A stretch of DNA of 64,000 nt from Candidatus Cloacimonadota bacterium. GTDB taxonomy: Bacteria; Cloacimonadota; Cloacimonadia; Cloacimonadales; TCS61. The notes under the pieces were generated by a model. It saw nothing but the letters and a program-made list of their open reading frames with translations, searched no databases and was not told where the DNA came from. The stretch covers positions 4,719 to 68,718 of the forward strand of contig DAOUTP010000001.1 of assembly GCA_030626645.1 (NCBI GenBank), in the 5' to 3' direction. How positions within the stretch are numbered: position 1 is the first letter of the stretch; every line of letters starts with the position of its first letter. The translations under genes and the position numbers were made by a program. This document shows, piece after piece, positions 1 to 64,000 of this stretch.

Positions 1-3000
1 TTCTTGCATCTTGTTTGGCTTCTTCTGAACCAAATCCAAGTCCTTTTAATTCTTTTTCAAGAGATATTTCTTTTTTCTTCAATTCTTTGTACTGTCCGAA
101 TACCTCTCTCGCAGAACGAACATACCCGGATAAATCATTTATTTTCCTTCCACGTACCAGTTCTGTCTTATATCTCAACACCCTATCAACACTTGATACT
201 GTTTTTTTGACAGTTTCCTTTTCTTGAATTATTTCTTGTTTTGCTTGTTCCGCTATTATTTTTTCCTGATATTTTGCTGTTGCATTATCTATAATATCTA
301 ATGCTTCTTTCAGATATGAGGAAAATGTTTGTTCGGTTAATGGTTCTCCTTTTACACCTCTCTTTTTAGGTTGTGCAGCTATTTTATTAACTATGGTCAA
401 TAACTTGTTAAAATCAGATTTTTCAAATATACCTTTATTGGTTTTAATATGGGAAGTTATTTCTTTTACACCTTTGGCAATATCTTTTTTACCTTTTTTT
501 AAGTCAGTTAATTGATTTTTTAACTTAATTATGTTAGTTAATTTCTCTTTTCCAATTAATTTTTCCTTTGAAACTTCTTCAGATAAGGCTTCGTTAATAT
601 CTTTATCTGTTAACTCATACCCATAACCTTTAAATATTTTCTTTACCGCTTCGACCAATTCAGTTCCAACCACATCTAATTCAAGCTGTATAGCCTTTGC
701 CATCTTCTTGATAGCTTCCATTAGTTTAGGTGCTTTTTCGCCTTCTACGCCTTTCTTTACTCCTATAATTTCAGCAATATCACTCATTGCTTCAGAAGCT
801 AAGTCTTTAGCCTTCGCTTTCTTGAATTTTTTAGTTTCTTCTTTTCTTAATTGCTCTAACTTTAGTTGATATTCTTTATTTACAATACTTGTTTTACCTT
901 GGCCTACTAAAGTTTGAAGCTCTATTATTGATTTTGATTCCTGAATAAGTTGGGATTCGGTTTTGGGTTTTACAGGTTCTTTTTTCTTTTGTAATTCAGG
1001 GTAATCTTTTAAAACTTCTTTTGGTATTTCTTTACCTTTGGCAATTGCATTTACTATCCCATTGAAGTGATATGCTTCTGATAATTCATTATCTGAATTT
1101 TTATATTCCTCCCTTGTCATTTCCCAAGGTTCCTTTTCTATTTTTTCTTTTGGTGGGGCTTTTGGTGGCTTCTCCACTTGGGAAATCTGTTCAGGCTTTA
1201 CTTCCTCTGCGGTTACTGGCTTCGCTTCTTCTTTTAAAGAAACTATTTTTCCCTCTTTAGGTTTTAATTCTTTTTGTACTTTTCCAGATAAATATTCTTC
1301 TCCTTTAATATCTTTAATCAATTTTTCAAAGAGTTCCCTTTGATGTTCTTTTTCTGATATTAGAACTTCATTTCCATCCTCTTTTTTTAATTTACCTAAT
1401 TCATTGCTAATTTTCTCAATCTCTGCATTTATCAATGCTTCATTAAGCAATATATCTTTTTCTGATTCTATTTTTAATTCATCAGGTACAAGTACTTTTG
1501 GTAAAAGTTTAGCTTCTTCAATAATTTTATCAAATTGTTCTCTATACTCCTGATATTCTTTTTTCTTTAAAACATCTTCTTTTTTATATTCCTTTTGAAA
1601 TTCTGTTTTCGGTTCACCTGAAACTTTTTTAGTTTCTTTAAGTTGCTGTTCTGCTAATTCCAATTTTCGTTCAATATCCTTTATGGCCACTTCATCAGCA
1701 CCTTCTTCTTTTAATTTAAAAAGTTCCTTACTTAATCTTTGAATTTCCTTACCTGTTATATCTCGGTTCCACTCAGCACTTGATATTTTTTTAGCAAGTC
1801 CAATATAATAATCCTTTGTGCTTTGTGAAATATTAGAATTATTAATATCTTTAATATATTGTTCTGGATTTTCTTTTATCTTATCCATTACAACTTTAAT
1901 ATCAACAAAACGTCCAAGTCCTTCTCCTGCCATTTTATCTTCCGGATTATCACTTTTCCCAAGTTCATATTGACGTTCTCGCATTTTCTCAAGATGTTCA
2001 GGTTTTAACTGAATATCTCTTACCCTTCTTAAAAGTCTCTCCGAAGCTGTATGGTAGTTTGCCATGGCATTGAATCCAAGAGCCTGTGCAACGCCTGGTA
2101 GGGCTAAAACACCACCAAGCATAGCTGACTGTCTTTGTTCTTTAGGTGTGCCACCCATAGCGGCTGTAACCATAGCAAATCCGGTTGAATTTATTGTTGC
2201 TGTTGCCAATAATTGTTCCATTGGACTTGCACCCATCTCATTCATTATAGCTCTTGCTTGAGCAATAGGATAATGAAGTAACTCAAACATCATACCTGTT
2301 GTAAAACCTTCTGTTCCGGCTATTACTGAAGCACCGACATCTTCTGTTTGTTGATATGTTTCAGCAGCAGAACCTAATCCAAGTACAAAGGGAAGTTTAG
2401 GTAACTCAACTACAGCTTTACCTGTCAAAGTATTTACCATACCCATTCTTAAAGGTGGAAATAAAGCTATTTCTGCTATAAGTCCATTTATTGCACCACC
2501 TTCTCTGAATGCTTGTTCAACTGTACCTTGAGCTTCAGGAAAACCTTCTCCTTGCTTTTCAAACATTTCTACAACTGGGCCTAAAACTCCATCACCAGCA
2601 TCAACTGCACCTCCGGTAGCCCAATTCAAACTCTTACTAATAGCCTTCTCTACTCCATTGGATTTTCTGAAAAAACTTGCCGAACCTTCATTGACTCCGG
2701 CAGCAGTTTGTGTTAATACTGAAGCAAGATATGAATCTGTCATAAAATCCTGAACAGCTTCAACATAAATTGTAGGAACATCAATACCCATGATTTTTGA
2801 AGTATAATCACCTTTATATTCAGGTGTTTCATCTTTTTCTGTAAGTTTAAGCTGCTCTTTCTCTTGAAAAATAAGTTCTGTTATCTCTTGCTGTTTTTCT
2901 TTACTGTAAAAATATTCTTTGAAATTATCTTTATATTGTTCGACCTTGATTAATTTTTGTCTGTCTTTCTCAGGATCACCACCTGCCAAAAGTTTCTCAA

Positions 3001-3305
3001 TATCTTCTGTGTCCCTTTTAGCTAAAAGCCTCTCAGGTTCACGTACTTGTTCCATCGGACGATCCATTTCACGTACTTCCGGTTTCCATTGATCAGGCAA
3101 CCAATCGGAAAAATCAAATTTAGAAACTTCACCACCAACAGAAATATCTTCGAAATCGACTTTTTTTTTATCCCATTTAATTGAATCAGAATTTACTCCT
3201 TCAAAATCAATTACATTAAACCCATCCTTTGATTTATCCCATTTAATTGAATCAGAATTTACTCCTTCAAAATCAACAACTTTATATTTTTTTTCGTCTG
3301 ACATT
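1..3305 (-). CDS. large virion protein, 3' end outside window (tape-measure / ejection-protein-like)
   Basis: Manual minus-strand translation from ATG 3305-3303 (MSDEKKYKVVDFEGVNSDSIKWDK...) stays open to base 1 (>1100 codons). It is absent from the ORF track only because no stop lies in the window. K/E-rich coiled-coil-like stretches plus a Gly/Ala/Met-rich hydrophobic core (GAVDAGDGVLGPVVEMF...FAMVTAAMGGT). Distal gene of the structural operon; function inferred from composition only. Confidence 0.8.
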
Positions 3306-3309
3306 ACTA

Positions 3310-5046
3310 TTATTTTTCAACATAATCTCCTATCTCATCATTCCAAACAAATTTAATACCATTAGGTAATGTTCCACTATCATAACCCCTATAATTTGGA
3401 TTTTTTTCTTTTGGAACTTCTTTCGGTTTTCCCTGAGTATGGTCTATCAATCCATTCTTTGAATACTCTATTGCCTGTGCTTTGTTTTTACCAAAAGATA
3501 TGTATTCCTTATTATCTTTAGCATATTTTTGAGCTTCTCTTAATTCTAATTCTTTTAATTCACCATTTTCTGTCTGAATAATAGTTGGGAAAACTATCCA
3601 TTCGCCATCTACAATTTCAGCAGCTAATTGGTGTGTTGCTTCCTTTCCTGTTTCTTTATAGTTTTCAATTTTAGGATACTTATCAGGGTTTAATGCTCTT
3701 TTAACAAAGTTTTTCTCTTTATTTTCTTCCGTAATTTTCTTCCAATCATTTTTAATTCCAAATATATTATTTATACCATTACTAACTTGTTTTTGCAACC
3801 AATTTGGGTTTTTTCCTGTCTTATCTAAATCTTTTTCCAAACCTTTATTAAGTATATCAGTAGAAGCCGTAATGTAATCATCTATTGTTTTATATTTTGT
3901 ACCAGCTTTATTAATAAGATAACCCTGAATTTCGCTATAAGGAATAAAACCTTCTTTCTTTTTTTCTTTTTTTACATCATCCAACTTTAGACTTGGCATA
4001 TTAATAGTTACACCACCTTTAGACTTCTGTTTATAAAATACAAGAGGTTCATACTTTGCAGTGCCGTCAGCAATTTTCTTATCAATATCCTCCGGTTTAA
4101 CTAATTTTCCATCATTATCAGTAACCATAACTTTTATTCCAGAAGTTTCAACATTTCCAATATCATCTATTGGAAATGATAGTGGATAACTAACAAAAGT
4201 GCCAACAGGATATTCCGTACTAATTGATTGTCCTTCTTCGGTTTTAGTTTCTTTAAATATACCAGGAAACATCTTTATTTCATCTTTTACAGAATAATAC
4301 TTTTCAAATGAAGTAGGTTCTGTTATTTTTTTCGATTCAACAGGAATTCTACCAGTTCCAATATAACTTTCCCATTCATCATAATTCCAACCAAATTTCT
4401 CTATTTGAGACTTATATTTCTTGAATGTAGAGACTGAATAGTCTATTTTAACTTGTTCAGGAACCATTCCCGCTTTAGTACCTTTATATAAATCATCTCT
4501 TATTTCAGACATATCAAATTTTTCAACCGGACGTGTTTGCTGATAACCCAATGTCTCCTGCCAAATATCTTCAATATTTTTTCCACTTTCTATTATTGCA
4601 CCTATTTTTTTAAATGAATCTTCTCTTGCATAATCCTCACCAATCAAATCAGCAGCTTTAACAGCACCTCCATACCATTTTTTTATTTCCTGAACTCTAC
4701 CAACTTGACTTGTAAGTTTTTCTCTCGCACCTTGAATATCTATCAACTGTTTAGCATTAAGCTGTCCACCTGAATCAACATATTGTTTTAACACATATTC
4801 ATCAAGTTTTTCTTTTTCTTCTATAATTTGTTCACGAAATCTTCCTTCTGTTCCTTTCAAAGAAACATCAATAAGTTTTTGAAATTGTTGTTGTTTAGAT
4901 TCTTCATCGGCAATTTCCATTTGTTTCACACGAGAAAGCGATCCTAATAAGTTTTGTAAACCTGCATCAATTCCACCCGATGTAAAATCCGCTCCACTTT
5001 TGAACCTATCATAATATCTACCTCTTGAACTATAATCTCTACGCAT
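3310..5046 (-). CDS. virion/tail-associated protein, function unknown
   Basis: 578-aa track ORF, co-oriented, 4 nt upstream of the next gene start, inside the structural operon. No motif recognised. Confidence 0.75.
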   Translation of the reverse strand: MRRDYSSRGRYYDRFKSGADFTSGGIDAGLQNLLGSLSRVKQMEIADEESKQQQFQKLIDVSLKGTEGRFREQIIEEKEKLDEYVLKQYVDSGGQLNAKQLIDIQGAREKLTSQVGRVQEIKKWYGGAVKAADLIGEDYAREDSFKKIGAIIESGKNIEDIWQETLGYQQTRPVEKFDMSEIRDDLYKGTKAGMVPEQVKIDYSVSTFKKYKSQIEKFGWNYDEWESYIGTGRIPVESKKITEPTSFEKYYSVKDEIKMFPGIFKETKTEEGQSISTEYPVGTFVSYPLSFPIDDIGNVETSGIKVMVTDNDGKLVKPEDIDKKIADGTAKYEPLVFYKQKSKGGVTINMPSLKLDDVKKEKKKEGFIPYSEIQGYLINKAGTKYKTIDDYITASTDILNKGLEKDLDKTGKNPNWLQKQVSNGINNIFGIKNDWKKITEENKEKNFVKRALNPDKYPKIENYKETGKEATHQLAAEIVDGEWIVFPTIIQTENGELKELELREAQKYAKDNKEYISFGKNKAQAIEYSKNGLIDHTQGKPKEVPKEKNPNYRGYDSGTLPNGIKFVWNDEIGDYVEK

Positions 5047-5057
5047 GTTTTTATTAT

Positions 5058-5738
5058 TTAAACAAATAATTCTTTATATGAATCTTCTTTATAATCAATC
5101 GGTGAATCCTGATAAAGTCCTGGAGTAGGTACTTTTCCTGTTTGTCCTTGATTTTCCCAAAACGCTTTCATAATACCAAGTTTATCTTTCATAAAATCCA
5201 TTTCAGTACCCATACCATAGGCAGTTAAGCCACTACCTATTCCACCGGTTATTTCCTGCCACAATGCAGCACTTCCTGTCATTCTTTCTTTTTCTGCTCC
5301 TATTTGTTTATCAATATCAAAATCTTCAATTCTCATTTCAGCAGGAGCTTTAGCTGATGTTAAAAATTGAGCTAACATCATTTTATTTCTTAATCGGGCC
5401 ATTTCATCCTCTACACCCAATTTCCTCACTCCTCCTGCTACATTAGCTGATAATTCAGCCAACAACCCCAATAATGCAGATGGACTGTCTATGACTTGCT
5501 TTCCGGCTGCTACGGTTGATGACATTGTTCCTTCAATATCTGATTTTATGGATTCAAAACCAGGAAGACCCTGTGTTGCCTGTTCTTCATACAAACCCTC
5601 TGCTCTCAATATACTTTCAGGCATGGTTTTCTCCAAACCCATAAGCATATCAGCATATTTATTGTGTTGAGACTTTCCGAAAATACCACCTACTATTTTA
5701 GGTACTGTTGCTATTGCTGCTAATGCTAATGGTCCCAT
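5058..5738 (-). CDS. Gly-rich hydrophobic virion protein (internal/ejection-like)
   Basis: 226-aa ORF. Hydrophobic Gly/Ala-rich N-terminus MGPLALAAIATVPKIVGGIFG and a second patch ITGGIGSGLTAYGMG. Tightly packed between tail genes. Confidence 0.7.
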   Translation of the reverse strand: MGPLALAAIATVPKIVGGIFGKSQHNKYADMLMGLEKTMPESILRAEGLYEEQATQGLPGFESIKSDIEGTMSSTVAAGKQVIDSPSALLGLLAELSANVAGGVRKLGVEDEMARLRNKMMLAQFLTSAKAPAEMRIEDFDIDKQIGAEKERMTGSAALWQEITGGIGSGLTAYGMGTEMDFMKDKLGIMKAFWENQGQTGKVPTPGLYQDSPIDYKEDSYKELFV

Positions 5739-5741
5739 AAT

Positions 5742-8700
5742 CTATACCTTTAAAGATTTTACTTCAACATTACTAAGAATCACTTCTGTTTGTTGAGTAT
5801 TAACTAATTTTATTTTCATAATTAAACCTACTAAATCATTTCCATTCAACAAATCATCTGCCGTTCCGGTTGATGATTTCATATTTTTTGCAAATTTAGC
5901 AATTTGTTTTCCTTTTACACCTTTAAACCTACCTGATTTTATTCGACTGAACATTTCACTTCTTGATCCGTTTTCAGGAATTATGATTTCTTCACATGCC
6001 CAAGTTCCGGCTGAATCAATAATAATAACCTTAAATGATTTATCTAAATTCCATTCTTTATTGATTACTACATTGATTTCCCAATCACGATCAACACCAT
6101 AAAATCTATTTCTTAAAACATTATCATTATGAAGCCAAAGCTGTCCTTGTATAAACGAAATAAGAGTTTGACCTATAAAAGCATAGTTTTCCGGTGCATT
6201 ATTACTTGCATCATATAAATCAAGATAACAATCCCATTCTTTGTCTTTTTCGGAATATACTATGGTTTCAAGAAATTTATTACTCGAACTGGTATAATCA
6301 CCTTTGAATGTAAAATATATTTTACCATTTTTATTATCAATACCGGTAAATATTTCAACATTTTCACATTCATTCAATAATGTTTTACAAGTTTCTTTTG
6401 TCCAATCTTTCACTCCTTCGTCTGATATTGCAATAGTTCCATTGCTTGCTTCACGAAGTATTGCTCCATTTTGTAAATCTACATAATATGAATATGTACC
6501 ATTGGAAGCAACAGATTCTGGGTTTTGACATCCCCATCGGGCTTCTGATTCATAAACTGTTCCAAGTACATTATCAGTTACAGCAACAATATCCCTGCCT
6601 TCTTCTGAAGCCTGACGTAATCCTGCCCTGCCAATATAAATACTACTTCTTTTATATAATTGTCTTACTCTTAGTGTATATCCAACTTCTTCTATTGATG
6701 TTATTCTTCCGAATTTACTTTTTAATGTGATTGAATCTTTATAACCAAACGTTGACAAATCGTTTGTTTGGGTGTCTTGAATTTTTAATCCACTAAATCT
6801 TCCTTTGGTTTCAAAACGTTGTTGTACCATATTTGCATCAACTATTCCAACCCTGCCTCTGCTCCAATAATTACTTTTGTAAAAATCAGAAAAAGAAAAT
6901 GATTCGACAGGGAAAACAGTATCAACTACACTTCTTAACCTTATATATATGTCTCCATACTTAAATCTTCCTTCTGCAGGTGTTCCATTAGATAATTGAT
7001 GTTGTGTTTCTCCTTGATGTAATCCACCAACTATTGCATATTCTTCACCAAATTCATAAAATATTCTATTTTCAGAATCAATTTCTTTTTTAGGACGATA
7101 TATTTCAACAACTACATAACCTCCACCATCAATTATTTGTTTTAAATTAACATCACCAGTATTAGTAGAAACCTTTTCAAAAGTAAAATCATCAACACAA
7201 AACACCATTTCTGATTTCTTTCGGATTTTATTACCGTTTTCATCTAATATAAATGCAGGTGCAGCAGCAGAATCTTTTTCATAAGAATTATCAGTTAATG
7301 TAGGATATGTATAATTTTGAATTTCAAAATCAAGTACTTCGGTAAAATTCAAAGGAATAAATGTAGTTAAATTAATACCTTTTCTTAAAAATCTTATTCT
7401 ATCACCCTTCCTCCATTCCCAAGATTCTAATTTAGATTTCTTATGTAATTCAGTAGTAAGTAAAATATTGCTATTCATTTCTACTTCTACCAACCCATTA
7501 ACCCTGCAAATATCTGCAATATTAAATTGAATAAAATCTTCAATAGTATTATTACCTGAACAATACCATTTATAATGAGTAGCCCATGATGGAGGAATAT
7601 GATTTATTTCCCATTGAATACGATTTGTTTTAGTATATATTGGAACAGAATTTAATTCCTGATCTAAAGGAATATAGATTTTAGTATCAATACTCACATT
7701 TAAAGCACCTGAACGATTTGCCCTATCAAAATATGTTATACCAAATTCATACCATGAACCAGATTTAAAACTTGTATAAATACTTGAACATCTATAAACT
7801 GCCCCTGTACATGTTTGATTTGTATCTGGTTCAGGAATATTGCCATCCTCATAAACTGAAATCCATAATACATTAACAGGATAAGTTTCATTAAAAGCAT
7901 AATAACCTACAAGATCATCTATTTGTGCTTCAAGATTTTCAAGAACTACTGAAATAGAATCACCTGCTTGAACTTTATAATATAAATTATAACTTACATT
8001 ATGATCAGCAGAAATATCAATTAAATTAATTTGATATACACTATCTTCGTATGCAAAACCATAATGAGTACCATCAATAGTCGGTAAAGTTACTTTCCAA
8101 AACCATCTATCTAACTCACTTGAATAATATTGATCCGTAATACTTAATAATATAATGGAAGTGTTTTCATAAGTAAAATCATTTTGAAAAACTGCTTCTA
8201 AATTTACACCAATCTCCACATTATCATATCCTTCGGTAATATCAGCATAAAGCAACCGATTTTTCTCAATAATTTCCTGATCACCTGCCAACTGAGGAAC
8301 ATAATCGAACAAACGTTCCGTATCTGCCTGATCTAAAACCAACCCAACTTCATTATTATAAAAATTATAATATACTGGATCAGAAGGAAGTATATAATTT
8401 CCTTCCTCATCATATTTATTGACTGTTTCAATCAGTTTCCAATGACCATAATTTCCTTCTCTTACAGCTATTTGTACTTTATGAACTTCTGTCGTACCTT
8501 TATCAAAAATTATTTGAATATAATTATTAAAACTTTCATCTTTAATATAAACACCATTAGCAAGTTCATCACCGGAAGGAAGTGCTATTCGACTGATTGG
8601 CGACCAAACTGATTTTTCTTTGTCATCATATATATAACAATACCTGAATTGCCACAACTTTCCCCTGATGTTGTTCACTAAAACATCAAGTTTGCTCATA

Positions 8701-9242
8701 TAAGCAAGCGTAGGAGCATTAGGGGGGGGGTATTTAATTACATCTAATATCTGTTCATCAATAGTAAGATATTGTGTCAACGGATTTTGTACAGGAAATG
8801 ATAAAGGATTAGCAGTATAAGCAATAGCTTTATTTATGTTAATTTTTCTTGGAGAATTAACACCATCAGTCCAATATAACAATCCACCAATCACATTCAT
8901 TGAATTTATATTTCCTTGCGGATAAAAATATGATGTTTTTAAAATTACTTCTATTTCTTCAGTACTAATATAATATCTACAAATAAATGAAATATAATCA
9001 TTTATAAAATATATTATAGCATTATTTTTATAATCAGGACAAGCACCAACGACCTTTGCAATTGAAGACAAAGATTCACCAAAAGGAATTTCCTTTGTAC
9101 CTTCAAGATTACTATATCCCCCATTCCATGTTCTAATGGCATTACGCACACTTTGAACATGCTCAGGTGAAACATATTTATCAAGCAAGTCAATATTCAT
9201 ACCCTTGATACCAATTAGCCGTATGTCGTTTACTTTACTCAT
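5742..9242 (-). CDS. large tail protein (candidate hub/receptor-binding component)
   Basis: 1166-aa ORF, the largest complete gene here. Its start overlaps the stop of 9239..9940. Contains the C9/G9 tract at 8722-8730 (KYPPPNAP). Role inferred from size and position only. Confidence 0.8.
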   Translation of the reverse strand: MSKVNDIRLIGIKGMNIDLLDKYVSPEHVQSVRNAIRTWNGGYSNLEGTKEIPFGESLSSIAKVVGACPDYKNNAIIYFINDYISFICRYYISTEEIEVILKTSYFYPQGNINSMNVIGGLLYWTDGVNSPRKININKAIAYTANPLSFPVQNPLTQYLTIDEQILDVIKYPPPNAPTLAYMSKLDVLVNNIRGKLWQFRYCYIYDDKEKSVWSPISRIALPSGDELANGVYIKDESFNNYIQIIFDKGTTEVHKVQIAVREGNYGHWKLIETVNKYDEEGNYILPSDPVYYNFYNNEVGLVLDQADTERLFDYVPQLAGDQEIIEKNRLLYADITEGYDNVEIGVNLEAVFQNDFTYENTSIILLSITDQYYSSELDRWFWKVTLPTIDGTHYGFAYEDSVYQINLIDISADHNVSYNLYYKVQAGDSISVVLENLEAQIDDLVGYYAFNETYPVNVLWISVYEDGNIPEPDTNQTCTGAVYRCSSIYTSFKSGSWYEFGITYFDRANRSGALNVSIDTKIYIPLDQELNSVPIYTKTNRIQWEINHIPPSWATHYKWYCSGNNTIEDFIQFNIADICRVNGLVEVEMNSNILLTTELHKKSKLESWEWRKGDRIRFLRKGINLTTFIPLNFTEVLDFEIQNYTYPTLTDNSYEKDSAAAPAFILDENGNKIRKKSEMVFCVDDFTFEKVSTNTGDVNLKQIIDGGGYVVVEIYRPKKEIDSENRIFYEFGEEYAIVGGLHQGETQHQLSNGTPAEGRFKYGDIYIRLRSVVDTVFPVESFSFSDFYKSNYWSRGRVGIVDANMVQQRFETKGRFSGLKIQDTQTNDLSTFGYKDSITLKSKFGRITSIEEVGYTLRVRQLYKRSSIYIGRAGLRQASEEGRDIVAVTDNVLGTVYESEARWGCQNPESVASNGTYSYYVDLQNGAILREASNGTIAISDEGVKDWTKETCKTLLNECENVEIFTGIDNKNGKIYFTFKGDYTSSSNKFLETIVYSEKDKEWDCYLDLYDASNNAPENYAFIGQTLISFIQGQLWLHNDNVLRNRFYGVDRDWEINVVINKEWNLDKSFKVIIIDSAGTWACEEIIIPENGSRSEMFSRIKSGRFKGVKGKQIAKFAKNMKSSTGTADDLLNGNDLVGLIMKIKLVNTQQTEVILSNVEVKSLKV

Positions 9243-9940
9243 GCTTTTGGCCCCATACTATATCCCGAACGTATTGCATCAAGCAATTCACTAATTGTAA
9301 AACTTGACTTTCTTTGCACATACCGGGCATATTGATGATTATATAATTCAGCAGTTCTAAGTTTTGAATTTATTCCTGCCTTTTGATTATTCTCTGTAAT
9401 AATCCAATTCAAATATGATTTTAATAATGGGAGCATATCTCTTGGAACATAAGTCTTTTCAGACAATACTATTCCTGAAGAAACATATTCAATATATATT
9501 TCCATTCCCTTCATATTACCATAAAATATTATTCTTCGATTTGCTATATCAATTCTATATTCCCCGAAATTTATTCCACCACCTGCTGTGTAATCCTGCC
9601 AGACAGGCACCTCGATTTCACCAGTCTCATCTCTTATTTCAATAGCATTAATTGTTTCAGAATTGAACGCAATACTTTTATTTTCTGTCAATGTCCAAAT
9701 TTTTCCTTCATATAAAACTCCTATCTTAATATAATCAATATAATCAGGAGGAAGTTTTACCATATTATTAGAATTAACAACAGCATGATAAGGTTTTGGT
9801 ATTCTTACAAGATTAATATTCAAATCTGTATAACCTTCAACAATAATTCTAAGATACCTTCTATAATTCTCTAAAGATTTCTCATCCCTTTCATTAAGAA
9901 AAGAATCCACTACTTGTTCTATTGTTATTAATGCTTTCAT
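9239..9940 (-). CDS. structural (connector/baseplate) protein, unassigned
   Basis: 233-aa ORF with overlapping start/stop on both neighbours (translational coupling), structural operon. Confidence 0.75.
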   Translation of the reverse strand: MKALITIEQVVDSFLNERDEKSLENYRRYLRIIVEGYTDLNINLVRIPKPYHAVVNSNNMVKLPPDYIDYIKIGVLYEGKIWTLTENKSIAFNSETINAIEIRDETGEIEVPVWQDYTAGGGINFGEYRIDIANRRIIFYGNMKGMEIYIEYVSSGIVLSEKTYVPRDMLPLLKSYLNWIITENNQKAGINSKLRTAELYNHQYARYVQRKSSFTISELLDAIRSGYSMGPKA

Positions 9941-10209
9941 TACGTAACGTATGTATAATAATCTAATTCAGTTAACTCAGGAATAGCACTACCGGCCGAT
10001 AACGTTATTGTCTCAACAACATCCAATCCACCAGCCAGTAATTCACCATAGACCGCAACTGTAACTGTTGTTGCACCAAATGTTATAACAAAATCCCTCA
10101 AATTTTTATAATCTTTGAAAGTTAATTTTTCAATCCAATCATAAAATAGCTCCCTATATTTACTATTGGAAGAATTTGTATATCTTATTTTTTTCCCAAA
10201 TGTATTCAT
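9940..10209 (-). CDS. small structural protein, unassigned
   Basis: 89-aa ORF, 1-4 nt overlaps with flanking genes. Confidence 0.65.
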   Translation of the reverse strand: MNTFGKKIRYTNSSNSKYRELFYDWIEKLTFKDYKNLRDFVITFGATTVTVAVYGELLAGGLDVVETITLSAGSAIPELTELDYYTYVT

Positions 10210-10781
10210 TTTGTTTTATCAGAATTATCATTTGTCATTTTATCCACAGGAATACCCAAAGCTAAACTCAATACCATTTCAATCAACTTTTCATTCATTC
10301 CGGCAGGAATATAAACTTGTTCATCCTCATCAATAGCCTCAAACGGCCTCACTATTCTCATCAATAACAAAGAATTTGTACTAAGTTTTGAATCATATTC
10401 TATTCTATTATTCCTAATACAATAACCAATTACCGATGTTATAGATTCATCATTCAATATTGACATCGCTACCGTTGTCATTGGCACAAATTTGATACCC
10501 TTTTCTTTCATCAAACGAATATCTCTCACTCCTTCTCCTGCAACAGGAAGCTGTACTATCGCCACAGGTAAAGTAGAATAATAAACATCTTGTGCTGAAT
10601 CATAATCCACATTAACATCAGAATAAGTCTTTGTGAATAAATCCAAATTACTTATATTTGCCCTAAATAACGGAAACAACAATTCATTAAAAGCCTGCCC
10701 AATATACATTGCCATCATTTGAGGTAACATCTTTTTAGGAAGCCTCTTATTTATAATTTCTATGAGTTGTATTTTTGTCAT
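10206..10781 (-). CDS. structural (head-tail joining?) protein
   Basis: 191-aa ORF, 4-nt overlaps on both sides. Confidence 0.7.
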   Translation of the reverse strand: MTKIQLIEIINKRLPKKMLPQMMAMYIGQAFNELLFPLFRANISNLDLFTKTYSDVNVDYDSAQDVYYSTLPVAIVQLPVAGEGVRDIRLMKEKGIKFVPMTTVAMSILNDESITSVIGYCIRNNRIEYDSKLSTNSLLLMRIVRPFEAIDEDEQVYIPAGMNEKLIEMVLSLALGIPVDKMTNDNSDKTK

Positions 10782-11554
10782 TCTTTCGATTTTTTATCAG
10801 CATATTGTACCTTAATAAACTCATTATCCTTCGCACTTGCTTTCTCAACTAATAAATTAGCAATATTTTGATGTTCCTTTGTATCCCATTCAAGTTCAAC
10901 TGATATTGAATTATAAGTACCTGGAGGACTTGTAGAATGTGTAACATCATAAGCAACAATATTACCATTTTCATCTAATAATACCGTGTTACTTTTAACA
11001 TAAACAATTTTATATCCGGGAGGCATATAAATTTCTTCATCATCGGAACTAATACAATAATCATATATAGGTACAGCAGGATTTTTTAAATAAATAAATT
11101 TACCATGAAATGTTGCATTTGGATAAACCTGTATTGAATCATCTAAAATAACTCCAATAGGAAATTCATCAATCGGGGGAGAAAGTAAATCATTAATACG
11201 ACTGTCAATTTGCTCACTCTCTAATATTTCAACAGGTTTATAAATATTACTTCCACCGGCAAGAAAATTAACACTAAGAGCTAAAACGTATCTAAAATCA
11301 ACAGGTAGTGGATATAACCCTAATCCAACTCCATCAGTTTTTTCTTTAATTATAAAAACTCTTAAAGGAGATGAATTTATCAAATCATTAATACCTTGTA
11401 TTTTTGCCTGAAAATAATTTTTGTATTGTTGTTCATAATACTCATTATTAACAACTTTTATAAACATATTAAATAAATCCGGTTTAAAATCACCCCCGGT
11501 TTCATCAGAGTTGCTTATAAAATTACAATATTGTTTTATCTCACCTAAATTCAT
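10778..11554 (-). CDS. structural protein, unassigned
   Basis: 258-aa ORF, coupled to neighbours. Confidence 0.7.
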   Translation of the reverse strand: MNLGEIKQYCNFISNSDETGGDFKPDLFNMFIKVVNNEYYEQQYKNYFQAKIQGINDLINSSPLRVFIIKEKTDGVGLGLYPLPVDFRYVLALSVNFLAGGSNIYKPVEILESEQIDSRINDLLSPPIDEFPIGVILDDSIQVYPNATFHGKFIYLKNPAVPIYDYCISSDDEEIYMPPGYKIVYVKSNTVLLDENGNIVAYDVTHSTSPPGTYNSISVELEWDTKEHQNIANLLVEKASAKDNEFIKVQYADKKSKE

Positions 11555-12255
11555 ATTCCTTCTTTTTTATGTTGATTACTATATTGCAATACTTCAGGTT
11601 TACCAACATTAATACCAATATCACCCAGCATTATTGAAATAATATCAATAATATTGTCATTACTCCATTCCAATTGCTTAGAAGTAGCTGAACTATATTC
11701 ATTCCATTCTGAATCTTCTACAACCATATAAATAGGATTTGTAGGGTATCTTAAATAGACCATATCAACCATATTAAGGTTTTTAGGATAAAACCTGATA
11801 TAATCTTTTTGAAAATTTGCAATGGGATATTTCTTTGTTGGAAATACAATTTTACTTGTCATCCGCTCATTCCATTGTGTATCAGTAACAATATCAACTT
11901 CACGTAAATCAATTACTTCCAATTTTTGACTTTTATACGATATTGTTGAAATATAATAATAATTATCAGGAATCGGAGCATGTCCTGTACTATCTATATA
12001 TAAAGGAGATTTATCTTCACCCAAAAATACTTTAAATCTTCGTAAATCATCAGTAAGTTTTTGAGTTATATCAAAAGATTGTTGAGGTAATGGCATGCCC
12101 GGTTGATATTCCTCTGGAAGCCCAACTTTTCTTTTAAAATGTTTAAAATTAGCCATTTGTAAAAGATCATTGTATCCCTGAACAGTAAGCCTGTAACCTG
12201 GCCTTTTAAGTCCAATGATATAACTTAATAATCTTAATATCTCCTTTAAATCCAT
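11551..12255 (-). CDS. structural protein, unassigned
   Basis: 234-aa ORF, coupled to neighbours. Confidence 0.7.
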   Translation of the reverse strand: MDLKEILRLLSYIIGLKRPGYRLTVQGYNDLLQMANFKHFKRKVGLPEEYQPGMPLPQQSFDITQKLTDDLRRFKVFLGEDKSPLYIDSTGHAPIPDNYYYISTISYKSQKLEVIDLREVDIVTDTQWNERMTSKIVFPTKKYPIANFQKDYIRFYPKNLNMVDMVYLRYPTNPIYMVVEDSEWNEYSSATSKQLEWSNDNIIDIISIMLGDIGINVGKPEVLQYSNQHKKEGI

Positions 12256-13667
12256 TAGTCTTGTCTTTCAAATATTAAAGTAACTATAACTTCTCCCCCT
12301 GCATTTGTCTTCTTTGAACTTATTTGTAAAATATTTCCTGCAACAAATACATTAATAGAATTTGGTTCAGCTTCATCAACTGTCCCTTGAACTGAAGCAG
12401 CAGCTATTGTTAATATACCCGCTACCAAACCTGACCCTGCCACATTATTCCCTGCATTATCTTGAAAATAAATTTCTGCAACATTAGTTGCTTCAATAGC
12501 TTTTGTAACACAGGTATAAATATAAATAAGGTTAGCATCGTATGGTATCTTTATTTTATAATTCTGTGTTCCTGTATATCCTGTTTCAAACGAAAGTGTA
12601 AATGTTATCATCTCTGTTTGAAGATCAGTAGATAAGTTTGACGGAATAATAGTCCCATCCAATATCATAGTCGATTCCACAGCACCACTTTGAATTGTGG
12701 TTACACCGGTATTATCTATATCAATATCACCAGTCATATCAACTCCTGCAGCATCATTACTCCCATCCCCAACGTAAACATAAGTATTAGTTAAAGTAAG
12801 ATCAGTTCTATCATCTAATTGTGCCTGAATAGGACCTGTTACACCATCCAAATGACCTAATTCTGTTACATCTACTCCTGCATCAGTTGTTATTTCTCCT
12901 GTACCATCGGTTACCACAGCCATACTCACTGCCAAAGTCGCAAGTTTATCCAATGCTACCGAACCTGCTAAATCTGCATTAAGTATTGCACCTGTTAAAG
13001 CTAACTTACCGTAAGCAATTGCAGCACTATTATTAATATGACTATTATGAATTGCGTATCCTACTATATTAGTTACCCCTGAAATATTAAGTCCAATATC
13101 ACCTGTTATTGTTTGTTCTTCCGGCCTATTCATTCCACTTCCAATAAGGATATTACCTAAAGTTAAATCCTCAAGTTTTGCCAAAGTAACAGCTTCATCT
13201 TCTATCGCAGCAGTCAAAATAGCACCATCAACTATCATTGGGTCTTCAATCCATCCAACTCCCGGATCAAGAGACTGAAACATATAAACCATCCACCTAC
13301 TTACCCAAACTGCTTCAATATATATTTGATTTCGTTCTGTTAATCCACATTGAACATTAGTAAACTCCTGATCCATTATCTCAAATGTATGAACACCTGG
13401 AGCTATATAACCATCATATAGAATCCTGATCACTTGTCCGGGAGTTCCGGGATCGGTAGGTTTTATATCCCAATTAGCACCTAATGCAATCTGTCCGACC
13501 CCCACTGTAAATACATATATGAAATCAGCATCAGATAATAAATTTATATCCTCTGCTACACCGGGAGTACCTGTAGTAGTAACATTTATTGATCGGTAAT
13601 CCCAAAATTCCTGTGCATTAATTGCTACAGAAACTAATAATAAAATAATAAATAATATCCTTTTCAT
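12255..13667 (-). CDS. tail-fibre-like protein with signal-peptide-like N-terminus
   Basis: Track ORF 12255..13691. The start is more likely ATG 13667 (MKRILFIILLLVSVAINAQEF), which removes the overlap with the upstream gene. Gly/Thr/Ala/Ile-rich with fibre-type repeats (AVTLAKLEDLTLGNI, IAYGKLALTGAILNADLAGSVALDKLATL). Confidence 0.7.
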   Translation of the reverse strand: MKRILFIILLLVSVAINAQEFWDYRSINVTTTGTPGVAEDINLLSDADFIYVFTVGVGQIALGANWDIKPTDPGTPGQVIRILYDGYIAPGVHTFEIMDQEFTNVQCGLTERNQIYIEAVWVSRWMVYMFQSLDPGVGWIEDPMIVDGAILTAAIEDEAVTLAKLEDLTLGNILIGSGMNRPEEQTITGDIGLNISGVTNIVGYAIHNSHINNSAAIAYGKLALTGAILNADLAGSVALDKLATLAVSMAVVTDGTGEITTDAGVDVTELGHLDGVTGPIQAQLDDRTDLTLTNTYVYVGDGSNDAAGVDMTGDIDIDNTGVTTIQSGAVESTMILDGTIIPSNLSTDLQTEMITFTLSFETGYTGTQNYKIKIPYDANLIYIYTCVTKAIEATNVAEIYFQDNAGNNVAGSGLVAGILTIAAASVQGTVDEAEPNSINVFVAGNILQISSKKTNAGGEVIVTLIFERQD

Positions 13668-13671
13668 GTTT

Positions 13672-15339
13672 TTAAATTTTATGATGTTCAATTTTTAATT
13701 GTTTACAAACTATGTCATTAATAGTAGCCACTTTATTTTGTCCTGTAATTTTAATTATAATATCTCCCGATATTGTTTCTGTATCAGTAGTATCAGCAAT
13801 ATAAACCTTTCCAGGAGAACCTTTCCTGTATTTTTCATAATTAATAAATTGTGTTGCTGCACCTGTACATGTTATCCAAACCTTCAATGTTAAACGGTCA
13901 TTCTGGGCATTACAAAGTGTTTCTGTATAATAATCAAATGTTGCTCCTGAAACTCCAAAATAAAACTTAACAGTTTTTCCATTATCATTTTGACCAAATT
14001 GTATTAAAGATTCAACATAAATAACATCACCTTCTACTATTGTATCAGCAGTTAAAGTATAATTTTTTAAAGTTTTCTCTATTATTGTCGCAGTTGTTCC
14101 ATCATCTGAAATATCATTCCAGAGTATAGAAACCTGTGATCCTGCCGCACCGGCAGCACCTTCAATAGTCATTATATATGTCCACATCGCAACTCCTGTC
14201 TTTTCATAAAAATGGCCATTACCTGTTCTTATATAGTAATCTCCAACACTTCCTAATCCCGTAGCAGGTACAGCAGTTCCATTTAATATAGTAGAACCAA
14301 CAGTAGTAGAACCGGCAACAATAGAAGCCCATGCTATTACTTCTTTAGATGAAGTGTCTGAACCTAATGTCCATCCTTCTTCTCCCACAAGTTCTCTCAT
14401 CTTTGTTACAGAAAATGTAGTATCGTAACCATGTTCACGTGCAATTTCATACATAGACATATAATATGAAAGACTATTTCTCACATCTTCAAATCTTTGT
14501 GCTTCTTTGGTATTAGTTTTAGATGCTGTAAGAAAAGAATCATCAATATTTTTAAATGCCTGATAAAGCTGTTCTGAATAATCTTCATTTTCAACAATAT
14601 ATCCACTTCTCCCTGAAACATCAGTATATTCACCATATATTTGAGCATGAACAATTACCCATGTCTGACTATTCCACTCTTCAAGATTATAAATAGCTTC
14701 AGTATCCAAAAGAATATCATATTGCCCAGTCCATATATTAGGCCCAATTGTTACTGATTGTGCTGTTGATGTATCATTTGATTGCCCTGAACTCAATGGC
14801 CATCGGATAGTGAAATCCCTTCCAATTGCATCAATTAAAATATTTACAGGATCATAATCCGTACCATCAATATTAACCGTATAATCCGTATTATCAACTA
14901 TCGTCATTGTTGAAACTTTGCAAGAAGATGTTACTCCAATTACAGCAGTAGGTGTCTCAAACTGATAGTCATAAGTTTTCGTTACTGTAGCAAAGACTGC
15001 TGCAATCGCAGTAACTGACAATTTATAAACAATAGTATATGTTCCAAGCTGCACTTCGTCTTCTGAATCAAGTGGTAAATTAACAGATTTTGACCAAAGA
15101 GGAGTTCCTCCATCAATATCAGGAGATGCAAAACTATCAGTTTCCCATCCCACATTTGTATATAACACACCATTAGGCCCTGATATTTGTAAAATCCCCA
15201 AAACATTACTCAATGTTTTTCCATAAGTCGGATCATAATCAGCAGACAATAAGTCTGTAAACTCAAGGTCTTTTGTTTCTGCCGTTAAATCAAAGTCAAT
15301 ACTAAAAGTAATATTACTTTCTAACAATTGTGCTGCCAT
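13672..15339 (-). CDS. tail/receptor-binding candidate
   Basis: 555-aa ORF between the capsid and fibre genes. Thr/Gly/Asp-rich beta-type composition; no motif recognised. Confidence 0.75.
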   Translation of the reverse strand: MAAQLLESNITFSIDFDLTAETKDLEFTDLLSADYDPTYGKTLSNVLGILQISGPNGVLYTNVGWETDSFASPDIDGGTPLWSKSVNLPLDSEDEVQLGTYTIVYKLSVTAIAAVFATVTKTYDYQFETPTAVIGVTSSCKVSTMTIVDNTDYTVNIDGTDYDPVNILIDAIGRDFTIRWPLSSGQSNDTSTAQSVTIGPNIWTGQYDILLDTEAIYNLEEWNSQTWVIVHAQIYGEYTDVSGRSGYIVENEDYSEQLYQAFKNIDDSFLTASKTNTKEAQRFEDVRNSLSYYMSMYEIAREHGYDTTFSVTKMRELVGEEGWTLGSDTSSKEVIAWASIVAGSTTVGSTILNGTAVPATGLGSVGDYYIRTGNGHFYEKTGVAMWTYIMTIEGAAGAAGSQVSILWNDISDDGTTATIIEKTLKNYTLTADTIVEGDVIYVESLIQFGQNDNGKTVKFYFGVSGATFDYYTETLCNAQNDRLTLKVWITCTGAATQFINYEKYRKGSPGKVYIADTTDTETISGDIIIKITGQNKVATINDIVCKQLKIEHHKI

Positions 15340-15416
15340 AATTTTTATTTTTTAAGCAAAAATAGGTCATGCTAAAAACATAACACAACCTATTTTTATT
15401 TTCAGTAAACATTTTT

Positions 15417-16355
15417 TTATTTTAAAATTTCTTCAAATCTTCCTCTTGCTGCATCATTAGCTTCTAAATAATGTTCCAATGTATCTGTAGCTTTCTGGGT
15501 TGGATTAGTAGCAGTGATGAATTTACCAAGATTTTCACCATTCATAAAATACCATCCATTTGTTTTTCCTGGTGGACGTGCATTTTTTACCAAATTTTTA
15601 TTCAACGCAACCTGAACCATACTTCCAACTGCCCCTCTTACCTTATAATTGGCATATTCAAGAAATTTAGTAATATTCTTTATATCATACTCATCATTTT
15701 TTTTATGAAGTACTAACTTTTGCAATAAAATTCTAACTTCATTAGGGTCTTTAATAAAAATTCCAAAACATTCTCCAACAACTTTCAAACCTTCATCAGA
15801 TAATCCTTTGTTGAAAAGTGCATTCATCACTTCAGTAATCTTTTTTTCATAATCAACTTTAAACATCGTTTCTCTCATTCGATTTTCGAGTTTAAAGAAA
15901 GTATAAGATTTATTAAGATTTTGAAGTTTTTTAATACCTGTTTCTTCAATATCCTCAAAATAAGTTTCAACGTGAGGACAAACAAAAGTCAGCCAAAAGG
16001 CTAAACTTATATCTTTATTCAAATCAAGTGTTGCTCTACCTGTAAACTTATAAAATTCAGGTAAGAATTTTTTAACATCTGTGCCAGGCACTCTGTTAAA
16101 CGAATTGTAATGAGTAACTAACCACTCACCATCCTTACATTTATATTCTGCCGTTCTAAGAAATAAATCTCCTGACGGCTGTCCAGGATTTGGATTTTCA
16201 TAGGTAGGTTTATTTAATCTACCATCCACAAACTTAAAAGTAACTGTGTTCTGTTTTGCCGATTTTCTTAATAAAGTACATCCTCTTTTGTACTTCTCCC
16301 TAAAAGGATGATCTTCTTTAAAATCCTCAATCGTTTTTCCGTCTATTGCTATCAT
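15417..16355 (-). CDS. head-associated protein, unknown function
   Basis: 312-aa ORF directly downstream of the capsid gene. Confidence 0.7.
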   Translation of the reverse strand: MIAIDGKTIEDFKEDHPFREKYKRGCTLLRKSAKQNTVTFKFVDGRLNKPTYENPNPGQPSGDLFLRTAEYKCKDGEWLVTHYNSFNRVPGTDVKKFLPEFYKFTGRATLDLNKDISLAFWLTFVCPHVETYFEDIEETGIKKLQNLNKSYTFFKLENRMRETMFKVDYEKKITEVMNALFNKGLSDEGLKVVGECFGIFIKDPNEVRILLQKLVLHKKNDEYDIKNITKFLEYANYKVRGAVGSMVQVALNKNLVKNARPPGKTNGWYFMNGENLGKFITATNPTQKATDTLEHYLEANDAARGRFEEILK

Positions 16356-16404
16356 TTTTTTAATTATTTAAAAGCCCCTTCAATTAAGAAGGGGCATGTT
16401 TATT

Positions 16405-17814
16405 CTATACTGGTCGAATTTTTATAAATTGATTCATTTTCAAAAATTGGAAACCAAGATGTGCTCTCAACCAGGTATTGGTTTTATCTACGTCCCCGAC
16501 ATAGGATCCACCACCGGCTGCACCATTCTTCCATACTTCAAATTTTCGGGAATATCCATCTTTTTCCCTGTAACGTGTCCCAATACTATCAAGATAATGT
16601 CCTGTTTTTGTATCTTTCACTTTACCAAGAGGAGCAACAATTGCCCATTCATCAAAATCATAAATTCCGTCTGAAACAGCAGCAAATGTTTTAGGATTAC
16701 TCCAAGAATCCTGAACTACTAATACAAATGTAAGACCACCTTTAGTAATAGTCTTAAAATTATATGAAACCGAACGTTCATCATTTCCTCCGAAAAGTGT
16801 TTTTTGAATTCGGGTATAATCAACACCAGTATTAGTAAGATCAGTTATTGTTTGATTCTCAATTGTCTGCATAAGTTTTGCACCAATCATCATCAAAACA
16901 ACTCCTGTTGAAATACCCTGTGATCTCAAATACAATGAAATAGTATCAAAATATGTATTTGCCCATGTTCCTGAAGTAAAAGTCATATTTTCACCAAGTT
17001 CACTAATCCATGAACTAATTCCCCTGGTAGTTTTAATAGTATTACCAAGTCCGTTAGTTCCTGTAACAAGCACTGTATTAGTGTTTTCTTCACCCATAAG
17101 GAATGCTCCGTCCATTTTTAAAGCTAAAAGATAATCTCCTCGCTCATAACCTGGTGAATACCATCCTTTCAAACTTTTATTATTATCCAATACTTTATAC
17201 CAAGGTTCATTAACTAATTGCGAACCTTCACAACCAATTGTTTCCTTGAATATTTGTGATACAAATTTTCTTTTAGAAGTTCCAACAACAGTACCCTGAG
17301 GTTGCCCTGTTCCGGCTCCAAAAGCACCATTAGTAATTGATATAACAACATCAGCAGCAATTGCTCCAATTGTATCACCTAATTTTAATGGTTTTATTTC
17401 TAATGTATGTGCTCCTGTTGTTGATGTTTTTTCTGTAATAATACCCTGAACATAATTATTACCTTTCGGAAAAGTAACAATATCACCTTCTCTTGGATAA
17501 GTATTATCTTTTGAATCATGCTCAGCAGCAACAATAGTATATGTTCCGGCATTATTTATACCAGGATCACCAACCAATGTTTTATTTTTCCATGTTTGAT
17601 GGTACCAATTTTCTTCATGTCCATACCATTCATCCCCTGCAATAGGTGATTCTTTTCCCATTGCTCTAAACATTTGGAATGCAGGTAAAAACTGACTTCC
17701 GAACCTACTCATAAGTTCGGGAATATGTTGTGGTTTAGCCACATCATGTATAGACCATATCTGTTCTGTTAAAATCCCAGCTACCGGATATGAATCTGCT
17801 TGTATAATTGCCAT
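16405..17814 (-). CDS. major capsid protein (by synteny)
   Basis: 469-aa ORF following the portal and an acidic scaffold-like gene. Size and Gly/Thr-rich composition fit an HK97-type MCP. No database search possible. Confidence 0.6.
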   Translation of the reverse strand: MAIIQADSYPVAGILTEQIWSIHDVAKPQHIPELMSRFGSQFLPAFQMFRAMGKESPIAGDEWYGHEENWYHQTWKNKTLVGDPGINNAGTYTIVAAEHDSKDNTYPREGDIVTFPKGNNYVQGIITEKTSTTGAHTLEIKPLKLGDTIGAIAADVVISITNGAFGAGTGQPQGTVVGTSKRKFVSQIFKETIGCEGSQLVNEPWYKVLDNNKSLKGWYSPGYERGDYLLALKMDGAFLMGEENTNTVLVTGTNGLGNTIKTTRGISSWISELGENMTFTSGTWANTYFDTISLYLRSQGISTGVVLMMIGAKLMQTIENQTITDLTNTGVDYTRIQKTLFGGNDERSVSYNFKTITKGGLTFVLVVQDSWSNPKTFAAVSDGIYDFDEWAIVAPLGKVKDTKTGHYLDSIGTRYREKDGYSRKFEVWKNGAAGGGSYVGDVDKTNTWLRAHLGFQFLKMNQFIKIRPV

Positions 17815-17856
17815 TATTTTTCAAATTAAGGGTTAATAAATACCCATAACCTGAAA

Positions 17857-18981
17857 CTATTTCACTTCAGACATCAACGCCTCAAAAATTTCCTGCGAGT
17901 TGTCTGAAATTGATGAATCAACTTTTGGTTGAACACCTTCTTTTGTCGGTTTCGGATTATGGATTGCTTTTCTCCATTTTCCATCTTCCGCTTTGCTTAC
18001 TTGTTCTGCTATCATAGTATTGTACTCATTCAAATTATCAACAATATACATCTTATTCATAAGGGACTTTACATCTCTTATTGATTCTTCAGTATCAGGA
18101 AGATTGTTATTTACAATATATTCAGCAGCAAATTTATAATATGCTTCTTTTTTTTCTTTCGGAATCTCAATTTCCATAAATTGCTCAACATCTTTGCCGT
18201 TTTCTGAATTAACACTGATGTCAATTTTACCAAAATCATCTTTTATTTTACTAAAACCCGGTTTCCATTTTTCAATAAACTCAGTCTTTTGTTTCTCTAC
18301 GTCCGCTTGACCCTTAACCGGATCAGGAACTTCGATACCTTTAAGACGGTCATCAAATGTTCGTTTAATTTTTCCAACCTCTACTTCCAAATCCATCTTA
18401 GCATCCATATACTCTTGACTATCTGATTCAATTTCAGAATCAAATAAAGAAGGATACTTTCTCTCTACCCATCGACTAACCTTTTCAGGTTGATCTTTGT
18501 AATCTGGATTTTGTTGTACAAATTGTAGTTTTACGTAATCAATTGCACTCAACCCACCAAAAATATGTTTTTGATAAGTCGATACATCATCAGGAGATTC
18601 TTTTGATATTTGCTCTAATTTAAAATAATTAGGATCCTCATAAGGACTTTTAACTTTTAAATCATTAAGTTCCTTTGTTGTGTTGGCAAACTGTTCTTTT
18701 TGAGTTCTTAAATCAGTAAGTTCAGTTTGTTGTTCTTTGAAATTTTTTAAATTTTCCTTAACGATTTCAACATTTTCATAACCTTCAAAATGTTCAGTAA
18801 AATAATCCTGTTTATCCACAGGAATGTTTACCGAGCTGTCAGCAGGAGCTAAAGGCTCTGCCGGAGGAGCTAAAGGTTCTGGTTTCGTTGGTGGTTCTTT
18901 CAGTTGATTTTCCTCAACTTTTTCACCTTCGTTAACTATGTTCATTAAATAATCATCTACCATTTTTTCTGTTTTTTGCAA
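17857..18981 (-). CDS. scaffolding protein (by synteny/composition)
   Basis: 374-aa, highly acidic, K/E-rich helical sequence with a PxP repeat (PPTKPEPLAPPAEPLAP), lying between the portal and capsid genes. Confidence 0.5.
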   Translation of the reverse strand: MQKTEKMVDDYLMNIVNEGEKVEENQLKEPPTKPEPLAPPAEPLAPADSSVNIPVDKQDYFTEHFEGYENVEIVKENLKNFKEQQTELTDLRTQKEQFANTTKELNDLKVKSPYEDPNYFKLEQISKESPDDVSTYQKHIFGGLSAIDYVKLQFVQQNPDYKDQPEKVSRWVERKYPSLFDSEIESDSQEYMDAKMDLEVEVGKIKRTFDDRLKGIEVPDPVKGQADVEKQKTEFIEKWKPGFSKIKDDFGKIDISVNSENGKDVEQFMEIEIPKEKKEAYYKFAAEYIVNNNLPDTEESIRDVKSLMNKMYIVDNLNEYNTMIAEQVSKAEDGKWRKAIHNPKPTKEGVQPKVDSSISDNSQEIFEALMSEVK

Positions 18982-18990
18982 ATATACAAA

Positions 18991-21315
18991 CTAATTTGTA
19001 CTTAGTTGTAATTCTGCTAATTTATTTTCATGTTTCAATTCTTCAACTTCTATTAAAATCCTACCTTTTTCTTTTTCAATTTTTAATTCTTTATTTTCTT
19101 CGGCACCAATTTCATTTATTTTTGCAGTAGATTTAGCATCAATTTCAGTTATCATTTGATCATGTTTTTCTAAATCTTTTTTCCGAGCTTCCTCACCCAT
19201 AAGACGTTGCGTATTATCGGCTATTTCTTTATCCCTTTTCATGGATTCTTTTTCTTTTTTAGCCAACCACATTTCGATGCTTTTCAAACTTACATCATTA
19301 GTTACACATCTTACAACAAAGAAATATTCTGAAGCAGTCAATGCTGCATTTCCATTTTTTCCTCCTGCCAACATAGTTCGGGCAGTAGCAAGAATTTCAT
19401 TTTTTTGAAAATTATTGGGCTTAGCAATCAATTTTATTCCAAATTCAACAGGTGGATACTTTCCGGCTGCCTGCAATGCCATCACCGACCCTGCTCCAAT
19501 TACCTTATAATAAGGATTAGTGTCAACCCCCTCTCCTATCCCTGCCTGTATCTTCCATGCAGCACACACAGCAGCTTTTTCTCTCATCCATAGATAAGCA
19601 GAATGAATTGGTTTCAGAGTATTAGAAGTAGCCGCAATAGCCATTTCCGTTACTGCTTTTCCCTGCCCCGGCTGAGGGGCCTGCTGTGCCGATGTTACAG
19701 GATCAACTCCCGATAACATAAAAAGTTGTTCATAGAAAAACTGCATTGATTGAATAGCATCAGTTATCGCCGTTCCAAGACCTCCACGAAGTTCTTCTAT
19801 CGGTTTTCCCGAATTCATTGGCTTAGGTGTACCTGGTGCCCCTCCTGATGGCTGTAATCTATACAAAAAATTTCCTGTATGAGAATAAAGCTGAATAACA
19901 TCCATTGGATCCAATATTTTACCACCATAAGTGATATTTTCCAAACAACCAACTTCAATTTTTATACCGGATGGAGATGATTTAATTATCGCATTTTGAA
20001 GTCTCAAATAGGTAAATTCTATATTATCTTCAACAGGAATAATACTTTCAACAATAGGTTTAACCGGCAATTTATAAAAATGAATAGGAGATTCAACATC
20101 TTTTGTTCTGTAATTGAAAGGAATATTAAAATCCTTTCCATGATATATAAGATATTCTGTTCCAATTATCCACTCAGTCTTATAAAGACTTCGCATTGCT
20201 GTAGAAGTTGTTTTCTTATTCTCAGAATTATGAACTTTTGGTGGTATAACTTTACCATTTATATTTCTATATTTTTCGTAATAAACTTTACTTCCCTTCT
20301 TTTGAGTATGATATTCCGTATCAACTGTCTTCCAAAAACATCTCAATACAGGAATACGAAAATTTGATTTTTCGGAATAAATCTTTTCATTACCATATTC
20401 TCCCTGAAACTGTTCTCCTATTTCTTCATATTCCTCTTTTGTCCAATCAGTATCCATCATAATATCAGTAAGATTTCTCCACTTTATTACTCCGAAATAT
20501 GTCGAATCCCTAAAATCATTATGTTTTGAATCTTCAATTATTAAATCTACAACATCCAACCATTCATTAGTAACTTTTCCGTGATCCGTATCATTGAATG
20601 TTATTTCTGCCGTCATACCTATGGAAGCCAAATCAAATATCTGCTTTTTTTCAATTTCTTTTTGTTGTGAAATATATTCCGTATGTTTAATACCTTTCTC
20701 AATAGCTTCTTCATAACTAAGTTTGAACATACCCATATCCTCAAATAAATTCAATTCATCTATAGATTCAGGAATAATTTCTTCATTATCCTGTGTTGGA
20801 ATGTTCATTATCTTGTCAACTTGTTCATAAGTTTTTTTCAAATCCTTTTTAACAAGCATTTTCAATTTCATTTCTTCCCTGAGTGTACCACTATGTTCAT
20901 CTTCACCAACAGCTTCAATACCATGACTTTGACTTTGAATTGCACTCACTATATTCATCATAAACTTGGGAACCGGAGAAAAAATATCTTCAAAATTCAC
21001 AATCAAATATCCTTCTCTGGTTTTTTTATTTAATGATGTTGTACCATCTTCCGCAACAACAGGAAAAGAAGGGCCTTCTTCTACATCACTAAGAAATTCT
21101 TTTTTATAAATATCAGATGATTGCCTTCCTTCTGCATAACTCCTATTACGCTGAATCATTCCTAAATCTGAAATTTTTACTCCTGTACTTCCATTCAGAT
21201 AATTACCATAAATAAACTTTGAAAAATCTAAACTATACGGTTTTAATGCCTTATCCTTAGGATCAATATGATCTGATGGTCTAATATATTCAGCTTGTTT
21301 TATTACTGGTATCAT
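18991..21315 (-). CDS. portal protein (by size/synteny)
   Basis: 774-aa first gene of the late operon, with a charged coiled-coil C-terminus (KEKESMKRDKEIADNTQRL...). The order portal-scaffold-capsid is canonical. Confidence 0.55.
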   Translation of the reverse strand: MIPVIKQAEYIRPSDHIDPKDKALKPYSLDFSKFIYGNYLNGSTGVKISDLGMIQRNRSYAEGRQSSDIYKKEFLSDVEEGPSFPVVAEDGTTSLNKKTREGYLIVNFEDIFSPVPKFMMNIVSAIQSQSHGIEAVGEDEHSGTLREEMKLKMLVKKDLKKTYEQVDKIMNIPTQDNEEIIPESIDELNLFEDMGMFKLSYEEAIEKGIKHTEYISQQKEIEKKQIFDLASIGMTAEITFNDTDHGKVTNEWLDVVDLIIEDSKHNDFRDSTYFGVIKWRNLTDIMMDTDWTKEEYEEIGEQFQGEYGNEKIYSEKSNFRIPVLRCFWKTVDTEYHTQKKGSKVYYEKYRNINGKVIPPKVHNSENKKTTSTAMRSLYKTEWIIGTEYLIYHGKDFNIPFNYRTKDVESPIHFYKLPVKPIVESIIPVEDNIEFTYLRLQNAIIKSSPSGIKIEVGCLENITYGGKILDPMDVIQLYSHTGNFLYRLQPSGGAPGTPKPMNSGKPIEELRGGLGTAITDAIQSMQFFYEQLFMLSGVDPVTSAQQAPQPGQGKAVTEMAIAATSNTLKPIHSAYLWMREKAAVCAAWKIQAGIGEGVDTNPYYKVIGAGSVMALQAAGKYPPVEFGIKLIAKPNNFQKNEILATARTMLAGGKNGNAALTASEYFFVVRCVTNDVSLKSIEMWLAKKEKESMKRDKEIADNTQRLMGEEARKKDLEKHDQMITEIDAKSTAKINEIGAEENKELKIEKEKGRILIEVEELKHENKLAELQLSTN

Positions 21316-21331
21316 TCTAATAATATTTTTG

Positions 21332-21404
21332 AAGCGATGGAAGGATTTGAACCTCCGACCTTTAGGTTATGAGCCTAACGAGCTACCAACTGCTCCACAT
21401 CGCA
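21332..21404 (-). tRNA. tRNA with CAU anticodon (Met, or Ile2 if lysidinylated)
   Basis: The reverse complement folds as a cloverleaf: acceptor UGCGAUG/CAUCGCU (6 bp plus a U1-U72 mismatch); D arm GAGC-AGUUGGUA-GCUC; anticodon arm UUAGG-CUCAUAA-CCUAA; variable AGGUC; T arm GGAGG-UUCAAAU-CCUUC. No encoded CCA. Confidence 0.8.
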
Positions 21405-21409
21405 TTTTG

Positions 21410-21417
21410 CAAAGATA
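21410..21417 (-). promoter_or_regulatory. Bacteroidota-type -7 box (TATCTTTG) for tRNA + late operon
   Basis: Minus-strand TATCTTTG ends 6 nt before the tRNA 5' end and matches the TAnnTTTG consensus. Confidence 0.5.
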
Positions 21418-21480
21418 AATATATTTTTTGTATCTTTACAAAAGTTTTCTGTTTTCTTTTTTGCTTAACGCTTGATTTTA

Positions 21481-21515
21481 CCTCTACTTGAAAAAGTAGG
21501 GGTATTTTTTTATTT
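21481..21515 (+). terminator. intrinsic terminator hairpin
   Basis: CCTCTACTT-GAAA-AAGTAGGGG (9 bp, one G-U, GAAA tetraloop) followed by TATTTTTTTATTTT. Confidence 0.55.
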
Positions 21516-21578
21516 TATTTGCAAAAAAATTTGGATTTGTCAAAATTAGTAGTAATTTTGCAAATAAAAATTAAACAA

Positions 21579-21821
21579 ATGCGAAAAAAAACAAAATATT
21601 ATAAACATAATAAATACGAAAAGGTAGCTGTATATTCTGGATATAATCTAATAATTCATAACACAGATAAAGAGCATAAAGGTAAAATGTTTGGAGCAAT
21701 TTTTCATTACGATTTAAAAGAAAATAATTATAAAGAATTTGATCAATGGAATAAGATTCCTATTGATGAATATATACAATTAACAGGTTTCGATGATTCT
21801 GTAATGAGAAATTATATATAA
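21579..21821 (+). CDS. hypothetical early protein
   Basis: Track ORF 21519..21821. ATG 21579 (MRKKTKYYKHN...) is the likelier start because a TAATTTTG -7 box lies at about 21552-21559. Confidence 0.6.
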   Translation: MRKKTKYYKHNKYEKVAVYSGYNLIIHNTDKEHKGKMFGAIFHYDLKENNYKEFDQWNKIPIDEYIQLTGFDDSVMRNYI

Positions 21822-21898
21822 ATGACATTTTAAGTAATGTTTAGACCGATTTGTTGTGATGTAATTAGATTTTTTAGACATAGTAGTGAAGTTTTTTT

Positions 21899-22168
21899 GT
21901 GAATGTTTCTCAAAATGAATGGAAAAAACTTATTCAAATTATCTTTAAAAAACATAATTTTATTTGTGATAAATGTAACTCCACTCATACAAACAATAAC
22001 CCATTACATATACATCATATAGTATCATTTGAATCTAAAGAATTAAGATTAAATATTAATAATTTAATTTTACTTTGTAAAAAATGTCATACATGGGTAC
22101 ATAGTAAAAAAAACGTTAATAAAGAATATATTTTAACACATGATGGATTTAAAAACAAATTCAAGTAG
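21899..22168 (+). CDS. HNH endonuclease
   Basis: CDKC...HIHHIVSF...NNLILLCKKCHTWVHS is a Cys-box plus H-N-H motif. GTG start per track. Confidence 0.7.
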   Translation: MNVSQNEWKKLIQIIFKKHNFICDKCNSTHTNNNPLHIHHIVSFESKELRLNINNLILLCKKCHTWVHSKKNVNKEYILTHDGFKNKFK

Positions 22169-23281
22169 GGTAGAGAAATGGATTAATAAAATCCATTTAG
22201 GCACTTGTTTAGAAACAATCAAGCAAATGCCGGATAATAGTATAAACGCTATTATCACTTCTCCGCCCTACTGGTAAGGCAATTAAGGGATTACGGCTTT
22301 TCCGAACAATGGGGATTGGAACCAACATTTACCGAATATTTAGAAAATCTTTGGAGTTTGATGGATGAAATCTGGAGAGTGCTAAAAGATGATGGCTGTG
22401 TTTTTATTAATTTGGGTGATACTTATGGAACTACATCAGGTAATATAAAACAAGGAAATTTAGGAACAAATAAGATAAAATATACAGGAAGTATTGCAGG
22501 TTACAATAAATCTAATGTAAAACAAAAATGCCTTTTACTTATCCCTCACAGGTTTGCCATCGGTTGCTCGGATCGTGGGTGGATAATAAGAAACGACATT
22601 AAATGGCTGAAACCCAATAGTATGCCTGAAAGTGTAACCGACAGATTTTCAAAAAAGTCAGAATATTTTTTCTTTATGGTTAAAAATCAAAAATACTATT
22701 TTGATTTAGATTCAATACGTGATAAACAAAAACAGGTATCAATTGAAAGATCACAAAGAGGAATATCAGAAAATAACAAATGGATAGACGGACCCGATGG
22801 GCAATCTCCTCACACACTATCTCAACCCCGAACCAATCAAACTACTAAAATACCAAAAGAGCAAGCAGAAATGTTTGGAAGCCCAAGAGCAAGGTATCAT
22901 AGAAAATGTGATGAGACAGTAAAGTTTTTTAAAAAAAAGGGGTGTGGTGAAAATACTAATTTACCAGCAGAAAATCCAATAGGTAAAAATCCCGGAGACG
23001 TAACTCATTTTTGGGATTGTTCGGAAGATTGGATAATACCCACTCAACCATCATCAGCAAAACATTATGCAACTTTCAATAACAAATTGATCGAGAAACC
23101 AATCATAGCCGGTTGCACTGAAGGTGGTATAATACTTGACCCGTTTTGTGGCACCGGGACTACGCTTCTACGTGCCTATGAATTGAATCGTAAAGTGATA
23201 GGAATTGAAGGAAATAAAGATTACCACAAAATAGCTGAAACAAATTTGAATAATATGTTGAATCAAATGAAAATGTTCTAA
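22140..23281 (+). pseudogene. N4/N6 DNA methyltransferase interrupted by a frameshift at motif IV
   Basis: The frame from ATG 22140 gives ...KWINKIHLGTCLETIKQMPDNSINAIITSPPYW then TAA (22275-22277). Homology resumes in another frame as (L)RDYGFSEQWGLEPTFTEYLENLW...RVLKDDG and continues to ...DPFCGTGTT (motif I). The 8 nt between TGG and TTA AGG GAT TAC imply a 1-nt loss. Confidence 0.75.
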
Positions 23282-23282
23282 T

Positions 23283-23444
23283 ATGGGAAGAAGAAAAAAA
23301 GCAAAATTTAAAATAAACCAAAAAATCAAAGAAGGTAAAATATGTTATATAAAATATGAAAATCAGCAATGGAGATATTATTTAGAAACACATAAAAATC
23401 CTTTATTTGATAAATGGTGGAATGAAAACGAATTAGTGAACTAA
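23283..23444 (+). CDS. small basic protein (53 aa)
   Basis: Own reading: MGRRKKAKFKINQKIKEGKICYIKYENQQWRYYLETHKNPLFDKWWNENELVN. Fills the gap between genes. Below the track size cut-off. Confidence 0.45.
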   Translation: MGRRKKAKFKINQKIKEGKICYIKYENQQWRYYLETHKNPLFDKWWNENELVN

Positions 23445-23449
23445 AAGAT

Positions 23450-23782
23450 ATGATTAAAGTATATATAGCAAGCCCCTACACAAAAGGTGATGTGGCCATA
23501 AACGTAAAAAAACAAATTGACACAGTTGATGTTTTAATAAACAAAGGATTTGTTCCTTTTGCTCCTTTATATTTTCACTTCCAACATTTAGTTCATCCAA
23601 GGCCATACGAAGATTGGATTGAATTGGATTTAAAATGGTTAGAAGTTTGTGATTGCCTTCTCAGACTTTCCGGAAAATCAAAAGGAGCTGATAAAGAAGT
23701 AAAAAAAGCAAGAAAATTAGGATTACCAATATTTTATTCATTAGAAGACTTATACAAATTTTATCATGGAAACATTATTTGA
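23450..23782 (+). CDS. DUF1937 / nucleoside 2-deoxyribosyltransferase-like protein
   Basis: VYIASPYTKGD...GFVPFAPLYFHF...DWIELDLKWLEVCDCLLRLSG...ARKLGLPIFY matches my recollection of the DUF1937 family pattern (YLASPYS...SP..HS...D...L..CD.L.VL). Confidence 0.55.
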   Translation: MIKVYIASPYTKGDVAINVKKQIDTVDVLINKGFVPFAPLYFHFQHLVHPRPYEDWIELDLKWLEVCDCLLRLSGKSKGADKEVKKARKLGLPIFYSLEDLYKFYHGNII

Positions 23783-24074
23783 AAATCAAATAGGAGAAAA
23801 AATAACACCGATATTAGAAGAATTAGAGATGACCATTCTTGAAAATCAAATTAATCTTCCAAACCTGCCACCTAATTACCCAACAGAAGCCCTTCCGGCT
23901 GCCTGTGTGATACTTTCATCTGTAATAATGGATAAGATGTGGATATTACAAAAAAATGAAAAAATGACAGATAAGAATCGTTTAGAAATGGCACAATATG
24001 TTGGTACTGAATTAAGAAAATTAATTAAAGTAGCAACTGGAATTGATACACACAAAATTTTTAAAAATGAATAA
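23766..24074 (+). CDS. hypothetical protein
   Basis: 102-aa ORF overlapping the neighbours by a few codons, co-oriented. Confidence 0.6.
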   Translation: METLFENQIGEKITPILEELEMTILENQINLPNLPPNYPTEALPAACVILSSVIMDKMWILQKNEKMTDKNRLEMAQYVGTELRKLIKVATGIDTHKIFKNE

Positions 24075-24249
24075 TACTAAAACAACCAAAAAAATAAAAA
24101 AAGATTTTTTTGGAGAAATAACCGAAACAAAAGACAAATCAAGAGGATGTGAATCATGTCTTTACAAAAATTATGAAGATAATAATGCTTGTGATTATTG
24201 TATTGAACACAACAAAGAATACGAATATTACAAAATGATTGAGAAATAA
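24043..24249 (+). CDS. small Cys-containing protein
   Basis: Track ORF. ATG 24067 (MNNTKTTKK...) overlaps the previous stop as ATGA and is the likelier start. Contains CESC...CDYC. Confidence 0.55.
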   Translation: MIHTKFLKMNNTKTTKKIKKDFFGEITETKDKSRGCESCLYKNYEDNNACDYCIEHNKEYEYYKMIEK

Positions 24250-24271
24250 TTAGGATATTAAAAAATAGTTG

Positions 24272-24279
24272 TATCTTTG
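24272..24279 (+). promoter_or_regulatory. -7 box TATCTTTG
   Basis: Exact TAnnTTTG match 22 nt after the stop of 24043..24249. Confidence 0.45.
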
Positions 24280-24367
24280 CAAAAGAAAAAAATTAATATT
24301 ATGATGAAGTATTTTAAAATAAATATAAAAGCAAATTTTTTTTCTACTTTAATATATTTCATCATGG

Positions 24368-24399
24368 CCTTCTCTCTTAAAAAAGAGAAGGTTTTTTTT
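24368..24399 (+). terminator. intrinsic terminator
   Basis: CCTTCTCT-cttaaaaa-AGAGAAGG perfect 8-bp stem followed by T8. Confidence 0.65.
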
Positions 24400-24407
24400 A
24401 TATTAAT

Positions 24408-25175
24408 ATGGTAAATAAAAAATATTTAAAAAAAGTAGAAAAACAAATATCTTTCAGTTGTAATCTTTTACAAGAATACAGTGATAAAGCTACTTATGTA
24501 TATTTTTATTACTTCCTTCAATCGAAATTCAAAATCAATCAAATTTACAATTACTCACCGGAAAAACTCCATAAAATAACAAAAGTAAAGATCAACAGGA
24601 TCAGAATGTACATTTCATGGCTAAAAAAAGAAGGATGGGTAAAAATAGAAGATGGACATTTAAAAATTCAATCAGTAAATAGTTTAACAAAAAAAATATA
24701 TGATAATGAAAAACAAAAAACTTTTAAATTATCTTGCTTAAAAACATGGAGTTTTGAATACTTCTGTTGTCAGGTTCAGGCTGCAATCATAAAAATCAAT
24801 AACGACCAACAGGTTTTTAACAAAAAAATAAAAATCGGCAAAGGTCTCAAAAAACACGAAATAAAATATTTAAATTATAATAGAAATCGTATAGATTTAG
24901 AAAACGTTAAAGAGATTTTTAACAGCACCAGACAGATAGCAAAATTATTCAATAAATCACACACATGGGCAGCCAAAATTTTAAAAGAACTTGAAAAAAA
25001 CAGATTAATAAGAATAAATCATATAATAAAACCTATTCTTTATTTAACTGATGAATGTAAAAAGAAAAAAATCCTTCCCTGGTTAGAAGGATATACATTT
25101 TCTATAGATAATACTATCTTTAAACATGAAGGTACTTCTATAGAATACAAAGCTATTCTCATTACCTTCCCCTAA
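24408..25175 (+). CDS. putative DNA-binding protein (HTH-like)
   Basis: 255-aa ORF. The segment STRQIAKLFNKSHTWAAKILKELEKNRLI looks like a helix-turn-helix. Function not established. Confidence 0.6.
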   Translation: MVNKKYLKKVEKQISFSCNLLQEYSDKATYVYFYYFLQSKFKINQIYNYSPEKLHKITKVKINRIRMYISWLKKEGWVKIEDGHLKIQSVNSLTKKIYDNEKQKTFKLSCLKTWSFEYFCCQVQAAIIKINNDQQVFNKKIKIGKGLKKHEIKYLNYNRNRIDLENVKEIFNSTRQIAKLFNKSHTWAAKILKELEKNRLIRINHIIKPILYLTDECKKKKILPWLEGYTFSIDNTIFKHEGTSIEYKAILITFP

Positions 25176-25361
25176 ACTCTCTCTAAGTATTGTAAACCAA
25201 ACTAAAAATACATAAATCAATGAAGATCAGTAAACAACTTTTAAAAAGTATAATTTTACATCTCGAACAAAGACAAAATCAATATTACACAAAATATTGT
25301 GAATTTTTAATAAGAAAATTGAAAAATCTAAAATCATTTGACAAAAAAATAAACTCCAAAC

Positions 25362-25616
25362 ATGAAAACAAAAATCAAAGTAAAAGTTGAATCTTTGGTA
25401 ATTCTCCAAGATAAAGAAACAAAAGAATACATAACTAATAAAATTGAAAAGGAAGAAAAAGAAAATTTACAGCCAAAACTCGAAAAGCTCATTTCTGAGC
25501 ATGGTTTAGCCTTTTTAGCATCTGGAACATTAATAAAAGGAATGAATTACTATGTCTGTTTAGATAGGCTTATAATTGATGATAATGAAATAATAATTTT
25601 TTTTACAATAAAATGA
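25362..25616 (+). CDS. hypothetical protein
   Basis: 84-aa ORF, co-oriented. Confidence 0.5.
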   Translation: MKTKIKVKVESLVILQDKETKEYITNKIEKEEKENLQPKLEKLISEHGLAFLASGTLIKGMNYYVCLDRLIIDDNEIIIFFTIK

Positions 25617-25632
25617 AAAATAATTATTAACT

Positions 25633-25980
25633 TTGAAATTAAAAAAAGGAGATTCCATAACACTAAATAACGTTTGCGATGTAGAAATAACATGGTGTAA
25701 CGATGAATTAATGCAGGTTGCATATAAAGATATGACAAGAAGATTATTAAAAATTGATAATTATGTAATTACAAAAATGGTAGAAAAAAAATTAATTGAA
25801 ATAGGAAAATGGCTTGTAAGTGAAGGGTATGATTTAGACTTAAATGATGACTTTTGGATGGAAAATGAATATGAAATAAAAATTAGAGATTTAATAAATT
25901 TATTAAACGAATATGAAATACAAAAGGGTGCCAGTGGTATGGTATTGAATCATAAAGAATTTAGAAAATTAATTAAATAA
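25633..25980 (+). CDS. hypothetical protein
   Basis: 115-aa ORF, TTG start per track. Confidence 0.55.
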   Translation: MKLKKGDSITLNNVCDVEITWCNDELMQVAYKDMTRRLLKIDNYVITKMVEKKLIEIGKWLVSEGYDLDLNDDFWMENEYEIKIRDLINLLNEYEIQKGASGMVLNHKEFRKLIK

Positions 25981-26003
25981 TTATTAATAAAAATAAAATT
26001 AAA

Positions 26004-26279
26004 ATGGACACATGTAAACCAGTACAAGAACAAACAGTATTAGAAGGTCTTTTAAATGACCAAAAGGCAAACATTAATGAAGCACAAAAACAACATAAAA
26101 AACTAAAAGAATGTTGTATAAAACTTGGATGGAAAACCACACCATCTGTAGAAGACAAGAAAGAACAACTCCCTGAAATTTTTGCATTTATTGATGAGTA
26201 TCGCCATCAAAATATAGAAATGAAAAATATTTTAAAAGAAATATCATCTTTTAATGATTGGTTAAAAGAAACAATTTAA
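26004..26279 (+). CDS. hypothetical protein
   Basis: 91-aa ORF, co-oriented. Confidence 0.55.
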   Translation: MDTCKPVQEQTVLEGLLNDQKANINEAQKQHKKLKECCIKLGWKTTPSVEDKKEQLPEIFAFIDEYRHQNIEMKNILKEISSFNDWLKETI

Positions 26280-26339
26280 TTCCACAGGGGAGGCAATATT
26301 CATAATTTCATAACTTTCTAAGTCCTCCCCTTAATTAAT

Positions 26340-26522
26340 ATGAGAAGAAAAATAAGAACATGTCCTTTTTGCAAAAGCCCTGCAAAGACATTAAAAAGAA
26401 AAGAAAACGAAAAAATTTATTGGGACATACAATGTACCAACAATAAATGTTATTTAAAAGAAGGTGCCGGATGGTATCTTGACAAAGATCATGTAATAAC
26501 AATGTGGAACGACAGAAAATGA
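26340..26522 (+). CDS. Lar-family restriction-alleviation-like zinc protein
   Basis: 60 aa with CPFC...QCTNNKC...ITMWNDR, which is the Lar family layout (CPFCG...C..C...AWNRR) as I recall it. Confidence 0.55.
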   Translation: MRRKIRTCPFCKSPAKTLKRKENEKIYWDIQCTNNKCYLKEGAGWYLDKDHVITMWNDRK

Positions 26523-26728
26523 ATAGAAAAGTAAACTTCTGTACAGTCAAAAGACTGAAAAAAAGTAAAATCTGGTGCAAAGTCGGGAAATATAAAACCA
26601 TAGAAGCAGCCGAACAAGCCCTGAAAAATTTACCCGAGAATCATAGAATAATCCCATGGTTTAAGGGGACAGGGAAATGGATTTGTAATTGGGAATGGAT
26701 TAATATAATATTAAAAATTGGAAAATGA
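26504..26728 (+). CDS. hypothetical protein
   Basis: 74-aa ORF overlapping both neighbours by a few codons. Confidence 0.5.
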
Positions 26729-27003
26729 CAAAATTAAACATGAAACCATTAGCAGACCGGGTTATTATTGAGCCCGTTCAAGTAGAAGAAAAAACTGCAG
26801 GCGGAATTATCATTCCTGATACTGCAAAAGAAAAACCGCAAAAAGGAATCATTCTTGCAATTGGTGAAGGAAAACAAGATGGACATATGACTGTAAAAGT
26901 TGGTGATATGGTTTTATATGGAAAGTATGCAGGAACAGAAATTCCTGTTGAAGATAACAATTACCTCATTATGCGTGAATTGGATATAGTTGCAATAATA
27001 TAA
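26725..27003 (+). CDS. groES: co-chaperonin GroES (Cpn10)
   Basis: [44 protein letters not shown]...[17 protein letters not shown] is a clear GroES signature. The likely start is the internal MKPLADRV (26740). Confidence 0.85.
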
Positions 27004-27027
27004 TAATAAAGTATAAATTTTGAAACG

Positions 27028-27228
27028 ATGGAAATAAATAAACACCAAAAAACTGACGTAATTCTAAATATGGGAGGAGTTCCATTTATGACTTTAACTG
27101 AAAGTAAAATACCTAATACTTGGTATCACGAAGATTTAGATTACCTATTCCTATTAACATCAAAAGGTTTCAGAGTACATAAAGGAAGTAAAAAAACATT
27201 ATTTAAACAAGGGGTTGGTAGGCAATGA
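27028..27228 (+). CDS. hypothetical protein
   Basis: 66-aa ORF, co-oriented. Confidence 0.45.
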   Translation: MEINKHQKTDVILNMGGVPFMTLTESKIPNTWYHEDLDYLFLLTSKGFRVHKGSKKTLFKQGVGRQ

Positions 27229-27278
27229 AGCCTAATAATAGTATAGGAATTGGAAAATGACAAAAAAAGTAGAATATT

Positions 27279-27626
27279 ATGAGCAAAACAACTGATGAAT
27301 TTAAAATGTATCTAAATTCTATATTAAATAAAATAGATGATAAGATTCATAATGAAATTTGGAATAAATTAATTGAAGTGATTCTTGAGCAGGAGCAAGT
27401 TAAAATGATAGAAGGAAAATGCCCAAAAGATAACAGAAGCGAAAGACCTGTTTTTATTATAACGAACAATAAAAGAACATTAGTTATTGCTGATGGTAAA
27501 GGTGATTGTTATATGGTAGAGGGTCTTGACTTTTATAAAAAATTAGATACAAAGTGTTTGCCAAAAAATAAAGTAAACCCTGATGATTATGAGTTTGAAA
27601 GAGGGCTAAATGGTTTCGATTTCTAA
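27279..27626 (+). CDS. hypothetical protein
   Basis: 115-aa ORF, last gene of the plus module, convergent with the terminase gene. Confidence 0.55.
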   Translation: MSKTTDEFKMYLNSILNKIDDKIHNEIWNKLIEVILEQEQVKMIEGKCPKDNRSERPVFIITNNKRTLVIADGKGDCYMVEGLDFYKKLDTKCLPKNKVNPDDYEFERGLNGFDF

Positions 27627-27635
27627 TGCCACATA

Positions 27636-29927
27636 TTAATACCTTCGTTTCTTAAAATAAGTTTTAATATCACAGGATTCTTTTTTAATAGTAGTAATAA
27701 TCCTTTCACCAAACCTATTCTTTGAACCCATATATCCACCAGCAACACTCACAAACAAATCATAATCGGTAAGTTCTTCAACTCCTTTAATGTCTTTGCA
27801 CTGTTCCAAAATTTCAATGTGCATTTCTCTTGCACAATGAACTTCGATATAAGCCTGATGTTCTTCAAAGATAAGTTGAGGTTTATCTCTTATATTATAA
27901 AACCCGGGAGTTTTACGAACAGAACCATCAGGATTCTTTCCATACATCAAAAAACCATCATAGTTTCTTTCTACAAAATGATTCCATACCAAAGGAACAT
28001 TAATTTCCGGATACATCAAAGCACCAAAGAAAATACACATCATCAACATATCCTCAGCATAAACTTTTGGATTCGTGGGCCTCGACAAATAAGTACAAAC
28101 ATTTCGATAAGTTTGCCAATCCTTCACCAGAACATCATCCCCATCAACATTATAATCCCTTTCCATAAATACACTACCTGCTCCATCAGAAACCCTTTTA
28201 TGTTCTGTTTTCTGAAACATATAAGCATCACTTGAAGCTGTAAATCTCTCAGGATACATAGGAAAGTAAACAGTTTTCCAAATATCGTTAAACTTTATAG
28301 TATCTGTATATCGAAGATTACTTTTATCTTGTTCAAGGTCAAAACTAATCTTCCATCTACCATTAACATCATCAGTCCAAATAACTCTCGAATCAACAAT
28401 ACCACTTTCCCAACTAAAATTACCAGACCTTGTAGCTGTTTTATCAAATTGTAATTGTTTATATCTTTGGACTATATTTTTAAGATTCAATCCTGAACCA
28501 CCACCGGCAGAAATAAAACATTCTGAAAAATTCAAAGGATACAATCTAACATATTCCTCATAAGACTGCAAACTCTTAGGGTCATCGCTCGCAAGATAAC
28601 TTTCACGTTTGGTTTCATGGTATCGCCTTGCACCCATAAGCTTCCCTGATGAATCCCTGCGAGGCTTAACAAGTCTCCAAAGGTCATCTTCTGTCGGATC
28701 ATCAATAATAGACACACCAAAAATATCAACCATAAATCCGTCATCACCCGGAATAAAAAGATTATAAAGCCCTTTAGTAGTCTGTCCTAATTCGTTTCTA
28801 TTTTCATACATTGAACCATTACAGAGAGTTAAAAAGTTTGCACCTCCTTTAGATTTCATTTCTCCAACAGTAGAAGTATTGATAGCAATTCCAACAATTT
28901 CTCCATCCTGTGTAAGACATTGTTGTTGTACCATCCACCGTTTATCAACATTTTCAAGGGTAGTCTTGCCAACCTCATCATTATGAAGAACTTTAAGTTT
29001 CGTACCATCATAAAAATCACGATTTGCCGATGTAGCAAAATTTATTTTCGATTCCAAACCAATATCAATAGCTGACTGTGAACCTTTTTTGGTTACTCTT
29101 TGTGCTGGAACATCAAATAATATCTCTGTTTTAGGATTAGTAGAACCATCATAAATAGGTTTAAAGAAAAATGGAACTTTCTTCCATGGCCTAATAAGTT
29201 TTTCTTGAAATACTGTTTTTGCAGTTGGTTCATCCATGGCCTGAATACCACCATTGACTTCCAACATACAAGAAACCTCAAAATAATTAATACAACAAGC
29301 TTTATATGTAGCTCCTTCACGTCTATGTTTAGGATAGTTAAATCCATAACATACACGTTCTTTCATATCAATTAAATATTCCCCTCTTGTTATTTTTGCT
29401 TTTACATTGTTATTAGTTTGAAATGTTTCTGCTGCTTTTTCTGTAGAAAAATAATAATCAAATGACTTAGAAGTAATCTTAAACTGATAAAAAGCCATTG
29501 TATCAGTATAACAAAAGCGTGCAAACAAAAAGAATTTTCTGTCTCTATCTCTATACTTAGGAAGTCCACAATCTAATTTCCAATAATTTAGGTAACAATA
29601 ATGCCATCCATCAATATAAATAGCATTACCATTATTCATAAACCAATAGCCCTTTTTCCTTCTATCCCACTCCTGTCGGATAAAATCTATTTCATTACTG
29701 TAATATTCGGGATCGGCTTCCAGTGCATCATGGATTTCTTTAATTGTACCACATTCACGTTCTAACTTCTTTAACCTGTGAGGATAAATAGTATATTGGA
29801 ACATTTGCTCTTTAGTGGGTAATTCCTGTCCATCAATTTTTTTAGGTTCTTCAGGAAGAGGTATTTTTACCGGATAAAGTATCGAATCTCTATCATTTAC
29901 TATGAGATATTTTGTCTTCTTTGTCAT
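27636..29927 (-). CDS. terminase large subunit
   Basis: 763 aa. ATPase-like elements (HRREGATYKA Walker-A-like, KVLHNDEVGKTT Walker-B DE, INTSTVGE coupling motif) followed by an acidic C-terminal nuclease-like half. Size and location are typical. Motif assignment is from memory, not a search. Confidence 0.65.
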   Translation of the reverse strand: MTKKTKYLIVNDRDSILYPVKIPLPEEPKKIDGQELPTKEQMFQYTIYPHRLKKLERECGTIKEIHDALEADPEYYSNEIDFIRQEWDRRKKGYWFMNNGNAIYIDGWHYCYLNYWKLDCGLPKYRDRDRKFFLFARFCYTDTMAFYQFKITSKSFDYYFSTEKAAETFQTNNNVKAKITRGEYLIDMKERVCYGFNYPKHRREGATYKACCINYFEVSCMLEVNGGIQAMDEPTAKTVFQEKLIRPWKKVPFFFKPIYDGSTNPKTEILFDVPAQRVTKKGSQSAIDIGLESKINFATSANRDFYDGTKLKVLHNDEVGKTTLENVDKRWMVQQQCLTQDGEIVGIAINTSTVGEMKSKGGANFLTLCNGSMYENRNELGQTTKGLYNLFIPGDDGFMVDIFGVSIIDDPTEDDLWRLVKPRRDSSGKLMGARRYHETKRESYLASDDPKSLQSYEEYVRLYPLNFSECFISAGGGSGLNLKNIVQRYKQLQFDKTATRSGNFSWESGIVDSRVIWTDDVNGRWKISFDLEQDKSNLRYTDTIKFNDIWKTVYFPMYPERFTASSDAYMFQKTEHKRVSDGAGSVFMERDYNVDGDDVLVKDWQTYRNVCTYLSRPTNPKVYAEDMLMMCIFFGALMYPEINVPLVWNHFVERNYDGFLMYGKNPDGSVRKTPGFYNIRDKPQLIFEEHQAYIEVHCAREMHIEILEQCKDIKGVEELTDYDLFVSVAGGYMGSKNRFGERIITTIKKESCDIKTYFKKRRY

Positions 29928-29957
29928 TTGGCAAAGGTAAATAAATTATATTTAAAA

Positions 29958-30027
29958 GTTTTTTGTATTTGTTTTTTCAACAGAAAAATAGTCCAGGAAA
30001 AGTACGACGAGCTGACGGACTAAGATA
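29958..30027 (-). promoter_or_regulatory. conserved upstream element, copy E1
   Basis: Minus-sense CTTATCTTAGTCCGTCAGCTCGTCG...CTATTTTTCTGTTGAAAAAACAAATACAAAAAAC, about 30 nt upstream of the terminase ATG. Homologous to E2-E4. Confidence 0.6.
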
Positions 30028-30034
30028 AGAAAAA

Positions 30035-31492
30035 TCACAAATCAAATCTTAACTGTCTCTTTTTCAAACGACATCTAATAATTTCACAATATTCTTCATC
30101 CCTTTCAATAAGAATATAACCCCTACCAGTATTAATACATGCCAAACCGGTAGTACCAGAACCCGCAAAAGGATCCAAAACAACACCACCTGCCGGAGTT
30201 TTTGTTAAAAGACAAAGATATTCCATTAGTTTTAAAGGCTTAACTGTCGGATGGAAATTCTTCTTTAGAATATTAGTCCTGTTTCTGGGATTATCTCCAC
30301 CAACACCATCATCTACATTTTTATCTGCATGTCTCGTTGCTTCTAAATTTTCACATCCTGCATTACGTTCTGATTTAGAAGCCTTACAACAGTAAAAAAA
30401 CCTCGAAGCACCACCCAACCCCTTTGGTTCAGATGATTTCTTTTTAACCATAGAATAATCACCATAAATATCACCCTTCTTACTTGCACTCGGCTCATCA
30501 CCTGTTGTAGCACCTGCCTGTCCACATTTGTTTCCACTTTGTTCATCAAGTAATAAAGCTGCTTCTTCATCAAAGATTATGTTGGCAGGATAGCGGCCTT
30601 TTGTCTTTGCTGATTCTTCACACCTGTTATGATTTTTAATAATTTCATCAGTTGTAATCCTGCACCCATCAATATTTAATCCCGCAACTCCATGTTTCAA
30701 AGCATTCTCAGCATAAGTGCCATCATTGGGTTTCATTGCCACGATAATAGGCTCATAGGCAGGCTTTAATCCATGAGACTTCCATCCATCCCAAAGTTCG
30801 GCTTCAGGAGTAGAGGGAGCGGTTATATCAACATCAGTGGATTTATTATTATCAGTAAAAGCATAAGTTTTTCCACTTCCTAATCCTGATTGTTTTGTAC
30901 CTATAATCTTTCTTTCAGCCTCTTGTAAATTATCAAAAGGTAATTTTAAAAAGTTTTTAAGTTTATTATATTGCTCAACAGTTAATGATTGATTTCCACT
31001 TGATTTATTATACAACCATCCTGTCATACCACCTGTTTTACTTGGAAACAAAGCTGTTAACTCCTTTTTAGTGATTCCTTTTTCCTTTGCGATTTCTATT
31101 ACATAATCAATAAACCACTTCAAAGATTTTCCACCTTTTTTATCAAGTTGTTTAGAAATATCAGCAGCTTTCGGAAATCCCGAACCAAAAATCCACATCA
31201 TAGTATCTTTTAGCACAAATCCAGCATCCTCAACATTCACAGCCATCCGATGTTGAGTTCTTGTTCCGGCAAAGATTAATGCAGTGCCCCCGGGTTTCAA
31301 AACCCTGAGACATTCTTTCCAGATTTCTACCGAAGGAACATCGTAATCCCATTTTTTACCCATAAAAGATAATCCATATAATTATGGGGGATCGGTAATC
31401 ATGGTATCAATATGATTATCAGGAAGTTTTTTTAATTCTTCCTTGCAATCACCTTGAATGATTACCGATCCCAAAAAGTTTAATATTTTCAT
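30035..31492 (-). pseudogene. N6 DNA methyltransferase with in-frame TAA inside motif IV (DPP*LYG)
   Basis: From ATG 31492: MKILNFLGSVIIQGDCKEELKKLPDNHIDTMITDPP, then TAA (31382-31384), then LYGLSFMGKKWD... in the same frame, through to ...HPTVKPLKLMEYL...DPFAGSGTTG. Canonical enzymes read DPPYG, so a 6-nt TAA-containing insertion splits the motif. The track shows only the 442-aa downstream part. Confidence 0.75.
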
Positions 31493-31510
31493 TAATATTT
31501 TCTTAATTGT

Positions 31511-31591
31511 TTACCATTCAACAGAATTAGATTCTAAAGTTTTTAGAACCTCTTTATAATTACCCTGAATAATCTTGTTTTCTATTTGCAT
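31511..31591 (-). pseudogene. 26-codon remnant of an MTase N-terminus
   Basis: MQIENKIIQGNYKEVLKTLESNSVEW* resembles the N-terminal ...IIQGDCKEELKKLPDNHID of the gene just downstream. Confidence 0.4.
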
Positions 31592-31619
31592 ACTATTTAA
31601 AAGTTTGGTTATTAACTGA

Positions 31620-31706
31620 TTAAATTTATGGTTTTTTTATATTTGTTTTTTCAATAGAAAAATAGACTAAAAAAAGATCGATGAGCTGACGGACTAAGAT
31701 GAGTAA
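31620..31706 (-). promoter_or_regulatory. conserved upstream element, copy E2
   Basis: Minus-sense ACTCATCTTAGTCCGTCAGCTCATCGATCTTTTTTTAGTCTATTTTTCTATTGAAAAAACAAATATAAAAAAACCATAAATTTAA, near-identical to E3. Confidence 0.6.
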
Positions 31707-31710
31707 AATA

Positions 31711-32316
31711 CTATTTATTAGCATAAGCCTCTGGTGAAATACCTAAACTCTCCGAAGTATAAAAAGAATACAAATCCCTATTAAGAAGTTTATCCTCATC
31801 AGTAGAAAGTAACTCAATACGCAAATCCTTTAACTCCAACCGAAGATTTTTAATGTTATCAATAATAGTCTTAGTGTTCTCATCCTCCTCATTATCATCC
31901 ATTAACTTTAAAGTCTGCTTCCGCAAACTCTCCGAAAACCCAACAAAAGCAGTAAAAACCTCATTCGCCTGTATCGAACAAAACCGAACAATCATCGCAT
32001 TAACTTCTAAATTCAACCCCCTCACTACATCTTCATACTCCAACGAATACCGACCATCATCTAATACCCAATAACTAAGAGAAGCAGACATAATCCGTTT
32101 CTCTATTACGTCCCGAATATCTAACAATGGAGACCTGCGATCAAAAGCATAAAGTATGTAACGTATAATACAGTTCCTATTCATAGAAGGCAAAGAAGCC
32201 TTGAATTCAGAATACTTCCCCAATTCCTTGAACTTACTTAATAGATTCGTGTTCTCCGATAAAAGAAATGGATTGAACAACATTTTATTGAAATCCGAAG
32301 ATTTATAGTTTTCCAT
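31711..32316 (-). CDS. hypothetical protein (small-terminase candidate by position only)
   Basis: 201-aa ORF upstream of the packaging gene. No motif recognised. Confidence 0.6.
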   Translation of the reverse strand: MENYKSSDFNKMLFNPFLLSENTNLLSKFKELGKYSEFKASLPSMNRNCIIRYILYAFDRRSPLLDIRDVIEKRIMSASLSYWVLDDGRYSLEYEDVVRGLNLEVNAMIVRFCSIQANEVFTAFVGFSESLRKQTLKLMDDNEEDENTKTIIDNIKNLRLELKDLRIELLSTDEDKLLNRDLYSFYTSESLGISPEAYANK

Positions 32317-32689
32317 TTGCTTTTTTTAATAAAAAATCTGCATGACAAACTTTATCTAATGAACACCAACACATTAAGTTTTTTCCTTTGAGTTTAGAAA
32401 TATCTAAACCTATAACATTGCCGGGATTTATCTTATATTTTTCATAATACATTTCATACATTTTAACAGCATGTTCAGGAGTTTCTATCAATAATCCATC
32501 AGTTTCTATGAAATTCACTATTTCTTCTACTGTTTTTAGATACCTAATCCAAAACAATAATGTAGAATTCTTGTAATAGTTCCCAACTCTGAACGGATTT
32601 CCCCATTTTGACCCCCTTCCAACGTAAATTGTGTTGTCCGGTTTTTTCCATCCCTTTTTTCTTTCTCTTTTTATCCTTTTTGGTATCAT
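32303..32689 (-). CDS. DUF4326 domain protein
   Basis: TIYVGRGSKWGNPF...LKGKNLMCWCSLDKVCHADFL matches the DUF4326 pattern (GR...WGNPF...L.CWC....CH.dvL). Confidence 0.7.
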   Translation of the reverse strand: MIPKRIKRERKKGWKKPDNTIYVGRGSKWGNPFRVGNYYKNSTLLFWIRYLKTVEEIVNFIETDGLLIETPEHAVKMYEMYYEKYKINPGNVIGLDISKLKGKNLMCWCSLDKVCHADFLLKKANGKL

Positions 32690-32770
32690 TTTACATCATA
32701 TTAAGATTTTTTTATATATACCCATATCAGTTGGTTAGTCTCACTTCCCCACGGGGTAGAGACAACTTTT

Positions 32771-33067
32771 TTAGGTTGTAAATTTTAAATTTAATTTATC
32801 ATGGAGATTATGACATTTTCTTCCAAAAATCTGGAAATTTTCCAAATCCCAAGCCAATTCTGATTTTCCTTGCTTTTGACATTCATCTACGGAAATAATA
32901 TGAGAACAATCAATCGGTATATCTGTGTTTAAATGACATTTTTCACAAACATTGTAACCGATTTCATCTCTTTGCTGAGAAAGTTTTTTGGCTTTAGCCA
33001 TTCTCACATTACGATCTATGATTGATTTTTTGATGTAAAAACCATCTGAACATTTGTAGGAATTCAT
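32771..33067 (-). CDS. HNH-type endonuclease (small)
   Basis: CEKCH...DCSHIISV...N...GRKCHNLHD gives Cys pairs plus an H/N/H arrangement. Confidence 0.5.
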   Translation of the reverse strand: MNSYKCSDGFYIKKSIIDRNVRMAKAKKLSQQRDEIGYNVCEKCHLNTDIPIDCSHIISVDECQKQGKSELAWDLENFQIFGRKCHNLHDKLNLKFTT

Positions 33068-33753
33068 TTTCTTCTTTTTAATCTTGCTAAGATATATCTT
33101 CTTTGTACTATAAAAGTGTTAATGTTAAGTGTTTTATGTAAATCATCCTCAATTCTAAGAATGTGATCAGGTTTATAGAAAATCAAATCTCCATGTGATA
33201 TGTCAATTGCATCTATTTCTTCTGTCCTGTATTCCTGATTAATTGAACCCACAGTCCTGACAATAGCTGATTTATCAGAAAATTTTGATTCTACCTTAAG
33301 GGTACCGGAATAACAGTCTTTCACCCTTTCTACAATAACATATCCATTCAATGGGATTTCCTTTCTATCCCTGATGACAATATATAAATCTTCATATTTG
33401 ATAAATATGTATAATTTATCATCCTGATCGATCCATAATGGGTCGCAGTATTCTTGTCCGGGATCAGCCCTCGTTCCCAATGCCATCAGAGCTGCATGAT
33501 AACTAAAATACACTTTATCGCCTGATTTCACCTCTATTTTTGTTTTCCAATCCATTCCTGAAGAATCTTTTTTGTCATAATGTAACCGGACAGGAGGTGC
33601 TATAATTTCACCTGAAACAGCTACATGTTGTTCAGGGTTGTAGGTGGTATCTAATTGAAGTTTAGTACCATTTTTTAACAATATTGTATCACAATCTTTA
33701 CTGATTTTTACCAATACACGATTGATTCCTGGTTTAATTTTGTTTATTTCCAT
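33064..33753 (-). CDS. hypothetical protein, N-terminus GroES-like (tentative)
   Basis: Track ORF 33064..33789. The start is probably ATG 33753 (MEINKIKPGINRVLVKISK...), directly behind a TATATTTG box. I.P...RVLVK and GDKVYF recall the Cpn10 fold; this is weak. Confidence 0.6.
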   Translation of the reverse strand: MEINKIKPGINRVLVKISKDCDTILLKNGTKLQLDTTYNPEQHVAVSGEIIAPPVRLHYDKKDSSGMDWKTKIEVKSGDKVYFSYHAALMALGTRADPGQEYCDPLWIDQDDKLYIFIKYEDLYIVIRDRKEIPLNGYVIVERVKDCYSGTLKVESKFSDKSAIVRTVGSINQEYRTEEIDAIDISHGDLIFYKPDHILRIEDDLHKTLNINTFIVQRRYILARLKRRK

Positions 33754-33831
33754 GTTGCAAATATATAAAAGTTTTTTATTATGCAACATTTTTGTAAAAA
33801 TAATTATATCTTTGCAACATGGAAATAAACA
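33741..33831. repeat. 27-bp inverted duplication of -7 box + ATG + first 4 codons
   Basis: 33741-33767 (reverse complement TATATATTTGCAACATGGAAATAAACA) versus 33805-33831 (TATATCTTTGCAACATGGAAATAAACA). One mismatch, 37-bp spacer. Confidence 0.85.
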
Positions 33832-33861
33832 TAAACACGTACGGATTCACTTAGTAGTATA

Positions 33862-33923
33862 GGTGGGGGGCGTAATTCGTGCGACAGAATCGAATTTTGC
33901 GAACCCTACCCCCTTCTTTTTTT
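33862..33923 (+). terminator. GC-rich compound hairpin + T-run (3' end of a short plus-strand transcript)
   Basis: GGTGGGG (33862-68) pairs with CCCTACC (33904-10). An inner hairpin AATTCG-11nt-CGAATT follows, then CCCTTCTTTTTTT. Confidence 0.45.
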
Positions 33924-34132
33924 CATTTTGAAATCATAAGATCATTAAAATACAATGAAACCGGTTTTTCTAAAAAAACAAAATAAAGAACATAAAAGCA
34001 ATGAAATGAAGCAATATTATCCTTGTTGGATAATTCAGGGGGTTGAATGTAAGCCGGTTAAGTGATGAAAATAGAATTAAGGGCCTTAAACCAGTATTTT
34101 TGACAAAATGACAGACATATAAGGAACCTAAA

Positions 34133-34251
34133 ATGTAATTACAATGTGATTACATTTATACGTATTAATTATATAAATTTATACGTATAAATGTAACATT
34201 TGTTACATTTTCGCACATTTTATACGTACTAACTGTATAATTTTATACGTA
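34133..34251. promoter_or_regulatory. operator/iteron cluster
   Basis: Four TTATACGTA boxes (34156-64, 34179-87, 34220-28, 34243-51, paired at 23-bp spacing). Also the palindromes ATGTAAT-N9-ATTACAT (34133-57) and AAATGTAACA-TT-TGTTACATTT (34189-34210). Confidence 0.6.
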
Positions 34252-34263
34252 CACATTGATTAA

Positions 34264-34524
34264 ATGAGTAGATACAATATAGCTTCTAAAACCACAATGG
34301 CCAACGTAACAATGTTAAAGGAAATTGACAAAATTACAAAAGAACAAGGCAAAATAAGCACGACAGGCGACATATTAAGCAAATCCCTACACTTACATAT
34401 CAGAACGGTAGAAGAGACCTTAAACTCTCTTAGAATCGATTTGAATATCATTAAACTAAAACATGGACAATACAAATTAACACAAAAAGGGTATTGTATC
34501 CTACAATTCCTTAACAATCAATAA
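34264..34524 (+). CDS. putative transcriptional regulator
   Basis: 86-aa first gene behind the operator cluster. GDILSKSLHLHIRTVEETLNSL is a possible (w)HTH. Followed by the hairpin AACTCTT-N8-AAGAGTT. Confidence 0.5.
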   Translation: MSRYNIASKTTMANVTMLKEIDKITKEQGKISTTGDILSKSLHLHIRTVEETLNSLRIDLNIIKLKHGQYKLTQKGYCILQFLNNQ

Positions 34525-34827
34525 TATATCAATATTATTGCAATTTCTCTATTATTTTACAATTATTTTCTTATTCATTAACTCTTTATAATTCAAGAGT
34601 TTATATATTTCATTAAATTCCTTACGGTTTAATAGTCAATCCTTTGTGTCATTTATATTCATATTTATTTGAAATAATTACATGACGTTTTATACACAAA
34701 TATTTAATAGATATTTGATGTTAAAATCTACATCTATTATCATTTTGTATATATTTAATTGATTTACTTTGTTTTATATTTTTTAATAAATATGTCATTT
34801 TTCTTGATTTTGCTATATTAATAGTTG

Positions 34828-34835
34828 TATATTTG
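34828..34835 (+). promoter_or_regulatory. -7 box TATATTTG
   Basis: Exact TAnnTTTG, 33 nt upstream of ATG 34869. Confidence 0.5.
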
Positions 34836-34868
34836 CATCATATTAATTAACACAAAAAAATAGAAATT

Positions 34869-35099
34869 ATGGAAATTTTAACAATTGAAAAAATAAATCA
34901 AAACCTTTATAATGTTAGTTCTAAATATTGTGATTATAAAATCACAATTGATGGTATCAAAGGATTGGCAGTATATAGAATGATTAATGATTTGGGTATT
35001 TTAGAAAAAGTATGGAAAAAGCCCTTACTAATTAATGCCATTAATTTTATTCTAAAAGATATTGTTTGGATTGCTGAAGGGGCACAAAAATTAAGGTAA
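34869..35099 (+). CDS. hypothetical protein
   Basis: 76-aa ORF behind the promoter box. Confidence 0.55.
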   Translation: MEILTIEKINQNLYNVSSKYCDYKITIDGIKGLAVYRMINDLGILEKVWKKPLLINAINFILKDIVWIAEGAQKLR

Positions 35100-35185
35100 T
35101 TGATTCAACCCGAGCCGGGGCGGATCCCTGGCAACCTTTAAAAATTAAACGGCAATAATGCCAAAAATAAATAAAAAATAAAGTT

Positions 35186-35410
35186 ATGAAAAAAATAACA
35201 TTAAAAGAAGTCTTTGAAAGTGATAATTGGATGATTACAAAAATAATACAGGGATACTCTAAGAGTAATAGAGTAGATGCAAAAAGGCGATTTCCAATTG
35301 CTGATAAAAATAATTTTTTTTCAGAGTGGGGAAAAAAAAATTATCTCAATAAATTAGCACAAGAAAATTACGGAAAAAAAATAAATGAATTTAGTTGTTA
35401 TTATTTTTAA
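35186..35410 (+). CDS. hypothetical protein
   Basis: 74-aa ORF, co-oriented. Confidence 0.5.
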   Translation: MKKITLKEVFESDNWMITKIIQGYSKSNRVDAKRRFPIADKNNFFSEWGKKNYLNKLAQENYGKKINEFSCYYF

Positions 35411-35431
35411 AAACCTAAAATATTAGAAATT

Positions 35432-35989
35432 ATGAATAACACACAACTAATTAATTTAACCCGGGATTTATTTAATGTCAGCATTAAAATATATCTTCAA
35501 ACAGTCCCCGGCAAATGGTATGAATCAAAGTATGAATTAAACACAGAACCGATTGAATTAGATTCAATTTACGGTGTCGTTGTTGATAATTCAGGCTCGA
35601 TTGATTTTGATTTTCGCACCGGAAAGCGTGAAGACAATATTTTAAAATCATTTATTAATCAATTTATAGTTAAATATGAGTGCAAACAAATGAAAATAAT
35701 TGATGGCGAATTTTGCAAACAAACCAAAAAAGAAGTTATTGCTAAACTTAAAAACTCTGACAGGGTGTCAAAATATTTATTTTATACCACTTTGTATGGT
35801 ATTGGTTATTTTTGTATTTTTATGGGTCAAAAGAATTTCAACAATACCAATAATATTTTGGCAAAGTATCTTCAATCAAAAAACATTCCTTTTACAAATG
35901 AATTTTCTGAAGCTAATTGGGTTTACAGGTTTGTCATTAATCAGGATGTTAAAACACATAATAAACTTTTGCAAAATTTAGAAATATAA
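35432..35989 (+). CDS. hypothetical protein
   Basis: 185-aa ORF. The overlapping 35700..35981 frame was judged spurious. Confidence 0.65.
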   Translation: MNNTQLINLTRDLFNVSIKIYLQTVPGKWYESKYELNTEPIELDSIYGVVVDNSGSIDFDFRTGKREDNILKSFINQFIVKYECKQMKIIDGEFCKQTKKEVIAKLKNSDRVSKYLFYTTLYGIGYFCIFMGQKNFNNTNNILAKYLQSKNIPFTNEFSEANWVYRFVINQDVKTHNKLLQNLEI

Positions 35990-35995
35990 ACCATC

Positions 35996-36066
35996 CGGCT
36001 GCCTCCTGGGAGTGTTACCTGAATAAACATCAGGTAAAATTAAGGTTCGACACCTTTTGCAGCCGC
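35996..36066 (+). other. GC-rich nested-hairpin element with tRNA-like T arm
   Basis: Outer stem CGGCTGC/GCAGCCG (7 bp); TTACCTGA-ATAAACA-TCAGGTAA (8 bp); AAGG-TTCGACA-CCTT (T-loop-like). The D arm is vestigial, so this is not a canonical tRNA. Confidence 0.35.
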
Positions 36067-36102
36067 ACCGGCAATAAAGCCCAAAACTTAAAACAAGAAC
36101 CA

Positions 36103-36213
36103 ATGAAAAAATATTATGTTTACATCCGCCCCGGACAAATTGAATATTTTGACAATTTAGAAGAAGCTCAGGGATGTGCCGTTTATTATGATAGTATAGT
36201 AATAGAATGTTAA
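36103..36213 (+). CDS. possible 36-aa protein
   Basis: Own reading: MKKYYVYIRPGQIEYFDNLEEAQGCAVYYDSIVIEC. Below the track cut-off. Confidence 0.35.
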   Translation: MKKYYVYIRPGQIEYFDNLEEAQGCAVYYDSIVIEC

Positions 36214-36286
36214 TTCTTATTTGAGTTTTGTTCTTAGTCTATCTATTCTATCCTGGAAGTAGTTTAATTTTTAGTTTTATTATTCT

Positions 36287-36372
36287 ACTCATCTTAGTCC
36301 GTCAGCTCATCGATCTTTTTTTAGTGTATTTTTCTACTGAAAAAACAAATATAAAAAAACCATAAATTTAAC
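36287..36372 (+). promoter_or_regulatory. conserved upstream element, copy E3
   Basis: ACTCATCTTAGTCCGTCAGCTCATCGATCTTTTTTTAGTGTATTTTTCTACTGAAAAAACAAATATAAAAAAACCATAAATTTAAC, 33 nt before ATG 36405. Confidence 0.6.
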
Positions 36373-36404
36373 TTATTAAATATCAACCTTTAAAAACAAA
36401 TAAA

Positions 36405-36737
36405 ATGAGAACAAACAGTAAAGAAGTAAGAAAAAGAATCAGACAACATATTTTAGATTGTGTGTATAATTACGATGAAAACAAATTCAAAACATTTGAT
36501 GAAGCTAAAGCACATCTGGGTTTTGAATTTAATCGAGTGGCAAATTATGAAAATAATATCCAAAGAATTCCGAATAATCAGGATCGGTTTTCTGATTATC
36601 TATTAGGATTACCTTTTTATTTTGAATATACATATGTTGGAATTGAAAACTATTTAAACAGTTTAGGTGTCAAATCTTCTTCAGACGATAAAAATATTAA
36701 ATTATATCATTATTTGATATTCCGGGAAGTATTTTAA
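36405..36737 (+). CDS. hypothetical protein
   Basis: 110-aa ORF behind E3. Confidence 0.65.
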   Translation: MRTNSKEVRKRIRQHILDCVYNYDENKFKTFDEAKAHLGFEFNRVANYENNIQRIPNNQDRFSDYLLGLPFYFEYTYVGIENYLNSLGVKSSSDDKNIKLYHYLIFREVF

Positions 36738-36761
36738 TATAAACCTTAAAAATAAAACATT

Positions 36762-37295
36762 ATGAAAACATTAGCAAAGTACATAGATGATTATAGTAAA
36801 AAATATAGTTGCTATTTGAATCTTAAAGCCATTCAGGACAGGAAAATTGAAAGGAATGAGCAAATTATTAAAACTGCTGAGCGAAGCATTGAACGGGCTA
36901 AAAAATCAAAAAATAATATCTATCATCCCCGATGGATAAAAATATTAGAAAATATAGCTAAAGAAATGTTACAGTATTTTCCGGAAGGCTATACCTCTGA
37001 AATACTGGGACCGTTTGGGATAGGATCAAAAACTTCTATTTGGATTAAAAATCCTGATTGGAATATCAATAATGATATAAAATATAAGGCTCCTCAATTG
37101 TATAGTTTTGAAGTAAGCCCGGATTTAACAAATAATACCTTTTACAAGGTGGATAATGACATAAATACAGGAGAATATGCAAAAGGAACAATCGGAGAAG
37201 TAAACGGCTTGAATCATCCTGAAATTGCTATTGTAAACACTACAACTATTAAAGAATTAATTGAAATGTATTATCCTAATTATTTCAAGAAATGA
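36762..37295 (+). CDS. hypothetical protein
   Basis: 177-aa ORF. Confidence 0.65.
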   Translation: MKTLAKYIDDYSKKYSCYLNLKAIQDRKIERNEQIIKTAERSIERAKKSKNNIYHPRWIKILENIAKEMLQYFPEGYTSEILGPFGIGSKTSIWIKNPDWNINNDIKYKAPQLYSFEVSPDLTNNTFYKVDNDINTGEYAKGTIGEVNGLNHPEIAIVNTTTIKELIEMYYPNYFKK

Positions 37296-37396
37296 AAACA
37301 TAAAATAGTTTTGTTTTTGTAGTGAAGAATCTTAACTCACTATCTGAAATACAAATACATAAAAATAATTAAATATAAACAAAGCACTATAAAAAA

Positions 37397-37699
37397 ATGA
37401 AAAAACTTGAAAACATTGAAAAATTAGTTATTGGTAATTGGTACGAGCCTGTTAAGGTTTTATCTAATTACAAAAGTGTTGTAAAGGTTGAATATCTTGA
37501 AAGCAGCTCATCTGCTGGCGATTGGTCAGGGTATTTTATCCAAAAAATAGGAAATAAATATTATTTTATTCTTTTTAATCAGGAAAATAATTATCCTGAT
37601 CTTTCTTTTACTCTTGCTACTGGTAATGTTAAAGCAGTAGCTAACAATCTAAATAATGAAGATGCTATTGTACAACAAATTGTTGATGAGTGTTATTAG
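37397..37699 (+). CDS. hypothetical protein
   Basis: 100-aa ORF. Confidence 0.6.
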   Translation: MKKLENIEKLVIGNWYEPVKVLSNYKSVVKVEYLESSSSAGDWSGYFIQKIGNKYYFILFNQENNYPDLSFTLATGNVKAVANNLNNEDAIVQQIVDECY

Positions 37700-37705
37700 T
37701 ATTTT

Positions 37706-37800
37706 ACTCATCTTAGTCCGTCGGGTCCTTAATCTTTTTTTAGTGTATTTTTCCGTTGGAAAATTAAAGATATGAAAATCATAGAATTAACTTATTAAAT
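37706..37800 (+). promoter_or_regulatory. conserved upstream element, copy E4 (diverged)
   Basis: ACTCATCTTAGTCCGTCGGGTCCTTAATCTTTTTTTAGTGTATTTTTCC...AATTAACTTATTAAAT, ending at ATG 37801. Confidence 0.55.
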
Positions 37801-38103
37801 ATGAAAAAACAAACAAAACAACAAAAAATAGAAATTGAGCAGAATACTGATTTTATAGATCATCCGGAAAAAACCAAAAAGCGTAAAAGTAGCAAATTTA
37901 GTTACAATAAAGCAGGAGGTTCTTTTGTTCCTACAGAAGCTCAATATGACTTCTGTATGCGTCTAAATAAATCAGGCTTAACAAAAGAACAACATCAGGC
38001 CATTAACAAAGTAATTTTCGGTTATAGATGTCGTGAAGATGTTCATCATGATTATATTCATACACTTAATGAATTAATTAGGAAAAATGAGAATACAAAT
38101 TGA
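37801..38103 (+). CDS. hypothetical basic protein
   Basis: 100-aa ORF behind E4. Confidence 0.6.
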   Translation: MKKQTKQQKIEIEQNTDFIDHPEKTKKRKSSKFSYNKAGGSFVPTEAQYDFCMRLNKSGLTKEQHQAINKVIFGYRCREDVHHDYIHTLNELIRKNENTN

Positions 38104-38233
38104 TCAAAAAGAAAAACAGATTAAATTCTGGCGTAAAAAACTTGAAAAATGTTTGGCAAAACACAATATTCCAAATTGTTATAATTGCCAAAATAAAAAT
38201 AATTGTAATATTAACTTTAAACTTAAAAGATGA
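38087..38233 (+). CDS. possible 48-aa Cys-containing protein
   Basis: Own reading: MRIQIDQKEKQIKFWRKKLEKCLAKHNIPNCYNCQNKNNCNINFKLKR. Its stop overlaps the next ATG (ATGA). Confidence 0.4.
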   Translation: MRIQIDQKEKQIKFWRKKLEKCLAKHNIPNCYNCQNKNNCNINFKLKR

Positions 38234-38424
38234 AAACAAACAAAGCAATGTACGAAGAACAACTTAATGAAAAAGGTAAGTTCTTCGAGAAAGAAAAATT
38301 TGTAATTGCCGGCAAATTTAGGGAGTATTACTACCCTAATCAATACGGTAAAGCTCTAAGATTGTATGATTACACATCTTACATAGTAGGATGGCATAAA
38401 TGGTACTGGTTATGGAAACGATAA
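38230..38424 (+). CDS. hypothetical protein
   Basis: 64-aa ORF. Confidence 0.5.
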   Translation: MKTNKAMYEEQLNEKGKFFEKEKFVIAGKFREYYYPNQYGKALRLYDYTSYIVGWHKWYWLWKR

Positions 38425-38672
38425 TAACAATTATTGGTATTATATTTATTGCTATTGTTCTTACTATTTTTGTTCTTAACCAACATCAAAAGAAATTTAA
38501 AAAGGACGTTAAAGCAGGAATAGTAAGACAATGTTCTTTCTTTATTGGTGAAGAAAGATGTCATGGTAAGGTGATGAACTACTTCCCGGAAACAGACAAA
38601 GTATCTATTACTTACTTTGATGGTGAAGGAACTAAAGTATGTACACGATTTTTAAATCAAATATATTTTTAA
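38400..38672 (+). CDS. small membrane protein
   Basis: 90 aa with an N-terminal TM-like stretch IITIIGIIFIAIVLTIFVL. Confidence 0.55.
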   Translation: MVLVMETIITIIGIIFIAIVLTIFVLNQHQKKFKKDVKAGIVRQCSFFIGEERCHGKVMNYFPETDKVSITYFDGEGTKVCTRFLNQIYF

Positions 38673-38740
38673 CGTAAAAAGGATACTACATTAGTATATG
38701 ATCTATAAAAAAATAGATCATATACAGTGTTATGCCCCAT

Positions 38741-38932
38741 TTAAGACCGCAAAGAGCGGATGGGCGATAATTTAACTATCCTGTACCCATTTATTGTAAT
38801 GTCCGTTTTTTTTAGGCGGCTAAATTGATATTCTAAAATATGCTTCTTAACTCCGATAAGTTTAGCAAGCGGAGGAACACTCCCGTATATGCCGGGAGTG
38901 TCAGTTTCTATGTGTCGTGTCCAAAATTCCAT
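38741..38932 (-). CDS. small DNA-binding-like protein (possible homing-endonuclease C-terminal remnant)
   Basis: 63 aa. IYGSVPPLAKLIGVKKHILEYQFSRLKK...INGYRI resembles the HTH/NUMOD-type tails of GIY-YIG/HNH homing enzymes. Weak. Confidence 0.4.
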   Translation of the reverse strand: MEFWTRHIETDTPGIYGSVPPLAKLIGVKKHILEYQFSRLKKTDITINGYRIVKLSPIRSLRS

Positions 38933-38933
38933 C

Positions 38934-39158
38934 TTATTTATTTCTTAATACTTTGCAGTTATCATATCCGTAATGTGATGCTACTGCATAATCAGATTCT
39001 TCAATGCCATATTCAAAAGCCTTTTCTTCTTCTAAATCGCAATTTTCTAAAAAGAAATCCATTATTTCTTCCTCAGTTGGGTATTCTTCGTTATTATCAT
39101 TCCACAATACATAAAAACTCTCGTTGTAATCTTCTAAGTTTAATTTTAAATTTGACAT
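38934..39158 (-). CDS. small acidic protein
   Basis: 74 aa, strongly acidic (EEYPTEEEIMDFFLENCDLEEE), upstream of 38741..38932 in the same unit. Confidence 0.5.
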   Translation of the reverse strand: MSNLKLNLEDYNESFYVLWNDNNEEYPTEEEIMDFFLENCDLEEEKAFEYGIEESDYAVASHYGYDNCKVLRNK

Positions 39159-39442
39159 CTTTTTTATTTTTAAATAATTACTTCGTTATAATTATAGTAC
39201 AAATATACGACCTTATATTGCTTTCTCAACACTGGAAAATAAAAGTTATTAACAATTTGATGGTTTTATATTGTTTTAAGAACGCAAAGGAAAAAACGGG
39301 GCATAACACTAAATATAGCCCATTTGGCTACAAAATTGGTCCCTGAATGACAAGTCGGTCAATGCCAAACGTGCCATATTTTTAACGTTGTACTCCGTAT
39401 ATTATTATTTTGCGAATATTTTGTATATTAAATAAATCATAT

Positions 39443-39450
39443 TATCTTTG
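39443..39450 (+). promoter_or_regulatory. -7 box TATCTTTG
   Basis: Exact consensus, 36 nt upstream of ATG 39487. Confidence 0.5.
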
Positions 39451-39486
39451 CGGCATAAATTTTAATGTTAATAAATTAATGTAACA

Positions 39487-40110
39487 ATGAAAACACAAGT
39501 ATTAATGAAAAGAGAATTATTTGGGAATGAAATATCTCAACAATCAAAAACCGGATTTTTTAATGCAACCGATTTAGTAAAAATTGGAAATAAATGGAGA
39601 AATAGCAGAAATTTACCTATTTTTAATTTTAGTGCATTTTTAAATAATGTAAAAACCAAAGAATTTATAGAGGAGCTAAATAATAAATATGATATTGTAA
39701 TTAGTAAAGGTAAAAGTAAAAATTCTTCAACTTGGGTACACCCATTATTATTTATAGATATTGCCCTTGCCATAAATTCTAAATTAAAAGTTGAAGTTTA
39801 CGAATGGATGTTTGATAACTTAATTAAGTTTAGAAATGATAGCGGAGATAGTTATAAAGAGATGAGTGCGGCTATATGGCAAAGATTTCAAAATAAAAGA
39901 GAATTTCCAAAATACATTACAAAAGTTGCTAATTATATACGCAAATCATGTGGAATAGATAAATGGGAAAACGCTACCGAATCACAACTAAAACTAAGAG
40001 ATAAAATACATTATTCTATTAAAACGCTTACTAATGTATTAACAAACACAGATGAAGCAGTAAGATTAGGGGTTAAAGAAAATATTGACGGTTGTTCTTT
40101 GCAGTCTTAA
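39487..40110 (+). CDS. KilA-N domain protein
   Basis: FFNATDLVKIGNKWR...STWVHPLLFIDIALAINSKLKVEVYEWMFD matches the KilA-N pattern (..T..H.diA.eFA.WiSpeFKl....). Confidence 0.6.
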   Translation: MKTQVLMKRELFGNEISQQSKTGFFNATDLVKIGNKWRNSRNLPIFNFSAFLNNVKTKEFIEELNNKYDIVISKGKSKNSSTWVHPLLFIDIALAINSKLKVEVYEWMFDNLIKFRNDSGDSYKEMSAAIWQRFQNKREFPKYITKVANYIRKSCGIDKWENATESQLKLRDKIHYSIKTLTNVLTNTDEAVRLGVKENIDGCSLQS

Positions 40111-40759
40111 TTGGTTTACTCATAGATGGGCAGGGGTATGTTGCTTTTAATTTAACCGACTTATTCTGCAATACTTTTATTATTACTCCTACATTTTCCT
40201 TATCAATATAAAACGGTGGATCAACCGGACAAACAGGAATCAAATAAAACATACTATCATCCGGTAACCATTCACATTCAACCATCATATCCTGAACCAT
40301 CTCTGTCATGTTATTGAAGTCCCAGATGCCTTTTGTTCCTCGAATGAATGTAAACTCTACCCGAACAGGATAACCCTTTACAGAGCCTTGAAATTGCTTT
40401 CTAAAACTAATGTATTGCTTTTTTGTTTCAATTTTGTACCTTTTTACTTGGTTACTGTCTGTAATAAAAGGTAATACAGGTTTTCCGTTGTATTTCCAAT
40501 TTGATTTTTTTGCTGATTTTTTCCAAATTTGTTTTGAATTTTTTGATGAATATACCTCTCCCCTAATGAAAATATCATTAGGGGAGATGGTGGGTTTATT
40601 TAGAACACCGGTGGGAAGTTCTGGTTTAATCGTGGGTAATCTCGTCAAGCTTTTCAGGCTTTTCTTCTTTGACGGCTTTAAGGTTGCTTTGTACTCCTTT
40701 AGGCTCATTTGGTTTATTAAACGGTATCCCGAATTGCTCGTAAGCTGCTTTTTTATCAT
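40073..40759 (-). CDS. RusA-like Holliday-junction resolvase (tentative)
   Basis: 228-aa ORF. The core IFIRGEVYSSKNSKQ...VRVEFTFIRGTKGIWDFNNMTEMVQDMMVECEWLPDDS recalls RusA (D.DN..K...D.L...DD). The start is uncertain: it overlaps 40626..41066 by at least 83 nt. Confidence 0.45.
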   Translation of the reverse strand: MIKKQLTSNSGYRLINQMSLKEYKATLKPSKKKSLKSLTRLPTIKPELPTGVLNKPTISPNDIFIRGEVYSSKNSKQIWKKSAKKSNWKYNGKPVLPFITDSNQVKRYKIETKKQYISFRKQFQGSVKGYPVRVEFTFIRGTKGIWDFNNMTEMVQDMMVECEWLPDDSMFYLIPVCPVDPPFYIDKENVGVIIKVLQNKSVKLKATYPCPSMSKPIKTAKNNRQYFL

Positions 40760-41066
40760 CTATTAATAATTTATCAATAGTATCTTTTCTTATTTGATTT
40801 GCTTGCATTTCAGATGAATAAAGTACATCAATTGCTATTTTTCTCCTTACTTGTATTTCAAAAAATTCAACTTCTTTAATTAAACGTTGTCTTAATGCTT
40901 CAAACCCGCTTCGTTCAGCTTTTTTTATAGCTGTTTCGGCTTCAATACTTTTCACTTTCCTTGTTGCAATATTACTTTCAGGAATCATATTACAAAGTTG
41001 TTGTGCATTCACTTTTCCAAATTCGCATATTTCATCGAATGTTGGTTTTTCTGTTTTTGTTTTCAT
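40626..41066 (-). CDS. hypothetical protein
   Basis: 146-aa ORF downstream of the SSB-like gene. Confidence 0.6.
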   Translation of the reverse strand: MKTKTEKPTFDEICEFGKVNAQQLCNMIPESNIATRKVKSIEAETAIKKAERSGFEALRQRLIKEVEFFEIQVRRKIAIDVLYSSEMQANQIRKDTIDKLLIDDKKAAYEQFGIPFNKPNEPKGVQSNLKAVKEEKPEKLDEITHD

Positions 41067-41075
41067 ATTTTATTT

Positions 41076-41771
41076 TTAAAATGGTAAATCATCAGCTCCT
41101 GGAACAGGTTCCTTTTCATCCTGAAATTCAGGAGGCATATCTTCATCTTGAATTTCAGGTGGTTTATCTTTAACATCTGGCACATTATCTTCACTAAAAT
41201 TATCTCCCGATTTTTCAGGTACAGTATCAAACTCAATTGTATTGAACAATGTTTCTAAGTTGTGAATCAGAAATTGATTAATTTTGTCATAATCTTTTAA
41301 ATCTTTTCCACCAACCTTAATTGGTTCACCATCTTTTCCCTTTACAGTAAGAATCATTTCATTCAATTCTTTCATGTTATGTTTCCATGGTAATTTTTCT
41401 TCATCATATTTAACATGAGCACATCCAAAATCATTCTTTGTATAAACTTTGATAGATAAGTTTCCCTGTTTGGTTATTGAAAGTAAAGAATTCATAATTC
41501 CTCTTCCTAAATATGAAAATGGTATTGATAAAATATAGAGTTCATCTTTATCTGCAAGTCTTAAAATAAGAACCTTATATTTCTCATCATTCCATTCTTT
41601 TTCTTTTATGGCTACCCCAATTAACTTTCCCCATACTTTTTCTTCTGAAGGGAGTTCTTCTGAAACCCCATCATTGTATTTTTTTATTTTCCATTTTATT
41701 GGTTCACCCTGTTTTGCACTTAAATTAAAGTACAAAAGGCTTTTGTAATCATTTCCACTTCCGTATCCCAT
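41076..41771 (-). CDS. single-stranded-DNA-binding-like protein (acidic DDLPF tail)
   Basis: 231 aa ending ...DEDMPPEFQDEKEPVPGADDLPF. This is the canonical SSB C-terminal tip (D-D-[IL]-P-F) after an acidic linker. OB-fold not verified. Confidence 0.5.
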   Translation of the reverse strand: MGYGSGNDYKSLLYFNLSAKQGEPIKWKIKKYNDGVSEELPSEEKVWGKLIGVAIKEKEWNDEKYKVLILRLADKDELYILSIPFSYLGRGIMNSLLSITKQGNLSIKVYTKNDFGCAHVKYDEEKLPWKHNMKELNEMILTVKGKDGEPIKVGGKDLKDYDKINQFLIHNLETLFNTIEFDTVPEKSGDNFSEDNVPDVKDKPPEIQDEDMPPEFQDEKEPVPGADDLPF

Positions 41772-41832
41772 TTTTATAATTTTTTGCTAAATTAATACTA
41801 TTTTTTTGTTTTTATAATTTTTTTGCATTTTA

Positions 41833-41864
41833 TTTCAAAAAAAAGGGGAAATTAATCCCCTTTT
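41833..41864 (-). terminator. intrinsic terminator
   Basis: Minus-sense AAAAGGGGA-ttaatt-TCCCCTTTT followed by a T-run, 3 nt after the stop of 41867..43096. Confidence 0.6.
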
Positions 41865-41866
41865 AT

Positions 41867-43096
41867 TTATATTGGCGAACTACCATTAACAGAATATTCA
41901 GGATTGATTTGTTGAGTTCCTGGATTAGGCTCTGATGGGTATTCAGTTGTCGATAAAGCATCAAAACAATGTTTCCCAACACTCAAGCACTCATAAAGTG
42001 TTGGTAAATTCTGTACTGTTGCTCCCATTGGATTTTCTCCTTCTTTCAAATTACCTGATTCATCAATTAAACGTTGAAAAATGGTTAATGATTGTCCATC
42101 AGTAATATCAGTCATATATGTTTCAAAGAATTCTTTCATATAGTAATCTCTAAAACAATCTGAACGTTTATCGTGGATACGATAGTAAATATCTGTAGCA
42201 TCAGTTGTTGGAGTTGTATCCCATGTGGCCACAGTAGCTAATTCAGTACTTTGAACATAATCAGTAATTTGTCTGACTTGTCCTGCTCCTGTTGCTGCAG
42301 ATACAATACATACCCACATATCGTTAAATATATCGTTTTCTCTATCACCGTCAGCTATGATAGCACCATCACCTGCTGTTGCTACTACTTTTAATGTAGT
42401 TCCTGTACAGGCTGGTGAAAGTCCCAAATCTTCTGCAAATTTATAGGCACCAAGATAATGAAACAATAAAGGAGGTGTTGGAGCTGTTGCAAGTGATAAA
42501 AATTGTTTTGAGAGATATTCCCAAATTATTAATGAAACATCTTTTCCACCGGCTGCTACATTCAATTCAATGATATAATCAGTTAAGTCATATATTTCAT
42601 AAGTTGTGTCTCCGGCAGGATCAGTCCAAGCCGCACCACCAATTTCAGCAATATTATCAGCATTTACATAATCTAATATTCTTGCATCAATATTGGCTGT
42701 GCCTGTCCCACCAGTTGAATTAATTACCATTCCATTATAGTAATCATTAGCCTGAGCATCTGCTGATAACTGTAAGTGTGAAGTATCAGAATTAGTTATT
42801 ACTGATGTCCCGGTTGTTTCTGTTGTTCCATCATCAGTAAGTTTTACTCTTAACCTGGCATAAGTATCAAAATTCATAATTTTATTCCCCCCAGTATCAG
42901 TACATGGGCATAAAATATAAATCTGATCATAAGTAGCAGTTATTGCATCAACTACTGCTAAAAATTCATCTGTTGCTGTTGTATCATCATACTTTGATAT
43001 ATCAAGAAATACTGTATCAGGATACCAATACTTCATTAGAAAAGCACCTGGGGTTTGTTGAGCACTTGTTTTGTCGTAAATACATAAAAAAGCCAT
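41867..43096 (-). CDS. hypothetical protein, compositionally structural-like, own promoter and terminator
   Basis: 409 aa, Thr/Ala/Gly/Asp-rich like the fibre genes. A TAAATTTG box lies about 40 nt upstream and a terminator just downstream. Confidence 0.75.
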   Translation of the reverse strand: MAFLCIYDKTSAQQTPGAFLMKYWYPDTVFLDISKYDDTTATDEFLAVVDAITATYDQIYILCPCTDTGGNKIMNFDTYARLRVKLTDDGTTETTGTSVITNSDTSHLQLSADAQANDYYNGMVINSTGGTGTANIDARILDYVNADNIAEIGGAAWTDPAGDTTYEIYDLTDYIIELNVAAGGKDVSLIIWEYLSKQFLSLATAPTPPLLFHYLGAYKFAEDLGLSPACTGTTLKVVATAGDGAIIADGDRENDIFNDMWVCIVSAATGAGQVRQITDYVQSTELATVATWDTTPTTDATDIYYRIHDKRSDCFRDYYMKEFFETYMTDITDGQSLTIFQRLIDESGNLKEGENPMGATVQNLPTLYECLSVGKHCFDALSTTEYPSEPNPGTQQINPEYSVNGSSPI

Positions 43097-43152
43097 TTTT
43101 TCTAAATTTTAATTTATAATTTTAATTTGCAAATTTACGACTTTTTTTTGAA

Positions 43153-43275
43153 TCATTCATTTATTTTCTTTTGAATAATAGGTATCATGTTGTTCACTAC
43201 TTTTTCAATTTTGAAATTATTTCTTTCTTTGAATTTTACATCTTTTTGCCAGTCTATTGTTAATGTAATTTTCAT
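43153..43275 (-). CDS. possible 40-aa protein
   Basis: Own reading: MKITLTIDWQKDVKFKERNNFKIEKVVNNMIPIIQKKINE. Its ATG overlaps the upstream stop (ATGA). Confidence 0.35.
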   Translation of the reverse strand: MKITLTIDWQKDVKFKERNNFKIEKVVNNMIPIIQKKINE

Positions 43276-43562
43276 ATTTTTTCATTAATTAATAGTTGTC
43301 CTAATTCAATACGATTTTCTATTACTTTAACCGCATGTAAAACAGTTGCATGGTCTCTTTTAAATATCAATCCTACTTTTTTTGATTTATATTTTAATTT
43401 TGTTCTCAACAAATACATTATTACTTGTCTTGCTTCTACAATTTTTCTATGTTTATTTCTGCTTTTAATGTCTTTAACCGATACTTTGTATAATTTTGAT
43501 ATATTATCAATTATACTTAATTCTTTTAAAGGTATTAATGCAGGGGCGGTCATGTAGTTCAT
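43272..43562 (-). CDS. DnaA C-terminal (domain IV)-like DNA-binding protein
   Basis: KHRKIVEARQVIMYLLRTKLKYKSKKVGLIFKRDHATVLHAVKVIE matches the DnaA domain IV pattern (...aRqiAMYL.r.lt..s...IG..fg.rdHsTVlha...i). Confidence 0.6.
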   Translation of the reverse strand: MNYMTAPALIPLKELSIIDNISKLYKVSVKDIKSRNKHRKIVEARQVIMYLLRTKLKYKSKKVGLIFKRDHATVLHAVKVIENRIELGQLLINEKI

Positions 43563-43936
43563 ACTTTTTTTGGCTTAAATACTAAAACTGATTTTAATAT
43601 AGTTCTAAGATTTATTTTACCTGTAATTTCCCCTTCAAAAAAAACATTTTGTATTTTTTCTTTTTCTTCTATAAGCATTAAAATAGTCCATTTTTTACCA
43701 GAACACCACTGCAAAACAACAGGTTGAAACAAAAACTTATTGGTATGAGATGTATCTTGTATAAAATACACTGTAACAATTTTTTGTTTATTAAATATCA
43801 TATATGTTCCCCATTCAAAACCCCATTCTTTTAAGATTTCATAATCAATTAAATGTGTTAACTCATTTTCTTTCATAAGCAAAAATATGTTAAAATTGTT
43901 CCTATGATCAAACCTGATTGAATTGCCAATATACAA
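43559..43936 (-). CDS. hypothetical protein
   Basis: Track ORF; the start may be the internal MKENELTH (43876). Confidence 0.55.
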   Translation of the reverse strand: MYIGNSIRFDHRNNFNIFLLMKENELTHLIDYEILKEWGFEWGTYMIFNKQKIVTVYFIQDTSHTNKFLFQPVVLQWCSGKKWTILMLIEEKEKIQNVFFEGEITGKINLRTILKSVLVFKPKKV

Positions 43937-44077
43937 TAAAGTAATTTGATTCTTTTACTCATTTTCAATGTTCGCAAATAATATTTACCTTTCATTTTCC
44001 CTTTTTTAAAAAAGGGAAGATTTGGGACTTCTTCCCTTTAATTGTTTTTATTACATTTAACACATAAAGGAAGGATT

Positions 44078-44728
44078 TCAAAATATTTTTATTTTTACCG
44101 AAAACAAATTCCTTTTTTCATTGATTAATCGACTATACCCAAACCCAAATCTTTTTTCCCCAAAATAATCAAGTCCTATCATATAATCATTCATTTCAAA
44201 ATCTGTACTGAATCCACCTGTCAGCCAAAGTTGACGTTTTACAACAGGAACTTCAAAGGGGACTGGTACCGATACTTTTACAATACTTTTAATTGTTTTT
44301 TTTTCAATCATAAAATTATCAAATTCTAATTTCAATAATTTTCCCCATGTTAGAGCTTTCCATTCAAATCTGTAATTTGAATCTATTATCGAATCATGGT
44401 ATTGATTCATGGGAACATGTCTGTATATTGTGTCATATACCGTATCAGAATGACTTTTAAGTTTTTTATTAAGGTTTGCTATCAATATTTCATAAGTATC
44501 GACAGGGGCAGGCTCTGTGATTATAATTGGTCTTTGATATTCTAATACACTATCTACTTTTTGTTTTGCTGTGTATAAATCCCAATATTGCTGTTTTTGA
44601 TTGGATATTATTGTGTCTTTCGACATCAGTTGATACTTGCATTCTCTTTTTGTTGATTTTACCTTTATCCATTGCATTGCAACTAATAAAAGAAGTGCTA
44701 CTATTAAAATTGTTTTTACTTTATTCAT
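44078..44728 (-). CDS. membrane-anchored/secreted protein
   Basis: 216 aa with the N-terminal anchor MNKVKTILIVALLLLVAMQW. Followed by hairpins at 43990-44040. Confidence 0.65.
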   Translation of the reverse strand: MNKVKTILIVALLLLVAMQWIKVKSTKRECKYQLMSKDTIISNQKQQYWDLYTAKQKVDSVLEYQRPIIITEPAPVDTYEILIANLNKKLKSHSDTVYDTIYRHVPMNQYHDSIIDSNYRFEWKALTWGKLLKLEFDNFMIEKKTIKSIVKVSVPVPFEVPVVKRQLWLTGGFSTDFEMNDYMIGLDYFGEKRFGFGYSRLINEKRNLFSVKIKIF

Positions 44729-45030
44729 CCTTTTATAATTTTAATTTCTCTACCAAGTTCTTTACATACTTCTGTAACAGTCATTTCTTCTACTTTTGGA
44801 ATTGGAAGTTGTCTTGCATATTGATAAGCAAAAACTTCAAATGTTTCATTGTGTTTAAATTTATCCAATTGATCATAATTCACAGCTATAAATTGATATT
44901 TGGCACCGTAAATTTGACATAACACTAATGCTTTTCCAGGCGTTTTATCTAAATAACTCCAACATTCCATTATTTTTGGATAACCCTTTTGAATTATTGT
45001 TCCGTTTTTCATAATTATTTTATTTTTCAA
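44725..45030 (-). CDS. hypothetical protein
   Basis: 101-aa ORF with a 4-nt overlap downstream. Confidence 0.6.
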   Translation of the reverse strand: MKNKIIMKNGTIIQKGYPKIMECWSYLDKTPGKALVLCQIYGAKYQFIAVNYDQLDKFKHNETFEVFAYQYARQLPIPKVEEMTVTEVCKELGREIKIIKG

Positions 45031-45057
45031 ATTCCTGTTAATTCAATTATAGTATTT

Positions 45058-45420
45058 TCAACTTTTTTTTCCATTTAACTCTTTTTTGATTTCATTTGTT
45101 CTTTTTACTATTTTTGCCCATTCTTTAAGTGAAGTATCTCTTTTTGATAATTTACCAGTAACTGGATTTATTCTGTAAAAAAAATGATAATTTTTATCTA
45201 ATACCTTTTTCATTCCAAGAAGATAATAGTTTTTATCTCCTACCATAATTTGGTGCATAGAATAATGGTGCCAATCTTTAATATTGTTATTTTCTGCTAT
45301 TTTACATCGTTCATTATGATCGGTTCCACCTTTTAATGGAAACCGTGCTACTATGGTACCATCTTCTTTAAAAAATGTGATTTCTCCATTACAATAATGT
45401 TTACCTAAAATTACTTCCAT
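45058..45420 (-). CDS. hypothetical protein
   Basis: 120-aa ORF. Confidence 0.6.
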   Translation of the reverse strand: MEVILGKHYCNGEITFFKEDGTIVARFPLKGGTDHNERCKIAENNNIKDWHHYSMHQIMVGDKNYYLLGMKKVLDKNYHFFYRINPVTGKLSKRDTSLKEWAKIVKRTNEIKKELNGKKS

Positions 45421-45524
45421 AGTTTTAATTTTTTGTTCCGTTTGTCATAATTTAAGTTTTAAAAAGGAGCAGCTAAATTTTACCAAAAAAACTACTCCTT
45501 TCGTTCACATTCTGCTTAAGGAAG

Positions 45525-45668
45525 TTACTTTTTTGTTGGTTTGTAAATTATTTTTTTATTCTTTGATTTACTTTTTAAATTTCCAACTCCTCCACCGGAA
45601 CCATCTTTTTTTCTTGTTCCACCACAAGACCCCTTAGAACCTCTACCTTCATTTCCTCTTTTTTCCAT
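45525..45668 (-). CDS. possible 47-aa Gly/Lys-rich protein
   Basis: Own reading: MEKRGNEGRGSKGSCGGTRKKDGSGGGVGNLKSKSKNKKIIYKPTKK. Below the track cut-off. Confidence 0.35.
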   Translation of the reverse strand: MEKRGNEGRGSKGSCGGTRKKDGSGGGVGNLKSKSKNKKIIYKPTKK

Positions 45669-45715
45669 TATTACAATATTTGAATTAGCAAAATTAATAT
45701 TAATTTCTTAATAAC

Positions 45716-46006
45716 CTAATTTTTTTGCAGTTTTTTTCTCTTTTTTTTTGATATTAATTTAATCAATTTCTTTTCCAACCATTCAACATATTCAGGAGAC
45801 GGAAAATCAGTTCCTAATACACTTATAGTTGTTCTGTTCCCTGTTTCTTCTCTAAATTCTTTTTGTAAATTCATACATTTTAAATATTGAAATGTTTGTG
45901 CATCACTTTCTTTTATGTATTTTTTTGAATAAGAAGATAGATTTGAACCAATATGTTGCCTTGACACATTTACAAAATCATATTTATTAGATTTCATTTT
46001 ATCCAT
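45716..46006 (-). CDS. hypothetical protein
   Basis: 96-aa ORF. Confidence 0.55.
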   Translation of the reverse strand: MDKMKSNKYDFVNVSRQHIGSNLSSYSKKYIKESDAQTFQYLKCMNLQKEFREETGNRTTISVLGTDFPSPEYVEWLEKKLIKLISKKKRKKLQKN

Positions 46007-46045
46007 TTTTTTTTATTTTTATAATTATTCATAATTTTAAGTATT

Positions 46046-46798
46046 TTATTTTTTAATAAAAATTGATTTCCAATGATCATCTATATAACAATAATCATCA
46101 TCACCCATCATACCCATATCACCTTCCCTTGCACCTTCATCATCATATTTTTTATTAGCAAAATTAAATATTTTAGTGTTATCAATTTCTTTCATTTTTA
46201 CTAATCTAATATATGCTCCTCTTGCAAATAGGAGCATAGTTGTAAAATAACCAAAACTATCGTGCTTATCCGATAGTTTCAACTCTTCCATAAACTTTTT
46301 GATTTCAGGTTGAGGTACTTTTAATATTGTCATTATATCTGGAAGCGTATATTTCCCATTTAAAATATTCCAACAATTTTCTTTTCTTCCGATTTCTTTT
46401 TTAAGTTTTGTTTTCATGGCTTTATAAGTTTTATTTTTATTTACTACAATTTCAAATCCAATATCCGATATAATAAAATCAGAACATATAGTAAAATAAC
46501 GATTACCTCTTATAATTTTAATTTTATCTTTTTTATTAGGCATTCTCCCTTTTCTCTCTTTAAATCCAGACATATTATATAACATATCTGTATTCATTGT
46601 TGTCGGTGAAAATTCTAAATATTCAGAGTATATTATACCATTTAATATTTCTAACTTATGCTTTTCTTTAGCTGTTTTAATATCTCCATTATTTATATCT
46701 GTTCTAAATGTTTGCAAAATTATTGGAGTTTCAAATGCAGAATAAAAATTAATTAATGTTTTTTTGTCTAATTCATTTGTTATATCAGTAATTTTCAT
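46046..46798 (-). CDS. hypothetical protein
   Basis: 250-aa ORF. Its start lies in the conserved junction repeat. Confidence 0.65.
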   Translation of the reverse strand: MKITDITNELDKKTLINFYSAFETPIILQTFRTDINNGDIKTAKEKHKLEILNGIIYSEYLEFSPTTMNTDMLYNMSGFKERKGRMPNKKDKIKIIRGNRYFTICSDFIISDIGFEIVVNKNKTYKAMKTKLKKEIGRKENCWNILNGKYTLPDIMTILKVPQPEIKKFMEELKLSDKHDSFGYFTTMLLFARGAYIRLVKMKEIDNTKIFNFANKKYDDEGAREGDMGMMGDDDYCYIDDHWKSIFIKK

Positions 46799-46818
46799 AA
46801 TTTTAAGTATTTTATTTT

Positions 46819-47118
46819 TTAATACATTAAACCATTTTCAATTCTATATTTTTCAGAATATTGATTTTCACATAATTTAAAAAAATTTTCATCTTTATAA
46901 CTTATTTTTTCATTTATTTCCCCAGTTATAATAGCTTCATAAACTCTCCGGTGAAAACTATTACAAGCACTAATTTTATCGTTTTTATTACTTATCCTAC
47001 TATTTTCAAAAACCTTAAAATTATACCATTTACCTTTATGTTTTTTTCTAAGAATTGTTCTAAATTCTATTCCATCTTTAATTTCTTTAACTTCAACATA
47101 AGGATATACTAAATTCAT
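46819..47118 (-). CDS. hypothetical protein
   Basis: 99-aa ORF. Its start lies in the conserved junction repeat. Confidence 0.6.
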   Translation of the reverse strand: MNLVYPYVEVKEIKDGIEFRTILRKKHKGKWYNFKVFENSRISNKNDKISACNSFHRRVYEAIITGEINEKISYKDENFFKLCENQYSEKYRIENGLMY

Positions 47119-47145
47119 AATTTTAAGTATTTGTTAAATTTAATA

Positions 47146-47424
47146 TTAAGAACAATCTCGCCATTTTTTATAACTATCTTCATCATAACCAATGTTGTTA
47201 TCCATAATAGATATTACAGGTTCAATATAAAAACCTTTTAAAGCTTCAATAGCTCTTTTTCTAATATTAATACCATCTATTTGATTTCCCCCAACTCCTT
47301 CATATTTATTACCTTTAAAACTTCCATCAAAATTATACCTTGCATAATAATTACCGGCAGTTGCTCTTAAAGAACATCCGATTAAAGTAAGCCATTGAAC
47401 ATATCGTGCTTGAAATAATGTCAT
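47146..47424 (-). CDS. hypothetical protein
   Basis: 92-aa ORF. Confidence 0.55.
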   Translation of the reverse strand: MTLFQARYVQWLTLIGCSLRATAGNYYARYNFDGSFKGNKYEGVGGNQIDGINIRKRAIEALKGFYIEPVISIMDNNIGYDEDSYKKWRDCS

Positions 47425-47436
47425 ATTACATTTATT

Positions 47437-50310
47437 TTATTTATTTAATTTACAATATTCACACTCGCCGCATCCTTCAGAAAACTCCTGATTTTTAATT
47501 TTCTGATAAACTTCTTTAATCTGATTTCTTACTTTTTGTTCATCTTCCACTTTAATGACTACTGTGTCTTTTTTCTCCGGAGTAACAAAAGCAATTTTGA
47601 TGTCTCTTACTTTCCATGATTTCCATTGTACTTCATCCATAGCTAATTTACAAAATTTCATTTGACGATAAACATCACCATCCGGTTTCATTTTACTTAA
47701 AGTTGATTTGTAGTTTCCAGTTTTATAATCCACCAAATCAATGATTTCACCATCAAATTCTATTTTATCAACTATTACTTTCACAGGAATATCATCAATA
47801 TTTACTTTAGCTGTAAATTCATTAAGTGTAATCTTATTACTATAACGAACTATTTTATCATAATACTCTAATAATACAATTTTACCTAACTCCGTTCTAC
47901 GCACTATTGCCTCTTTTGATAGTATTCCCTCACTTTTTGCTAAAGTGCTTCTAAAAGTCTCAAAAAGCCATTCTCCTGTGTGTTTTAATCCATTTTTATA
48001 ATCATTATAGTATCTCTGTAATGACACATGGATTGCTGTTCCATAAATACCTGCTTCGTTAGCAAGATATGGAACTTTAATTATATTTTGATAATAGAAT
48101 TGCACCGGACATTTCAAATAAAGATTCAAAGCCGATGGAGACAATCTGTAAAATTCCAATAATTTGGCAATATATTCTTTTTCTAAAGCCGGTTGAAACA
48201 CCTCTGGTTTTAAATTGTAAGACAAATGAGAAACAAAATCAGGTTCTTGTTCGTTTTGAATGATTTTTATTTCCGATTCATCAATAAACTGGCTTCTTTC
48301 CAAACCCTTATCATCATTTGTTTTACAAGAATAAGACATGATTAACTGTTTTCTTGCTCTGGTCATTGCCACGTAAAATAAACGTCTTTCTTGTTCCTCT
48401 TTGGCTGATTCGGTTTTAGTAATAGTTTCAGGTAATTTGAATCGGTTGACATTTCCCCGAGAACCTTCCCATTCATTTCTGGTGCATTTTATCATAAAAA
48501 CATAATCGAACTCTGTGCCTTTGGCCCCATGACACGTTAAAAAGTTTATTCCTTCTTCATTATAGTTAATATTCAAAACAGGAATACCAATACTGTTTTT
48601 TCTCAGATTTTCTATTAAACTCAATAATGCTTTAATATCAAGTAACGAATTTTTACTTACCTCTGCTTTTACAAAATCAAAAAAAGTTGTTAATTCAATA
48701 AACTTTTGAATTCTATCCGGTTGGTTATTGATGTATTCAATAATATTACAATTTTGAAATATTAATTCCATTAATTGAAGTAAAGTATGATTTTGAGAAT
48801 CTTTTTTTAATTGTTTTTTTACATATAAAAATGGTAAAAAATCTTTAAGAATAGCAGAAGATTTAAAATCTAAATCAGGAAATGTTTTCTCTGCAATTGA
48901 TTTCTCAATTTGTTCAATCGGGAGATTAAAGAAATTAAAAAATGCTATTTGATGTAGATTCTCACCTGTTTCAATATAATTAAGAATTTTAACAATTTGA
49001 TTTGTCAAAACTAAATCCAAAATATTGGTTCTTCTTTTGATATTAATAGGTATGTCTCTTTGCTGAAATTCTTTAATGATATTTAGGGAATGTTTGTGTT
49101 TTCGATAAATAACAGCAATATCACATGGATTTACACCATTATCTATCAATTCCAGAATTTCTTCAATAGTTCTCATTTCTTCTTCTGTTACAGTTTTATA
49201 CTCTACTGATAAAGAAATTGGATCATCGGCACGTTCAGGATTTCCTTGAATCATATCTACATCTCCTACAACTATTTCATTATGCCTGATTAGATTGGCT
49301 GCATAATCTATTATTTGTTGATTACTTCTATAATTATACTTTAAATTGATTTCAACAGGATTATATTTTCTTTGAAAATCAAGAATATTTTGCAAACGAG
49401 ACCCACTAAATTCATAAATTGTTTGTTGAAGATCACCAACGCAAAATATATTAGGATTTGGCCAAAAATCAATCAAAAGGTTTAATAATCTCATTTGACT
49501 TCTATTTGTGTCCTGGACTTCATCTACGAGTAGATATTGGTATTTTTCCTGGTATTGCCTTAGAAAATTTTCATTGTTCTCAAATGCTTTAATTACCCAT
49601 AGGAGAAGGTCTGAAAAATCAAATCTTTCAATTTCTGTTAATTTTGCATTGTATTGCTCCAACAAATATGCTCCAGCAATTAACTTATCCATTTTTTCCT
49701 TTTCAGAAGCAATTAAGTGTTTTTTTACATCTCCTACTTTTATTTCCTTTTTTTTATTTGCTCTTTTGTAGATGTATCTATCATCAAAAGGTAAATTTTC
49801 AAGATATTCATCGCACTTTTTCTCAATATCATCTTTTGTGTAATGTTCTTCTTTTAAAAATTGAAATAATTGAGTTAATCTACCAACTTCATAATAAATA
49901 TCACCAGATAATCTTTTAAGAATATGATTTATAGGAAGTTTATCAATAATCTCTTTTATTATTCCTATTTTTTCCAATTCTGAAACCGGTTCAACGTTTC
50001 TTACACCAAAATAATCCAGTCTGTTTTGGATAATATCATTAGAAAAGCTATGAAAAGTATGAATACCAATTTTATATGCTGTTGAACTGATATTTTTTAT
50101 AAGTTTTTGTCTCATGTTGATAGCACCTATGTCCGTGAATGTTAAACAAAGAATGTTCTCTGAATTTATTTGTGCAACCGACATTAACATTTTTTCAACA
50201 CGACTTGCTAATACAGTTGTCTTTCCTGTTCCGGCAGAAGCTGCAACATATACTGCTCCTTCAATTGTATCAACTGCGAATTGTTGTTCTTTATTTAGAT
50301 TTGTTTCCAT
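47437..50310 (-). CDS. UvrD/AddA-type SF1 helicase fused to a Cas4/AddB-like PD-(D/E)XK nuclease with Cys cluster
   Basis: 957 aa. Walker A is AASAGTGKTT and motif II is LLVDEVQDTN. The C-terminal nuclease region has LKCPVQFYY...IDLVDYKTG...CGECEYCKL (1+3 Cys Fe-S pattern). Confidence 0.8.
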   Translation of the reverse strand: METNLNKEQQFAVDTIEGAVYVAASAGTGKTTVLASRVEKMLMSVAQINSENILCLTFTDIGAINMRQKLIKNISSTAYKIGIHTFHSFSNDIIQNRLDYFGVRNVEPVSELEKIGIIKEIIDKLPINHILKRLSGDIYYEVGRLTQLFQFLKEEHYTKDDIEKKCDEYLENLPFDDRYIYKRANKKKEIKVGDVKKHLIASEKEKMDKLIAGAYLLEQYNAKLTEIERFDFSDLLLWVIKAFENNENFLRQYQEKYQYLLVDEVQDTNRSQMRLLNLLIDFWPNPNIFCVGDLQQTIYEFSGSRLQNILDFQRKYNPVEINLKYNYRSNQQIIDYAANLIRHNEIVVGDVDMIQGNPERADDPISLSVEYKTVTEEEMRTIEEILELIDNGVNPCDIAVIYRKHKHSLNIIKEFQQRDIPINIKRRTNILDLVLTNQIVKILNYIETGENLHQIAFFNFFNLPIEQIEKSIAEKTFPDLDFKSSAILKDFLPFLYVKKQLKKDSQNHTLLQLMELIFQNCNIIEYINNQPDRIQKFIELTTFFDFVKAEVSKNSLLDIKALLSLIENLRKNSIGIPVLNINYNEEGINFLTCHGAKGTEFDYVFMIKCTRNEWEGSRGNVNRFKLPETITKTESAKEEQERRLFYVAMTRARKQLIMSYSCKTNDDKGLERSQFIDESEIKIIQNEQEPDFVSHLSYNLKPEVFQPALEKEYIAKLLEFYRLSPSALNLYLKCPVQFYYQNIIKVPYLANEAGIYGTAIHVSLQRYYNDYKNGLKHTGEWLFETFRSTLAKSEGILSKEAIVRRTELGKIVLLEYYDKIVRYSNKITLNEFTAKVNIDDIPVKVIVDKIEFDGEIIDLVDYKTGNYKSTLSKMKPDGDVYRQMKFCKLAMDEVQWKSWKVRDIKIAFVTPEKKDTVVIKVEDEQKVRNQIKEVYQKIKNQEFSEGCGECEYCKLNK

Positions 50311-50311
50311 A

Positions 50312-50506
50312 TTAGAAAGGTATTTTAATTAAATTTTTATTTCTGATTTCATCTACTATTAAAATAGGGAGTTCGGTTTTAATTTTATACTGAATTACTT
50401 GTCGAACAAATTTTGATTTATTTATACCATATTTTTCTAATTTCCCTAAATTATTTACCATTTCGACAGTCATTCTAAATCTTTGTATTTCAGTTAATTT
50501 ACTCAT
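50312..50506 (-). CDS. ribbon-helix-helix DNA-binding protein, paralogue A
   Basis: MSKLTEIQRFRMTVEMVNNLGKLEKYGINKSKFVRQVIQYKI has a beta-strand-helix-helix layout. The track ORF starts 13 codons early. The first 15 codons plus 35 nt upstream are identical to paralogue B. Confidence 0.65.
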   Translation of the reverse strand: MSKLTEIQRFRMTVEMVNNLGKLEKYGINKSKFVRQVIQYKIKTELPILIVDEIRNKNLIKIPF

Positions 50507-50541
50507 AAATGTCCTACAAAAGGTGTGTATATCTACTGTTA
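50462..50541. repeat. 80-bp exact repeat, copy A
   Basis: Identical to 59520-59599. It ends at the GTTA core (50538-50541). Confidence 0.95.
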
Positions 50542-51010
50542 GCATTAATACTACGTAGCGGATCTAAATATCACTATCATACTATCGTGTTTCCCTTTGT
50601 TTTTAGTTGAGTATTCACCTTTTGTATTATATCCCTTAAATGCTATCCTACCCTTTATAAATCTAATTTCAGCATTTGGTAACATAAGTTCGTGAAATTG
50701 TTTTGTGCCTGTTGCACTTGGTATTAATAGCACACAAGTATTTCCTTTTTGCCATTCCTCGTAAGCCTTTTGTATAAATTTTGGTTTATTAACTCTATCA
50801 TAAGGAGGGTTAATAAAATTAGATTTTCCCCACCCGCATTCAAGCCCATCAAATTTTGCATTTAAAGGGCAAGGATCAAAGTCAAAGGCAAACTCTTGGT
50901 TTAGTTCATTATATAAATATTCTGGGGTTTTCCAATGGTTACTATTTTCTAATCCGTCTCTATTTTTCATATCAATTTTTGTTTTTAATTAAACCGTACT
51001 AATGCTAACA
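50537..51010. repeat. IR-bracketed unit 1 (TGTTAGCATTA / TAATGCTAACA, 11 bp)
   Basis: Arms at 50537-50547 and 51000-51010 are perfect reverse complements. Cargo is the Dam-type MTase. Confidence 0.85.
50551..50970 (-). CDS. phage Dam-family N6-adenine DNA methyltransferase (PF05869-like)
   Basis: HWKTPEYLYNELNQEFAFDFDPCP...NFINPPYDR...CVLLIPSATGTKQF shows WxTP, D-P-C and intact NPPY motifs. Confidence 0.75.
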   Translation of the reverse strand: MKNRDGLENSNHWKTPEYLYNELNQEFAFDFDPCPLNAKFDGLECGWGKSNFINPPYDRVNKPKFIQKAYEEWQKGNTCVLLIPSATGTKQFHELMLPNAEIRFIKGRIAFKGYNTKGEYSTKNKGKHDSMIVIFRSAT

Positions 51011-51048
51011 ATATGTAACAGGCATTAAAACGACCTGTTACACAAACC

Positions 51049-51298
51049 GTTATGTGGCATTTACAATACGGTTAATATCATTATGGAAATCTAAAGCATC
51101 ATCAATATTCATTCCTAACTCTAATCCAAGTTCTGCTGATGTGCACGTGCAAAAAGGATAGTCTTTTTTTATTAATCCATTTGCAGCCTTAGCACACTTT
51201 ATTGACCATAATAAATACTCTTTACCTCTTTTTGCTTTTAGTAGTCTTAATAAGTTTTGTTTATTGTGGAGTATTACTTTTAAATAACGCCACATAAC
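51049..51298. repeat. IR-bracketed unit 2 (GTTATGTGGC / GCCACATAAC, 10 bp)
   Basis: Arms at 51049-51058 (overlapping the stop) and 51289-51298 (inside the track ORF; contains an in-frame ATG). Confidence 0.85.
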
Positions 51299-51352
51299 AA
51301 TAGATAAAATCCATTGCTTAAATTGTGCTAACTTGTTAGTTTTATGTTTCAT
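51050..51352 (-). CDS. hypothetical protein
   Basis: Track ORF 51050..51397. Plausible starts are ATG 51352 (MKHKTNK...) or ATG 51295 inside the IR arm (MWRYLKV...). Confidence 0.5.
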   Translation of the reverse strand: MKHKTNKLAQFKQWILSIVMWRYLKVILHNKQNLLRLLKAKRGKEYLLWSIKCAKAANGLIKKDYPFCTCTSAELGLELGMNIDDALDFHNDINRIVNAT

Positions 51353-51414
51353 ATCAATATTATTATAAGTTTGAAAAATTATAATTCTAAATCGCAACGT
51401 ATCTTATCAAGAAC

Positions 51415-51645
51415 GTTATAAACAATTAACCAACTATTATAGTAGTTAATTGGTCTTGATAGTCTAATTTTGCATTTATAATACACTTATTTTTATCATC
51501 AAATGCTTTAGAGTGCCTAACTCTACCTTCTTCTTTGTTAATGTTTGTTGTTTCTGTTTGCTTCCATTTGTGTTGATTTCCAAATGGTATTATTTTATAT
51601 TCAAAATATTTCCCAGTTAATTTCATAATTTTATCAGTTTATAAC
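51415..51645. repeat. IR-bracketed unit 3 (GTTATAAAC / GTTTATAAC, 9 bp)
   Basis: Arms at 51415-51423 and 51637-51645, lying 2 nt past the stop and 10 nt before the ATG of 51426..51626. Confidence 0.85.
51426..51626 (-). CDS. hypothetical small protein
   Basis: 66-aa ORF, cargo of unit 3. Confidence 0.55.
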   Translation of the reverse strand: MKLTGKYFEYKIIPFGNQHKWKQTETTNINKEEGRVRHSKAFDDKNKCIINAKLDYQDQLTTIIVG

Positions 51646-51727
51646 ATCAGCTCATAAATAATAGCCGATGAAGATTAATACTATATTTCAAAGTTTGTGG
51701 TACGGCTACTATTCATAGCTGAGTACC
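51646..51727. repeat. inter-unit linker, copy a
   Basis: ATCAGCTCATAAATAATAGCCGATG...GGCTACTATTCATAGCTGAGTACC. Homologous to 52110-52190, 60991-61109 and 62450-62564. Confidence 0.8.
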
Positions 51728-52109
51728 GTTATAAAACATTTGCCACCGCACTAATTCAAGTCTTTTTTGTGACTCATGTTCCCATCTGTAATATGTACTT
51801 TTTTATCTGATAATTCGTCACTAAATGAATTACCGAGAAATCCCATAAGCATTCCAATTTTTGTATCGTAATGTGGATGGCATTCTTCATTGTATCCCTC
51901 TTCATCTGCTTTTTTACATACTGCACTAAATGTTTCTCTAATTTCTTTAGGTTGTATAAAATCTGGTTTGCAACAACTAAAGTCAGGGCAGCATTCATCA
52001 TCTACCTTGTTGTGTATTGGATTTCCTTTCACCCATTCTTCCAGTTGGTTGTTGCTTCTTTCTTTGTAATTATTTCCTTTTAAAGCCATCGCTCAAAACG
52101 TTTTATAAC
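51728..52109. repeat. IR-bracketed unit 4 (GTTATAAAAC / GTTTTATAAC, 10 bp)
   Basis: Arms at 51728-51737 and 52100-52109, the latter 10 nt before the ATG of 51751..52089. Confidence 0.85.
51751..52089 (-). CDS. hypothetical Cys-rich protein
   Basis: 112 aa with ECCPDFSCCKPDF...ECHPH. Cargo of unit 4. The overlapping frame 51774..52001 was rejected. Confidence 0.6.
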   Translation of the reverse strand: MALKGNNYKERSNNQLEEWVKGNPIHNKVDDECCPDFSCCKPDFIQPKEIRETFSAVCKKADEEGYNEECHPHYDTKIGMLMGFLGNSFSDELSDKKVHITDGNMSHKKDLN

Positions 52110-52190
52110 AACGGCTCATATTTAATTGCCGTTGTAAATTTGTGCTTAGTTTTGAAAGTTTATAGTTCGGCAACTAAACATAGCCAAACC
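52110..52190. repeat. inter-unit linker, copy b
   Basis: AACGGCTCATATTTAATTGCCGTTG...GGCAACTAAACATAGCCAAACC. Confidence 0.8.
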
Positions 52191-52562
52191 GTTAGCAGCA
52201 ATATTATTTTTTGCCACCGCACATTTCAACAGCAACTACATGCCCTACCTCCGCTTCTTCGTATGTAGCATATTTGTCTTGGTATTGGTCATGTTCTCCG
52301 CCAAATATCATTGTCTCAAACAATATAGGAGTGCCACCGCCAAATGAGTGGTCTAATCCTAAAAATACTGTTGAAACATTTACCTCTTTTGAAATCTCAG
52401 TTTTTGCAATATGTCTTTCGGCTGTCTCAAACCACTTAGCCCATTCCATCATATCATCAACTGTCTTAATTGTTTTCCCTTCTAAAATGTAATTTTTCAT
52501 CTTGTTTGTATTTTAATGTTTATAATTCCTTCCCTCAAATAAAAAATAAAAAAGCTGGTAAC
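52191..52562. repeat. IR-bracketed unit 5 (GTTAGCAGC / GCTGGTAAC, 9 bp, 1 mismatch)
   Basis: Arms at 52191-52199 and 52554-52562. Confidence 0.65.
52204..52500 (-). CDS. conserved phage protein of unknown function
   Basis: 98 aa. STVFLGLDHSFGGGTPILFETMIFGG...YATYEEAEVGH is a pattern I recognise from many phage hypotheticals. No function known. Confidence 0.65.
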   Translation of the reverse strand: MKNYILEGKTIKTVDDMMEWAKWFETAERHIAKTEISKEVNVSTVFLGLDHSFGGGTPILFETMIFGGEHDQYQDKYATYEEAEVGHVVAVEMCGGKK

Positions 52563-52609
52563 ACGTTGTAAAATTCATTGCGAAAAGCAACGAAATCTTA
52601 CAACCATAC

Positions 52610-52874
52610 GTTATAGGGCATTTAAGAATCCACCCCAGTTGAAAATAATGGCTTGCCACATTTGCAACATACAACCGCATAATCTTCGTTTGCATAATCT
52701 TGATAATATCCACATTCATCACCATTATCATAATCAATATCTTCCGAAAATTCTTTATTGGTATTAATTTCTTCCATTCTTTTTTCTATACATTCAAAGC
52801 AGTAGTAGTTGTCTTCATCTTCCCAAAATATCCAATTTGCTAATTCCTTATTCATAATAAAAACGCCCTATAAC
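52610..52874. repeat. IR-bracketed unit 6 (GTTATAGGGC / GCCCTATAAC, 10 bp)
   Basis: Arms at 52610-52619 and 52865-52874, lying 2 nt past the stop and 9 nt before the ATG of 52622..52855. Confidence 0.85.
52622..52855 (-). CDS. small acidic zinc-ribbon-like protein
   Basis: 77 aa with CFEC...CCKCG. Cargo of unit 6. Confidence 0.6.
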   Translation of the reverse strand: MNKELANWIFWEDEDNYYCFECIEKRMEEINTNKEFSEDIDYDNGDECGYYQDYANEDYAVVCCKCGKPLFSTGVDS

Positions 52875-52984
52875 AATGTATAATAAGTCATTGCCTCTAA
52901 GGTCTTTGTTTAAAATTTGTGTTTAATTATTAGTTTTATTTTCATCCTTAATTTTTGTGATGGCAACGCTTCTTATACTAAGCG

Positions 52985-53368
52985 TTATGCACAATAGAAG
53001 TATCCACGCCCACTTAACAATCCAGTATCTTCACTGAATGTAGCTTCGGTAGTTATTGCACCCTTTAGTTCTTTAATCAGCTTTTGTAGCTTATAGTTAG
53101 TCCAGCCAAACCTTTTAAGTATTCCCTTTTTACACGGCAAAATATCAGCAGTATTCCAAGCGTAAACATATAAGCATAATTTTTGGTGGGCGTTTAATTC
53201 GTCATAGTTTATTTTGCCTTCATCTCTGATACTATCAATAAACTGCTCATTATGGAAGCTTGTGTAGTAAGGTTTGTCTTCCACTCTGCTCTTAAAATCT
53301 ACTGTACCTAACAACGTATCATACGCCATTGGCTTGCTGTTATTTGTAGTTTCGTTCTTTTTTGTCAT
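52985..53368 (-). CDS. hypothetical protein (leader MAYDTLLGTV related to the linker-encoded AINYEPLLG)
   Basis: 127-aa ORF followed by the hairpin AACGCTT-N8-AAGCGTT. Confidence 0.6.
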   Translation of the reverse strand: MTKKNETTNNSKPMAYDTLLGTVDFKSRVEDKPYYTSFHNEQFIDSIRDEGKINYDELNAHQKLCLYVYAWNTADILPCKKGILKRFGWTNYKLQKLIKELKGAITTEATFSEDTGLLSGRGYFYCA

Positions 53369-53380
53369 TGTATCAAGTAT

Positions 53381-53443
53381 TTAAATTTTTGAACATCCGA
53401 TTATAGGATTCCATGTTTCTGTTGCCCATTCAATTTTTGTCAT
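53381..53443 (-). pseudogene. 20-codon remnant of a DUF5131 (phage Gp37/Gp68) gene
   Basis: MTKIEWATETWNPIIGCSKI* equals the characteristic N-terminus (M..IEWT..TWNP..GC) but terminates after 20 codons. Confidence 0.55.
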
Positions 53444-53453
53444 ATCTTTTATA

Positions 53454-53795
53454 TTAAATTCTAAAACTTTTCAAAATTACTTTCAAATCACTAATAGACC
53501 TACATCCGGATAATGGTATCTCAAAATCCTTAACATATTGAATATGCCTTATAAGCAAAACGTTCTCTTTTTGCAATTGCCAATGATTACTAATTTTTTT
53601 ATATTGACAAATCACTTGTAGTATTAAATCTCCTTTTTGCTTAGTATAAATAGCAGTTTTCATATTTTGACTTCTACTCAAAAGTTTTGCTTTGTCCAAT
53701 TCATAAGAAATTCTAAATCCCATTTCTCTTAATTGTATTTCAGGAAATTTACTTTTGCGTTGTTCCATCATTAATATATTTACCAGAAGGATCAC
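53454..53795 (-). CDS. hypothetical protein
   Basis: 113-aa ORF. The start probably lies at an internal Met because of the 47-nt overlap upstream. Confidence 0.5.
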   Translation of the reverse strand: MILLVNILMMEQRKSKFPEIQLREMGFRISYELDKAKLLSRSQNMKTAIYTKQKGDLILQVICQYKKISNHWQLQKENVLLIRHIQYVKDFEIPLSGCRSISDLKVILKSFRI

Positions 53796-54528
53796 TTTTT
53801 AATACATCATCATTATTTTCAACAAAAATTTTTTTTTTGGTAAGAGGATCAACAAAAACAGTTGTACCTTTTGAATCAAACTTTTTACCTATAACATCAG
53901 GTTCGTTTTCAGGAACTTCGGTAGCAGAAAATTGTAATTGAATTGGGATCCATTTTTCATCTTTTTTCAGATGAATCTTTTCATAGGTTTTGTATCCTTT
54001 GATTGTTTTTGCTTTTTTTACCATTTTGATACAACTTTGAAAATTTTCATCATTAACTACTCTTTCATCTTCTTCAAAATTAAGTAATGTTTTGATTTTT
54101 TTATTATCAAATCTTCCCCTTGTCATTTTCAAAGAATCCAAAAGCATTGCCGGAAGTACTCCATCATTTTCCCCGATGAATTTTTCAAGAAAATCATAGG
54201 CCAGTATCATTTCTGCTGAATTGTATTCAACAACAGCATTGCTTTCAACCGACACTTTAATTGTCTCATTGAAGTTGTACCAGACATGATTCTTCATTTC
54301 CTGGTCATCAACCTTGTTTTCATCTAAAAATGCCTTATATGCCTTCTGTGTGCTTTCTATGACCATTTTTTTCAGGACACTAAGAGATGTTTCCACCTTT
54401 ACAGCTTGTTTGGCTATTTTTACTGCTTCAGTTTCTCTTACCTTTTCAAGTTTGGTAATTCTTTTGACTTCAACAGAGTTTCCTTTACTGTCTATCCACT
54501 CTGGGCCAGTTTGTTTCTTGATTTCCAT
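53749..54528 (-). CDS. hypothetical protein
   Basis: 259-aa ORF in the replication module. It loosely recalls DUF3164 proteins; not asserted. Confidence 0.65.
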   Translation of the reverse strand: MEIKKQTGPEWIDSKGNSVEVKRITKLEKVRETEAVKIAKQAVKVETSLSVLKKMVIESTQKAYKAFLDENKVDDQEMKNHVWYNFNETIKVSVESNAVVEYNSAEMILAYDFLEKFIGENDGVLPAMLLDSLKMTRGRFDNKKIKTLLNFEEDERVVNDENFQSCIKMVKKAKTIKGYKTYEKIHLKKDEKWIPIQLQFSATEVPENEPDVIGKKFDSKGTTVFVDPLTKKKIFVENNDDVLKSDPSGKYINDGTTQK

Positions 54529-54764
54529 TTTTTTTCAATTTTTGTGTAATTTCTATTATAATTTATTTGCCAATTCAAATATAATGTATTTCTTTTAAAA
54601 TAATTAATTACCCTTACTACTCCGCTACGTTTTTCACCATCTATTGATATATCTCTCAACAACACTATTTCACCTATTTCCATTTCAGCAAGAAAAGTAT
54701 AAACAGCTTCGAGAAGTGTTTTTTTATCTTCAGCAGTTCGTATGGGTTCGGCTCGTTTATCCAT
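54492..54764 (-). CDS. hypothetical protein
   Basis: 90-aa ORF. Confidence 0.5.
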   Translation of the reverse strand: MDKRAEPIRTAEDKKTLLEAVYTFLAEMEIGEIVLLRDISIDGEKRSGVVRVINYFKRNTLYLNWQINYNRNYTKIEKKWKSRNKLAQSG

Positions 54765-54966
54765 TGATTAGTAACTTTTGACCTTCCATGTATTTAATTG
54801 CTTCTTCTCTATTATTTGCTGAAAAAGGATTAATTACGTTATTTACAAATGAAGATTCATTAGCTTCTTCAATATCTCTTTTATCAAAATATCTTTTAAC
54901 TTGTATTGAACCGTTAATATGAATATAACCCCACCATAAATTTTCTACTGTTTTATACTTTTCCAT
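54757..54966 (-). CDS. hypothetical protein
   Basis: 69-aa ORF. Confidence 0.5.
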   Translation of the reverse strand: MEKYKTVENLWWGYIHINGSIQVKRYFDKRDIEEANESSFVNNVINPFSANNREEAIKYMEGQKLLING

Positions 54967-54999
54967 AATTTTATTTTATTGTGTATTAATTAATACTAT

Positions 55000-55542
55000 T
55001 TATATTAAAGTTTCGTCATTAATAAGCCATTTACTATTGTATAATGGATTACCAAGTTTTTTAGTTATTTTTTTTATAGCATTTTCCTTTGTTTTTGCAT
55101 ATACTAATGTATATTGTGGACGCTTGGTAGTGTAACATTTATTTTTGTTACACATTATATGACTTATTAAAAAAGGTTTCATATTTTTATTTTTGTTTTC
55201 CAATTTAAGTTCTGTTTTAGTAATCGCAAAAAATAAATTCTGCAATTCATGAACATATTTCAAGTTTGTTATATTCATATTATATGAACGGTTTCCACTA
55301 ATTATAAAATCAAGAGTATTTGTTGATTTATTTTTTAATAATAACAACCAATCTTTTTCATAATTAATGCCTACTTTCTTAAAACCAAATTTTAACATCC
55401 ACTCATCTGTTAAGAATATTGGGTCTAATAAATCTAAAAATGGACTATTATTATAAACTTCGGAAAAATCTTCAATGGCAAATTTAATAATATGACATTT
55501 ATATTCAAAATAATTACCGATCATTATGTTTTCTATTTTCAT
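55000..55542 (-). CDS. hypothetical protein
   Basis: 180-aa ORF. Confidence 0.6.
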   Translation of the reverse strand: MKIENIMIGNYFEYKCHIIKFAIEDFSEVYNNSPFLDLLDPIFLTDEWMLKFGFKKVGINYEKDWLLLLKNKSTNTLDFIISGNRSYNMNITNLKYVHELQNLFFAITKTELKLENKNKNMKPFLISHIMCNKNKCYTTKRPQYTLVYAKTKENAIKKITKKLGNPLYNSKWLINDETLI

Positions 55543-55811
55543 TTTTCTAAGTTTAAAGAATCTTCATATAATGGTTTTCCTGTAAAAGGGCAGAATTTTG
55601 CATACACTATCATTTCTTTATATGATTGTGTAAATGTTTCTTGTCCTTTTTTTTCTCTATACATACAGGGTATCATTAAATGCCTGCCCTCTTTACTTCG
55701 CCACCAAAAAGTGGAAGCATTGAATCCTGCTTCGGAGTCGCCTGTTTTTTCTTTTACTTTTTGTTCAAGTTCATCAATAGCTTTCCAATTTTCTAATATC
55801 TTTTTTTCCAT
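55539..55811 (-). CDS. hypothetical protein
   Basis: 90-aa ORF with a 4-nt overlap downstream. Confidence 0.55.
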   Translation of the reverse strand: MEKKILENWKAIDELEQKVKEKTGDSEAGFNASTFWWRSKEGRHLMIPCMYREKKGQETFTQSYKEMIVYAKFCPFTGKPLYEDSLNLEK

Positions 55812-55847
55812 AATAATATTTTTTAATTAAAGTTTATCCATTAATTA

Positions 55848-56222
55848 TCACTTTCTTGTTTGCCCAGCTTCATCACAGCACATCCAATCTATTTTTTTTC
55901 CGTTGTATCTTGGGTCTTTCGTTACACCAAGCCAATACAAAAATCTTTGAATAAGGTTAGGTTCCCATATTTGTATGTTCAATCGTCCTTTTTCATTTTT
56001 GGTTGTATATATTTTAAATTTAGCCTTTGCACTTGCTAATATTTCTGGGTGTTTTTTAGGCCATACTAACTGATAACAGTCATCACACACCGTTGCTAAA
56101 TCATCACCATGAGCCATTTCTGTTCCAAAAGTTTCTACACATTCTTTTTCTGCTTCTTCATCAGCCCATCCTTTTTCATAGATATTTCCACACATTGCAC
56201 ATTGATATTCGTTTTTTTTCAT
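55848..56222 (-). CDS. zinc-ribbon protein
   Basis: 124 aa with CAMCG...CDDC. Confidence 0.6.
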   Translation of the reverse strand: MKKNEYQCAMCGNIYEKGWADEEAEKECVETFGTEMAHGDDLATVCDDCYQLVWPKKHPEILASAKAKFKIYTTKNEKGRLNIQIWEPNLIQRFLYWLGVTKDPRYNGKKIDWMCCDEAGQTRK

Positions 56223-56231
56223 AATCTTTAT

Positions 56232-57659
56232 TTAAAAAGGTAATTCATCTTCATCATTCATTACTTCAACTTCCATCTGGTCAGAATAACACATTGTACT
56301 CCCATCCCAATTAACAGGAATATCGGGAGTTGATCCTGACCGATGTTTCTTTATCATTAATATTGCTTGATTTGACGGTATCGGTAATCCCATTTCATCT
56401 TTCAACTTATACCATGAAGGGCGAAATGTAAATATTACAATATCGGCATCTTGTTCGATAGCACCTGATTCTCTTAAATCAGAAAGCAAAGGTGTTTTAT
56501 CTGATCTCTCCTCACATTTCCTACTCAATTGAGATAATGGTACAATAGGAATGTTTAAATCTTTTGCTAATTTTTTTATTTCCCGGGATATAGTACTTAT
56601 TTCAGTTTCTCTATTTCCATATCTATTAATTCCTTGCATTAATTGTAAATAATCAACAAATATTATACGAACACCTTTATTATGTACTAATTCAATAGCT
56701 TTAGTCCGCAGGTCTGTAATACTCAAACCGGCAGTATCATCAATATAAAAAGGCACATCATCTGTTTCAATAGCTGATTTTTGCAAATCTGAAAACTGAT
56801 CCTGTGAAATATCTCCATCACGTAACCTTCTATAATTAATATTAATTAATTGACTTTTTAACCTAAAATCAATTTGGTCGGCTGACATTTCTAACGAAAA
56901 CAACGCTGACGGTATTTTTTGAATATAACTAATATTAATAACAAGACTAATCACCAACGCTGTTTTACCCATCCCAGGCCTTCCTGCTATAACAATTACA
57001 TCAGGAGCATGAAACCCCCCTAAAACCTTATCTAATAGTGTGAGTTTTGATTTTATTCCTGTTGTGCCCATCTCTCCGTCAATGATCTTTTTTATACGGA
57101 TCATATTTTCTTTGGAAACATCGGAAATTTTACGAACATTGCTTGCTACAAGAGTTTGGTTTAAATTTAATAAATTTGTAATTAATCCATCTATAAGCTC
57201 AAAAACATCGGTTGTATCTTCATAACCCATTTTTACACCTTCACTACCTATTCTAATTATTTCTCTTTGAAGATATTTTTGAATGATTATTTTACAATGA
57301 TATTCGGAATTGATAGCACTACTCACTTTATTTGTTAATTCCATAATGAAAAACGGGCCTCCACATTCTTCTAAAATGCCCATTTTCTTCAACTCTGTCT
57401 GAACCAACAAAATATCAACTGCCGAATGTTCTCTAAAAAGATTTCTAATGGACAAATAAATATGTTGATGTGCTTCTTTGTAGAATACTTCATGTGTTTT
57501 GATTTCAACCATTAAAATATTTACACCTTCCGGTTGAAGCATTGCTGCACCAAGTACTGCTTCCTCCAAATCAATAGCTTGTGGAGGAACTTTACCTGTT
57601 TCTAATGTTAAATCTTTTAACATATTATGATATGCTTCTATTTGCTTTTTATCTCTCAT
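56232..57659 (-). CDS. dnaB: replicative DNA helicase DnaB, with SSB-like DEDELPF C-terminus
   Basis: N-terminal PPQAIDLEEAVLGAAML; Walker A GRPGMGKT; IFVDYLQLM; SQLSR. Ends ...MNDEDELPF. Confidence 0.9.
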   Translation of the reverse strand: MRDKKQIEAYHNMLKDLTLETGKVPPQAIDLEEAVLGAAMLQPEGVNILMVEIKTHEVFYKEAHQHIYLSIRNLFREHSAVDILLVQTELKKMGILEECGGPFFIMELTNKVSSAINSEYHCKIIIQKYLQREIIRIGSEGVKMGYEDTTDVFELIDGLITNLLNLNQTLVASNVRKISDVSKENMIRIKKIIDGEMGTTGIKSKLTLLDKVLGGFHAPDVIVIAGRPGMGKTALVISLVINISYIQKIPSALFSLEMSADQIDFRLKSQLININYRRLRDGDISQDQFSDLQKSAIETDDVPFYIDDTAGLSITDLRTKAIELVHNKGVRIIFVDYLQLMQGINRYGNRETEISTISREIKKLAKDLNIPIVPLSQLSRKCEERSDKTPLLSDLRESGAIEQDADIVIFTFRPSWYKLKDEMGLPIPSNQAILMIKKHRSGSTPDIPVNWDGSTMCYSDQMEVEVMNDEDELPF

Positions 57660-58058
57660 TTAATTTTTAATACCTTTAGCTGTTGGCATTACAAAAACAT
57701 CTTTTTTTTCTTCTTTTAATTTTTCTAAGAATATTCTTTCGTTAAGATACTTATATGGTGCTAACTTAAATTCTTCTGTTTCTCCATATATTTTACTATG
57801 TGATAAAATTTGTGGTATTAACCTTCGAGGAAGTTTTTTCCATTCAATCATAGCTTTTGCTTTTCTGTACTTGTAACCATAATTTTCCCAAAATTCATCA
57901 AATCCTTCAAATCTTGATGTTTCCTTTGAATCAGTCATAACCAACATATAAGTTCCTTTGGGTAAATCCTTAACTTTTAACTCATAATGTTCACCATTAA
58001 AACTTACCAAAACAGGCATAACTTCTGCTGTCTGTTTTTCTATTAAATTAAATTTCAT
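57660..58058 (-). CDS. hypothetical protein (helicase-loader position)
   Basis: The track ORF uses a GTG start at 58109, but ATG 58058 (MKFNLIEKQ...) is likelier. The stop abuts the dnaB ATG. Confidence 0.55.
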   Translation of the reverse strand: MKFNLIEKQTAEVMPVLVSFNGEHYELKVKDLPKGTYMLVMTDSKETSRFEGFDEFWENYGYKYRKAKAMIEWKKLPRRLIPQILSHSKIYGETEEFKLAPYKYLNERIFLEKLKEEKKDVFVMPTAKGIKN

Positions 58059-58231
58059 AGTCTTATTTTTGTTCCGATTTAATTTCCCATTTATTAATAA
58101 ATCTCTCACACTTTTGTTTCATCAAAAAATACCCCAAAGATGTATTGTTTGTCCTTGAATTTAACAATTCTAAAAATAATTTACGTCTTTTTACCTTTTT
58201 TCTCAGTAAAAGTTTAATCAAATAAAGTAGT

Positions 58232-58423
58232 TTATTTTTCATTTCTTAATTCATCTCTAAGATTCTTGTCCATCTCATCTGTTATAATTCGATACACTGT
58301 TGAATAGTGAACAGTTTCTTCTTCAGCAATTTCTTTCACGATTAAAGAACGACTTTTAAATTCTCTTAATTTACTTTTGTAAATTTCAACTACCCTTTTA
58401 TGATTTTCTATTTTAAAACTCAT
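58232..58423 (-). CDS. small HTH protein (excisionase/regulator candidate)
   Basis: 63 aa. IVKEIAEEETVHYSTVYRII is HTH-like. Immediately downstream of the integrase. Confidence 0.5.
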   Translation of the reverse strand: MSFKIENHKRVVEIYKSKLREFKSRSLIVKEIAEEETVHYSTVYRIITDEMDKNLRDELRNEK

Positions 58424-58468
58424 TTTTTTGTATTTTTATAATTTTTTGCTAAAATACAACTTTTTTCG

Positions 58469-59365
58469 TTATTGGCAAAAATATTTATGAACAGCCATAT
58501 TTTCTGCATTTTGTTTTTTTGAAATTCTGATATAATTCATAAAACCTTTCCATGTTGTATGCCCGGTTAACATTCTTACCATATTAGGATCCAATCCCGC
58601 TAAAACCATATTTGTTGCAGCACTCCTTCGTGCCGTATGGCTTGTAATAAGCTCATATTTGAGTTTAATGACATCTTTTTTACGTTTACCACCTCTGACC
58701 TCAGAAACAATGATTTTATCGTTGATGGAAGCCATTTCGCCTACACAACGTATTTTTTTAATAAATGTAGCAAGATTTTGAATTTTCAACTTTGAAAGAT
58801 CATAATCATATTTTTCTAAAATTTCCCGAACCATCCAATGAATAGGAATAATTACATGGCTTTGTGTTCTTTTGAAACCTTTGAATACATTTATTTTTAA
58901 AAAATCACCTTCCAAACTTTCAGGACGTATCTGAGTATAGTCTGATACCCGAAGTGTTGTGTGGGCACCAACCAAAAAAACATCTCTTATATGTTCTTCC
59001 TGGCCCGATAGATTTAATTCCCACATTCTTTCAAGTTCGACTGATGAAAGAACTATATGATCACAGTAAACCCAATTGAATTTGAATTCTTCATAGGGAT
59101 TTTTTAGTATTAAACCTTTTCTTATTGCTGACTTGATTATTTTTCTTAAATTAGAATGTTTTAATGAAATATAATTTGTTTTGTAGTCTTTATCTAATAA
59201 AAAATTATTGAAACTTTCTATGAATTCATAGTCAATATCCTTAAATTTAATATTTGAATTAAACTCATTTAATAACTTTAATGTTGTCATTTGAACATTA
59301 TAAGTAGTTAAGTTTAAGTTTCTGTTGTTTTTTAATTCGTTCTCGAAAAACTGGTTGAATGTCAT
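58469..59365 (-). CDS. tyrosine recombinase / integrase
   Basis: 298 aa with an N-terminal SAM-like core-binding region. The catalytic set is recognisable: TTLRVSD (Arg), HTARRS (His-x-x-Arg), LTGHTT (His), MNYIR (Tyr). Confidence 0.85.
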   Translation of the reverse strand: MTFNQFFENELKNNRNLNLTTYNVQMTTLKLLNEFNSNIKFKDIDYEFIESFNNFLLDKDYKTNYISLKHSNLRKIIKSAIRKGLILKNPYEEFKFNWVYCDHIVLSSVELERMWELNLSGQEEHIRDVFLVGAHTTLRVSDYTQIRPESLEGDFLKINVFKGFKRTQSHVIIPIHWMVREILEKYDYDLSKLKIQNLATFIKKIRCVGEMASINDKIIVSEVRGGKRKKDVIKLKYELITSHTARRSAATNMVLAGLDPNMVRMLTGHTTWKGFMNYIRISKKQNAENMAVHKYFCQ

Positions 59366-59369
59366 AATT

Positions 59370-59564
59370 TTAAAAAGGTATTTTTATTAAATTTTTCATT
59401 CTTTTTTCTTTTGCTAATAAAACAGAATAGTCTAAATTAATTTTTTCACGAATTGCCGTTCTTATAAATGTTGATTTTTTTATTCCAAATCTGGTTAAAT
59501 TGTTTAATTTTTCAACATCTTCGACAGTCATTCTAAATCTTTGTATTTCAGTTAATTTACTCAT
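59370..59564 (-). CDS. ribbon-helix-helix DNA-binding protein, paralogue B
   Basis: MSKLTEIQRFRMTVEDVEKLNNLTRFGIKKSTFIRTAIREKI. Lies 4 nt upstream of the integrase. Confidence 0.65.
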   Translation of the reverse strand: MSKLTEIQRFRMTVEDVEKLNNLTRFGIKKSTFIRTAIREKINLDYSVLLAKEKRMKNLIKIPF

Positions 59565-59599
59565 AAATGTCCTACAAAAGGTGTGTATATCTACTGTTA
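59520..59599. repeat. 80-bp exact repeat, copy B
   Basis: Identical to 50462-50541. It ends at the GTTA core (59596-59599). Confidence 0.95.
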
Positions 59600-59819
59600 T
59601 AAATCATTTACTCCTCTTCAAGTATTTGCTTTATCAGGTCGGCAGCCAAAATACGTTCAGCCTTTGTGTAGTTTTTCTCATACACTACATTTGTAACTAT
59701 TTTATACATATCATCCATCCTCTTGGTTTTACTCAAAGGCTTTCCACTCATTGGATGCCTTTGGTTTTTCTGTTGTTGAAACTTCGCAATAATATTTATC
59801 ATAAAAACGCTTTATAACA
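59595..59819. repeat. IR-bracketed unit 7 (TGTTATAAA / TTTATAACA, 9 bp)
   Basis: Arms at 59595-59603 and 59811-59819, lying 4 nt past the stop and 8 nt before the ATG of 59608..59802. Confidence 0.8.
59608..59802 (-). CDS. hypothetical small protein
   Basis: 64-aa ORF, cargo of unit 7. Confidence 0.55.
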   Translation of the reverse strand: MINIIAKFQQQKNQRHPMSGKPLSKTKRMDDMYKIVTNVVYEKNYTKAERILAADLIKQILEEE

Positions 59820-60034
59820 ATGTATATAAAAAATAAAAATCACTAACGTTCGTGCCGTCCGCAATTTTTGCACACTCTTGGGGCATTGGGGAAATCTAAC
59901 ACCCATCTGTTTGGTTTATACTCGTGGTCACACCACATTTGCTTCCATTTCAATCTTATCCAAATTTTAAAGTCTCCTATCATATCCGTAATTTTTAAAT
60001 TTTATATACTGGTCGTTATAAACCATAATTTGCC

Positions 60035-60277
60035 CTATATGTCACAATAGCATTTATTACACATAAGCCCTAAAATTGTTGGTTCACACTCTTCTTCACA
60101 GTTAGAGCAAATAACAGGTTTTATAACAACAGGTATAGTTAAATTTTTAACTTGCTCCTGTGCATATTCTTCCATAGCTTCTATAAATATGCTTAATGGT
60201 ATATCATCAAATCTTGCACTTTTATTCTTATCGTAAAAGTATTTAATGTGTTTGTCTAAAATCTTTTCTGCATTCAT
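60035..60277 (-). CDS. small Cys-rich protein
   Basis: 80 aa with CSNCEEEC...CNKCYC. Confidence 0.55.
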   Translation of the reverse strand: MNAEKILDKHIKYFYDKNKSARFDDIPLSIFIEAMEEYAQEQVKNLTIPVVIKPVICSNCEEECEPTILGLMCNKCYCDI

Positions 60278-60322
60278 ATCTGTATTTTTTATTCGTTAAA
60301 AATCAAACCATACCTGCGGCAC

Positions 60323-60990
60323 GTTAGGCAAAATGTTTAGCGACACTCTGCTCATCAGTTTGGTTTATCGGCATTATTAATATTTCAATATCATTCATTG
60401 AGAATAAACTCATAGAGTTCGGTTCTTTTTGAGATAGTAAAATAATTGAATCACTCTTTATATAATTAGCAATAGCAACTATTTTACTTAGATACTTCTC
60501 TTTAAATCGTGATTTTTTAATATCAATGAAATGATTTTTATCATATATTTTTCTACCTGTTTTTATTACATGGTTTTTGCTCAATTTTTTATCGCCATTA
60601 CAAACAGGGCAATCAAAGTAATCAGTATATCCCTCATATTCCCATTCAACTTCACCATTTCCTTCACATTCTTTACAAGTGTAGTCGCTTTCTACATTTC
60701 TAAATTCCTCAATTTTCGGTATACTGGTAATAGCCTCTTTTAATTCTGCTATCTTTATAGTGTATTTTAATTGTTTTTTATCAGGCATTATTCTTGCAAT
60801 ACTTTCTCTAATACTTTCTTTTATTGGTTCGTAATCATTTATGACACATTTCTTTGGCACTTTAATTAAAGCGTGTCCATCGGTAGCATAAACATAGTCG
60901 TCAATAATAAATGGTTCAATCATCCATTCTCTGTACGTGTCAGTACTGGTGAATAACTTTACAATTTCGTCATAAAACACTTTGCCTAAC
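60323..60990. repeat. IR-bracketed unit 8 (GTTAGGCAAA / TTTGCCTAAC, 10 bp)
   Basis: Arms at 60323-60332 (overlapping the stop) and 60981-60990 (inside the ORF at codons PLLGKV). Confidence 0.85.
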
Positions 60991-61046
60991 AACGGCTCAT
61001 AATTAATAGCCTTAGTTTTGTCGGTATTTTTACTATCTTTTTTCAT
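60324..61046 (-). CDS. hypothetical protein with DnaJ-type zinc knuckle
   Basis: 240 aa with CKECEGNGEVEW...CPVCNGDKK. The first 19 codons are encoded by linker copy c. Confidence 0.65.
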   Translation of the reverse strand: MKKDSKNTDKTKAINYEPLLGKVFYDEIVKLFTSTDTYREWMIEPFIIDDYVYATDGHALIKVPKKCVINDYEPIKESIRESIARIMPDKKQLKYTIKIAELKEAITSIPKIEEFRNVESDYTCKECEGNGEVEWEYEGYTDYFDCPVCNGDKKLSKNHVIKTGRKIYDKNHFIDIKKSRFKEKYLSKIVAIANYIKSDSIILLSQKEPNSMSLFSMNDIEILIMPINQTDEQSVAKHFA

Positions 61047-61109
61047 ATCAAGTTTATTTATAAGTTGAAATATTTGTCATTTTAAGTGGCTACTAATCAT
61101 AGCCAAACC
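60991..61109. repeat. inter-unit linker, copy c (partly coding)
   Basis: AACGGCTCATAATTAATAGCCTTAG...GGCTACTAATCATAGCCAAACC. Confidence 0.8.
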
Positions 61110-61360
61110 GTTATAGCCAATTAAGGCTTAATGTCTGTGGTTTTTACGGTCTTGCATAAATTAACAATGCTAATACAGTCTCTGCAATCAACTTTTTCTT
61201 TGGTTCTAATTCCCTTATTTATATCAAGCCCCGGGTCACCAGCTGTCTCAAGCCCACACAAGGTATAATCATTACTTACTGCATCAACATGAACCAAATT
61301 ATCATATCCTGTTTTTATTTTAATATGGAGTGCCATTCTCTAAAATTAACTGGCTATAAC
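61110..61360. repeat. IR-bracketed unit 9 (GTTATAGCCA / TGGCTATAAC, 10 bp)
   Basis: Arms at 61110-61119 and 61351-61360, lying 1 nt past the stop and 14 nt before the ATG of 61121..61336. Confidence 0.85.
61121..61336 (-). CDS. small Cys-containing protein
   Basis: 71 aa with TLCG...CRDC. Cargo of unit 9. Confidence 0.55.
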   Translation of the reverse strand: MALHIKIKTGYDNLVHVDAVSNDYTLCGLETAGDPGLDINKGIRTKEKVDCRDCISIVNLCKTVKTTDIKP

Positions 61361-61478
61361 AATGTATATAAAAAATACAGGGTGTCAGCCTAATTTATGC
61401 AGTTATACCACTTTTTTAAATTCTGTGAGTATCAGGTAGGTTACCGCTTCTATCTCCTGTACTTTTCATATACTTAAC

Positions 61479-61736
61479 GTTAAGCACAAGCTACTTTTTG
61501 TCAATTAATGTAACAAATTGCTTACTGTTTTTCGTTCCAATAAAACCACCATATCCTTTAATATTCCATTTGTATTTAGGTTTTGGTAATGGGAATTTAA
61601 GTGTATCCCATTTAGCACCATTATTTGTGTCTGCAATAAAGTGGTTATCAGTAGTTATTCCGCAATTTGACCATCCATCAGGGTACTCTACTTGTATTGT
61701 TCTTTCTTTTCGTTTTGCAAACCGCCAGTGCTTAAC
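61479..61736. repeat. IR-bracketed unit 10 (GTTAAGCAC / GTGCTTAAC, 9 bp)
   Basis: Arms at 61479-61487 and 61728-61736 (inside the ORF at codons SVKH). Confidence 0.8.
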
Positions 61737-61790
61737 ACTAAATATAGCAAATTTGCTTCTGTTCTTTGGGTATTGTTCTTCGTTATTCAT
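61491..61790 (-). CDS. hypothetical protein
   Basis: 99-aa ORF. The N-terminal 19 codons (..KFAIFS) are encoded by the shared flank. Confidence 0.55.
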   Translation of the reverse strand: MNNEEQYPKNRSKFAIFSVKHWRFAKRKERTIQVEYPDGWSNCGITTDNHFIADTNNGAKWDTLKFPLPKPKYKWNIKGYGGFIGTKNSKQFVTLIDKK

Positions 61791-61850
61791 TTTGTATATA
61801 ATTTAAAAGTTTGTAATTTTTTTCTAAGGCAAACTTGCCATATTATTTCC

Positions 61851-61957
61851 GTTAGCGGTCAGTTTTTTATTTCTAAACCGCAGTATTTGCATATGAACTT
61901 ATCTCCTTTAGGTATTGCTGTTCTGGTCAGGCAGGAGCAAAAAACCGAACCGCTAAC
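61851..61957. repeat. IR pair 11 (GTTAGCGGT / ACCGCTAAC, 9 bp) enclosing only the last ~30 codons of an ORF
   Basis: Arms at 61851-61859 and 61949-61957. Confidence 0.7.
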
Positions 61958-62107
61958 ATGCGGTATATTGCAGTTTTTTACTACCTTATCCTCCAACCAT
62001 TTTACATAATATTCAGAGAAAGTTATTGGTTGTCCTAACCAATCTGGAATTTCACAACCTTTCCCTGTCTCATTATCAAATTGCTCTCTTAATTTTTTTC
62101 TATTCAT
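61859..62107 (-). CDS. small Cys-rich protein
   Basis: 82 aa with CSC...CKYCG. Confidence 0.55.
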   Translation of the reverse strand: MNRKKLREQFDNETGKGCEIPDWLGQPITFSEYYVKWLEDKVVKNCNIPHVSGSVFCSCLTRTAIPKGDKFICKYCGLEIKN

Positions 62108-62156
62108 ATATTTAGTATTTTAATTCCGTAAAAAAACCACACTATACCGCCAGAGT

Positions 62157-62449
62157 GTTATGCCCCATAAGGCTATCTATCATATTCTTTAAAGAAATCA
62201 TCAACATCCATTTGCCCACCATCCTCAAAGTTCCCTTTTGTGGTGTTCAGAAACCTTTCAAGCTCTCTACGTATGTCATTTTTGTCAAGGTCAGTTTTTC
62301 CTTCACTCTTCAAATACTCTTTAAATTCATCTTTGCACTCCCAACATACATATCCTACACTTGGTACATAAATGTCACACATTATATTTTCGCATTCTTT
62401 TCTGCTACAGCTCATTACTCCCATGTTTTCTAAATTTACGGGGCATAAC
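62157..62449. repeat. IR-bracketed unit 12 (GTTATGCCCC / GGGGCATAAC, 10 bp)
   Basis: Arms at 62157-62166 and 62440-62449. Same arm sequence as the unit at 38726-39310 but different cargo. Confidence 0.85.
62173..62424 (-). CDS. small Cys-rich protein
   Basis: The track ORF begins at an ATG that is part of the IR arm. The likelier start is ATG 62424 (MGVMSCSRKECENIMCD...CWEC). Confidence 0.55.
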   Translation of the reverse strand: MGVMSCSRKECENIMCDIYVPSVGYVCWECKDEFKEYLKSEGKTDLDKNDIRRELERFLNTTKGNFEDGGQMDVDDFFKEYDR

Positions 62450-62564
62450 AACGGCTCATAAATAATAGCGGTTGTAGTGCTTATCCCAAGTTTATACTAT
62501 ATTTTTAATTTCGTTCATTAATCTAAATTCTGTGGTTTGTTTCCGCTACTATTCATAGCCCAAC
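62450..62564. repeat. inter-unit linker, copy d
   Basis: AACGGCTCATAAATAATAGCGGTTG...CGCTACTATTCATAGCCCAAC. Confidence 0.8.
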
Positions 62565-63022
62565 GTTACCCATAATACTACAAGTAACTTTCCATATCAG
62601 ATTTTACCTTGTCTAAATGGGTACTATTTTTTATTGTTTCTAATATTTTACCATCTTCAACTTTATAAAGAATAGCAAATAACTCTATCTTATCATTTTC
62701 AAACGAAAATACTGCAACGTAATCTTCTGTAATATCTCCACCTTTTGGAAAATCAAGTGATAAGTATATTCTTTTTGCACCGTTATTTTTATACTCGGCA
62801 AATCTTCTATAATAAGAAGCAACATCTCCACCTAATGCTAATGCGTTTATTTCAAACTTACTATCTTTTGTTTCTGCAAAAAGTTGAAATGGATAATGTC
62901 CGTAACATTCACTATCTTCTATAAAATCTACTTTTACCATTGTTTTTACAAATTCTTCTACTGTTTTCATTTTTATATAATTTTAAAGTTAATATTTCAA
63001 TTTAAACCGTACTATGGGTAAC
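62565..63022. repeat. IR-bracketed unit 13 (GTTACCCAT / ATGGGTAAC, 9 bp)
   Basis: Arms at 62565-62573 and 63014-63022. Cargo is 62578..62970. Confidence 0.8.
62578..62970 (-). CDS. hypothetical protein
   Basis: 130-aa ORF, cargo of unit 13. Confidence 0.65.
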   Translation of the reverse strand: MKTVEEFVKTMVKVDFIEDSECYGHYPFQLFAETKDSKFEINALALGGDVASYYRRFAEYKNNGAKRIYLSLDFPKGGDITEDYVAVFSFENDKIELFAILYKVEDGKILETIKNSTHLDKVKSDMESYL

Positions 63023-63098
63023 ACTAAATATACCCCATATTCCGTTGCACTCCATACGGTGCATATTCTTGTCCGTTAGTTTTTTTAAAAAAAAAACA

Positions 63099-63518
63099 TT
63101 ACAACCACATTGAGTTATCTATTGCAGCTCTCCCACAAATAGAACAGGCTACACTACCACCCCTAACATTTTCAAAATGTTTCTCGTAATTTTCAGGAGT
63201 ATTCTCAACTCTATCACCATTTTCCAAAAACAATAAACTTAAATCTTCATTGCATTCATGGTCTGTCGGTTCGCCACCACACATTATAGCAGTAGCATTT
63301 CCGAGTTTTACTATTTTACAACCTTGTCTCATATATATGTAATTTACCATTTGCTTCAGAAATTTTATTATCATTTCCATTTCAAAATTTTCTGAAGCAA
63401 ATGATAAATAATCAACCGGATTTTCGTAATGATGTCGGTTTCTTTCAATATGATCTTTAAGATGACTAAATTTCACTGTATTATTATGCAATTTTTTCCA
63501 TTTACGTACTCCTTTCAT
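63099..63518 (-). CDS. hypothetical Cys-containing protein, first gene of the long minus operon
   Basis: 139-aa ORF (CGGEPTDHEC...CSICG) directly behind the TATCTTTG box. Confidence 0.65.
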   Translation of the reverse strand: MKGVRKWKKLHNNTVKFSHLKDHIERNRHHYENPVDYLSFASENFEMEMIIKFLKQMVNYIYMRQGCKIVKLGNATAIMCGGEPTDHECNEDLSLLFLENGDRVENTPENYEKHFENVRGGSVACSICGRAAIDNSMWL

Positions 63519-63532
63519 AACTTATTTTTCTG

Positions 63533-63540
63533 CAAAGATA
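63533..63540 (-). promoter_or_regulatory. -7 box TATCTTTG driving the 63.5-to-40 kb minus-strand genes
   Basis: Minus-sense TATTATCTTTGCAGAAAAATAAGTTATG. The box ends 14 nt before ATG 63518. Confidence 0.55.
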
Positions 63541-63582
63541 ATATAGATTTTGCAAAAAACAAGAAAATTTGCAAAATAATTC

Positions 63583-63613
63583 AAAAAAATGAGAGAAACT
63601 TTACATTTCTCTC
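63583..63613 (-). terminator. intrinsic terminator after the endolysin gene
   Basis: Minus-sense GAGAGAAA-tgtaaag-TTTCTCTC followed by ATTTTTTT. Confidence 0.65.
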
Positions 63614-63653
63614 ATAACCAAATTCAAATCAACACACAAAAAGTCAAATATTT

Positions 63654-64000
63654 TTATATTTTCATGGCAAAATGCCCCGAATCTACCTGTTTTCCATTTT
63701 TAATCACCCCCCATTTGTTCGTGAAATGGAGATTTTCCCATTGTCGGCCAATACTATCAATCAATGGATGTGAATGGATATACTTCTCATGAATAAAGAA
63801 GTTAAAATCAATAGCTAACCTTCTCAAATGGTCTGAATCCATTGTCCATGAACGTTTCTCTGCTTTAACAAGTTTACCATCCTCTATGGTTAAACCATGA
63901 TAGTAGAGATATTGTTGATCCTTAGTCCTGTTAGCCTCTCCAAAGGTTAGGTTTACACCCAGACTGTTTGCATAAAGAATTAACCTTGCAATGTTCTGAG
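63654..64000 (-). CDS. peptidase M15 (VanY / L-alanyl-D-glutamate peptidase-type) endolysin, 5' end outside window
   Basis: The frame of track ORF 63654..63842 stays open upstream to base 64000 (LRNIARLILYANSLGVNLTFGEANRTKDQQ...). The motifs SDHLRRLAIDF (S.H....A.D) and DSGHFAMK (D..HF.) match Zn-peptidase M15. Confidence 0.6.
   Translation of the reverse strand, partial: QNIARLILYANSLGVNLTFGEANRTKDQQYLYYHGLTIEDGKLVKAEKRSWTMDSDHLRRLAIDFNFFIHEKYIHSHPLIDSIGRQWENLHFTNKWGVIKNGKQVDSGHFAMKI

Follow-up and report, generated by a model that had tools for sequence, protein, structure and literature searches.

The closest described counterparts of the locus reported here are the gene cassettes and attC sites of integrons. 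An attC site has inverted AAC...GTT cores around an imperfect hairpin with a bulged base, one strand of which folds better than the other. Each cassette opens with bases complementary to the inverse core of its far end, stop codons frequently fall within a ...TAAC box, conserved sites accompany unrelated cargo, and the cassettes are small, mostly promoterless accessory open reading frames (ORFs), including DNA methyltransferases. All of these features recur in the window, by which we mean the whole stretch of 64,000 nucleotides that was analyzed. The window differs from an integron in having neither an integron integrase nor a recognised attI, and its ORFs lie on the folding strand (the reverse of the usual arrangement), often starting inside the hairpin loop. 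Its R-box stems are 9-17 bp long with a conserved G.T pair, compared with 7 bp in attC, its loops reach about 90 nt, and it has two invariant G.U-type pairs. In addition, arrays of the type found in the window have Bacteroidota-type hosts, whereas integrons are rare in Bacteroidota.

Two other systems are built on inverted sites. On Acinetobacter plasmids, pdif modules consist of genes bracketed by inverted XerC/XerD sites. Like the units described here, they are discrete modules with different cargo, inverted sites, both orientations and many contexts, but the pdif site is a 28-bp, 11-6-11 double-stranded site of constant sequence, whereas the arms in the window vary and the folded hairpin is conserved. 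The pdif model was rejected, since arms of 9-17 bp are unit-specific, only GTTA/TAAC is constant, and no conserved 28-bp site is present. In Bacteroidales invertons and shufflons, a segment containing a promoter is flanked by inverted repeats and a tyrosine recombinase is encoded close by, an arrangement that the window resembles down to its Bacteroidota setting. Unlike invertons, the family in the window has a fixed polarity, no common arm sequence and no evidence of two orientations.

Further counterparts have been described in phages. Qi et al. (2023, PMC9892861) reported attC clusters (CALINs) in virulent phages, and the sites that they cloned carry ...ATAAC/GTTAT... boxes, as in the window. 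IntI1 recombined five of the six phage attC sites tested, at G|TT; the one failure, P12002L_attC1, which had been predicted by HattCI, is the tested site closest to the elements studied here (PMC9892861). The PeSLs of T4-type phages (Arbiol et al. 2010, PMC2839356; Comeau et al. 2014, PMC4122927) resemble the window as short stem-loop intergenic elements around variable ORFs in hyperplastic early regions, marking modular exchange points, and circular intermediates have been proposed for them too. However, PeSLs are direct repeats with a strong sigma-70-like promoter and a terminator and recombine by homology, whereas the units in the window are bracketed by unit-specific inverted repeats and have their breakpoints in a 4-nt core.

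The inverted repeat and its cargo

The sequence-only reading of this DNA had picked out a perfect 13-bp inverted repeat around two minus-strand ORFs and a promoter box, set among plus-strand genes (Table 1). The repeat, the ORFs and the plus-strand neighbours (38400..38672 and 39487..40110, the latter a KilA-N gene) were confirmed in the sequence, and the stem formed by the GGGGCATAACACT arm continues with a G.T and TTT/AAA pairs to a total of 17 pairs. The Bacteroidota-type -7 box TATATTTG is also present on the minus strand, at 39200-39207 and not at 39191-39198 as first given, with a match to TTGAGA-16-TATATT at 39202-39229. As had been claimed, the arm core GTTATGCCCC/GGGGCATAAC recurs at a second unit (62157-62166 and 62440-62449) and at no other locus in the window; four core-arm matches were observed compared with 1.4 expected, a number reached in 2 of 100 shuffles. 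The right flank AACACTAAATATAGC occurs without mismatch at 39305 and 61734, and with a single mismatch at 63020.

Bare 13-mer inverted repeats are not rare in this 71-kb genome of 30% G+C (39 pairs vs about 7 in shuffles). Those with at least six G/C within 1.5 kb were found at three loci, compared with 0.05 expected per shuffled window, and any such repeat was present in only 4% of shuffles. The main statistical support is the family pattern rather than the single 13-bp repeat.

Both cargo ORFs have conserved homologues (57% and 77% identity) and are therefore real genes. Neither matched a Pfam, NCBIfam, PHROG or PDB family, and their low-confidence structure models gave no significant fold match. 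The model of ORF 38741..38932 (pLDDT 62) gave only non-significant helix-turn-helix-type matches, and its product is probably a small helix-turn-helix-type protein. The proposed resemblance of this ORF to the DNA-binding tail of homing endonucleases was dropped, as the cargo had no family or significant fold match.

Table 1. Features of the window, with positions counted from its first nucleotide.
Feature	Position	Strand	Basis or remark
Reconstructed cassette, 658 bp	38730..39387 (about)	-	inferred from family geometry
Left box of resident site (inferred), GGATACTAC + spacer ATTA	38681..38693	+	sequence
Resident perfect hairpin GTATATGATCTAT, A6 loop, ATAGATCATATAC	38694..38725		fold
Left arm AGTGTTATGCCCC	38726..38738		ORF-sense 3' arm GGGGCATAAC(ACT), R-box half
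Cargo ORF, 63 aa	38741..38932	-	homologue P0003, 77% identity
Cargo ORF, 74 aa, acidic	38934..39158	-	homologue P0002, 57% identity
Promoter-like site of the cassette	39200..39229	-	consensus match only
Right arm GGGGCATAACACT	39298..39310		ORF-sense 5' arm AGT-GTTATGCCCC
C-type imperfect hairpin of the cassette, AAATATGGCACGTTTGGC ... GCCAAATGGGCTATATTT	39311..39381	-	minimum-energy fold, minus strand only
AAC-G|TTGTACTCC	39384..39396	+	upstream core (CAAC in ORF sense) and inferred right box of resident site
Second copy of 80-nt block	50462..50541	-	closes array 1, runs into paralogous ORF 50312..50545
Cassette array 1	50537..52874	-	bracketed units
Unit ORFs of array 1	50551..50970 (DNA methyltransferase), 51050..51352, 51426..51626, 51751..52089, 52204..52500 (1 mismatch), 52622..52855	-
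Compact hairpin site GCCACATAAC-GGTTTG-TGTAACAGG-TCGTTTTAATG-CCTGTTACA-TAT-TGTTAGC	51007..51058	-
Tyrosine recombinase (SAM_5 + Phage_integrase)	58469..59365	-
80-nt block starting at TAAC core	59520..59599	-	identical to 50462-50541
Cassette array 2	59586..63100	-	units separated by A-, B- and C-type hairpins
Unit ORFs of array 2	59608..59802, 60324..61046, 61121..61336, 61491..61790, 62173..62424, 62578..62970	-
Unit with the same arms, TGTTATGCCCC/GGGGCATAACA	62156..62450	-	around Cys-rich ORF 62173..62424 (phrog_22735)

Cassette arrays in the window

The block had been called isolated, which is true of its position only. The window contains at least 12 units (11 of which lie at 50.5-63 kb), each running from GTTA plus a variable extension to the complementary extension plus TAAC, with conserved imperfect hairpins between the units; 12 perfect brackets of GTTA plus 5-6 nt at ORF boundaries were convincing. 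Arm sequences vary between units, and the sole constant is GTTA/TAAC. Small cassettes with this one junction grammar make up about one fifth of the early region of the phage. The flagged cassette has its own -7 box, but no such minus-strand box (TAnnTTTG) occurs between the array cassettes; the nearest ones are at 63540, which is upstream of the array, at 62860, within an ORF, and at 53479.

Each array is closed by one of two identical 80-nt blocks, of which the one at array 2 runs into a ribbon-helix-helix-like ORF (59370..59564) adjoining the recombinase gene. This terminal block had no match in the other collected loci or IMG/VR.

The pairing of cognate arms was tested with arms set from ORF coordinates alone; too few cases resulted when two consecutive detected hairpins served to define a unit. 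Of 6 possible Watson-Crick pairs, cognate arms formed 4.0 (five or more in 8 of 15 units), compared with 1.8 for non-cognate combinations (five or more in 3 of 210) and 1.4 for arms facing each other across a hairpin. Arms are specific to the opposite end of their own unit, on unrelated viral contigs as well. Among 50 structure-defined hairpins on unrelated contigs, an exact 9-nt partner was found downstream in 16 vs 1 in the upstream control, and 10-nt partners in 10 vs 0.

The earlier observation that the same arms can enclose different cargo now extends to at least five cargos for GTTATGCCCC-type arms, and a 21-nt 3' frame (GTCTTAAAAATGGGGCATAAC) is common to unrelated cargos. A shared coding N-terminus (AINYEPLLGKV, KFAIFSV) was rejected as the cause of conservation, since the same arm occurs in different frames or in non-coding sequence.

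Exchange of units between viral contigs

In blastn and tblastn comparisons, only the hairpin elements matched other contigs (75-97% identity), the flanking ORFs being unrelated, and the conserved block begins exactly at TAAC. Two scans with 15-mers gave mostly chance matches, which were filtered by context. On one side of T|AAC, contigs L048 and L050 have 3,770 nt at 99.6% identity, and their sequences on the opposite side are unrelated. Three contigs from three samples (L260, L261 and L262) have 99.1-99.9% identity as far as ...ATGGGGCATAACGG, beyond which each goes on into a different sequence, TAACGG being all that the three continuations have in common; the unit in these contigs carries a 77% homologue of the cargo ORF63 and ends with the same 3' arm, ATGGGGCATAAC. 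Contigs L264 and L268 have a single module in common, of about 330 nt, with TAAC cores at both ends. These three independent contig sets switch to unrelated sequence exactly at the core, in support of the claim that the units are exchanged as DNA, and the cassettes were exchanged whole. In the homologous methyltransferase cassette of L048 (52% amino acid identity), the loop is the same, the stem changes are compensated, and the arms are different yet self-complementary.

Hairpin fold and strand bias

The TAAC-hairpin-GTTA elements are 45-140 nt long, and inverted AAC...GTT cores bound the imperfect palindrome. Double compensatory changes were found at 10 of the 18 consensus hairpin pairs, and the consensus includes two invariant G.U wobble pairs, a conserved bulged G and an asymmetric bulge. 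With RNA parameters, the long hairpins are the minimum-energy fold on the ORF-sense strand only (z -2 to -2.9), and as single-stranded DNA they are marginally better than shuffles (z -0.6 to -1.6). In all 17 tested elements the ORF-sense strand was the more stable one, and in about 22 of 25 units the ORF is found on the stable strand of the hairpin. The hairpin at 39311-39381 likewise has the polarity of the ORFs of its cassette, and its arm family recurs at 61734 and 63020, in phi10:1 and at several other loci. The arms are located in the 5'UTR and at the stop codon, with their G.T continuation conserved, and no T-run follows the hairpins. The compact site at 51007-51058 has the same architecture as P12002L_attC1 and an identical loop; after attC1, the P12002L sequence continues with GTTAGGCAC, the gp35 methyltransferase and GTGCCTAAC.

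Reconstruction of the flagged cassette

With a probability of roughly 0.55, we read the flagged block as a mobile gene cassette of the integron/attC type, as in the attC clusters (CALINs) of phages. Every unit, read on the plus strand, consists of G|TTA-extension, cargo (here on the opposite strand), complementary extension-TAAC, an imperfect hairpin and the next G|TTA. The two arms together make up the basal stem (R box) of one hairpin site; in a circular cassette they would adjoin each other, and the cargo would come between them after opening at the core. In each cassette the initial bases complement the inverse core of the 3' end, and by analogy with integrons such ends would be the signature of a G|TT crossover and of a circular form, with strand exchange probably on a folded single strand.

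The 13-bp arms had been taken as the ends of the element. Judged from the geometry of the family, they are instead internal halves of one basal stem, and the cassette would extend over about 38730-39387 and include the hairpin at 39311-39381, its order in ORF sense being hairpin, 5' arm, T-run, promoter, two ORFs and 3' arm. It may have been inserted by recombination into a resident hairpin site placed between the plus-strand gene and the KilA-N promoter (38681-38729 and 39388-39396), with a putative G|TT crossover at the core of that site between 38729 and 38730 at the left end and a right junction between 39387 and 39388. The resident hairpin at 38694-38725 separates the cassette from the stop of ORF 38400..38672, and its z-scores as single-stranded DNA are -4.3 and -4.8 for the two strands. 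The GGATACTAC box and GTTGTACTCC (39387-39396) are imperfect complements (8 of 10 positions, one gap), which is only suggestive of 38681-38693 as the left box of the resident site. In this reconstruction, the cassette and the resident site have about 4-5 nt in common at the junction. The polarity of the resident site, and not that of the neighbouring genes, would set the orientation of the cassette, and for this reason the cassette would sit backwards and need its own promoter.

No empty site, circle or relative of the flagged cassette was found, so that its outer boundary and resident site are reconstructions. The predicted empty junction, ...ATAGATCATATACAGTG|TTGTACTCCGTATATT..., had no match in IMG/VR, and the circle junction is predicted to read ...ATGGGGCATAA|CGTTAAAAATATGG.... 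In an exact-protein look-up the flanking gene had no match and the cargo matched only the same phage, which is present in NCBI and in Logan run SRR22839553, and a metagenome search with the flanking protein gave no match. The relatives of KilA-N were too distant to serve as a comparison for an empty site, no relative of the recombinase of the window was found in IMG/VR, and the best DnaB match in a search for whole-phage relatives had 43% identity.

Alternative explanations

It is possible, with distinctly lower probability, that the hairpins are conserved intergenic linkers like the PeSLs of T4-type phages, that is, regulatory or RNA hairpins, and that the cassettes are shuffled by homologous or microhomology recombination or by template switching between co-infecting phages, with no dedicated site-specific recombinase. 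Conserved linkers around unrelated ORFs in hyperplastic early regions, marking exchange points, fit this explanation (cf. PMC2839356, PMC4122927), as do conserved 3' frames of at least 21 nt and the failure to find a dedicated recombinase. A crossover anywhere in a hairpin keeps the brackets and is invisible if the hairpins are identical, as with L048/L050, and the breakpoints could in principle come from recombination within short conserved linkers. However, the right-hand partners of L260, L261 and L262 have little more in common than the core, and the reconstructed overlap of cassette and resident site is about 4-5 nt. Host-type promoter boxes do not occur in the linkers, and the promoter half of a PeSL is therefore missing; that unit ends stay complementary through wholesale sequence change is also left unexplained. 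A primarily RNA-level device appears unlikely, in which a long-range 5'/3' stem and a local hairpin around each cistron of a long early transcript would serve processing (e.g., by RNase III), stability or translational control, mobility being incidental. The ORF-sense bias of the fold, the two invariant G.U pairs with the conserved G.T continuation of the arms, and the position of the arms would all suit such a device, and the compensated arms in orthologous cassettes point to continuous selection for pairing, but alone it does not explain the nucleotide-exact exchange at TAAC or the AAC/GTT cores common to experimentally recombined phage attC sites, and no known RNA family matched. The sequence-only reading had favored DNA over a purely RNA-level role. 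Module exchange bears out the DNA role, whereas folding in ORF sense only and the invariant G.U pairs make a purely DNA reading too strong and leave room for an RNA role, which may coexist with the DNA role instead of replacing it.

Inversion had been proposed as well, and an inverton in which the 13-bp repeats are sites where a phage tyrosine recombinase flips the two-gene block is very unlikely. The perfect repeat does surround a promoter-carrying block opposite to its neighbours, a tyrosine recombinase is encoded in the window, and one Logan contig from this phage stops within the block, at 38817. Free inversion would randomise polarity, and the fixed polarity of ORFs with respect to the hairpin beside them (about 22 of 25 units, and the same in the flagged block) thus counts against it; the cassette, including its hairpin, appears to be oriented as a whole by the resident site and not flipped between its arms. 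Additionally, the arms differ per unit with no common recombinase-binding sequence beyond GTTA, and homologues of the recombinase are not associated with such units. Scarcely credible is a small transposon with terminal inverted repeats, or a MITE-like element, carrying cargo: the 13-bp repeats are perfect and the same arms occur at a second locus, but the flanks (...CATATAC| and |AAATATAGC) have no target-site duplication, the unit has no transposase, arm sequences are not constant between units, and the comparative boundaries lie at the TAAC core, with the hairpin included outside the repeat.

Candidate recombinases

The reading as an integron-type cassette raises the question of what cuts and joins the cassettes, as no integron integrase is visible in the window: the only tyrosine recombinase, the product of 58469..59365, scored 18.5 bits against the integron-integrase model TIGR02249, which has a cut-off of 265. 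The N-terminal domain of this recombinase is SAM_5, not SAM_4-type, its relatives form a broad, generic Bacteroidota integrase family, and it had no sequence match in PDB. A role as the cassette enzyme found no support, and no hairpins or arrays were found near its homologues in five contexts in other phages. P12002L has no annotated integrase.

A rather doubtful extension is that Bacteroidota phages own a cassette-exchange system independent of the integron integrase, in which a non-integron enzyme moves the cassettes, the attC-like hairpins act on the ORF-sense strand, the same fold is present in the mRNA, and ORFs start in the hairpin loop. Candidate components here would be the SAM_5-type recombinase, its ribbon-helix-helix partner and the 80-nt terminal site in the role of an attI; elsewhere, the enzyme might be a phage or host protein not yet recognised as such. 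If true, this would be a system for shuffling phage accessory genes that was invented in parallel with integrons or is distantly related to them.

Implications and distribution

If site-specific recombination moves these cassettes, phages would gain an integron-like means to acquire and reshuffle methyltransferases, small DNA-binding proteins and possible anti-defence genes. Because of its nucleotide-exact breakpoints, the compensated arms in orthologous cassettes and the invariant wobble pairs, the family is a clean natural data set for questions on integrons, namely how unrelated ORFs come to carry the same recombination site, how the strand is chosen and what role the folded site has in mRNA. 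In addition, the GTTA...TAAC bracket is a simple marker for cassette boundaries and true start codons in these phages.

A-type hairpins had no match in species-representative bacterial genomes, and the matches of C-type hairpins in the bacterial search were in MAG contigs only. Many uncultured viral contigs carry the junction grammar and its elements, as do cultured phages of Cellulophaga and Polaribacter and Bacteroidales-binned contigs.

Bracketed small ORFs in the window

The window encodes a tailed phage (large terminase, virion proteins, DnaB, UvrD-nuclease, a RusA-like protein, and methyltransferases); neither the cultured phages nor IMG/VR contained a close relative. Nearly all small ORFs of two minus-strand modules (50.5-53 kb and 59.6-63.1 kb) had GTTA and 5-6 variable bases in front of them, with the complement of those bases and then TAAC behind. 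When arms were taken from ORF coordinates alone and scored as Watson-Crick pairs out of 6, cognate arms gave 4.0/6 pairs (at least 5 in 8 of 15 units), non-cognate combinations 1.8/6 (at least 5 in 3 of 210), and arms facing one another across an intergenic hairpin 1.4/6. The stems extend inward via a conserved G.T and then a short T/A run.

The perfect 13-bp inverted repeat, the two enclosed ORFs, and the plus-strand neighbours on both sides that the sequence-only reading described were confirmed for the flagged unit; the right-hand neighbour encodes a KilA-N protein. That reading called the unit isolated, which holds only in part, as it is a member of a family with many bracketed small ORFs in the window. 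Further copies of its 10-nt arm core were found only at the two sites in the table, and its stem has 17 pairs in total, inward extension included. 13-mer inverted repeats by themselves were common in the window sequence (30% G+C), and those with at least 6 G/C within 1.5 kb were observed at 3 loci vs 0.05 expected per shuffled window. Conserved homologues of both cargo ORFs were found elsewhere, and the proposed resemblance of ORF63 to homing endonucleases was not borne out.

Features of the window
Feature	Position	Strand	Remark
Flagged unit, left arm	38726-38738		AGTGTTATGCCCC
Flagged unit, right arm	39298-39310		GGGGCATAACACT
ORF63	38741..38932	-	63 aa
ORF74	38934..39158	-	74 aa
TATATTTG box	39200-39207	-	nine bases from its earlier placement
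Arm core, further copies	62157-62166; 62440-62449
Right flank AACACTAAATATAGC, repeats	61734; 63020		second with one mismatch
Resident hairpin	38694-38725		perfect 13-bp stem, z about -4.5
Putative cassette	38730-39387		reconstructed; plus-strand coordinates
C-type hairpin of putative cassette	39381-39311		ORF-sense order
Promoter-like site of putative cassette	39229-39200		ORF-sense order
Array 1	50537..52874	-
Array 2	59586..63100	-
-7 box	63540		upstream of array 2
Hairpin loops tied to AAACTT	62447-62567; 61734-61853; 60987-61112; 52106-52193; 51637-51737
ORFs starting within a hairpin loop	60324..61046; 61491..61790
Methyltransferase cassette	50551..50970
Element resembling P12002L_attC1	51007-51058
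Tyrosine recombinase	58469..59365
80-nt block	59520-59599; 50462-50541		100% identical
Ribbon-helix-helix-like ORFs	59370..59564; 50312..50545		paralogous
Inverted repeat GGGATCGGTAATCAT	31388-31402/31458-31472		complement 70 nt away
13-bp hairpin	40557-40587		40557/40575
39-nt palindrome, 87%	33738-33834		adjoins minus-/plus-strand module switch
tRNA-Met	21331-21404	-	boundary of structural and next module

An ATG and a TAA occur within arms of the GTTATG.../...CATAAC type (39298-39307, 62440-62449, and comparison locus L264). In L264 and a second locus, L268, one ORF could span from the arm's ATG (MPRF...) to a stop within the opposite arm, and in the flagged unit this ATG begins a 12-codon mini-ORF (MPRFFLCVLKTI). 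Additionally, a Logan contig (SRR22839553), 100% identical to window 38817-45158, terminates at 38817 inside ORF63; either a break in coverage or structural heterogeneity at the cassette might explain this end. The other G+C-rich or long inverted repeats of the table (31388-31402/31458-31472, 33738-33834, and 40557-40587) all lack GTTA/TAAC cores.

Hairpin elements between the units

Imperfect hairpins of 45-140 nt, in several sequence types with one common design, occupy the interval from TAAC to the next GTTA. A-type elements (n=18; window and other contigs) showed double compensatory changes at 10 of 18 consensus pairs, two essentially invariant G.U pairs (18/18 and 17/18), and one G bulged in every case. 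All 17 hairpin elements tested were more stable on one strand, and about 22 of 25 bracketed units had the ORF on the strand with the more stable hairpin. With RNA parameters, the hairpin was the minimum-energy fold on the ORF-sense strand only (z -2 to -2.9), and ssDNA folding was marginal. The sense-strand polarity and invariant G.U pairs are suggestive of an additional role for the fold in mRNA; the elements matched no known RNA family.

A box search of the arrays found no host-type -7 boxes between cassettes. Bacteroidota-type boxes (TAnnTTTG) were nearly absent between the cassettes at 50.3-53.5 kb and 59.3-63.7 kb, so each array resembles a long operon. Five of 7 long hairpin loops contained AAACTT, roughly 15-40 nt ahead of the following start codon; the motif may serve as a phage-specific promoter or a translation signal. 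Where a cassette ORF starts within a hairpin loop, as also in L264 and L268, the right hairpin arm and GTTA arm become part of the protein (AINYEPLLGKV, KFAIFSVKHW, LGIGAVMPRF); L283, a 1.3 kb MAG contig, reads the same arm in another frame (AICLYLVLA, signal-peptide-like in appearance).

Conserved junctions and exchange at the core

Junction motifs with full hairpin context were found in many IMG/VR contigs, Cellulophaga phage phi10:1, and MAG contigs with Bacteroidales and other taxonomic assignments. Matches between the window and these loci were limited to the hairpin elements (75-97% identity), the flanking ORFs being unrelated in DNA and protein. In the window and three outside contigs (L025, L045, L051), the conserved block begins exactly at TAAC and continues through hairpin, GTTA plus extension, and 5'UTR to ATG, and unrelated ORFs have the 3' frame GGCAAATGTTTTATAA(C) in common. 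Among 50 structure-defined hairpins, an exact 9-nt partner occurred downstream in 16 vs 1 in the upstream control, and an exact 10-nt partner in 10 vs 0. Since the arm sequence is non-coding at some loci and differently framed at others, arm conservation is at the nucleic-acid level.

Two short MAG contigs with C-type elements, L283 ('Mycoplasma sp.') and L282 ('bacterium'), probably represent pieces of phage genomes placed in bacterial bins, so their organism labels may mislead about the host. In phi10:1 (5960-6070), the annotated gp033 start falls inside a C-type element, and the true start is probably an ATG further downstream, after an A-rich stretch.

On one side of T|AAC, contigs L048 and L050 were 99.6% identical (3,770 nt); beyond it they were unrelated. 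Contigs L260, L261, and L262, from three samples, carry a 77% homologue of ORF63 ending with the same arm as the flagged unit, ATGGGGCATAAC; they were 99.1-99.9% identical as far as TAACGG, followed by three different sequences. The sole common part of L264 and L268 was one module of about 330 nt (88-94% identity), in the order TAAC core, hairpin, GTTATGCC(C/A)CG, and ORF, up to GGGGCATAAC. Taken together, these comparisons locate the switch within the four-base TAAC core, and the switches in near-identical contigs support the earlier inference of DNA-level exchange. Inversion of the flagged unit found no support, nor did 38726-39310 as its boundaries.

Between the methyltransferase cassette and its L048 homologue (52%), the hairpin loop is unchanged and stem changes are compensated; their arms are entirely different, each pair still being self-complementary. 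Thus the two arms behave like a single hairpin element's basal stem, split by cargo.

Comparison with known systems and the enzyme question

Clusters of attC sites without integrase occur in virulent phages (Qi et al. 2023, PMC9892861). IntI1 recombined 5 of 6 cloned phage sites at G|TT, and the sixth, P12002L_attC1, failed the assay (PMC9892861). These sites have the same ...ATAAC/GTTAT... boxes as the window sites, and P12002L_attC1 has its architecture and loop TCGTTTTAATG in common with one window element. Downstream of attC1, P12002L follows the window's bracket rule: GTTAGGCAC, gp35 methyltransferase, GTGCCTAAC. Every window site, taken along the plus strand, follows the canonical sequence of parts (G|TTA, cargo, TAAC, hairpin, G|TTA). 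In this reading the 'bottom' strand folds better and also carries the ORFs. Typical integron cassettes have the opposite arrangement of ORF and folding strand. Besides having ORFs on the folding strand, the window cassettes are unusual for their long R-box stems, their invariant wobble pairs, and the lack of IntI.

An integron-like cassette of the 'CALIN' kind known from phages is the best reading of the flagged unit. In ORF-sense order, it would read CAA|C-GTT, the C-type hairpin, AGT-GTTATGCCCC, and a T-run, followed by the promoter-like site, ORF74 and ORF63, and ATGGGGCATAA|C. From the flanks, the resident site was plausibly GGATACTAC-ATTA, 13-bp hairpin, AGT-G|TTGTACTCC, and insertion at its G|TT would account for both observed junctions. 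Because resident-site polarity sets orientation, the cassette would be opposed to local transcription and need its own promoter.

Alternatively, modules could be exchanged by recombination between short conserved linkers, the mechanism put forward for the promoter-early stem-loops of T4-type phages (PMC2839356, PMC4122927). Where partners have a linker in common, this could give the same visible breakpoints; it fits poorly where just TAACGG is common (L260-L262), and it leaves the compensated arms of the methyltransferase cassettes unexplained.

No integron integrase was found in the window, and P12002L has no annotated integrase. The tyrosine recombinase between the two arrays, adjoining a ribbon-helix-helix-like ORF, is a member of a broad Bacteroidota integrase family; no arrays were found near its homologues in the other phage contexts examined. 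The 80-nt block, starting exactly at a TAAC core, lies at the downstream end of both arrays, and its copies run into the ribbon-helix-helix-like ORFs, which elsewhere share only some 70% identity. The recombinase is directly adjacent to one copy, and the block may be an attI-like or attP-like site.

Follow-up and report, generated by a model that had tools for sequence, protein, structure and literature searches.

Why are six small phage genes each framed by a matched pair of short inverted repeats ending in GTTA or TAAC? The locus that raises this question, array A, occupies positions 50537-52874 of a 64,000-nt window, the whole stretch of DNA that we analysed. With moderate confidence, we interpret it as six mobile gene cassettes that follow an integron-like logic without an integron integrase. 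In bacteria, the classic means of gathering accessory genes and reshuffling them is the integron cassette, and to our knowledge the origin of cassettes and the reach of the system beyond bacteria are still open questions.

Paired arms around the genes of array A

The initial annotation listed six arm pairs in array A, and all of them were found at their coordinates (Table 1). Complementarity is exact over 9-10 bp in five of the six; the arms of unit 5 (52191-52199 and 52554-52562) contain one mismatch, but are 82% complementary over 22 nt when extended. Most arms are longer than first noted, with ten perfect pairs followed by a G.T wobble at position 11 and 3-5 further pairs (as in unit 6, 52610-52623 and 52861-52874), which gives a complementary stem of 14-16 bp with a fixed wobble. 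Each upstream arm consists of GTTA plus six unit-specific bases, and the downstream arm is complementary to it and ends in TAAC. The arm pairs tile the array, one gene per pair, so that the order in the direction of transcription (minus strand) is a TAAC...GTTA foldback spacer, the upstream arm, the ORF and the downstream arm. The previously reported CTAAC-TT-GTTAG motif is also present.

Exact pairs of at least 9 bp numbered 5 in the interval 50301-53000, against a mean of 0.185 and a maximum of 3 in 200 dinucleotide shuffles, and 15 in the whole window, against 3.9 ± 2.0 in shuffles. Cognate arms of at least 9 bp were found at 7 of the 97 ORFs in the window, compared with a rate of 0.0003 for non-cognate pairs of upstream and downstream flanks, and adjacent non-cognate arms across the spacers pair over only 4, 4, 8, 5 and 4 bp. 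The shuffles and the cognate and non-cognate rates bear out the earlier claim that arrays A and B share a repeated grammar beyond chance. Beyond the window, about 20 uncultured viral contigs and cultured phages of Polaribacter and Cellulophaga show this grammar as well. A count over 21 unrelated viral contigs gave 19 of 374 ORFs with cognate arms of 9 bp or longer (0.00064 for non-cognate pairs); in Polaribacter phage P12002L, arms of at least 8 bp flank 3 of 78 ORFs (against 0.0013).

Several features of the arms could also be explained at the level of RNA. The spacers would then be mRNA hairpins, and in a long transcript the arms would bring the 5' and 3' flanks of each cistron together by base pairing. 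The stems so formed could be processing sites, as are the RNase III stems on either side of rRNAs, or protective panhandles, and DNA exchange at the core would be a by-product. Where pairing in the arms first departs from Watson-Crick rules, we found a coding-strand G.T in 14 cases and the antisense type in none, with the position constant throughout, as expected of such a role. Consistent with this explanation, in units 3, 4 and 6 the upstream arm precedes the ATG by 9-10 nt and the downstream arm follows the stop codon by 2-13 nt, a geometry that had been described and that we confirmed. Host-type promoter or terminator consensus sequences were not enriched inside the array (sigma-70-type and Bacteroidota-type promoters were tested), so co-transcription is plausible. 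The RNA explanation does not account for short-type units, in which 40-66 nt separate the upstream arm from the ATG and a T-run comes after the arm, nor for an invariant 4-base core in an otherwise free stem.

The Dam-family call made for the cargo of unit 1 is supported by its Pfam match. Cargo had been described as diverse, which holds (a Dam methyltransferase and small Cys-rich proteins), and as including a conserved phage hypothetical, which is unsupported, since the ORFs of units A2-A6 had no PHROG match and no Pfam match above the family's curated threshold. We also correct the description of unit 2: its right arm falls within the longest ORF, and an ATG inside the arm (51295) would yield an 81-aa product. 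The cargo presumably represents accessory or anti-defence genes, a function that is inferred.

Table 1 Features of array A and related elements of the window (orientation is given where assigned)
Feature	Position	Strand	Remarks
80-nt perfect repeat, copy 1	50462-50541		Ends in GTTA core 50538-50541, start of array A
Small ORF, 64 aa from conserved ATG ('RHH' of the initial annotation)	50312-50506	-	Paralogue 59370-59564
Unit 1 downstream arm	50538-50547		Gene orientation TAATGCTAAC
Unit 1 cargo, Dam-family N6-adenine DNA methyltransferase, 139 aa	50551-50970	-	PF05869, E = 4e-18; phrog_111
Unit 1 upstream arm	51000-51009		Gene orientation GTTAGCATTA; extends to 14 bp, G.T at position 11
Junction A2/A1, 47-nt TAAC...GTTA foldback	51006-51052	-	Loop TCGTTTTAATG; type of published P12002L_attC1
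Unit 2 downstream arm	51049-51061		A2 stop codon is TAA of core
Unit 2 cargo ORF, 81 aa from ATG inside arm	51050-51295	-	Longest ORF reaches 51397
Unit 2 upstream arm	51286-51298		GTTATGTGGCGTT
Junction A3/A2, 124 nt	51295-51418	-	Without H1/H2 hairpins; contains CTAAC-TT-GTTAG, 51328-51339
Unit 3 downstream arm	51415-51423		
Unit 3 cargo ORF, 66 aa	51426-51626	-	
Unit 3 upstream arm	51637-51645		
Junction A4/A3, 90-nt long-type foldback	51642-51731	-	z = -3.3
Unit 4 downstream arm	51728-51741		AAATGTTTTATAAC
Unit 4 cargo ORF, 112 aa	51751-52089	-	Cys-rich
Unit 4 upstream arm	52096-52109		GTTATAAAACGTTT
Junction A5/A4, 89-nt long-type foldback	52106-52194	-	93-97% identity to spacers of L020, L040 and L046
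Unit 5 downstream arm, 22 nt	52191-52212		Imperfect
Unit 5 cargo ORF, 98 aa	52204-52500	-	
Unit 5 upstream arm, 22 nt	52541-52562		Imperfect, 1 mismatch in first 9
Junction A6/A5, 55-nt short-type foldback	52559-52613	-	91% identity to spacer of L005
Unit 6 downstream arm	52610-52623		
Unit 6 cargo ORF, 77 aa	52622-52855	-	CxxC motifs
Unit 6 upstream arm	52861-52874		
First junction of array A, 117 nt	52871-52987	-	TAAC formed by stop codon of ORF 52985-53368 and a C
Solitary unit	38729-39307	-	Arm allele is that of B5; cargo 39158->38934 antisense to neighbouring plus-strand genes
Tyrosine recombinase, 298 aa, non-IntI	58469-59365	-	Adjoins 80-nt repeat copy 2 and array B
Array B, at least 7 further units of array A grammar	59596-63022	-	

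Boundaries and arms in related phages

The initial annotation had named two outcomes that would refute it: arms not conserved as pairs in relatives, and unit boundaries unrelated to the arms. Neither was found. The Polaribacter phages P12002L and P12002S are 99% identical, and three of the five indel or replacement breakpoints between them fall exactly at ACGTT(A/G); the differences include a whole methyltransferase cassette inserted between two TAACGT sites. Similarly, L043 and L045 are 99.6% identical over 3771 nt and then diverge exactly at the core, so that the boundaries of near-identical phages coincide with cores in both comparisons. Among 20 matches between the window and other contigs, 15 reach the upstream core and 11 of these end 0-4 nt from TAAC; the downstream ends vary. 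Complementarity is also kept where the sequence differs: four Dam-family cassettes carry four types of arm (GTTAGCATTA, GTTGTAAAC, GTTATAGTGA and GTTACCGGC), each with a perfect partner, and their upstream hairpin shows compensatory changes. At the sequence level, comparison shows that cassettes have been gained, lost and replaced at the core, that arms co-vary, and that the spacer travels with the gene downstream of it. An RNA role leaves core-positioned DNA breakpoints between near-identical phages unexplained.

These observations suggest a cassette composed of a foldback recombination site (the TAAC...GTTA spacer), an upstream arm, an ORF and a downstream arm that complements the upstream one and ends in TAAC. 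Within a unit, the arms would be the halves of one extended stem that closes the cassette's own foldback site in the excised circle. When the cassette inserts, strands would be exchanged within the invariant core, at TAA|C as read on the coding strand, and the stem halves would be parted, which would be why the arms flank the gene. We infer, by analogy with integron attC sites, that the exchange may be site-specific and take place on a folded single strand. Why arm alleles recur around unrelated cargo is left unexplained by the model, and complementary arms are missing in some cassettes (P12002L gp36 and P12002S gp38).

The recurrence of spacers invites another explanation, in which they are conserved regulatory modules that are shuffled by homologous or microhomology recombination between repeated copies, with no dedicated site-specific enzyme. 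Spacers are indeed 93-97% identical among phages with unrelated flanking genes, and unrelated ORFs are enclosed by identical frames of spacer plus arm or of leader and tail; the upstream arm and leader of unit 4, for example, also flank unrelated ORFs in L011, L040 and L046. In addition, one P12002L/P12002S breakpoint lies ~10 nt inside a spacer and not at the core, and methyltransferase gene segments are common to different phage genera without their spacers. The PeSLs of T4-type phages provide a precedent, as they are likewise conserved intergenic stem-loop modules, which lie beside small accessory genes in hyperplastic genome regions and mark boundaries of gene exchange; they have been described as mobile regulatory cassettes whose exchange was attributed to homologous recombination (Arbiol et al. 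2010, PMC2839356; Comeau et al. 2014, PMC4122927). A PeSL is defined by a conserved stem-loop together with an early promoter, and complementary arms do not enter the definition. The arrays do have conserved stem-loop spacers; neither the sigma-70-type nor the Bacteroidota-type promoter consensus is enriched in them. PeSLs are not known to show complementarity that spans the gene and is specific to the unit, or an invariant crossover core of 4 bases. Regulatory modules would also give no reason for such complementarity or for its compensatory evolution, and the insertion in P12002S is bordered by merely 6 nt of identity (TAACGT). We regard this explanation as quite unlikely, with the caveat that homologous recombination within a conserved block ending at TAAC could account in part for the sharpness of this boundary.

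Junction foldbacks and attC sites

The junctions of the arrays are imperfect hairpins bounded by AAC/GTT. TAAC...GTTA bounds every junction in arrays A and B, and CAAC...GTTG is found in one relative. With the cores paired, 31 of the 52 candidate junctions reach a folding energy of -6 kcal/mol or better, and in 29 of these 31 the coding strand folds better, a comparison that shows it to be the strand that folds. A single extrahelical G, located on the 3' arm beside a 6-bp stem, is conserved in long-type sites; folding of the coding strand of junction A4/A3, for example, gave a single attC-like hairpin with the extrahelical G on its 3' arm. The strand asymmetry fits an RNA role equally well, as the favoured strand is the mRNA strand. 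Searches with Rfam covariance models found only a tRNA-Met in the window and nothing credible in 50300-53500 at E values up to 5, and the absence of an Rfam family match counts against an RNA element. On balance, we consider an RNA-level explanation unlikely but a real possibility.

Clusters of attC sites that lack an integrase are known as CALINs. The attC sites and CALINs of virulent phages likewise involve small co-oriented ORFs and imperfect hairpin sites of ~50-130 nt with ...AAC/GTT... ends, and one spacer and one arm core of P12002L were annotated as attC sites (Qi et al. 2023, PMC9892861). The integron integrase IntI1 recombined P12002L_attC2, with sequence-verified G|TT junctions, but did not recombine P12002L_attC1, the hairpin spacer most like the array A type (Qi et al. 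2023, PMC9892861). The R' box of P12002L_attC2, GTTAGGC, is the core of the arm flanking gp35, and P12002L_attC1 is of the same spacer type as 51052->51006. The link to integron attC sites was missed in the initial annotation.

The array junctions share several properties with attC sites. The one sequence that all attC sites have in common is a pair of inversely oriented AAC and GTT triplets (Nivina et al. 2016, PMC5027507), and the junctions of arrays A and B meet this criterion. Their core-to-core length of 47-126 nt was judged to meet that of attC sites, imperfect hairpins of 57-141 bp with a variable terminal structure. Crossover also falls within the conserved triplet, as seen in the P12002L/P12002S and L043/L045 comparisons, the end of the 80-nt repeat and the match ends, and the cassette ends are complementary, as if derived from halves of one folded site. 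As in attC cassettes, the stop codon often lies inside the core, and methyltransferases are among the cargo. Near-identical attC repeats are found in sedentary chromosomal integrons, for example in Vibrio cholerae. Like the arrays, these integrons have near-identical sites around unrelated cargo and long variable terminal loops, but their repeats are shared within one chromosome rather than among different phages, and the cognate integrase of the arrays is unknown.

Other canonical properties are absent or only partly matched. Arms such as GTTATAA, GTTAGCA and GTTACCC have pyrimidines at R positions of the consensus RYYYAAC/GTTRRRY; the published phage attC sequences GTTATAC and GTTATAT deviate similarly. 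The L'' arm of a canonical site carries 2-3 extrahelical bases spaced 6 bp apart, and each arm contains 5-6 unpaired nt as a central spacer; in long-type sites only one such base is evident, and the unpaired region is asymmetric (4-6 versus 0-4 nt). The array stem of 14-16 bp (10 bp, G.T, 3-5 bp) contrasts with a 7-bp R box. In canonical attC sites the bottom strand folds, antisense to the ORF, whereas here it is the coding strand; the site travels with the downstream gene, and the ORFs are inverted relative to canonical integron cassettes.

Candidate enzymes and the 80-nt repeat

An integron integrase was absent from the window: the protein encoded at 58469-59365 is its only tyrosine recombinase, and the criterion for a complete integron (intI, attI and Pc) is not met. 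This protein scored 18.5 bits against TIGR02249, which has a cutoff of 265 bits, and was ruled out as an integron integrase; its best matches are weak ones to XerC/D. A small recombinase beside array B raises the possibility that the cassettes are invertible, each gene being flipped at its own heterospecific inverted repeats as an on/off switch. Inverted repeats also flank the segment in invertons, and at invertons or heterospecific lox-type sites a variable central segment would limit recombination to cognate partners, as the unit-specific 6-nt segment might do here. Homologues of the recombinase in other Bacteroidota phages sit beside tail-fibre genes, a typical neighbourhood for invertases. 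Invertons are expected in both orientations, but all 13 units in the window, and all units in the other phages, have a single gene orientation relative to the spacers, although no read-level data were available. The grammar also occurs in phages without any recombinase, and the coding-strand-specific wobbles argue for folded single strands as opposed to the duplex sites of invertons or lox. Inversion is thus very improbable. The initial annotation had left three alternatives, of which comparative data favour exchangeable cassettes and uniform orientation disfavours invertible ones; RNA stems stay possible, given that folding favours the coding strand.

For integron-like cassettes, the enzyme is unidentified and could be a host IntI, the 298-aa phage recombinase or something else. 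The recombinase remains a candidate only, and none of its homologues elsewhere adjoins such arrays. Arrays are present in P12002L and P12002S, but the features listed for these phages include no annotated integrase, with only part of P12002S examined. It is conceivable, though we would not expect it, that Bacteroidota phages carry their own integron analogue, independent of IntI. Its platform would comprise an 80-nt entry site ending in GTTA, a small DNA-binding protein and a non-IntI tyrosine recombinase; it would capture self-contained cassettes of foldback site plus gene; and its substrate would be the folded coding strand, in which the TAA|C crossover sits within a helix of 10 bp that has a G.T wobble at either end. 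If so, the construction of cassettes would have left a visible trace, namely the same arm, leader and tail sequences recurring around unrelated ORFs.

On the cassette reading, more than 12 accessory genes of one phage are packaged as cassettes, including a methyltransferase of the type that phages use against restriction, in a grammar common to cultured and uncultured phages of Flavobacteriia-type hosts. If true, this would explain how anti-defence and other accessory genes are exchanged in such phages, and an enzyme other than an integron integrase would mean a second, independent invention of the integron strategy. The identical frames around unrelated ORFs offer a way to study cassette origin, and P12002L, P12002S and Cellulophaga phi12:1 are culturable test systems.

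Both arrays abut the 80-nt perfect repeat. We infer that it is a candidate primary (attI-like) site, at which cassettes might enter, or else a conversion tract starting at the core. A Pfam search of ORF 50312-50506 found no match, and its RHH fold is putative; its only PHROG match was 25647, of unknown function. The repeat reported earlier as 80 bp is real: its second copy, at 59520-59599, matches the first in all 80 columns and stops exactly at the GTTA core. It is embedded in a duplication of ~233 nt, the remainder of which is about 80% identical.

Complementary arms around single genes

Because the genes from 40 to 64 kb of this tailed-phage DNA (30.5% G+C) lie on the minus strand, array A runs from 52987 to 50538 in reading direction. 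Besides a large terminase, the window encodes virion proteins, a DnaB helicase and a UvrD/PD-(D/E)XK helicase. The initial annotation had placed six pairs of GTTA/TAAC-core arms in the array, with a Dam-family methyltransferase as the cargo of unit 1. We found all six pairs in place, and the methyltransferase was recognized by its domain (PF05869, 4e-18). The A2-A6 proteins had no PHROG matches and no Pfam matches above the curated threshold. Complementarity was exact over 9-10 bp in five of the six pairs; the arms of unit 5 contain one mismatch, yet are 82% complementary over an extended 22 nt. In 50301-53000 we counted five exact GTTA.../...TAAC pairs of 9 bp or more, against a mean of 0.185 (maximum 3) in 200 dinucleotide shuffles; the whole window has 15, against 3.9 +/- 2.0. 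In a second control, each ORF's upstream flank was paired with the downstream flanks of all other ORFs. Cognate arms of at least 9 bp flanked 7 of the 97 window ORFs, compared with a non-cognate rate of 0.0003. Chance and low complexity are ruled out by these two controls. Between neighbouring arms on either side of a spacer, pairing extends over just 4, 4, 8, 5 and 4 bp, so the complementarity spans the gene.

The arms keep a fixed plan, which we also found in 13 other phage sequences. In 9 of the 12 window units there are ten perfect pairs, made up of GTTA and six bases specific to the unit. Position 11 is G upstream and T downstream, a G.T wobble on the coding strand only, beyond which each arm stem has three to five more pairs. 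At the first non-Watson-Crick arm pair, 14 cases show the coding-strand type and none the antisense type. T precedes GTTA in 25 of 26 units and G follows TAAC in 20 of 26, and arms such as 52861-52874 / 52610-52623 form a 10-bp helix between two coding-strand G.T wobbles. Arm-arm hairpins without cargo ('empty' cassettes) were not found in any of 22 sequences. In several cassettes the cargo stop codon is the TAA of the TAAC core (51050-51052 and 60324-60326 in the window; also in viral contigs L011, L040 and L046).

Four Dam-family cassettes carry four different arm pairs, each perfectly complementary: GTTAGCATTA in the window, GTTGTAAAC in viral contig L043 (52% amino-acid identity), GTTATAGTGA in L046 and GTTACCGGC in L041. 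The hairpin upstream of the Dam gene shows compensatory changes between the window and L043. Judged from sequence comparison alone, the four complementary pairs and the compensatory changes are evidence for selection on pairing. Four unrelated ORFs in four phages, one of the ORFs being HNH-like, also sit within an identical frame of arm alleles, leader (GTTATAAAACGTTTTTGAGCG-ATGG) and tail (GGCAAATGTTTTATAAC, which reads ...ANVL-stop at the C-terminus). In these shared frames, cargo seems to have been exchanged downstream of the start codon and upstream of the last four codons. Arm allele TATGCCCC occurs twice in the window with unrelated cargo. The recurrence of arm alleles around unrelated cargo is unexplained. 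A solitary unit beyond the arrays has arm allele GTTATGCCCC in common with unit B5, but unrelated cargo. Both the polarity of the solitary unit, shown by the position-11 G of the 39297 arm, and its ORF, 39158->38934, are antisense to the plus-strand genes around it.

Coordinates of features in the window and in comparison sequences
Sequence	Feature	Coordinates	Remark
Window	tRNA-Met gene	21331-21404	minus strand
Window	PF01555 methyltransferase gene	22316-23281	outside arrays
Window	Large terminase gene	27636-29927	
Window	PF01555 methyltransferase gene	30035-31363	outside arrays
Window	Solitary unit	38729-39307	
Window	80-nt repeat, array A copy	50462-50541	
Window	Shared-frame copy	52096-52109 / 51728-51741	arms
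Window	DUF3164 protein gene	53749-54528	
Window	Tyrosine recombinase gene	58469-59365	298 aa
Window	80-nt repeat, second copy	59520-59599	directly upstream of recombinase gene
Window	Unit B5	62157-62449	
L011, viral contig	Shared-frame copy	4001-4231	
L040, viral contig	Shared-frame copy	5712-6113	
L046, viral contig	Shared-frame copy	12594-12860	
L053, phage P12002L	Methyltransferase gene gp36	30078-30848	
L141, phage P12002S	Methyltransferase gene gp38	2799-3563	
L142, phage phi12:1	Methyltransferase gene gp6	1899-2702	
L143, Mu-like Bacteroidota phage	Recombinase homologue	10001-10999	332 aa

Junction foldbacks and breakpoints at the core

The junctions between units are foldbacks of 47-126 nt with TAAC at one end and GTTA at the other. 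Short-type junctions are simple hairpins (one example has the loop TCGTTTTAATG), and in the long type the mutually complementary segments TAACGGTTTGGCTATG... and ...TATGAGCCGTTGTTA flank an A+T-rich loop. Junction 51731->51642 (A4/A3) forms a single hairpin on the coding strand (z = -3.3), composed of a paired core, a 4-nt bulge, a 6-bp stem, one extrahelical G in the 3' arm and a 14-bp stem. Of 31 distinct junctions, taken from the window and from other phages, 29 are more stable on the coding strand (binomial P = 5e-7). This bias and the arm positions agree with an RNA role, in which arms and spacers would be processing or protective stems; that possibility remains open, although it leaves the invariant core and the DNA breakpoints described below unaccounted for. 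The window array region matched no known RNA family or ribozyme in Rfam, and no intrinsic terminators were found in 50300-53500. Sigma-70-type and Bacteroidota-type (TTTG...TAnnTTTG) promoters were not enriched, and the promoter and terminator scans were uninformative.

Two insertion models were rejected, a MITE or transposon with target-site duplication and the insertion of spacers into pre-existing palindromes: spacers lack directly repeated flanks, and arm pairing spans the gene, not the spacer. IS200/IS605-type hairpin elements were set aside more tentatively: they are not known to show arm pairing, and no protein scanned was recognized as an HUH transposase. Junction A3/A2 is atypical (124 nt, without the usual hairpins) and contains a near-palindrome, CTAAC-TT-GTTAG (51328-51339), that could be a remnant junction or chance.

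The 15-mer TATGAGCCGTTGTTA retrieved about 20 genuine sites in IMG/VR contigs of 25-40% G+C. In 21 such viral contigs, cognate arms of at least 9 bp flanked 19 of 374 ORFs, against a non-cognate rate of 0.00064, and the arm sequences were very diverse. The same grammar is present in the cultured Polaribacter phages P12002L and P12002S and in Cellulophaga phage phi12:1, especially around methyltransferase genes. Among cultured phages the long-type spacer is absent, and the short type gave one weak match, in Tenacibaculum phage JQ. We found no close relatives for a direct comparison of array A, and megablast in phages was empty. Helicase relatives were at most 38% identical in metagenome and genome collections, with none among viral contigs, and exact-protein look-ups returned nothing but fragments of the same phage, all of them in a single sample.

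At the DNA level the window resembles the contigs only in the junctions, where identity reaches 97% over 110 nt; the genes on either side are unrelated. The upstream core was reached by 15 of 20 matches, 11 of which stop 0-4 nt from TAAC; downstream, matches end at GTTA or extend past it to the arm and leader. A rival reading, proposed for the PeSLs of T4-type phages, is that conserved regulatory modules undergo homologous recombination with one another; it agrees with the conserved spacers and does not account for the unit-specific complementarity. The initial annotation had raised exchangeable cassettes as one of its inferred readings, and near-identical phages lend this support with breakpoints at the core. 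P12002L and P12002S, at 99% identity, differ at five indel or replacement breakpoints, three of them exactly at ACGTT(A/G), and viral contigs L043 and L045 share 99.6% identity over 3771 nt and diverge exactly at the core. In P12002S, a whole methyltransferase cassette (spacer, upstream arm, gene and downstream arm) lies between two TAACGT sites; the spacer thus belongs to the gene after it. These data support exchangeable cassettes and leave open both the responsible enzyme and any RNA-level role. In the methyltransferase genes P12002L gp36, P12002S gp38 and phi12:1 gp6, which come from phages of different genera, the 5' and 3' segments are 87-90% identical, and the middle and flanking spacers differ. 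The arms of gp36 and gp38 are not complementary.

Likeness to integrons and the nearby recombinase

Integron attC sites are hairpins of 57-141 bp in which AAC and GTT are the sole universally conserved bases; crossover occurs inside the conserved triplet on one folded strand, so cassette ends are complementary (Nivina et al. 2016, PMC5027507). The phage units match integron cassettes in hairpin sites, core crossover and complementary ends. A screen of phage genomes with integron finders identified attC clusters in virulent phages including P12002L (Qi et al. 2023, PMC9892861). The reported P12002L_attC1, TGCTAAC GGCTACGGCTAAACGGTCGTTTTAATGCCGTTTTAGCC ATT GTTAGGC, is the spacer type of window junction 51052->51006 (A2/A1), and the R' box of attC2, GTTAGGC, is the core of the arm flanking gp35. 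IntI1 recombined attC2, with G|TT junctions verified; attC1 was not recombined (PMC9892861). Unlike a canonical integron, the array has no integron integrase in the window. Its paired stem is twice as long as the integron R box, the strict purine/pyrimidine consensus of attC is not kept in the arms, and only one extrahelical base is evident. The layout is also reversed, in that it is the coding strand that folds and the site accompanies the gene downstream of it. Given these differences, the array is best described as integron-like, behaving as a phage-borne integron cassette array without being a proven member of that family.

In gene orientation, arrays A and B both end at an 80-nt repeat whose two copies are 100% identical, the rest of the duplication being about 80% identical, and identity stops exactly at the GTTA core. 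Within the repeat are the leader and opening codons of a small paralogous ORF for a putatively RHH-like protein, of which no relatives were found. The plus-strand order recombinase - 80-nt site - GTTA - cassettes mirrors intI - attI - cassettes, a suggestive analogy only; alternatively, the repeat could be a conversion tract begun at the core. The tyrosine recombinase scored 18.5 bits against an integron-integrase cutoff of 265 bits, and a search of viral contigs gave no close relatives. Its homologues do not exceed 39% identity and are ordinary Bacteroidota integrases; some adjoin tail-fibre genes in Mu-like phages, and no arrays of this kind were found near them. A link between the window recombinase and the arrays is therefore not supported. 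The nearby recombinase and the inverted repeats also agree with inversion switches acting on units, but no flipped units were seen.

One recombinase homologue, in a Mu-like Bacteroidota phage (rve transposase, MuB-like ATPase, DUF3164), sits between a Dam-type methyltransferase and tail-fibre genes, a place typical of DNA invertases. The window itself encodes a DUF3164 protein. In Logan SRR22839553, where the same phage was assembled independently, the assembly breaks at the 80-nt repeat. Two further N6/N4 DNA methyltransferase genes (PF01555) lie beyond the arrays, so the phage has at least three methyltransferases, and a tRNA-Met gene is located where the structural block meets the plus-strand early-type block.

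Follow-up and report, generated by a model that had tools for sequence, protein, structure and literature searches.

The window (the whole stretch of 64,000 nucleotides of phage DNA analysed here, source sample SRR22839553) encodes a single tyrosine recombinase of 298 residues (58469..59365, minus strand), to which the Pfam families PF13102 (4e-16) and PF00589 (6.5e-9) have been assigned. It is comprised of core-binding and catalytic domains without an arm-binding domain and, unlike the IntI of integrons, has no IntI insertion. Its score against TIGR02249 is 18.5 bits (cutoff 265), about 27 residues are absent at the insertion site of IntI1, and the catalytic anchors are separated by 67 residues as against 94 in IntI1; the preliminary description of this DNA had likewise set it apart from IntI. 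Identity to the nearest homologue is 39%, and every named homologue is from Bacteroidota.

A small RHH-like protein of 64 residues (59370..59564, minus strand) is encoded next to the recombinase, with its stop codon 4 nt ahead of the start codon of the recombinase. A paralogue of the same length (50312..50506, minus strand), 59% identical to it, has as its neighbour a UvrD-type helicase-nuclease (47437..50310) and no recombinase. The protein beside the recombinase has no Pfam match, is related to PHROG 25647 (unknown function, 5.8e-6) and has two homologues only among 5.8 billion proteins. Its AF2 model consists of two helices (pLDDT 64), and hhalign aligns it to CopG in the expected register with a probability of 8%; judged from the sequence, an RHH fold is plausible.

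An 80-nt block is found identically at both RHH-like genes, at 59520..59599 and 50462..50541, and ends exactly with GTTA in each case (59596-59599 and 50538-50541). A GTTA adjoining the RHH-like gene had been reported earlier and is indeed present, its position being corrected here to 59596-59599. In a contig from another sample (L144) the same core block (ATATACACACCTTTTGTAGGACATTTATG...) meets a different first cassette at TAAC. This directly observed conserved junction is a candidate attI, at which the crossover in the first of the two blocks would fall at G|TTA.

Beyond these junctions lie two groups of cassettes, array B with eight and array A (50.5-53.0 kb) with six, and the window contains one solitary cassette elsewhere. 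The seven units of array B described previously, each boxed by an inverted repeat, were recovered at the positions given for them, with all arm pairs (7/7) as perfect reverse complements; two further units were identified within 59815-60326, giving eight cassettes. In the region 59501-63100 there are 6 exact 9-nt pairs of the form GTTA+N5...N5'+TAAC with a spacing of 50-900 nt, a strong excess over the mean of 0.25 (about 25-fold) and the maximum of 3 in 500 first-order Markov simulations, and the pattern described earlier is thus confirmed. Over the whole window 14 such pairs were counted (3.0 +/- 1.9 expected). When pairs are chained head to tail, the next GTTA lying 30-260 nt past the preceding TAAC, the longest chains in the window have 6 and 4 links; chains of at least 2 links number 9 in 1.79 Mb of collected sequence as against 3 in 5.36 Mb of simulated sequence. 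An independent Logan assembly of the same run (L146, 3463 bp) carries the cassettes of array B in identical order.

The anatomy of array B can be read directly, all cassettes being on the minus strand. Cassette B1 (59597..60015) has an ORF of 64 residues (59608..59802) and an attC-type site of 204 nt (59815-60018) that encloses a 46-residue ORF (59843..59983); its arms are GTTATAAA / TTTATAAC and the minus strand of the site folds at -18.0 kcal/mol and its plus strand at -12.9. B2 (60016..60323; arms GTTATAAACC / GTTTTATAAC with 1 mismatch) has an ORF of 80 residues (60035..60277) whose start codon lies within the attC-type site (60124-60326, 203 nt; -18.0 vs -12.4 kcal/mol); B2, B6 and the L144 cassette are mutually homologous. 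B3 (60324..61110), with exact 10-nt arms, has an ORF of 240 residues (60324..61046) matching phrog_20807 (8e-47, the alignment beginning at residue 27) and a site of 127 nt (60987-61113) of the GGCTCATAA family. B4 (61111..61479), also with exact 10-nt arms, has an ORF of 71 residues (61121..61336) and a site of 126 nt of the AATGTATATA family (61357-61482; -10.3 vs -6.0 kcal/mol).

In B5 (61480..61851), with exact 9-nt arms, the ORF of 99 residues (61491..61790) starts within the attC-type site (61733-61854, 122 nt, ACTAAATATA family), and in B6 (61852..62157), again with exact 9-nt arms, the site (61954-62160, 207 nt; -20.7 vs -14.5 kcal/mol) encodes the N-terminal half of the 82-residue ORF (61859..62107). 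B7 (62158..62565; exact 10-nt arms) contains an ORF at 62173..62424 (to 62451 with a TTG start) and a site of 123 nt of the GGCTCATAA family (62446-62568) with an extrahelical G on the minus-strand 3' arm. B8 (62566..63075; exact 10-nt arms) forms the distal end of the array, with an ORF of 130 residues (62578..62970) and a short, weakly folding site of 60 nt (63019-63078, ACTAAATATA family; -3.9 vs -1.8 kcal/mol). Upstream of the array, the sequence has a non-cassette ORF of 139 residues (63099..63540, minus strand) with no Pfam match. A distal promoter had been placed at 63533-63540; a box resembling TAnnTTTG on the minus strand is found there (CAAAGATA), ahead of this ORF. Promoter motifs are not significantly enriched.

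Array A (50539..52984, minus strand) and the solitary unit share the anatomy of array B. The arm pairs of array A have 0-2 mismatches per 10 nt, and the array, spanning 50538-52987 with its outer sites, has crossover G positions at 50538, 51049, 51415, 51728, 52191, 52610 and 52984. Its ORFs lie at 50551..50970, 51050..51397, 51426..51626, 51751..52089, 52204..52500 and 52622..52855, and its attC-type sites at 51006-51052, 51295-51418, 51642-51731, 52106-52194, 52559-52613 and 52871-52987. The solitary cassette (38729..39390, minus strand) has the arms GTTATGCCCC (38729-38738) and GGGGCATAAC (39298-39307) and a site of the ACTAAATATA family (39304-39390) that closes with GTTG in place of GTTA and folds with -12.4 kcal/mol on the minus strand.

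The spacers between units (47-207 nt) form compact imperfect hairpins of attC type, each closed by TAAC/GTTA; the preliminary description missed them when it stated that a compact attC is lacking. They score a median of 12 for arm complementarity, as against 6.0 +/- 1.6 in 110 background TAAC..GTTA pairs (Mann-Whitney p = 2e-11). On the minus strand the hairpin has a 5-bp R box (TAACG/TGTTA, with one G.T wobble), a short unpaired spacer, an L box and a variable loop, often with one extrahelical G on the arm opposite AAC. The fold consensus of 21 sites is 5'-TAACG...TGTTA-3', with a bulge of 2-5 nt in the 5' arm and, in 10 sites of unrelated sequence families, a lone extrahelical G in the 3' arm at pair 9-13. 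A strand asymmetry is directly observed, the ORF-sense strand giving the more stable fold in 20/21 sites (mean -10.7 vs -7.8 kcal/mol); the energy z-scores of several long sites are weak (-0.2 to -1.7). The ORF-sense strand has on average 3.1 G.T pairs per site and the other strand 1.05, a bias that could come in part from purine-rich coding strands. These asymmetries agree with published criteria for the bottom strand (Nivina et al. 2016, PMC5027507).

An ORF boxed by GTTA-N5-6 / N5-6'-TAAC is the signature of a classical integron cassette. In the class 1 integron taken as positive control, aadA2 is boxed likewise by GTTAGACA ... TGTCTAAC and its attC bottom strand folds like the phage sites; the earlier argument that arms flanking the ORF speak against a classical integron is therefore wrong, while the integron-like layout it proposed is upheld. 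The three shared-flank families were found as reported, different cargos meeting them precisely at the fixed GTTA/TAAC crossover core, and represent no more than the conserved arms belonging to three attC families. The phage cassettes differ from classical ones in that every ORF is encoded on the strand that folds, the bottom-type one, and each attC therefore lies 5' of its own ORF, with the start codon inside it in at least four (B2, B3, B5, B6); the missing IntI insertion of the one recombinase is a further difference. The short N-terminal leader of B3, B5 and B6, where an arm sits within the ORF, had been read as encoded by a shared flank and as a sign of cargo exchange; no special exchange is needed, because the attC is 5' of the ORF in the same cassette. 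The unpaired spacer is asymmetric, unlike that of aadA2, and the R' extension, where 62% of 34 cassettes have T after GTTA, deviates from the GTTRRRY of classical sites.

Polymorphism at the level of whole cassettes, with breakpoints at TAAC/GTTA, is directly observed among related contigs. These are metagenome-assembled relatives, in which repeats could in principle give chimeric joins. L043 and L045 (99.6% identity across 3.77 kb) remain identical up to the end of the attC of the last cassette and part directly after GTTA; L111 and L116 have a flank and an 84-nt attC in common, with unrelated ORFs on either side of the attC. Homology of the window to other phage contigs is limited to attC sites and bounded by TAAC and GTTA, as in the B3 site (92% identical to L033, 81% to L043/L045). 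The same site family occurs with the same polarity in a cultured relative, Polaribacter phage P12002L, whose sites have been reported as CALIN (Qi et al. 2023, PMC9892861); the array A site 51006-51052 and P12002L_attC1 have the loop GGTCGTTTTAATGCC in common, and their stem differences are compensatory changes. Single-gene invertons are not supported, since all ORFs are co-oriented in every contig examined, and neither are long-range mRNA stems, which leave unexplained why homology between related phages breaks off at GTTA. The two arrays are best regarded as integron-type and CALIN-like, with a probability of roughly 80%.

On the plus strand the cassette unit reads TTA-N6, antisense ORF, N6'-TAAC, imperfect hairpin and G. 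The single-stranded minus strand of the hairpin folds like a classical attC bottom strand and would be cut by a tyrosine recombinase at TAA|C (A/C), equivalent to G|TTA on the plus strand; this chemistry, like the enzyme, is what we infer. Recombination of two sites would release a circular cassette, in which pairing of the two unit-specific arms may extend the R box to 9-10 bp, and it is because of this pairing that every ORF would be boxed by its own inverted repeat. Re-entry of the circle could take place at a different site or at the conserved junction by the RHH-like gene. Array B, again unlike classical integrons, is transcribed towards the junction and on into the RHH-recombinase genes.

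The obvious local candidate for acting on the sites is the phage's own recombinase together with the RHH-like protein, a proposal we regard as rather doubtful: this enzyme has no IntI insertion and no close relatives, its homologues at 32-39% identity are in phages without arrays, and no tyrosine recombinase is encoded in the array-bearing P12002L (complete genome), L111 with L149 (27 kb) and L060. An enzyme acting in trans, whether from the host (Xer-type or IntI) or from a co-infecting element, is no less probable, with a chance close to even, given that such relatives have none of their own.

Besides one Dam-type methyltransferase (50551..50970 in array A; PF05869, 4e-18), the integron-type cassettes encode many small proteins that are Cys-rich or acidic. 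An accessory or anti-defence role is probable for this cargo.

The region is an integron-type, CALIN-like cassette system residing in a phage, and it is real and well defined. It belongs to a known kind of system, from which it differs in gene polarity, in an attC-type site placed 5' of the ORF, in the sequence of R', in having no IntI and in a duplicated junction module with RHH-like genes. The unit of the system is an ORF boxed by its own inverted repeat, in which a left arm GTTA+N5-6 is matched by a right arm N5-6'+TAAC. The seven such arm pairs that the preliminary description had reported in array B have all been recovered exactly, both in position and as perfect reverse complements. The scan against randomised controls that it had proposed also bears out an enrichment of GTTA-core pairs. 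With a pair defined as an exact 9-nt GTTA+N5 ... N5'+TAAC at a spacing of 50-900 nt, 6 pairs are found in 59501-63100, as against a mean of 0.25 and a maximum of 3 in 500 first-order Markov simulations. The entire window has 14 exact pairs (3.0 +/- 1.9 expected), and those beyond array B form a second cluster at 50538-52866, referred to here as array A, and a lone pair at 38729/39299. The pairs are linked head to tail into chains of 6 links and 4 links in the window; chains of at least 2 links number 9 in 1.79 Mb of real sequence and 3 in 5.36 Mb of simulated sequence.

Eight cassettes (B1 to B8) have been delimited in array B by crossover G positions at 59596, 60015, 60323, 61110, 61479, 61851, 62157, 62565 and 63075, and six in array A by those at 50538, 51049, 51415, 51728, 52191, 52610 and 52984. 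Two of the array B cassettes lie inside 59815-60326 and had been missed in the earlier list. The 10-nt arms of the 14 array cassettes show 0-2 mismatches, so that a cassette opens with sequence complementary to the R'' of the attC it carries, which is the relation known for the TTRRRY remainder of R' in integron cassettes. All the ORFs within 40-64 kb are on the minus strand. A solitary cassette (38729-39390) has its ORFs on the minus strand inside a plus-strand gene block and carries a ACTAAATATA-family site that closes with GTTG. Its arms, GTTATGCCCC and GGGGCATAAC, have the arm sequence of cassette B7 and its content is unrelated; it may represent a secondary-site insertion.

The gene order of array B is reproduced in a contig of 3463 bp (L146) from a separate Logan assembly of the same run. 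The short-read assembly of that run, SRR22839553, into contigs L001, L145 and L146 breaks exactly at the attC sites and at an 80-nt junction block described below, so that such arrays will tend to be fragmented systematically and to go under-detected in metagenome assemblies. Chance and assembly artefact are excluded by the pair and chain statistics, by the agreement of two independent assemblies and by the same anatomy in the genome of a cultured phage, the Polaribacter phage P12002L.

The spacers running from the TAAC of one unit to the GTTA of the next, overlooked in the preliminary description, are imperfect palindromes of 47-207 nt. A set of 21 such sites has been gathered, of which the window supplied 12 and other phage contigs 9. 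Their arm complementarity has a median of 12, compared to 6.0 +/- 1.6 for 110 other TAAC..GTTA pairs of the window (Mann-Whitney p = 2e-11). Energy z-scores against shuffled sequences range from -0.2 to -4.9 and are weak where the loops are long and AT-rich. A de novo constrained-fold scan requiring a stem of at least 15 pairs is non-discriminating, with 19 matches in the window and 13-21 in simulations, because AT-rich DNA yields long weak stems; a semi-global alignment scan for TAAC..GTTA palindromes also gave no separation from simulations (20 matches, 10 simulated). The evidence has therefore been taken from the pair chains and the arm scores. No match to the hairpin sites has been found in Rfam.

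All the 21 sites close with TAAC/GTTA, and the paired arms within are of unrelated sequence. The anatomy of the stabler strand is nevertheless constant across the sites. It comprises an R box of 5 bp, 5'-TAACG with TGTTA-3', with a core-adjacent G.T wobble in 19 sites, followed by a bulge of 1-5 nt on the 5' arm (2-5 nt in 20 of the 21) that is unopposed in 16 sites, and a second helix beyond. A single extrahelical G is present on the 3' arm at pair 9-13 in 10 sites, and site c of contig L111 has three bulges (G, C and T) at a spacing of about 3 bp. When the two strands are folded with the TAAC/GTTA pairing forced, one strand is the stabler in 20 of the 21 sites, with a mean of -10.7 kcal/mol against -7.8 kcal/mol for the opposite strand. 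The stabler strand, which is 55% purine, has 3.1 G.T pairs per site and the opposite strand 1.05. The GTTA of R' is invariant, and the positions that follow agree only in part with the classical GTTRRRY/RYYYAAC: among 34 cassettes, 21 have T and 11 have a purine at position 5, and 22 have a purine at position 7, where Y is expected.

Conservation among attC sites of integrons is known to be limited to AAC/GTT, with cleavage of the bottom strand between the A and C of AAC and with extrahelical bases on the bottom strand, in the arm opposite AAC; this strand is the stabler one and is enriched in G:T mispairs (1.24 versus 0.39) (Nivina et al. 2016, PMC5027507). The phage sites show this same strand asymmetry. 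The class 1 integron of pFBAOT6 was considered as a positive control. On its coding (top) strand the aadA2 cassette begins G/TTAGACA and finishes TGTCTAAC-A...C-GTTAGAT, so that here, too, the ORF is enclosed by an inverted repeat of its own with a GTTA...TAAC core. Read on the bottom strand, the aadA2 attC is TAACG...TGTTA; it folds into an R box of 5 bp followed by an unpaired spacer, and the 3' arm again bears an extrahelical G. Since the control shows the same boxing and the same fold, the boxed ORF can be regarded as a signature of an integron cassette. The shared flanks noted in the preliminary description are indeed present, and they are now read as the conserved arms of three attC families, GGCTCATAA, AATGTATATA and ACTAAATATA.

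Some related structures have also been observed. A 12-nt palindrome, CTTAACGTTAAG (61473-61484), lies at the 3' end of the B4 attC, and TAACATGGATGTTA lies at the border of flank and array in L111 (~12325-12340); both resemble R''-R' junctions with almost no content ('empty' sites). A TAAC...GTTA hairpin of 124 nt at 34194-34317 (-13.2 kcal/mol on the minus strand) has no partner arms and is situated within the long non-coding stretch (33.8-35.4 kb) that separates two gene blocks of opposite orientation. It might represent an origin or a further site.

By all these criteria the minus strand of the window is of the bottom type, and it is on this strand that the cassettes have their coding sequences. 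The coding strand is likewise of the TAACG...TGTTA type in L111, L007, L060, L062, L043, L116, L144 and P12002L. The aadA2 coding strand, in contrast, is of the TAACA...CGTTA type, the classical arrangement in which the top strand codes. The phage cassettes thus differ from those of integrons, in which the ORFs occupy the top strand, the attC follows the ORF on its 3' side and expression is from Pc at the attI end. If cleavage takes place at TAA/C on the folding strand, each attC would form one cassette with the ORF on its 3' side. The position of the attC 5' of its own ORF accounts for the occurrence of the start codon or of N-terminal coding sequence inside the site in B2, B3, B5 and B6. The arms inside ORFs that the preliminary description recorded follow from this placement within the cassette and call for no special exchange of cargo. 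On the plus strand the layout, with a leftward recombinase gene, a leftward RHH-like gene, the junction and then the cassettes, corresponds to the classical geometry; transcription runs towards the junction, unlike in classical integrons.

The cargo of the cassettes includes a Dam-type methyltransferase (PF05869, 4e-18) and a phrog_20807 protein (8e-47). The remaining ones are small proteins that belong to no family, many of them with CxxC pairs. The cassettes probably carry accessory or anti-defence genes. B2, B6 and the first cassette of L144, a contig from another sample, represent one cassette family at three positions. A view of B6 (the arm pair 61851-61957) as a C-terminal domain only has been dropped, as its attC and the remainder of the ORF share one cassette; domain swapping is also countered by the homology of three such ORFs over their full length. 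An attC-encoded leader peptide as a general feature was also rejected, with the upstream frame closed in B7 and the PHROG alignment of B3 beginning after GTTA. The Bacteroidetes promoter pattern is not enriched (8 matches, 5.9 expected), and the full TTTG-N17-21-TAnnTTTG has no match on the coding strand of the arrays.

A few other features were recorded in the window. A T7A10 run (GTTTTTTTAAAAAAAAAAC) occupies 63079-63097, where it separates the final attC of array B from the stop codon of the 139-aa ORF upstream. The intergenic motif ACTCATCTTAGTCCGTC...TTTTTTTAGTGTATTTTTC occurs at ~36287-36340 and 37703-37760, downstream of two plus-strand genes, and resembles a conserved terminator or regulatory element. 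The window further encodes a second DNA methyltransferase outside the cassettes (phrog_67, 30035-31363), a tRNA-Met (21331-21404) and a UvrD-type helicase fused to a PD-(D/E)XK nuclease (47437-50310), the last of these directly downstream of the RHH-like gene of array A.

The expectation that homologous contigs vary at the arm boundaries was borne out in two pairs of contigs, with breakpoints at TAAC/GTTA. L043 and L045 are 99.6% identical over 3.77 kb; they remain identical through a cassette and its attC to ...AAACGTTA and are unrelated from the next base. L111 and L116 have a common core flank followed by unrelated first cassettes (a HAD_SAK_2 protein in one and a 192-aa protein in the other), then share an 84-nt attC from TCTAAC to GTTAT, after which they diverge again. 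In blastn comparisons of the window with other contigs the homology is confined to attC sites bounded by TAAC and GTTA, with identities of 97% to L054, 92% to L033, 91% to L007 and 81% to L043/L045. The attC families of B3 and B4 were not found by blastn in GenBank phages. L111 (~12125-12330) and L116 at the same position, two related phages, also have a conserved GC-rich non-coding element of 200 nt (CAGGGTTTAGCACACCTAGTCCCGCCTCGTAAGACGCTGTATGCCACCGATGGG...) that separates the last core gene from the array; it could be a small RNA or the junction site of that lineage.

CALINs have been described in 17 phages including the virulent P12002L, in which the site P12002L_attC1, of the same family as window 51006-51052, was predicted by HattCI (Qi et al. 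2023, PMC9892861). In the definition used by IntegronFinder, a CALIN has two or more attC sites recognised by the attC covariance model and no intI within 4 kb. The P12002L_attC1 oligonucleotide of that study is the site identified independently in the current analysis at 30008-30056. It shares with window 51006-51052 the loop GGTCGTTTTAATGCC and the ends TAACGG...ATTGTTA, and the stem differs by compensatory changes. The boxed ORFs of P12002L (29237/30011, 37263/38038 and 38087/38882) have the same polarity as those of the window. IntI1 recombined 5 of the 6 phage sites tested, P12002L_attC1 being the exception; P12002L_attC2, which was recombined, sits at the border of a P12002L cassette (PMC9892861).

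Arrays A and B adjoin an identical block at one end. The 80 nt of 50462-50541 are exactly those of 59520-59599; the block begins within the RHH-like genes, which are otherwise 59% identical, and ends exactly after GTTA. A search of 5.8 billion proteins for homologues of the RHH-like proteins has revealed only one other, P0065, encoded on L144. This 1.1-kb contig has the junction block (ATATACACACCTTTTGTAGGACATTTATGAGTAAATTAACT) after TAAC + 6 nt, and a third first cassette. The three junctions thus have three different first cassettes, all joined at the core. From its sequence the block looks like an attI and is a candidate for that role. It has been detected neither in viral contigs nor in 185,579 bacterial and archaeal genomes, and a single metagenome match proved to be a chance match. 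For the RHH-like protein the Pfam and PDB sequence searches were empty, its AF2 model is of low confidence and hhalign gives 8% probability to CopG. The three RHH-like proteins (59370-59564, 50312-50506 and L144 437-631) have an identical N-terminus, MSKLT, and an invariant C-terminal KNLIKIPF, a tail that might serve as a docking peptide for a partner protein.

The recombinase adjoins only one of the three RHH/junction modules, that of array B; array A has the helicase in this place and L144 a protein with a DnaA_C domain. The recombinase (58469..59365) comprises PF13102 and PF00589 domains, and the catalytic Arg, His-x-x-Arg and Tyr are visible in its sequence. It is not an IntI, an enzyme marked by a characteristic insertion in the catalytic domain. 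Its 18.5-bit match to TIGR02249 falls below the cutoff of 265 and is limited to residues 214-286, and the anchors from box I/beta-hairpin to box II are 67 residues apart as compared to 94 in IntI1, for which the reference sequence was validated against plasmid annotations. It also has no arm-binding domain, unlike its Bacteroidota homologues (at most 39% identical); Smyshlyaev et al. (2021, PMC8138268) report such a domain for 410 of 437 tyrosine recombinases of phages. These homologues and the link to P12002L suggest that the host of the phage probably belongs to Bacteroidota, where integrons are almost absent (PMC9024848). No other tyrosine recombinase is encoded in the window or the 2.5 kb past its end (66 kb of the 71-kb contig). 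Relatives of the recombinase were not found in viral contigs, its homologues of 32-37% identity occur in unrelated phages without arrays, and no tyrosine recombinase is encoded in the array-bearing L111 (with L149), L060 and L062 or in the complete P12002L genome.

Within the integron-type reading, which enzyme moves the cassettes can be considered in different ways. A self-contained phage integron, in which the recombinase and the RHH-like protein at the 80-nt junction act as the dedicated enzyme of both arrays, is the sub-case that names the enzyme. The classical plus-strand geometry agrees with it, as do a sole tyrosine recombinase with its catalytic residues and without the arm-binding domain usual in phage integrases, the failure of P12002L_attC1 with IntI1, the near absence of integrons from Bacteroidetes and the absence of the attC family and of the junction block from the 185,579 genomes. 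It is opposed by the presence of the recombinase at only one of the three modules, by array-bearing relatives that encode no such enzyme and by recombinase homologues that are not associated with arrays, and it is offered only as a tentative candidate. The alternative of an ordinary CALIN, that is, classical attC sites moved by a host IntI with the phage recombinase as an unrelated enzyme of lysogeny or resolution, agrees with the match of the sites to classical bottom strands, down to the extrahelical G and the triple bulge of L111 site c, and with the IntI1 recombination of phage sites including P12002L_attC2; moreover, half of the bacterial CALINs reside in genomes without intI (PMC4889954). 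The polarity is, however, inverted in every cassette seen (the 14 of the arrays, the solitary one and those of 8 other phage sequences), the R' extension departs from GTTRRRY, P12002L_attC1 is refractory to IntI1, the likely host phylum is almost without integrons and the site family is missing from bacterial genomes, and this alternative is considered unlikely. As to the enzyme itself, supply in trans by a host Xer-type recombinase, a host IntI or a co-infecting element has close to an even chance, the phage recombinase is possible with less confidence, and the rest of the probability falls to fossil arrays.

Explanations outside the integron type have also been weighed. The hairpins might be regulatory, acting as terminators, RNase III sites or in translational control, with turnover of genes by homologous recombination in the manner of PeSLs. 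One hairpin precedes every ORF of a co-directional operon, the stabler strand is the mRNA sense, in which a DNA G.T would be an RNA G.U, the attC families repeated within a genome could permit homologous exchange, and PeSLs are known to mediate modular shuffling and mini-circle formation in hyperplastic regions of phages (PMC2839356). This explanation gives no account of the 5-6 nt outside each hairpin that pair with the far side of the adjacent ORF and not with each other, of the invariant TAAC/GTTA closure of unrelated hairpins, or of the 80-nt block that stops exactly at GTTA; with the empty Rfam search and the promoter motifs not enriched, it is quite improbable. The mRNA stems for RNase III-type processing that the preliminary description had entertained share this position, as they fit the sense-strand bias but not the unit-specific arms, the invariant core and the breakpoints at GTTA. 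An RNA-level role could coexist with recombination. Its other alternative, single-gene invertons, is suggested by the inverted repeat flanking each ORF, but the ORFs are co-oriented in every contig examined, with no unit seen in both orientations, and the arms, no longer than 9-10 bp, run on into the hairpin sites; together with chance and artefact this has been practically discarded.

The integron-type reading finds its closest parallel in the CALINs of phages such as P12002L, which likewise have cassette arrays, attC-type hairpins, no IntI and a DNA methyltransferase in the cargo. The published phage CALINs have 2-3 predicted sites each, and boxed-ORF chains, inverted polarity or a junction site have not been described for them. 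The window has 6 + 8 + 1 cassettes, a junction duplicated beside RHH-like genes and a recombinase beside one array, whereas P12002L has no recombinase at all. With classical integrons, both class 1 and sedentary chromosomal, the system has in common the imperfect hairpins closed by AAC/GTT, the R/L boxes with an unpaired spacer, the extrahelical G, the excess of G.T on one strand, the cassette start complementary to its own R'', a conserved junction ending in GTT beside a leftward recombinase gene and near-identical attC families attached to unrelated ORFs. It is unlike them in having no IntI, ORFs on the bottom-type strand with the attC 5' and transcription towards the junction, an R' that is mostly GTTAT and not GTTRR, an asymmetric spacer, several start codons inside attC, a phage as replicon and a host phylum almost without integrons.

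The PeSL cassettes of T4-type phages are also comparable, being small non-essential ORFs of hyperplastic regions flanked by repeated stem-loops and subject to modular shuffling with mini-circles (Arbiol et al. 2010, PMC2839356; Comeau et al. 2014, PMC4122927). A PeSL, however, combines an early promoter with a terminator stem-loop and is exchanged by repeat homology; the phage sites lack this make-up and have invariant TAAC/GTTA ends with unit-specific complementary extensions. These ends and extensions, like the fixed dinucleotide step at which the breakpoints fall, point to site-specific recombination.

Tyrosine recombinases other than IntI are capable of using folded sites, as exemplified by the integration of CTX-phi through a folded single-stranded site, and the pdif modules of Acinetobacter plasmids are arrayed modules flanked by inverted recombinase sites. 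The dif/pdif sites are conserved 28-bp duplexes with fixed XerC and XerD arms, whereas the outer arms of the phage sites are unit-specific and the sites are hairpins of 47-207 nt. By analogy, sites of this kind could in principle be handled by an Xer-type enzyme of the host.

A specific proposal, which we regard as rather doubtful, is that of an IntI-free phage analogue of the integron, in which a short CTnDOT-related tyrosine recombinase, devoid of an arm-binding domain, works with a small RHH-like partner at the 80-nt attI-like site. The two proteins would capture and excise attC-type cassettes that have their genes on the recombinogenic strand. Every cassette would come with a 5' leader or start codon of its own, and the platform would lie at the downstream end of transcription of the array. 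Phages of this type could also act in trans on the arrays of related virulent phages that have no recombinase. If this proposal is true, it would represent an independent or an ancestral branch of integrons, in a phylum thought to be without them.

Integrons are the main known system of cassette capture, and the usual view is that they are bacterial, depend on IntI and are nearly missing from Bacteroidota. The current analysis reveals that the same folded-site logic builds multi-cassette arrays in an uncultivated group of phages and in a cultured Polaribacter phage, with the polarity of the genes reversed and with no IntI present. A recombinase other than IntI may be reading attC-type hairpins, which is relevant to the unsolved question of how attC sites and cassettes arose, and the system is directly testable by standard single-strand delivery assays. 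If the sites are active, the arrays would provide these phages with a modular stock of accessory genes, probably for anti-defence, from which single genes can be exchanged.
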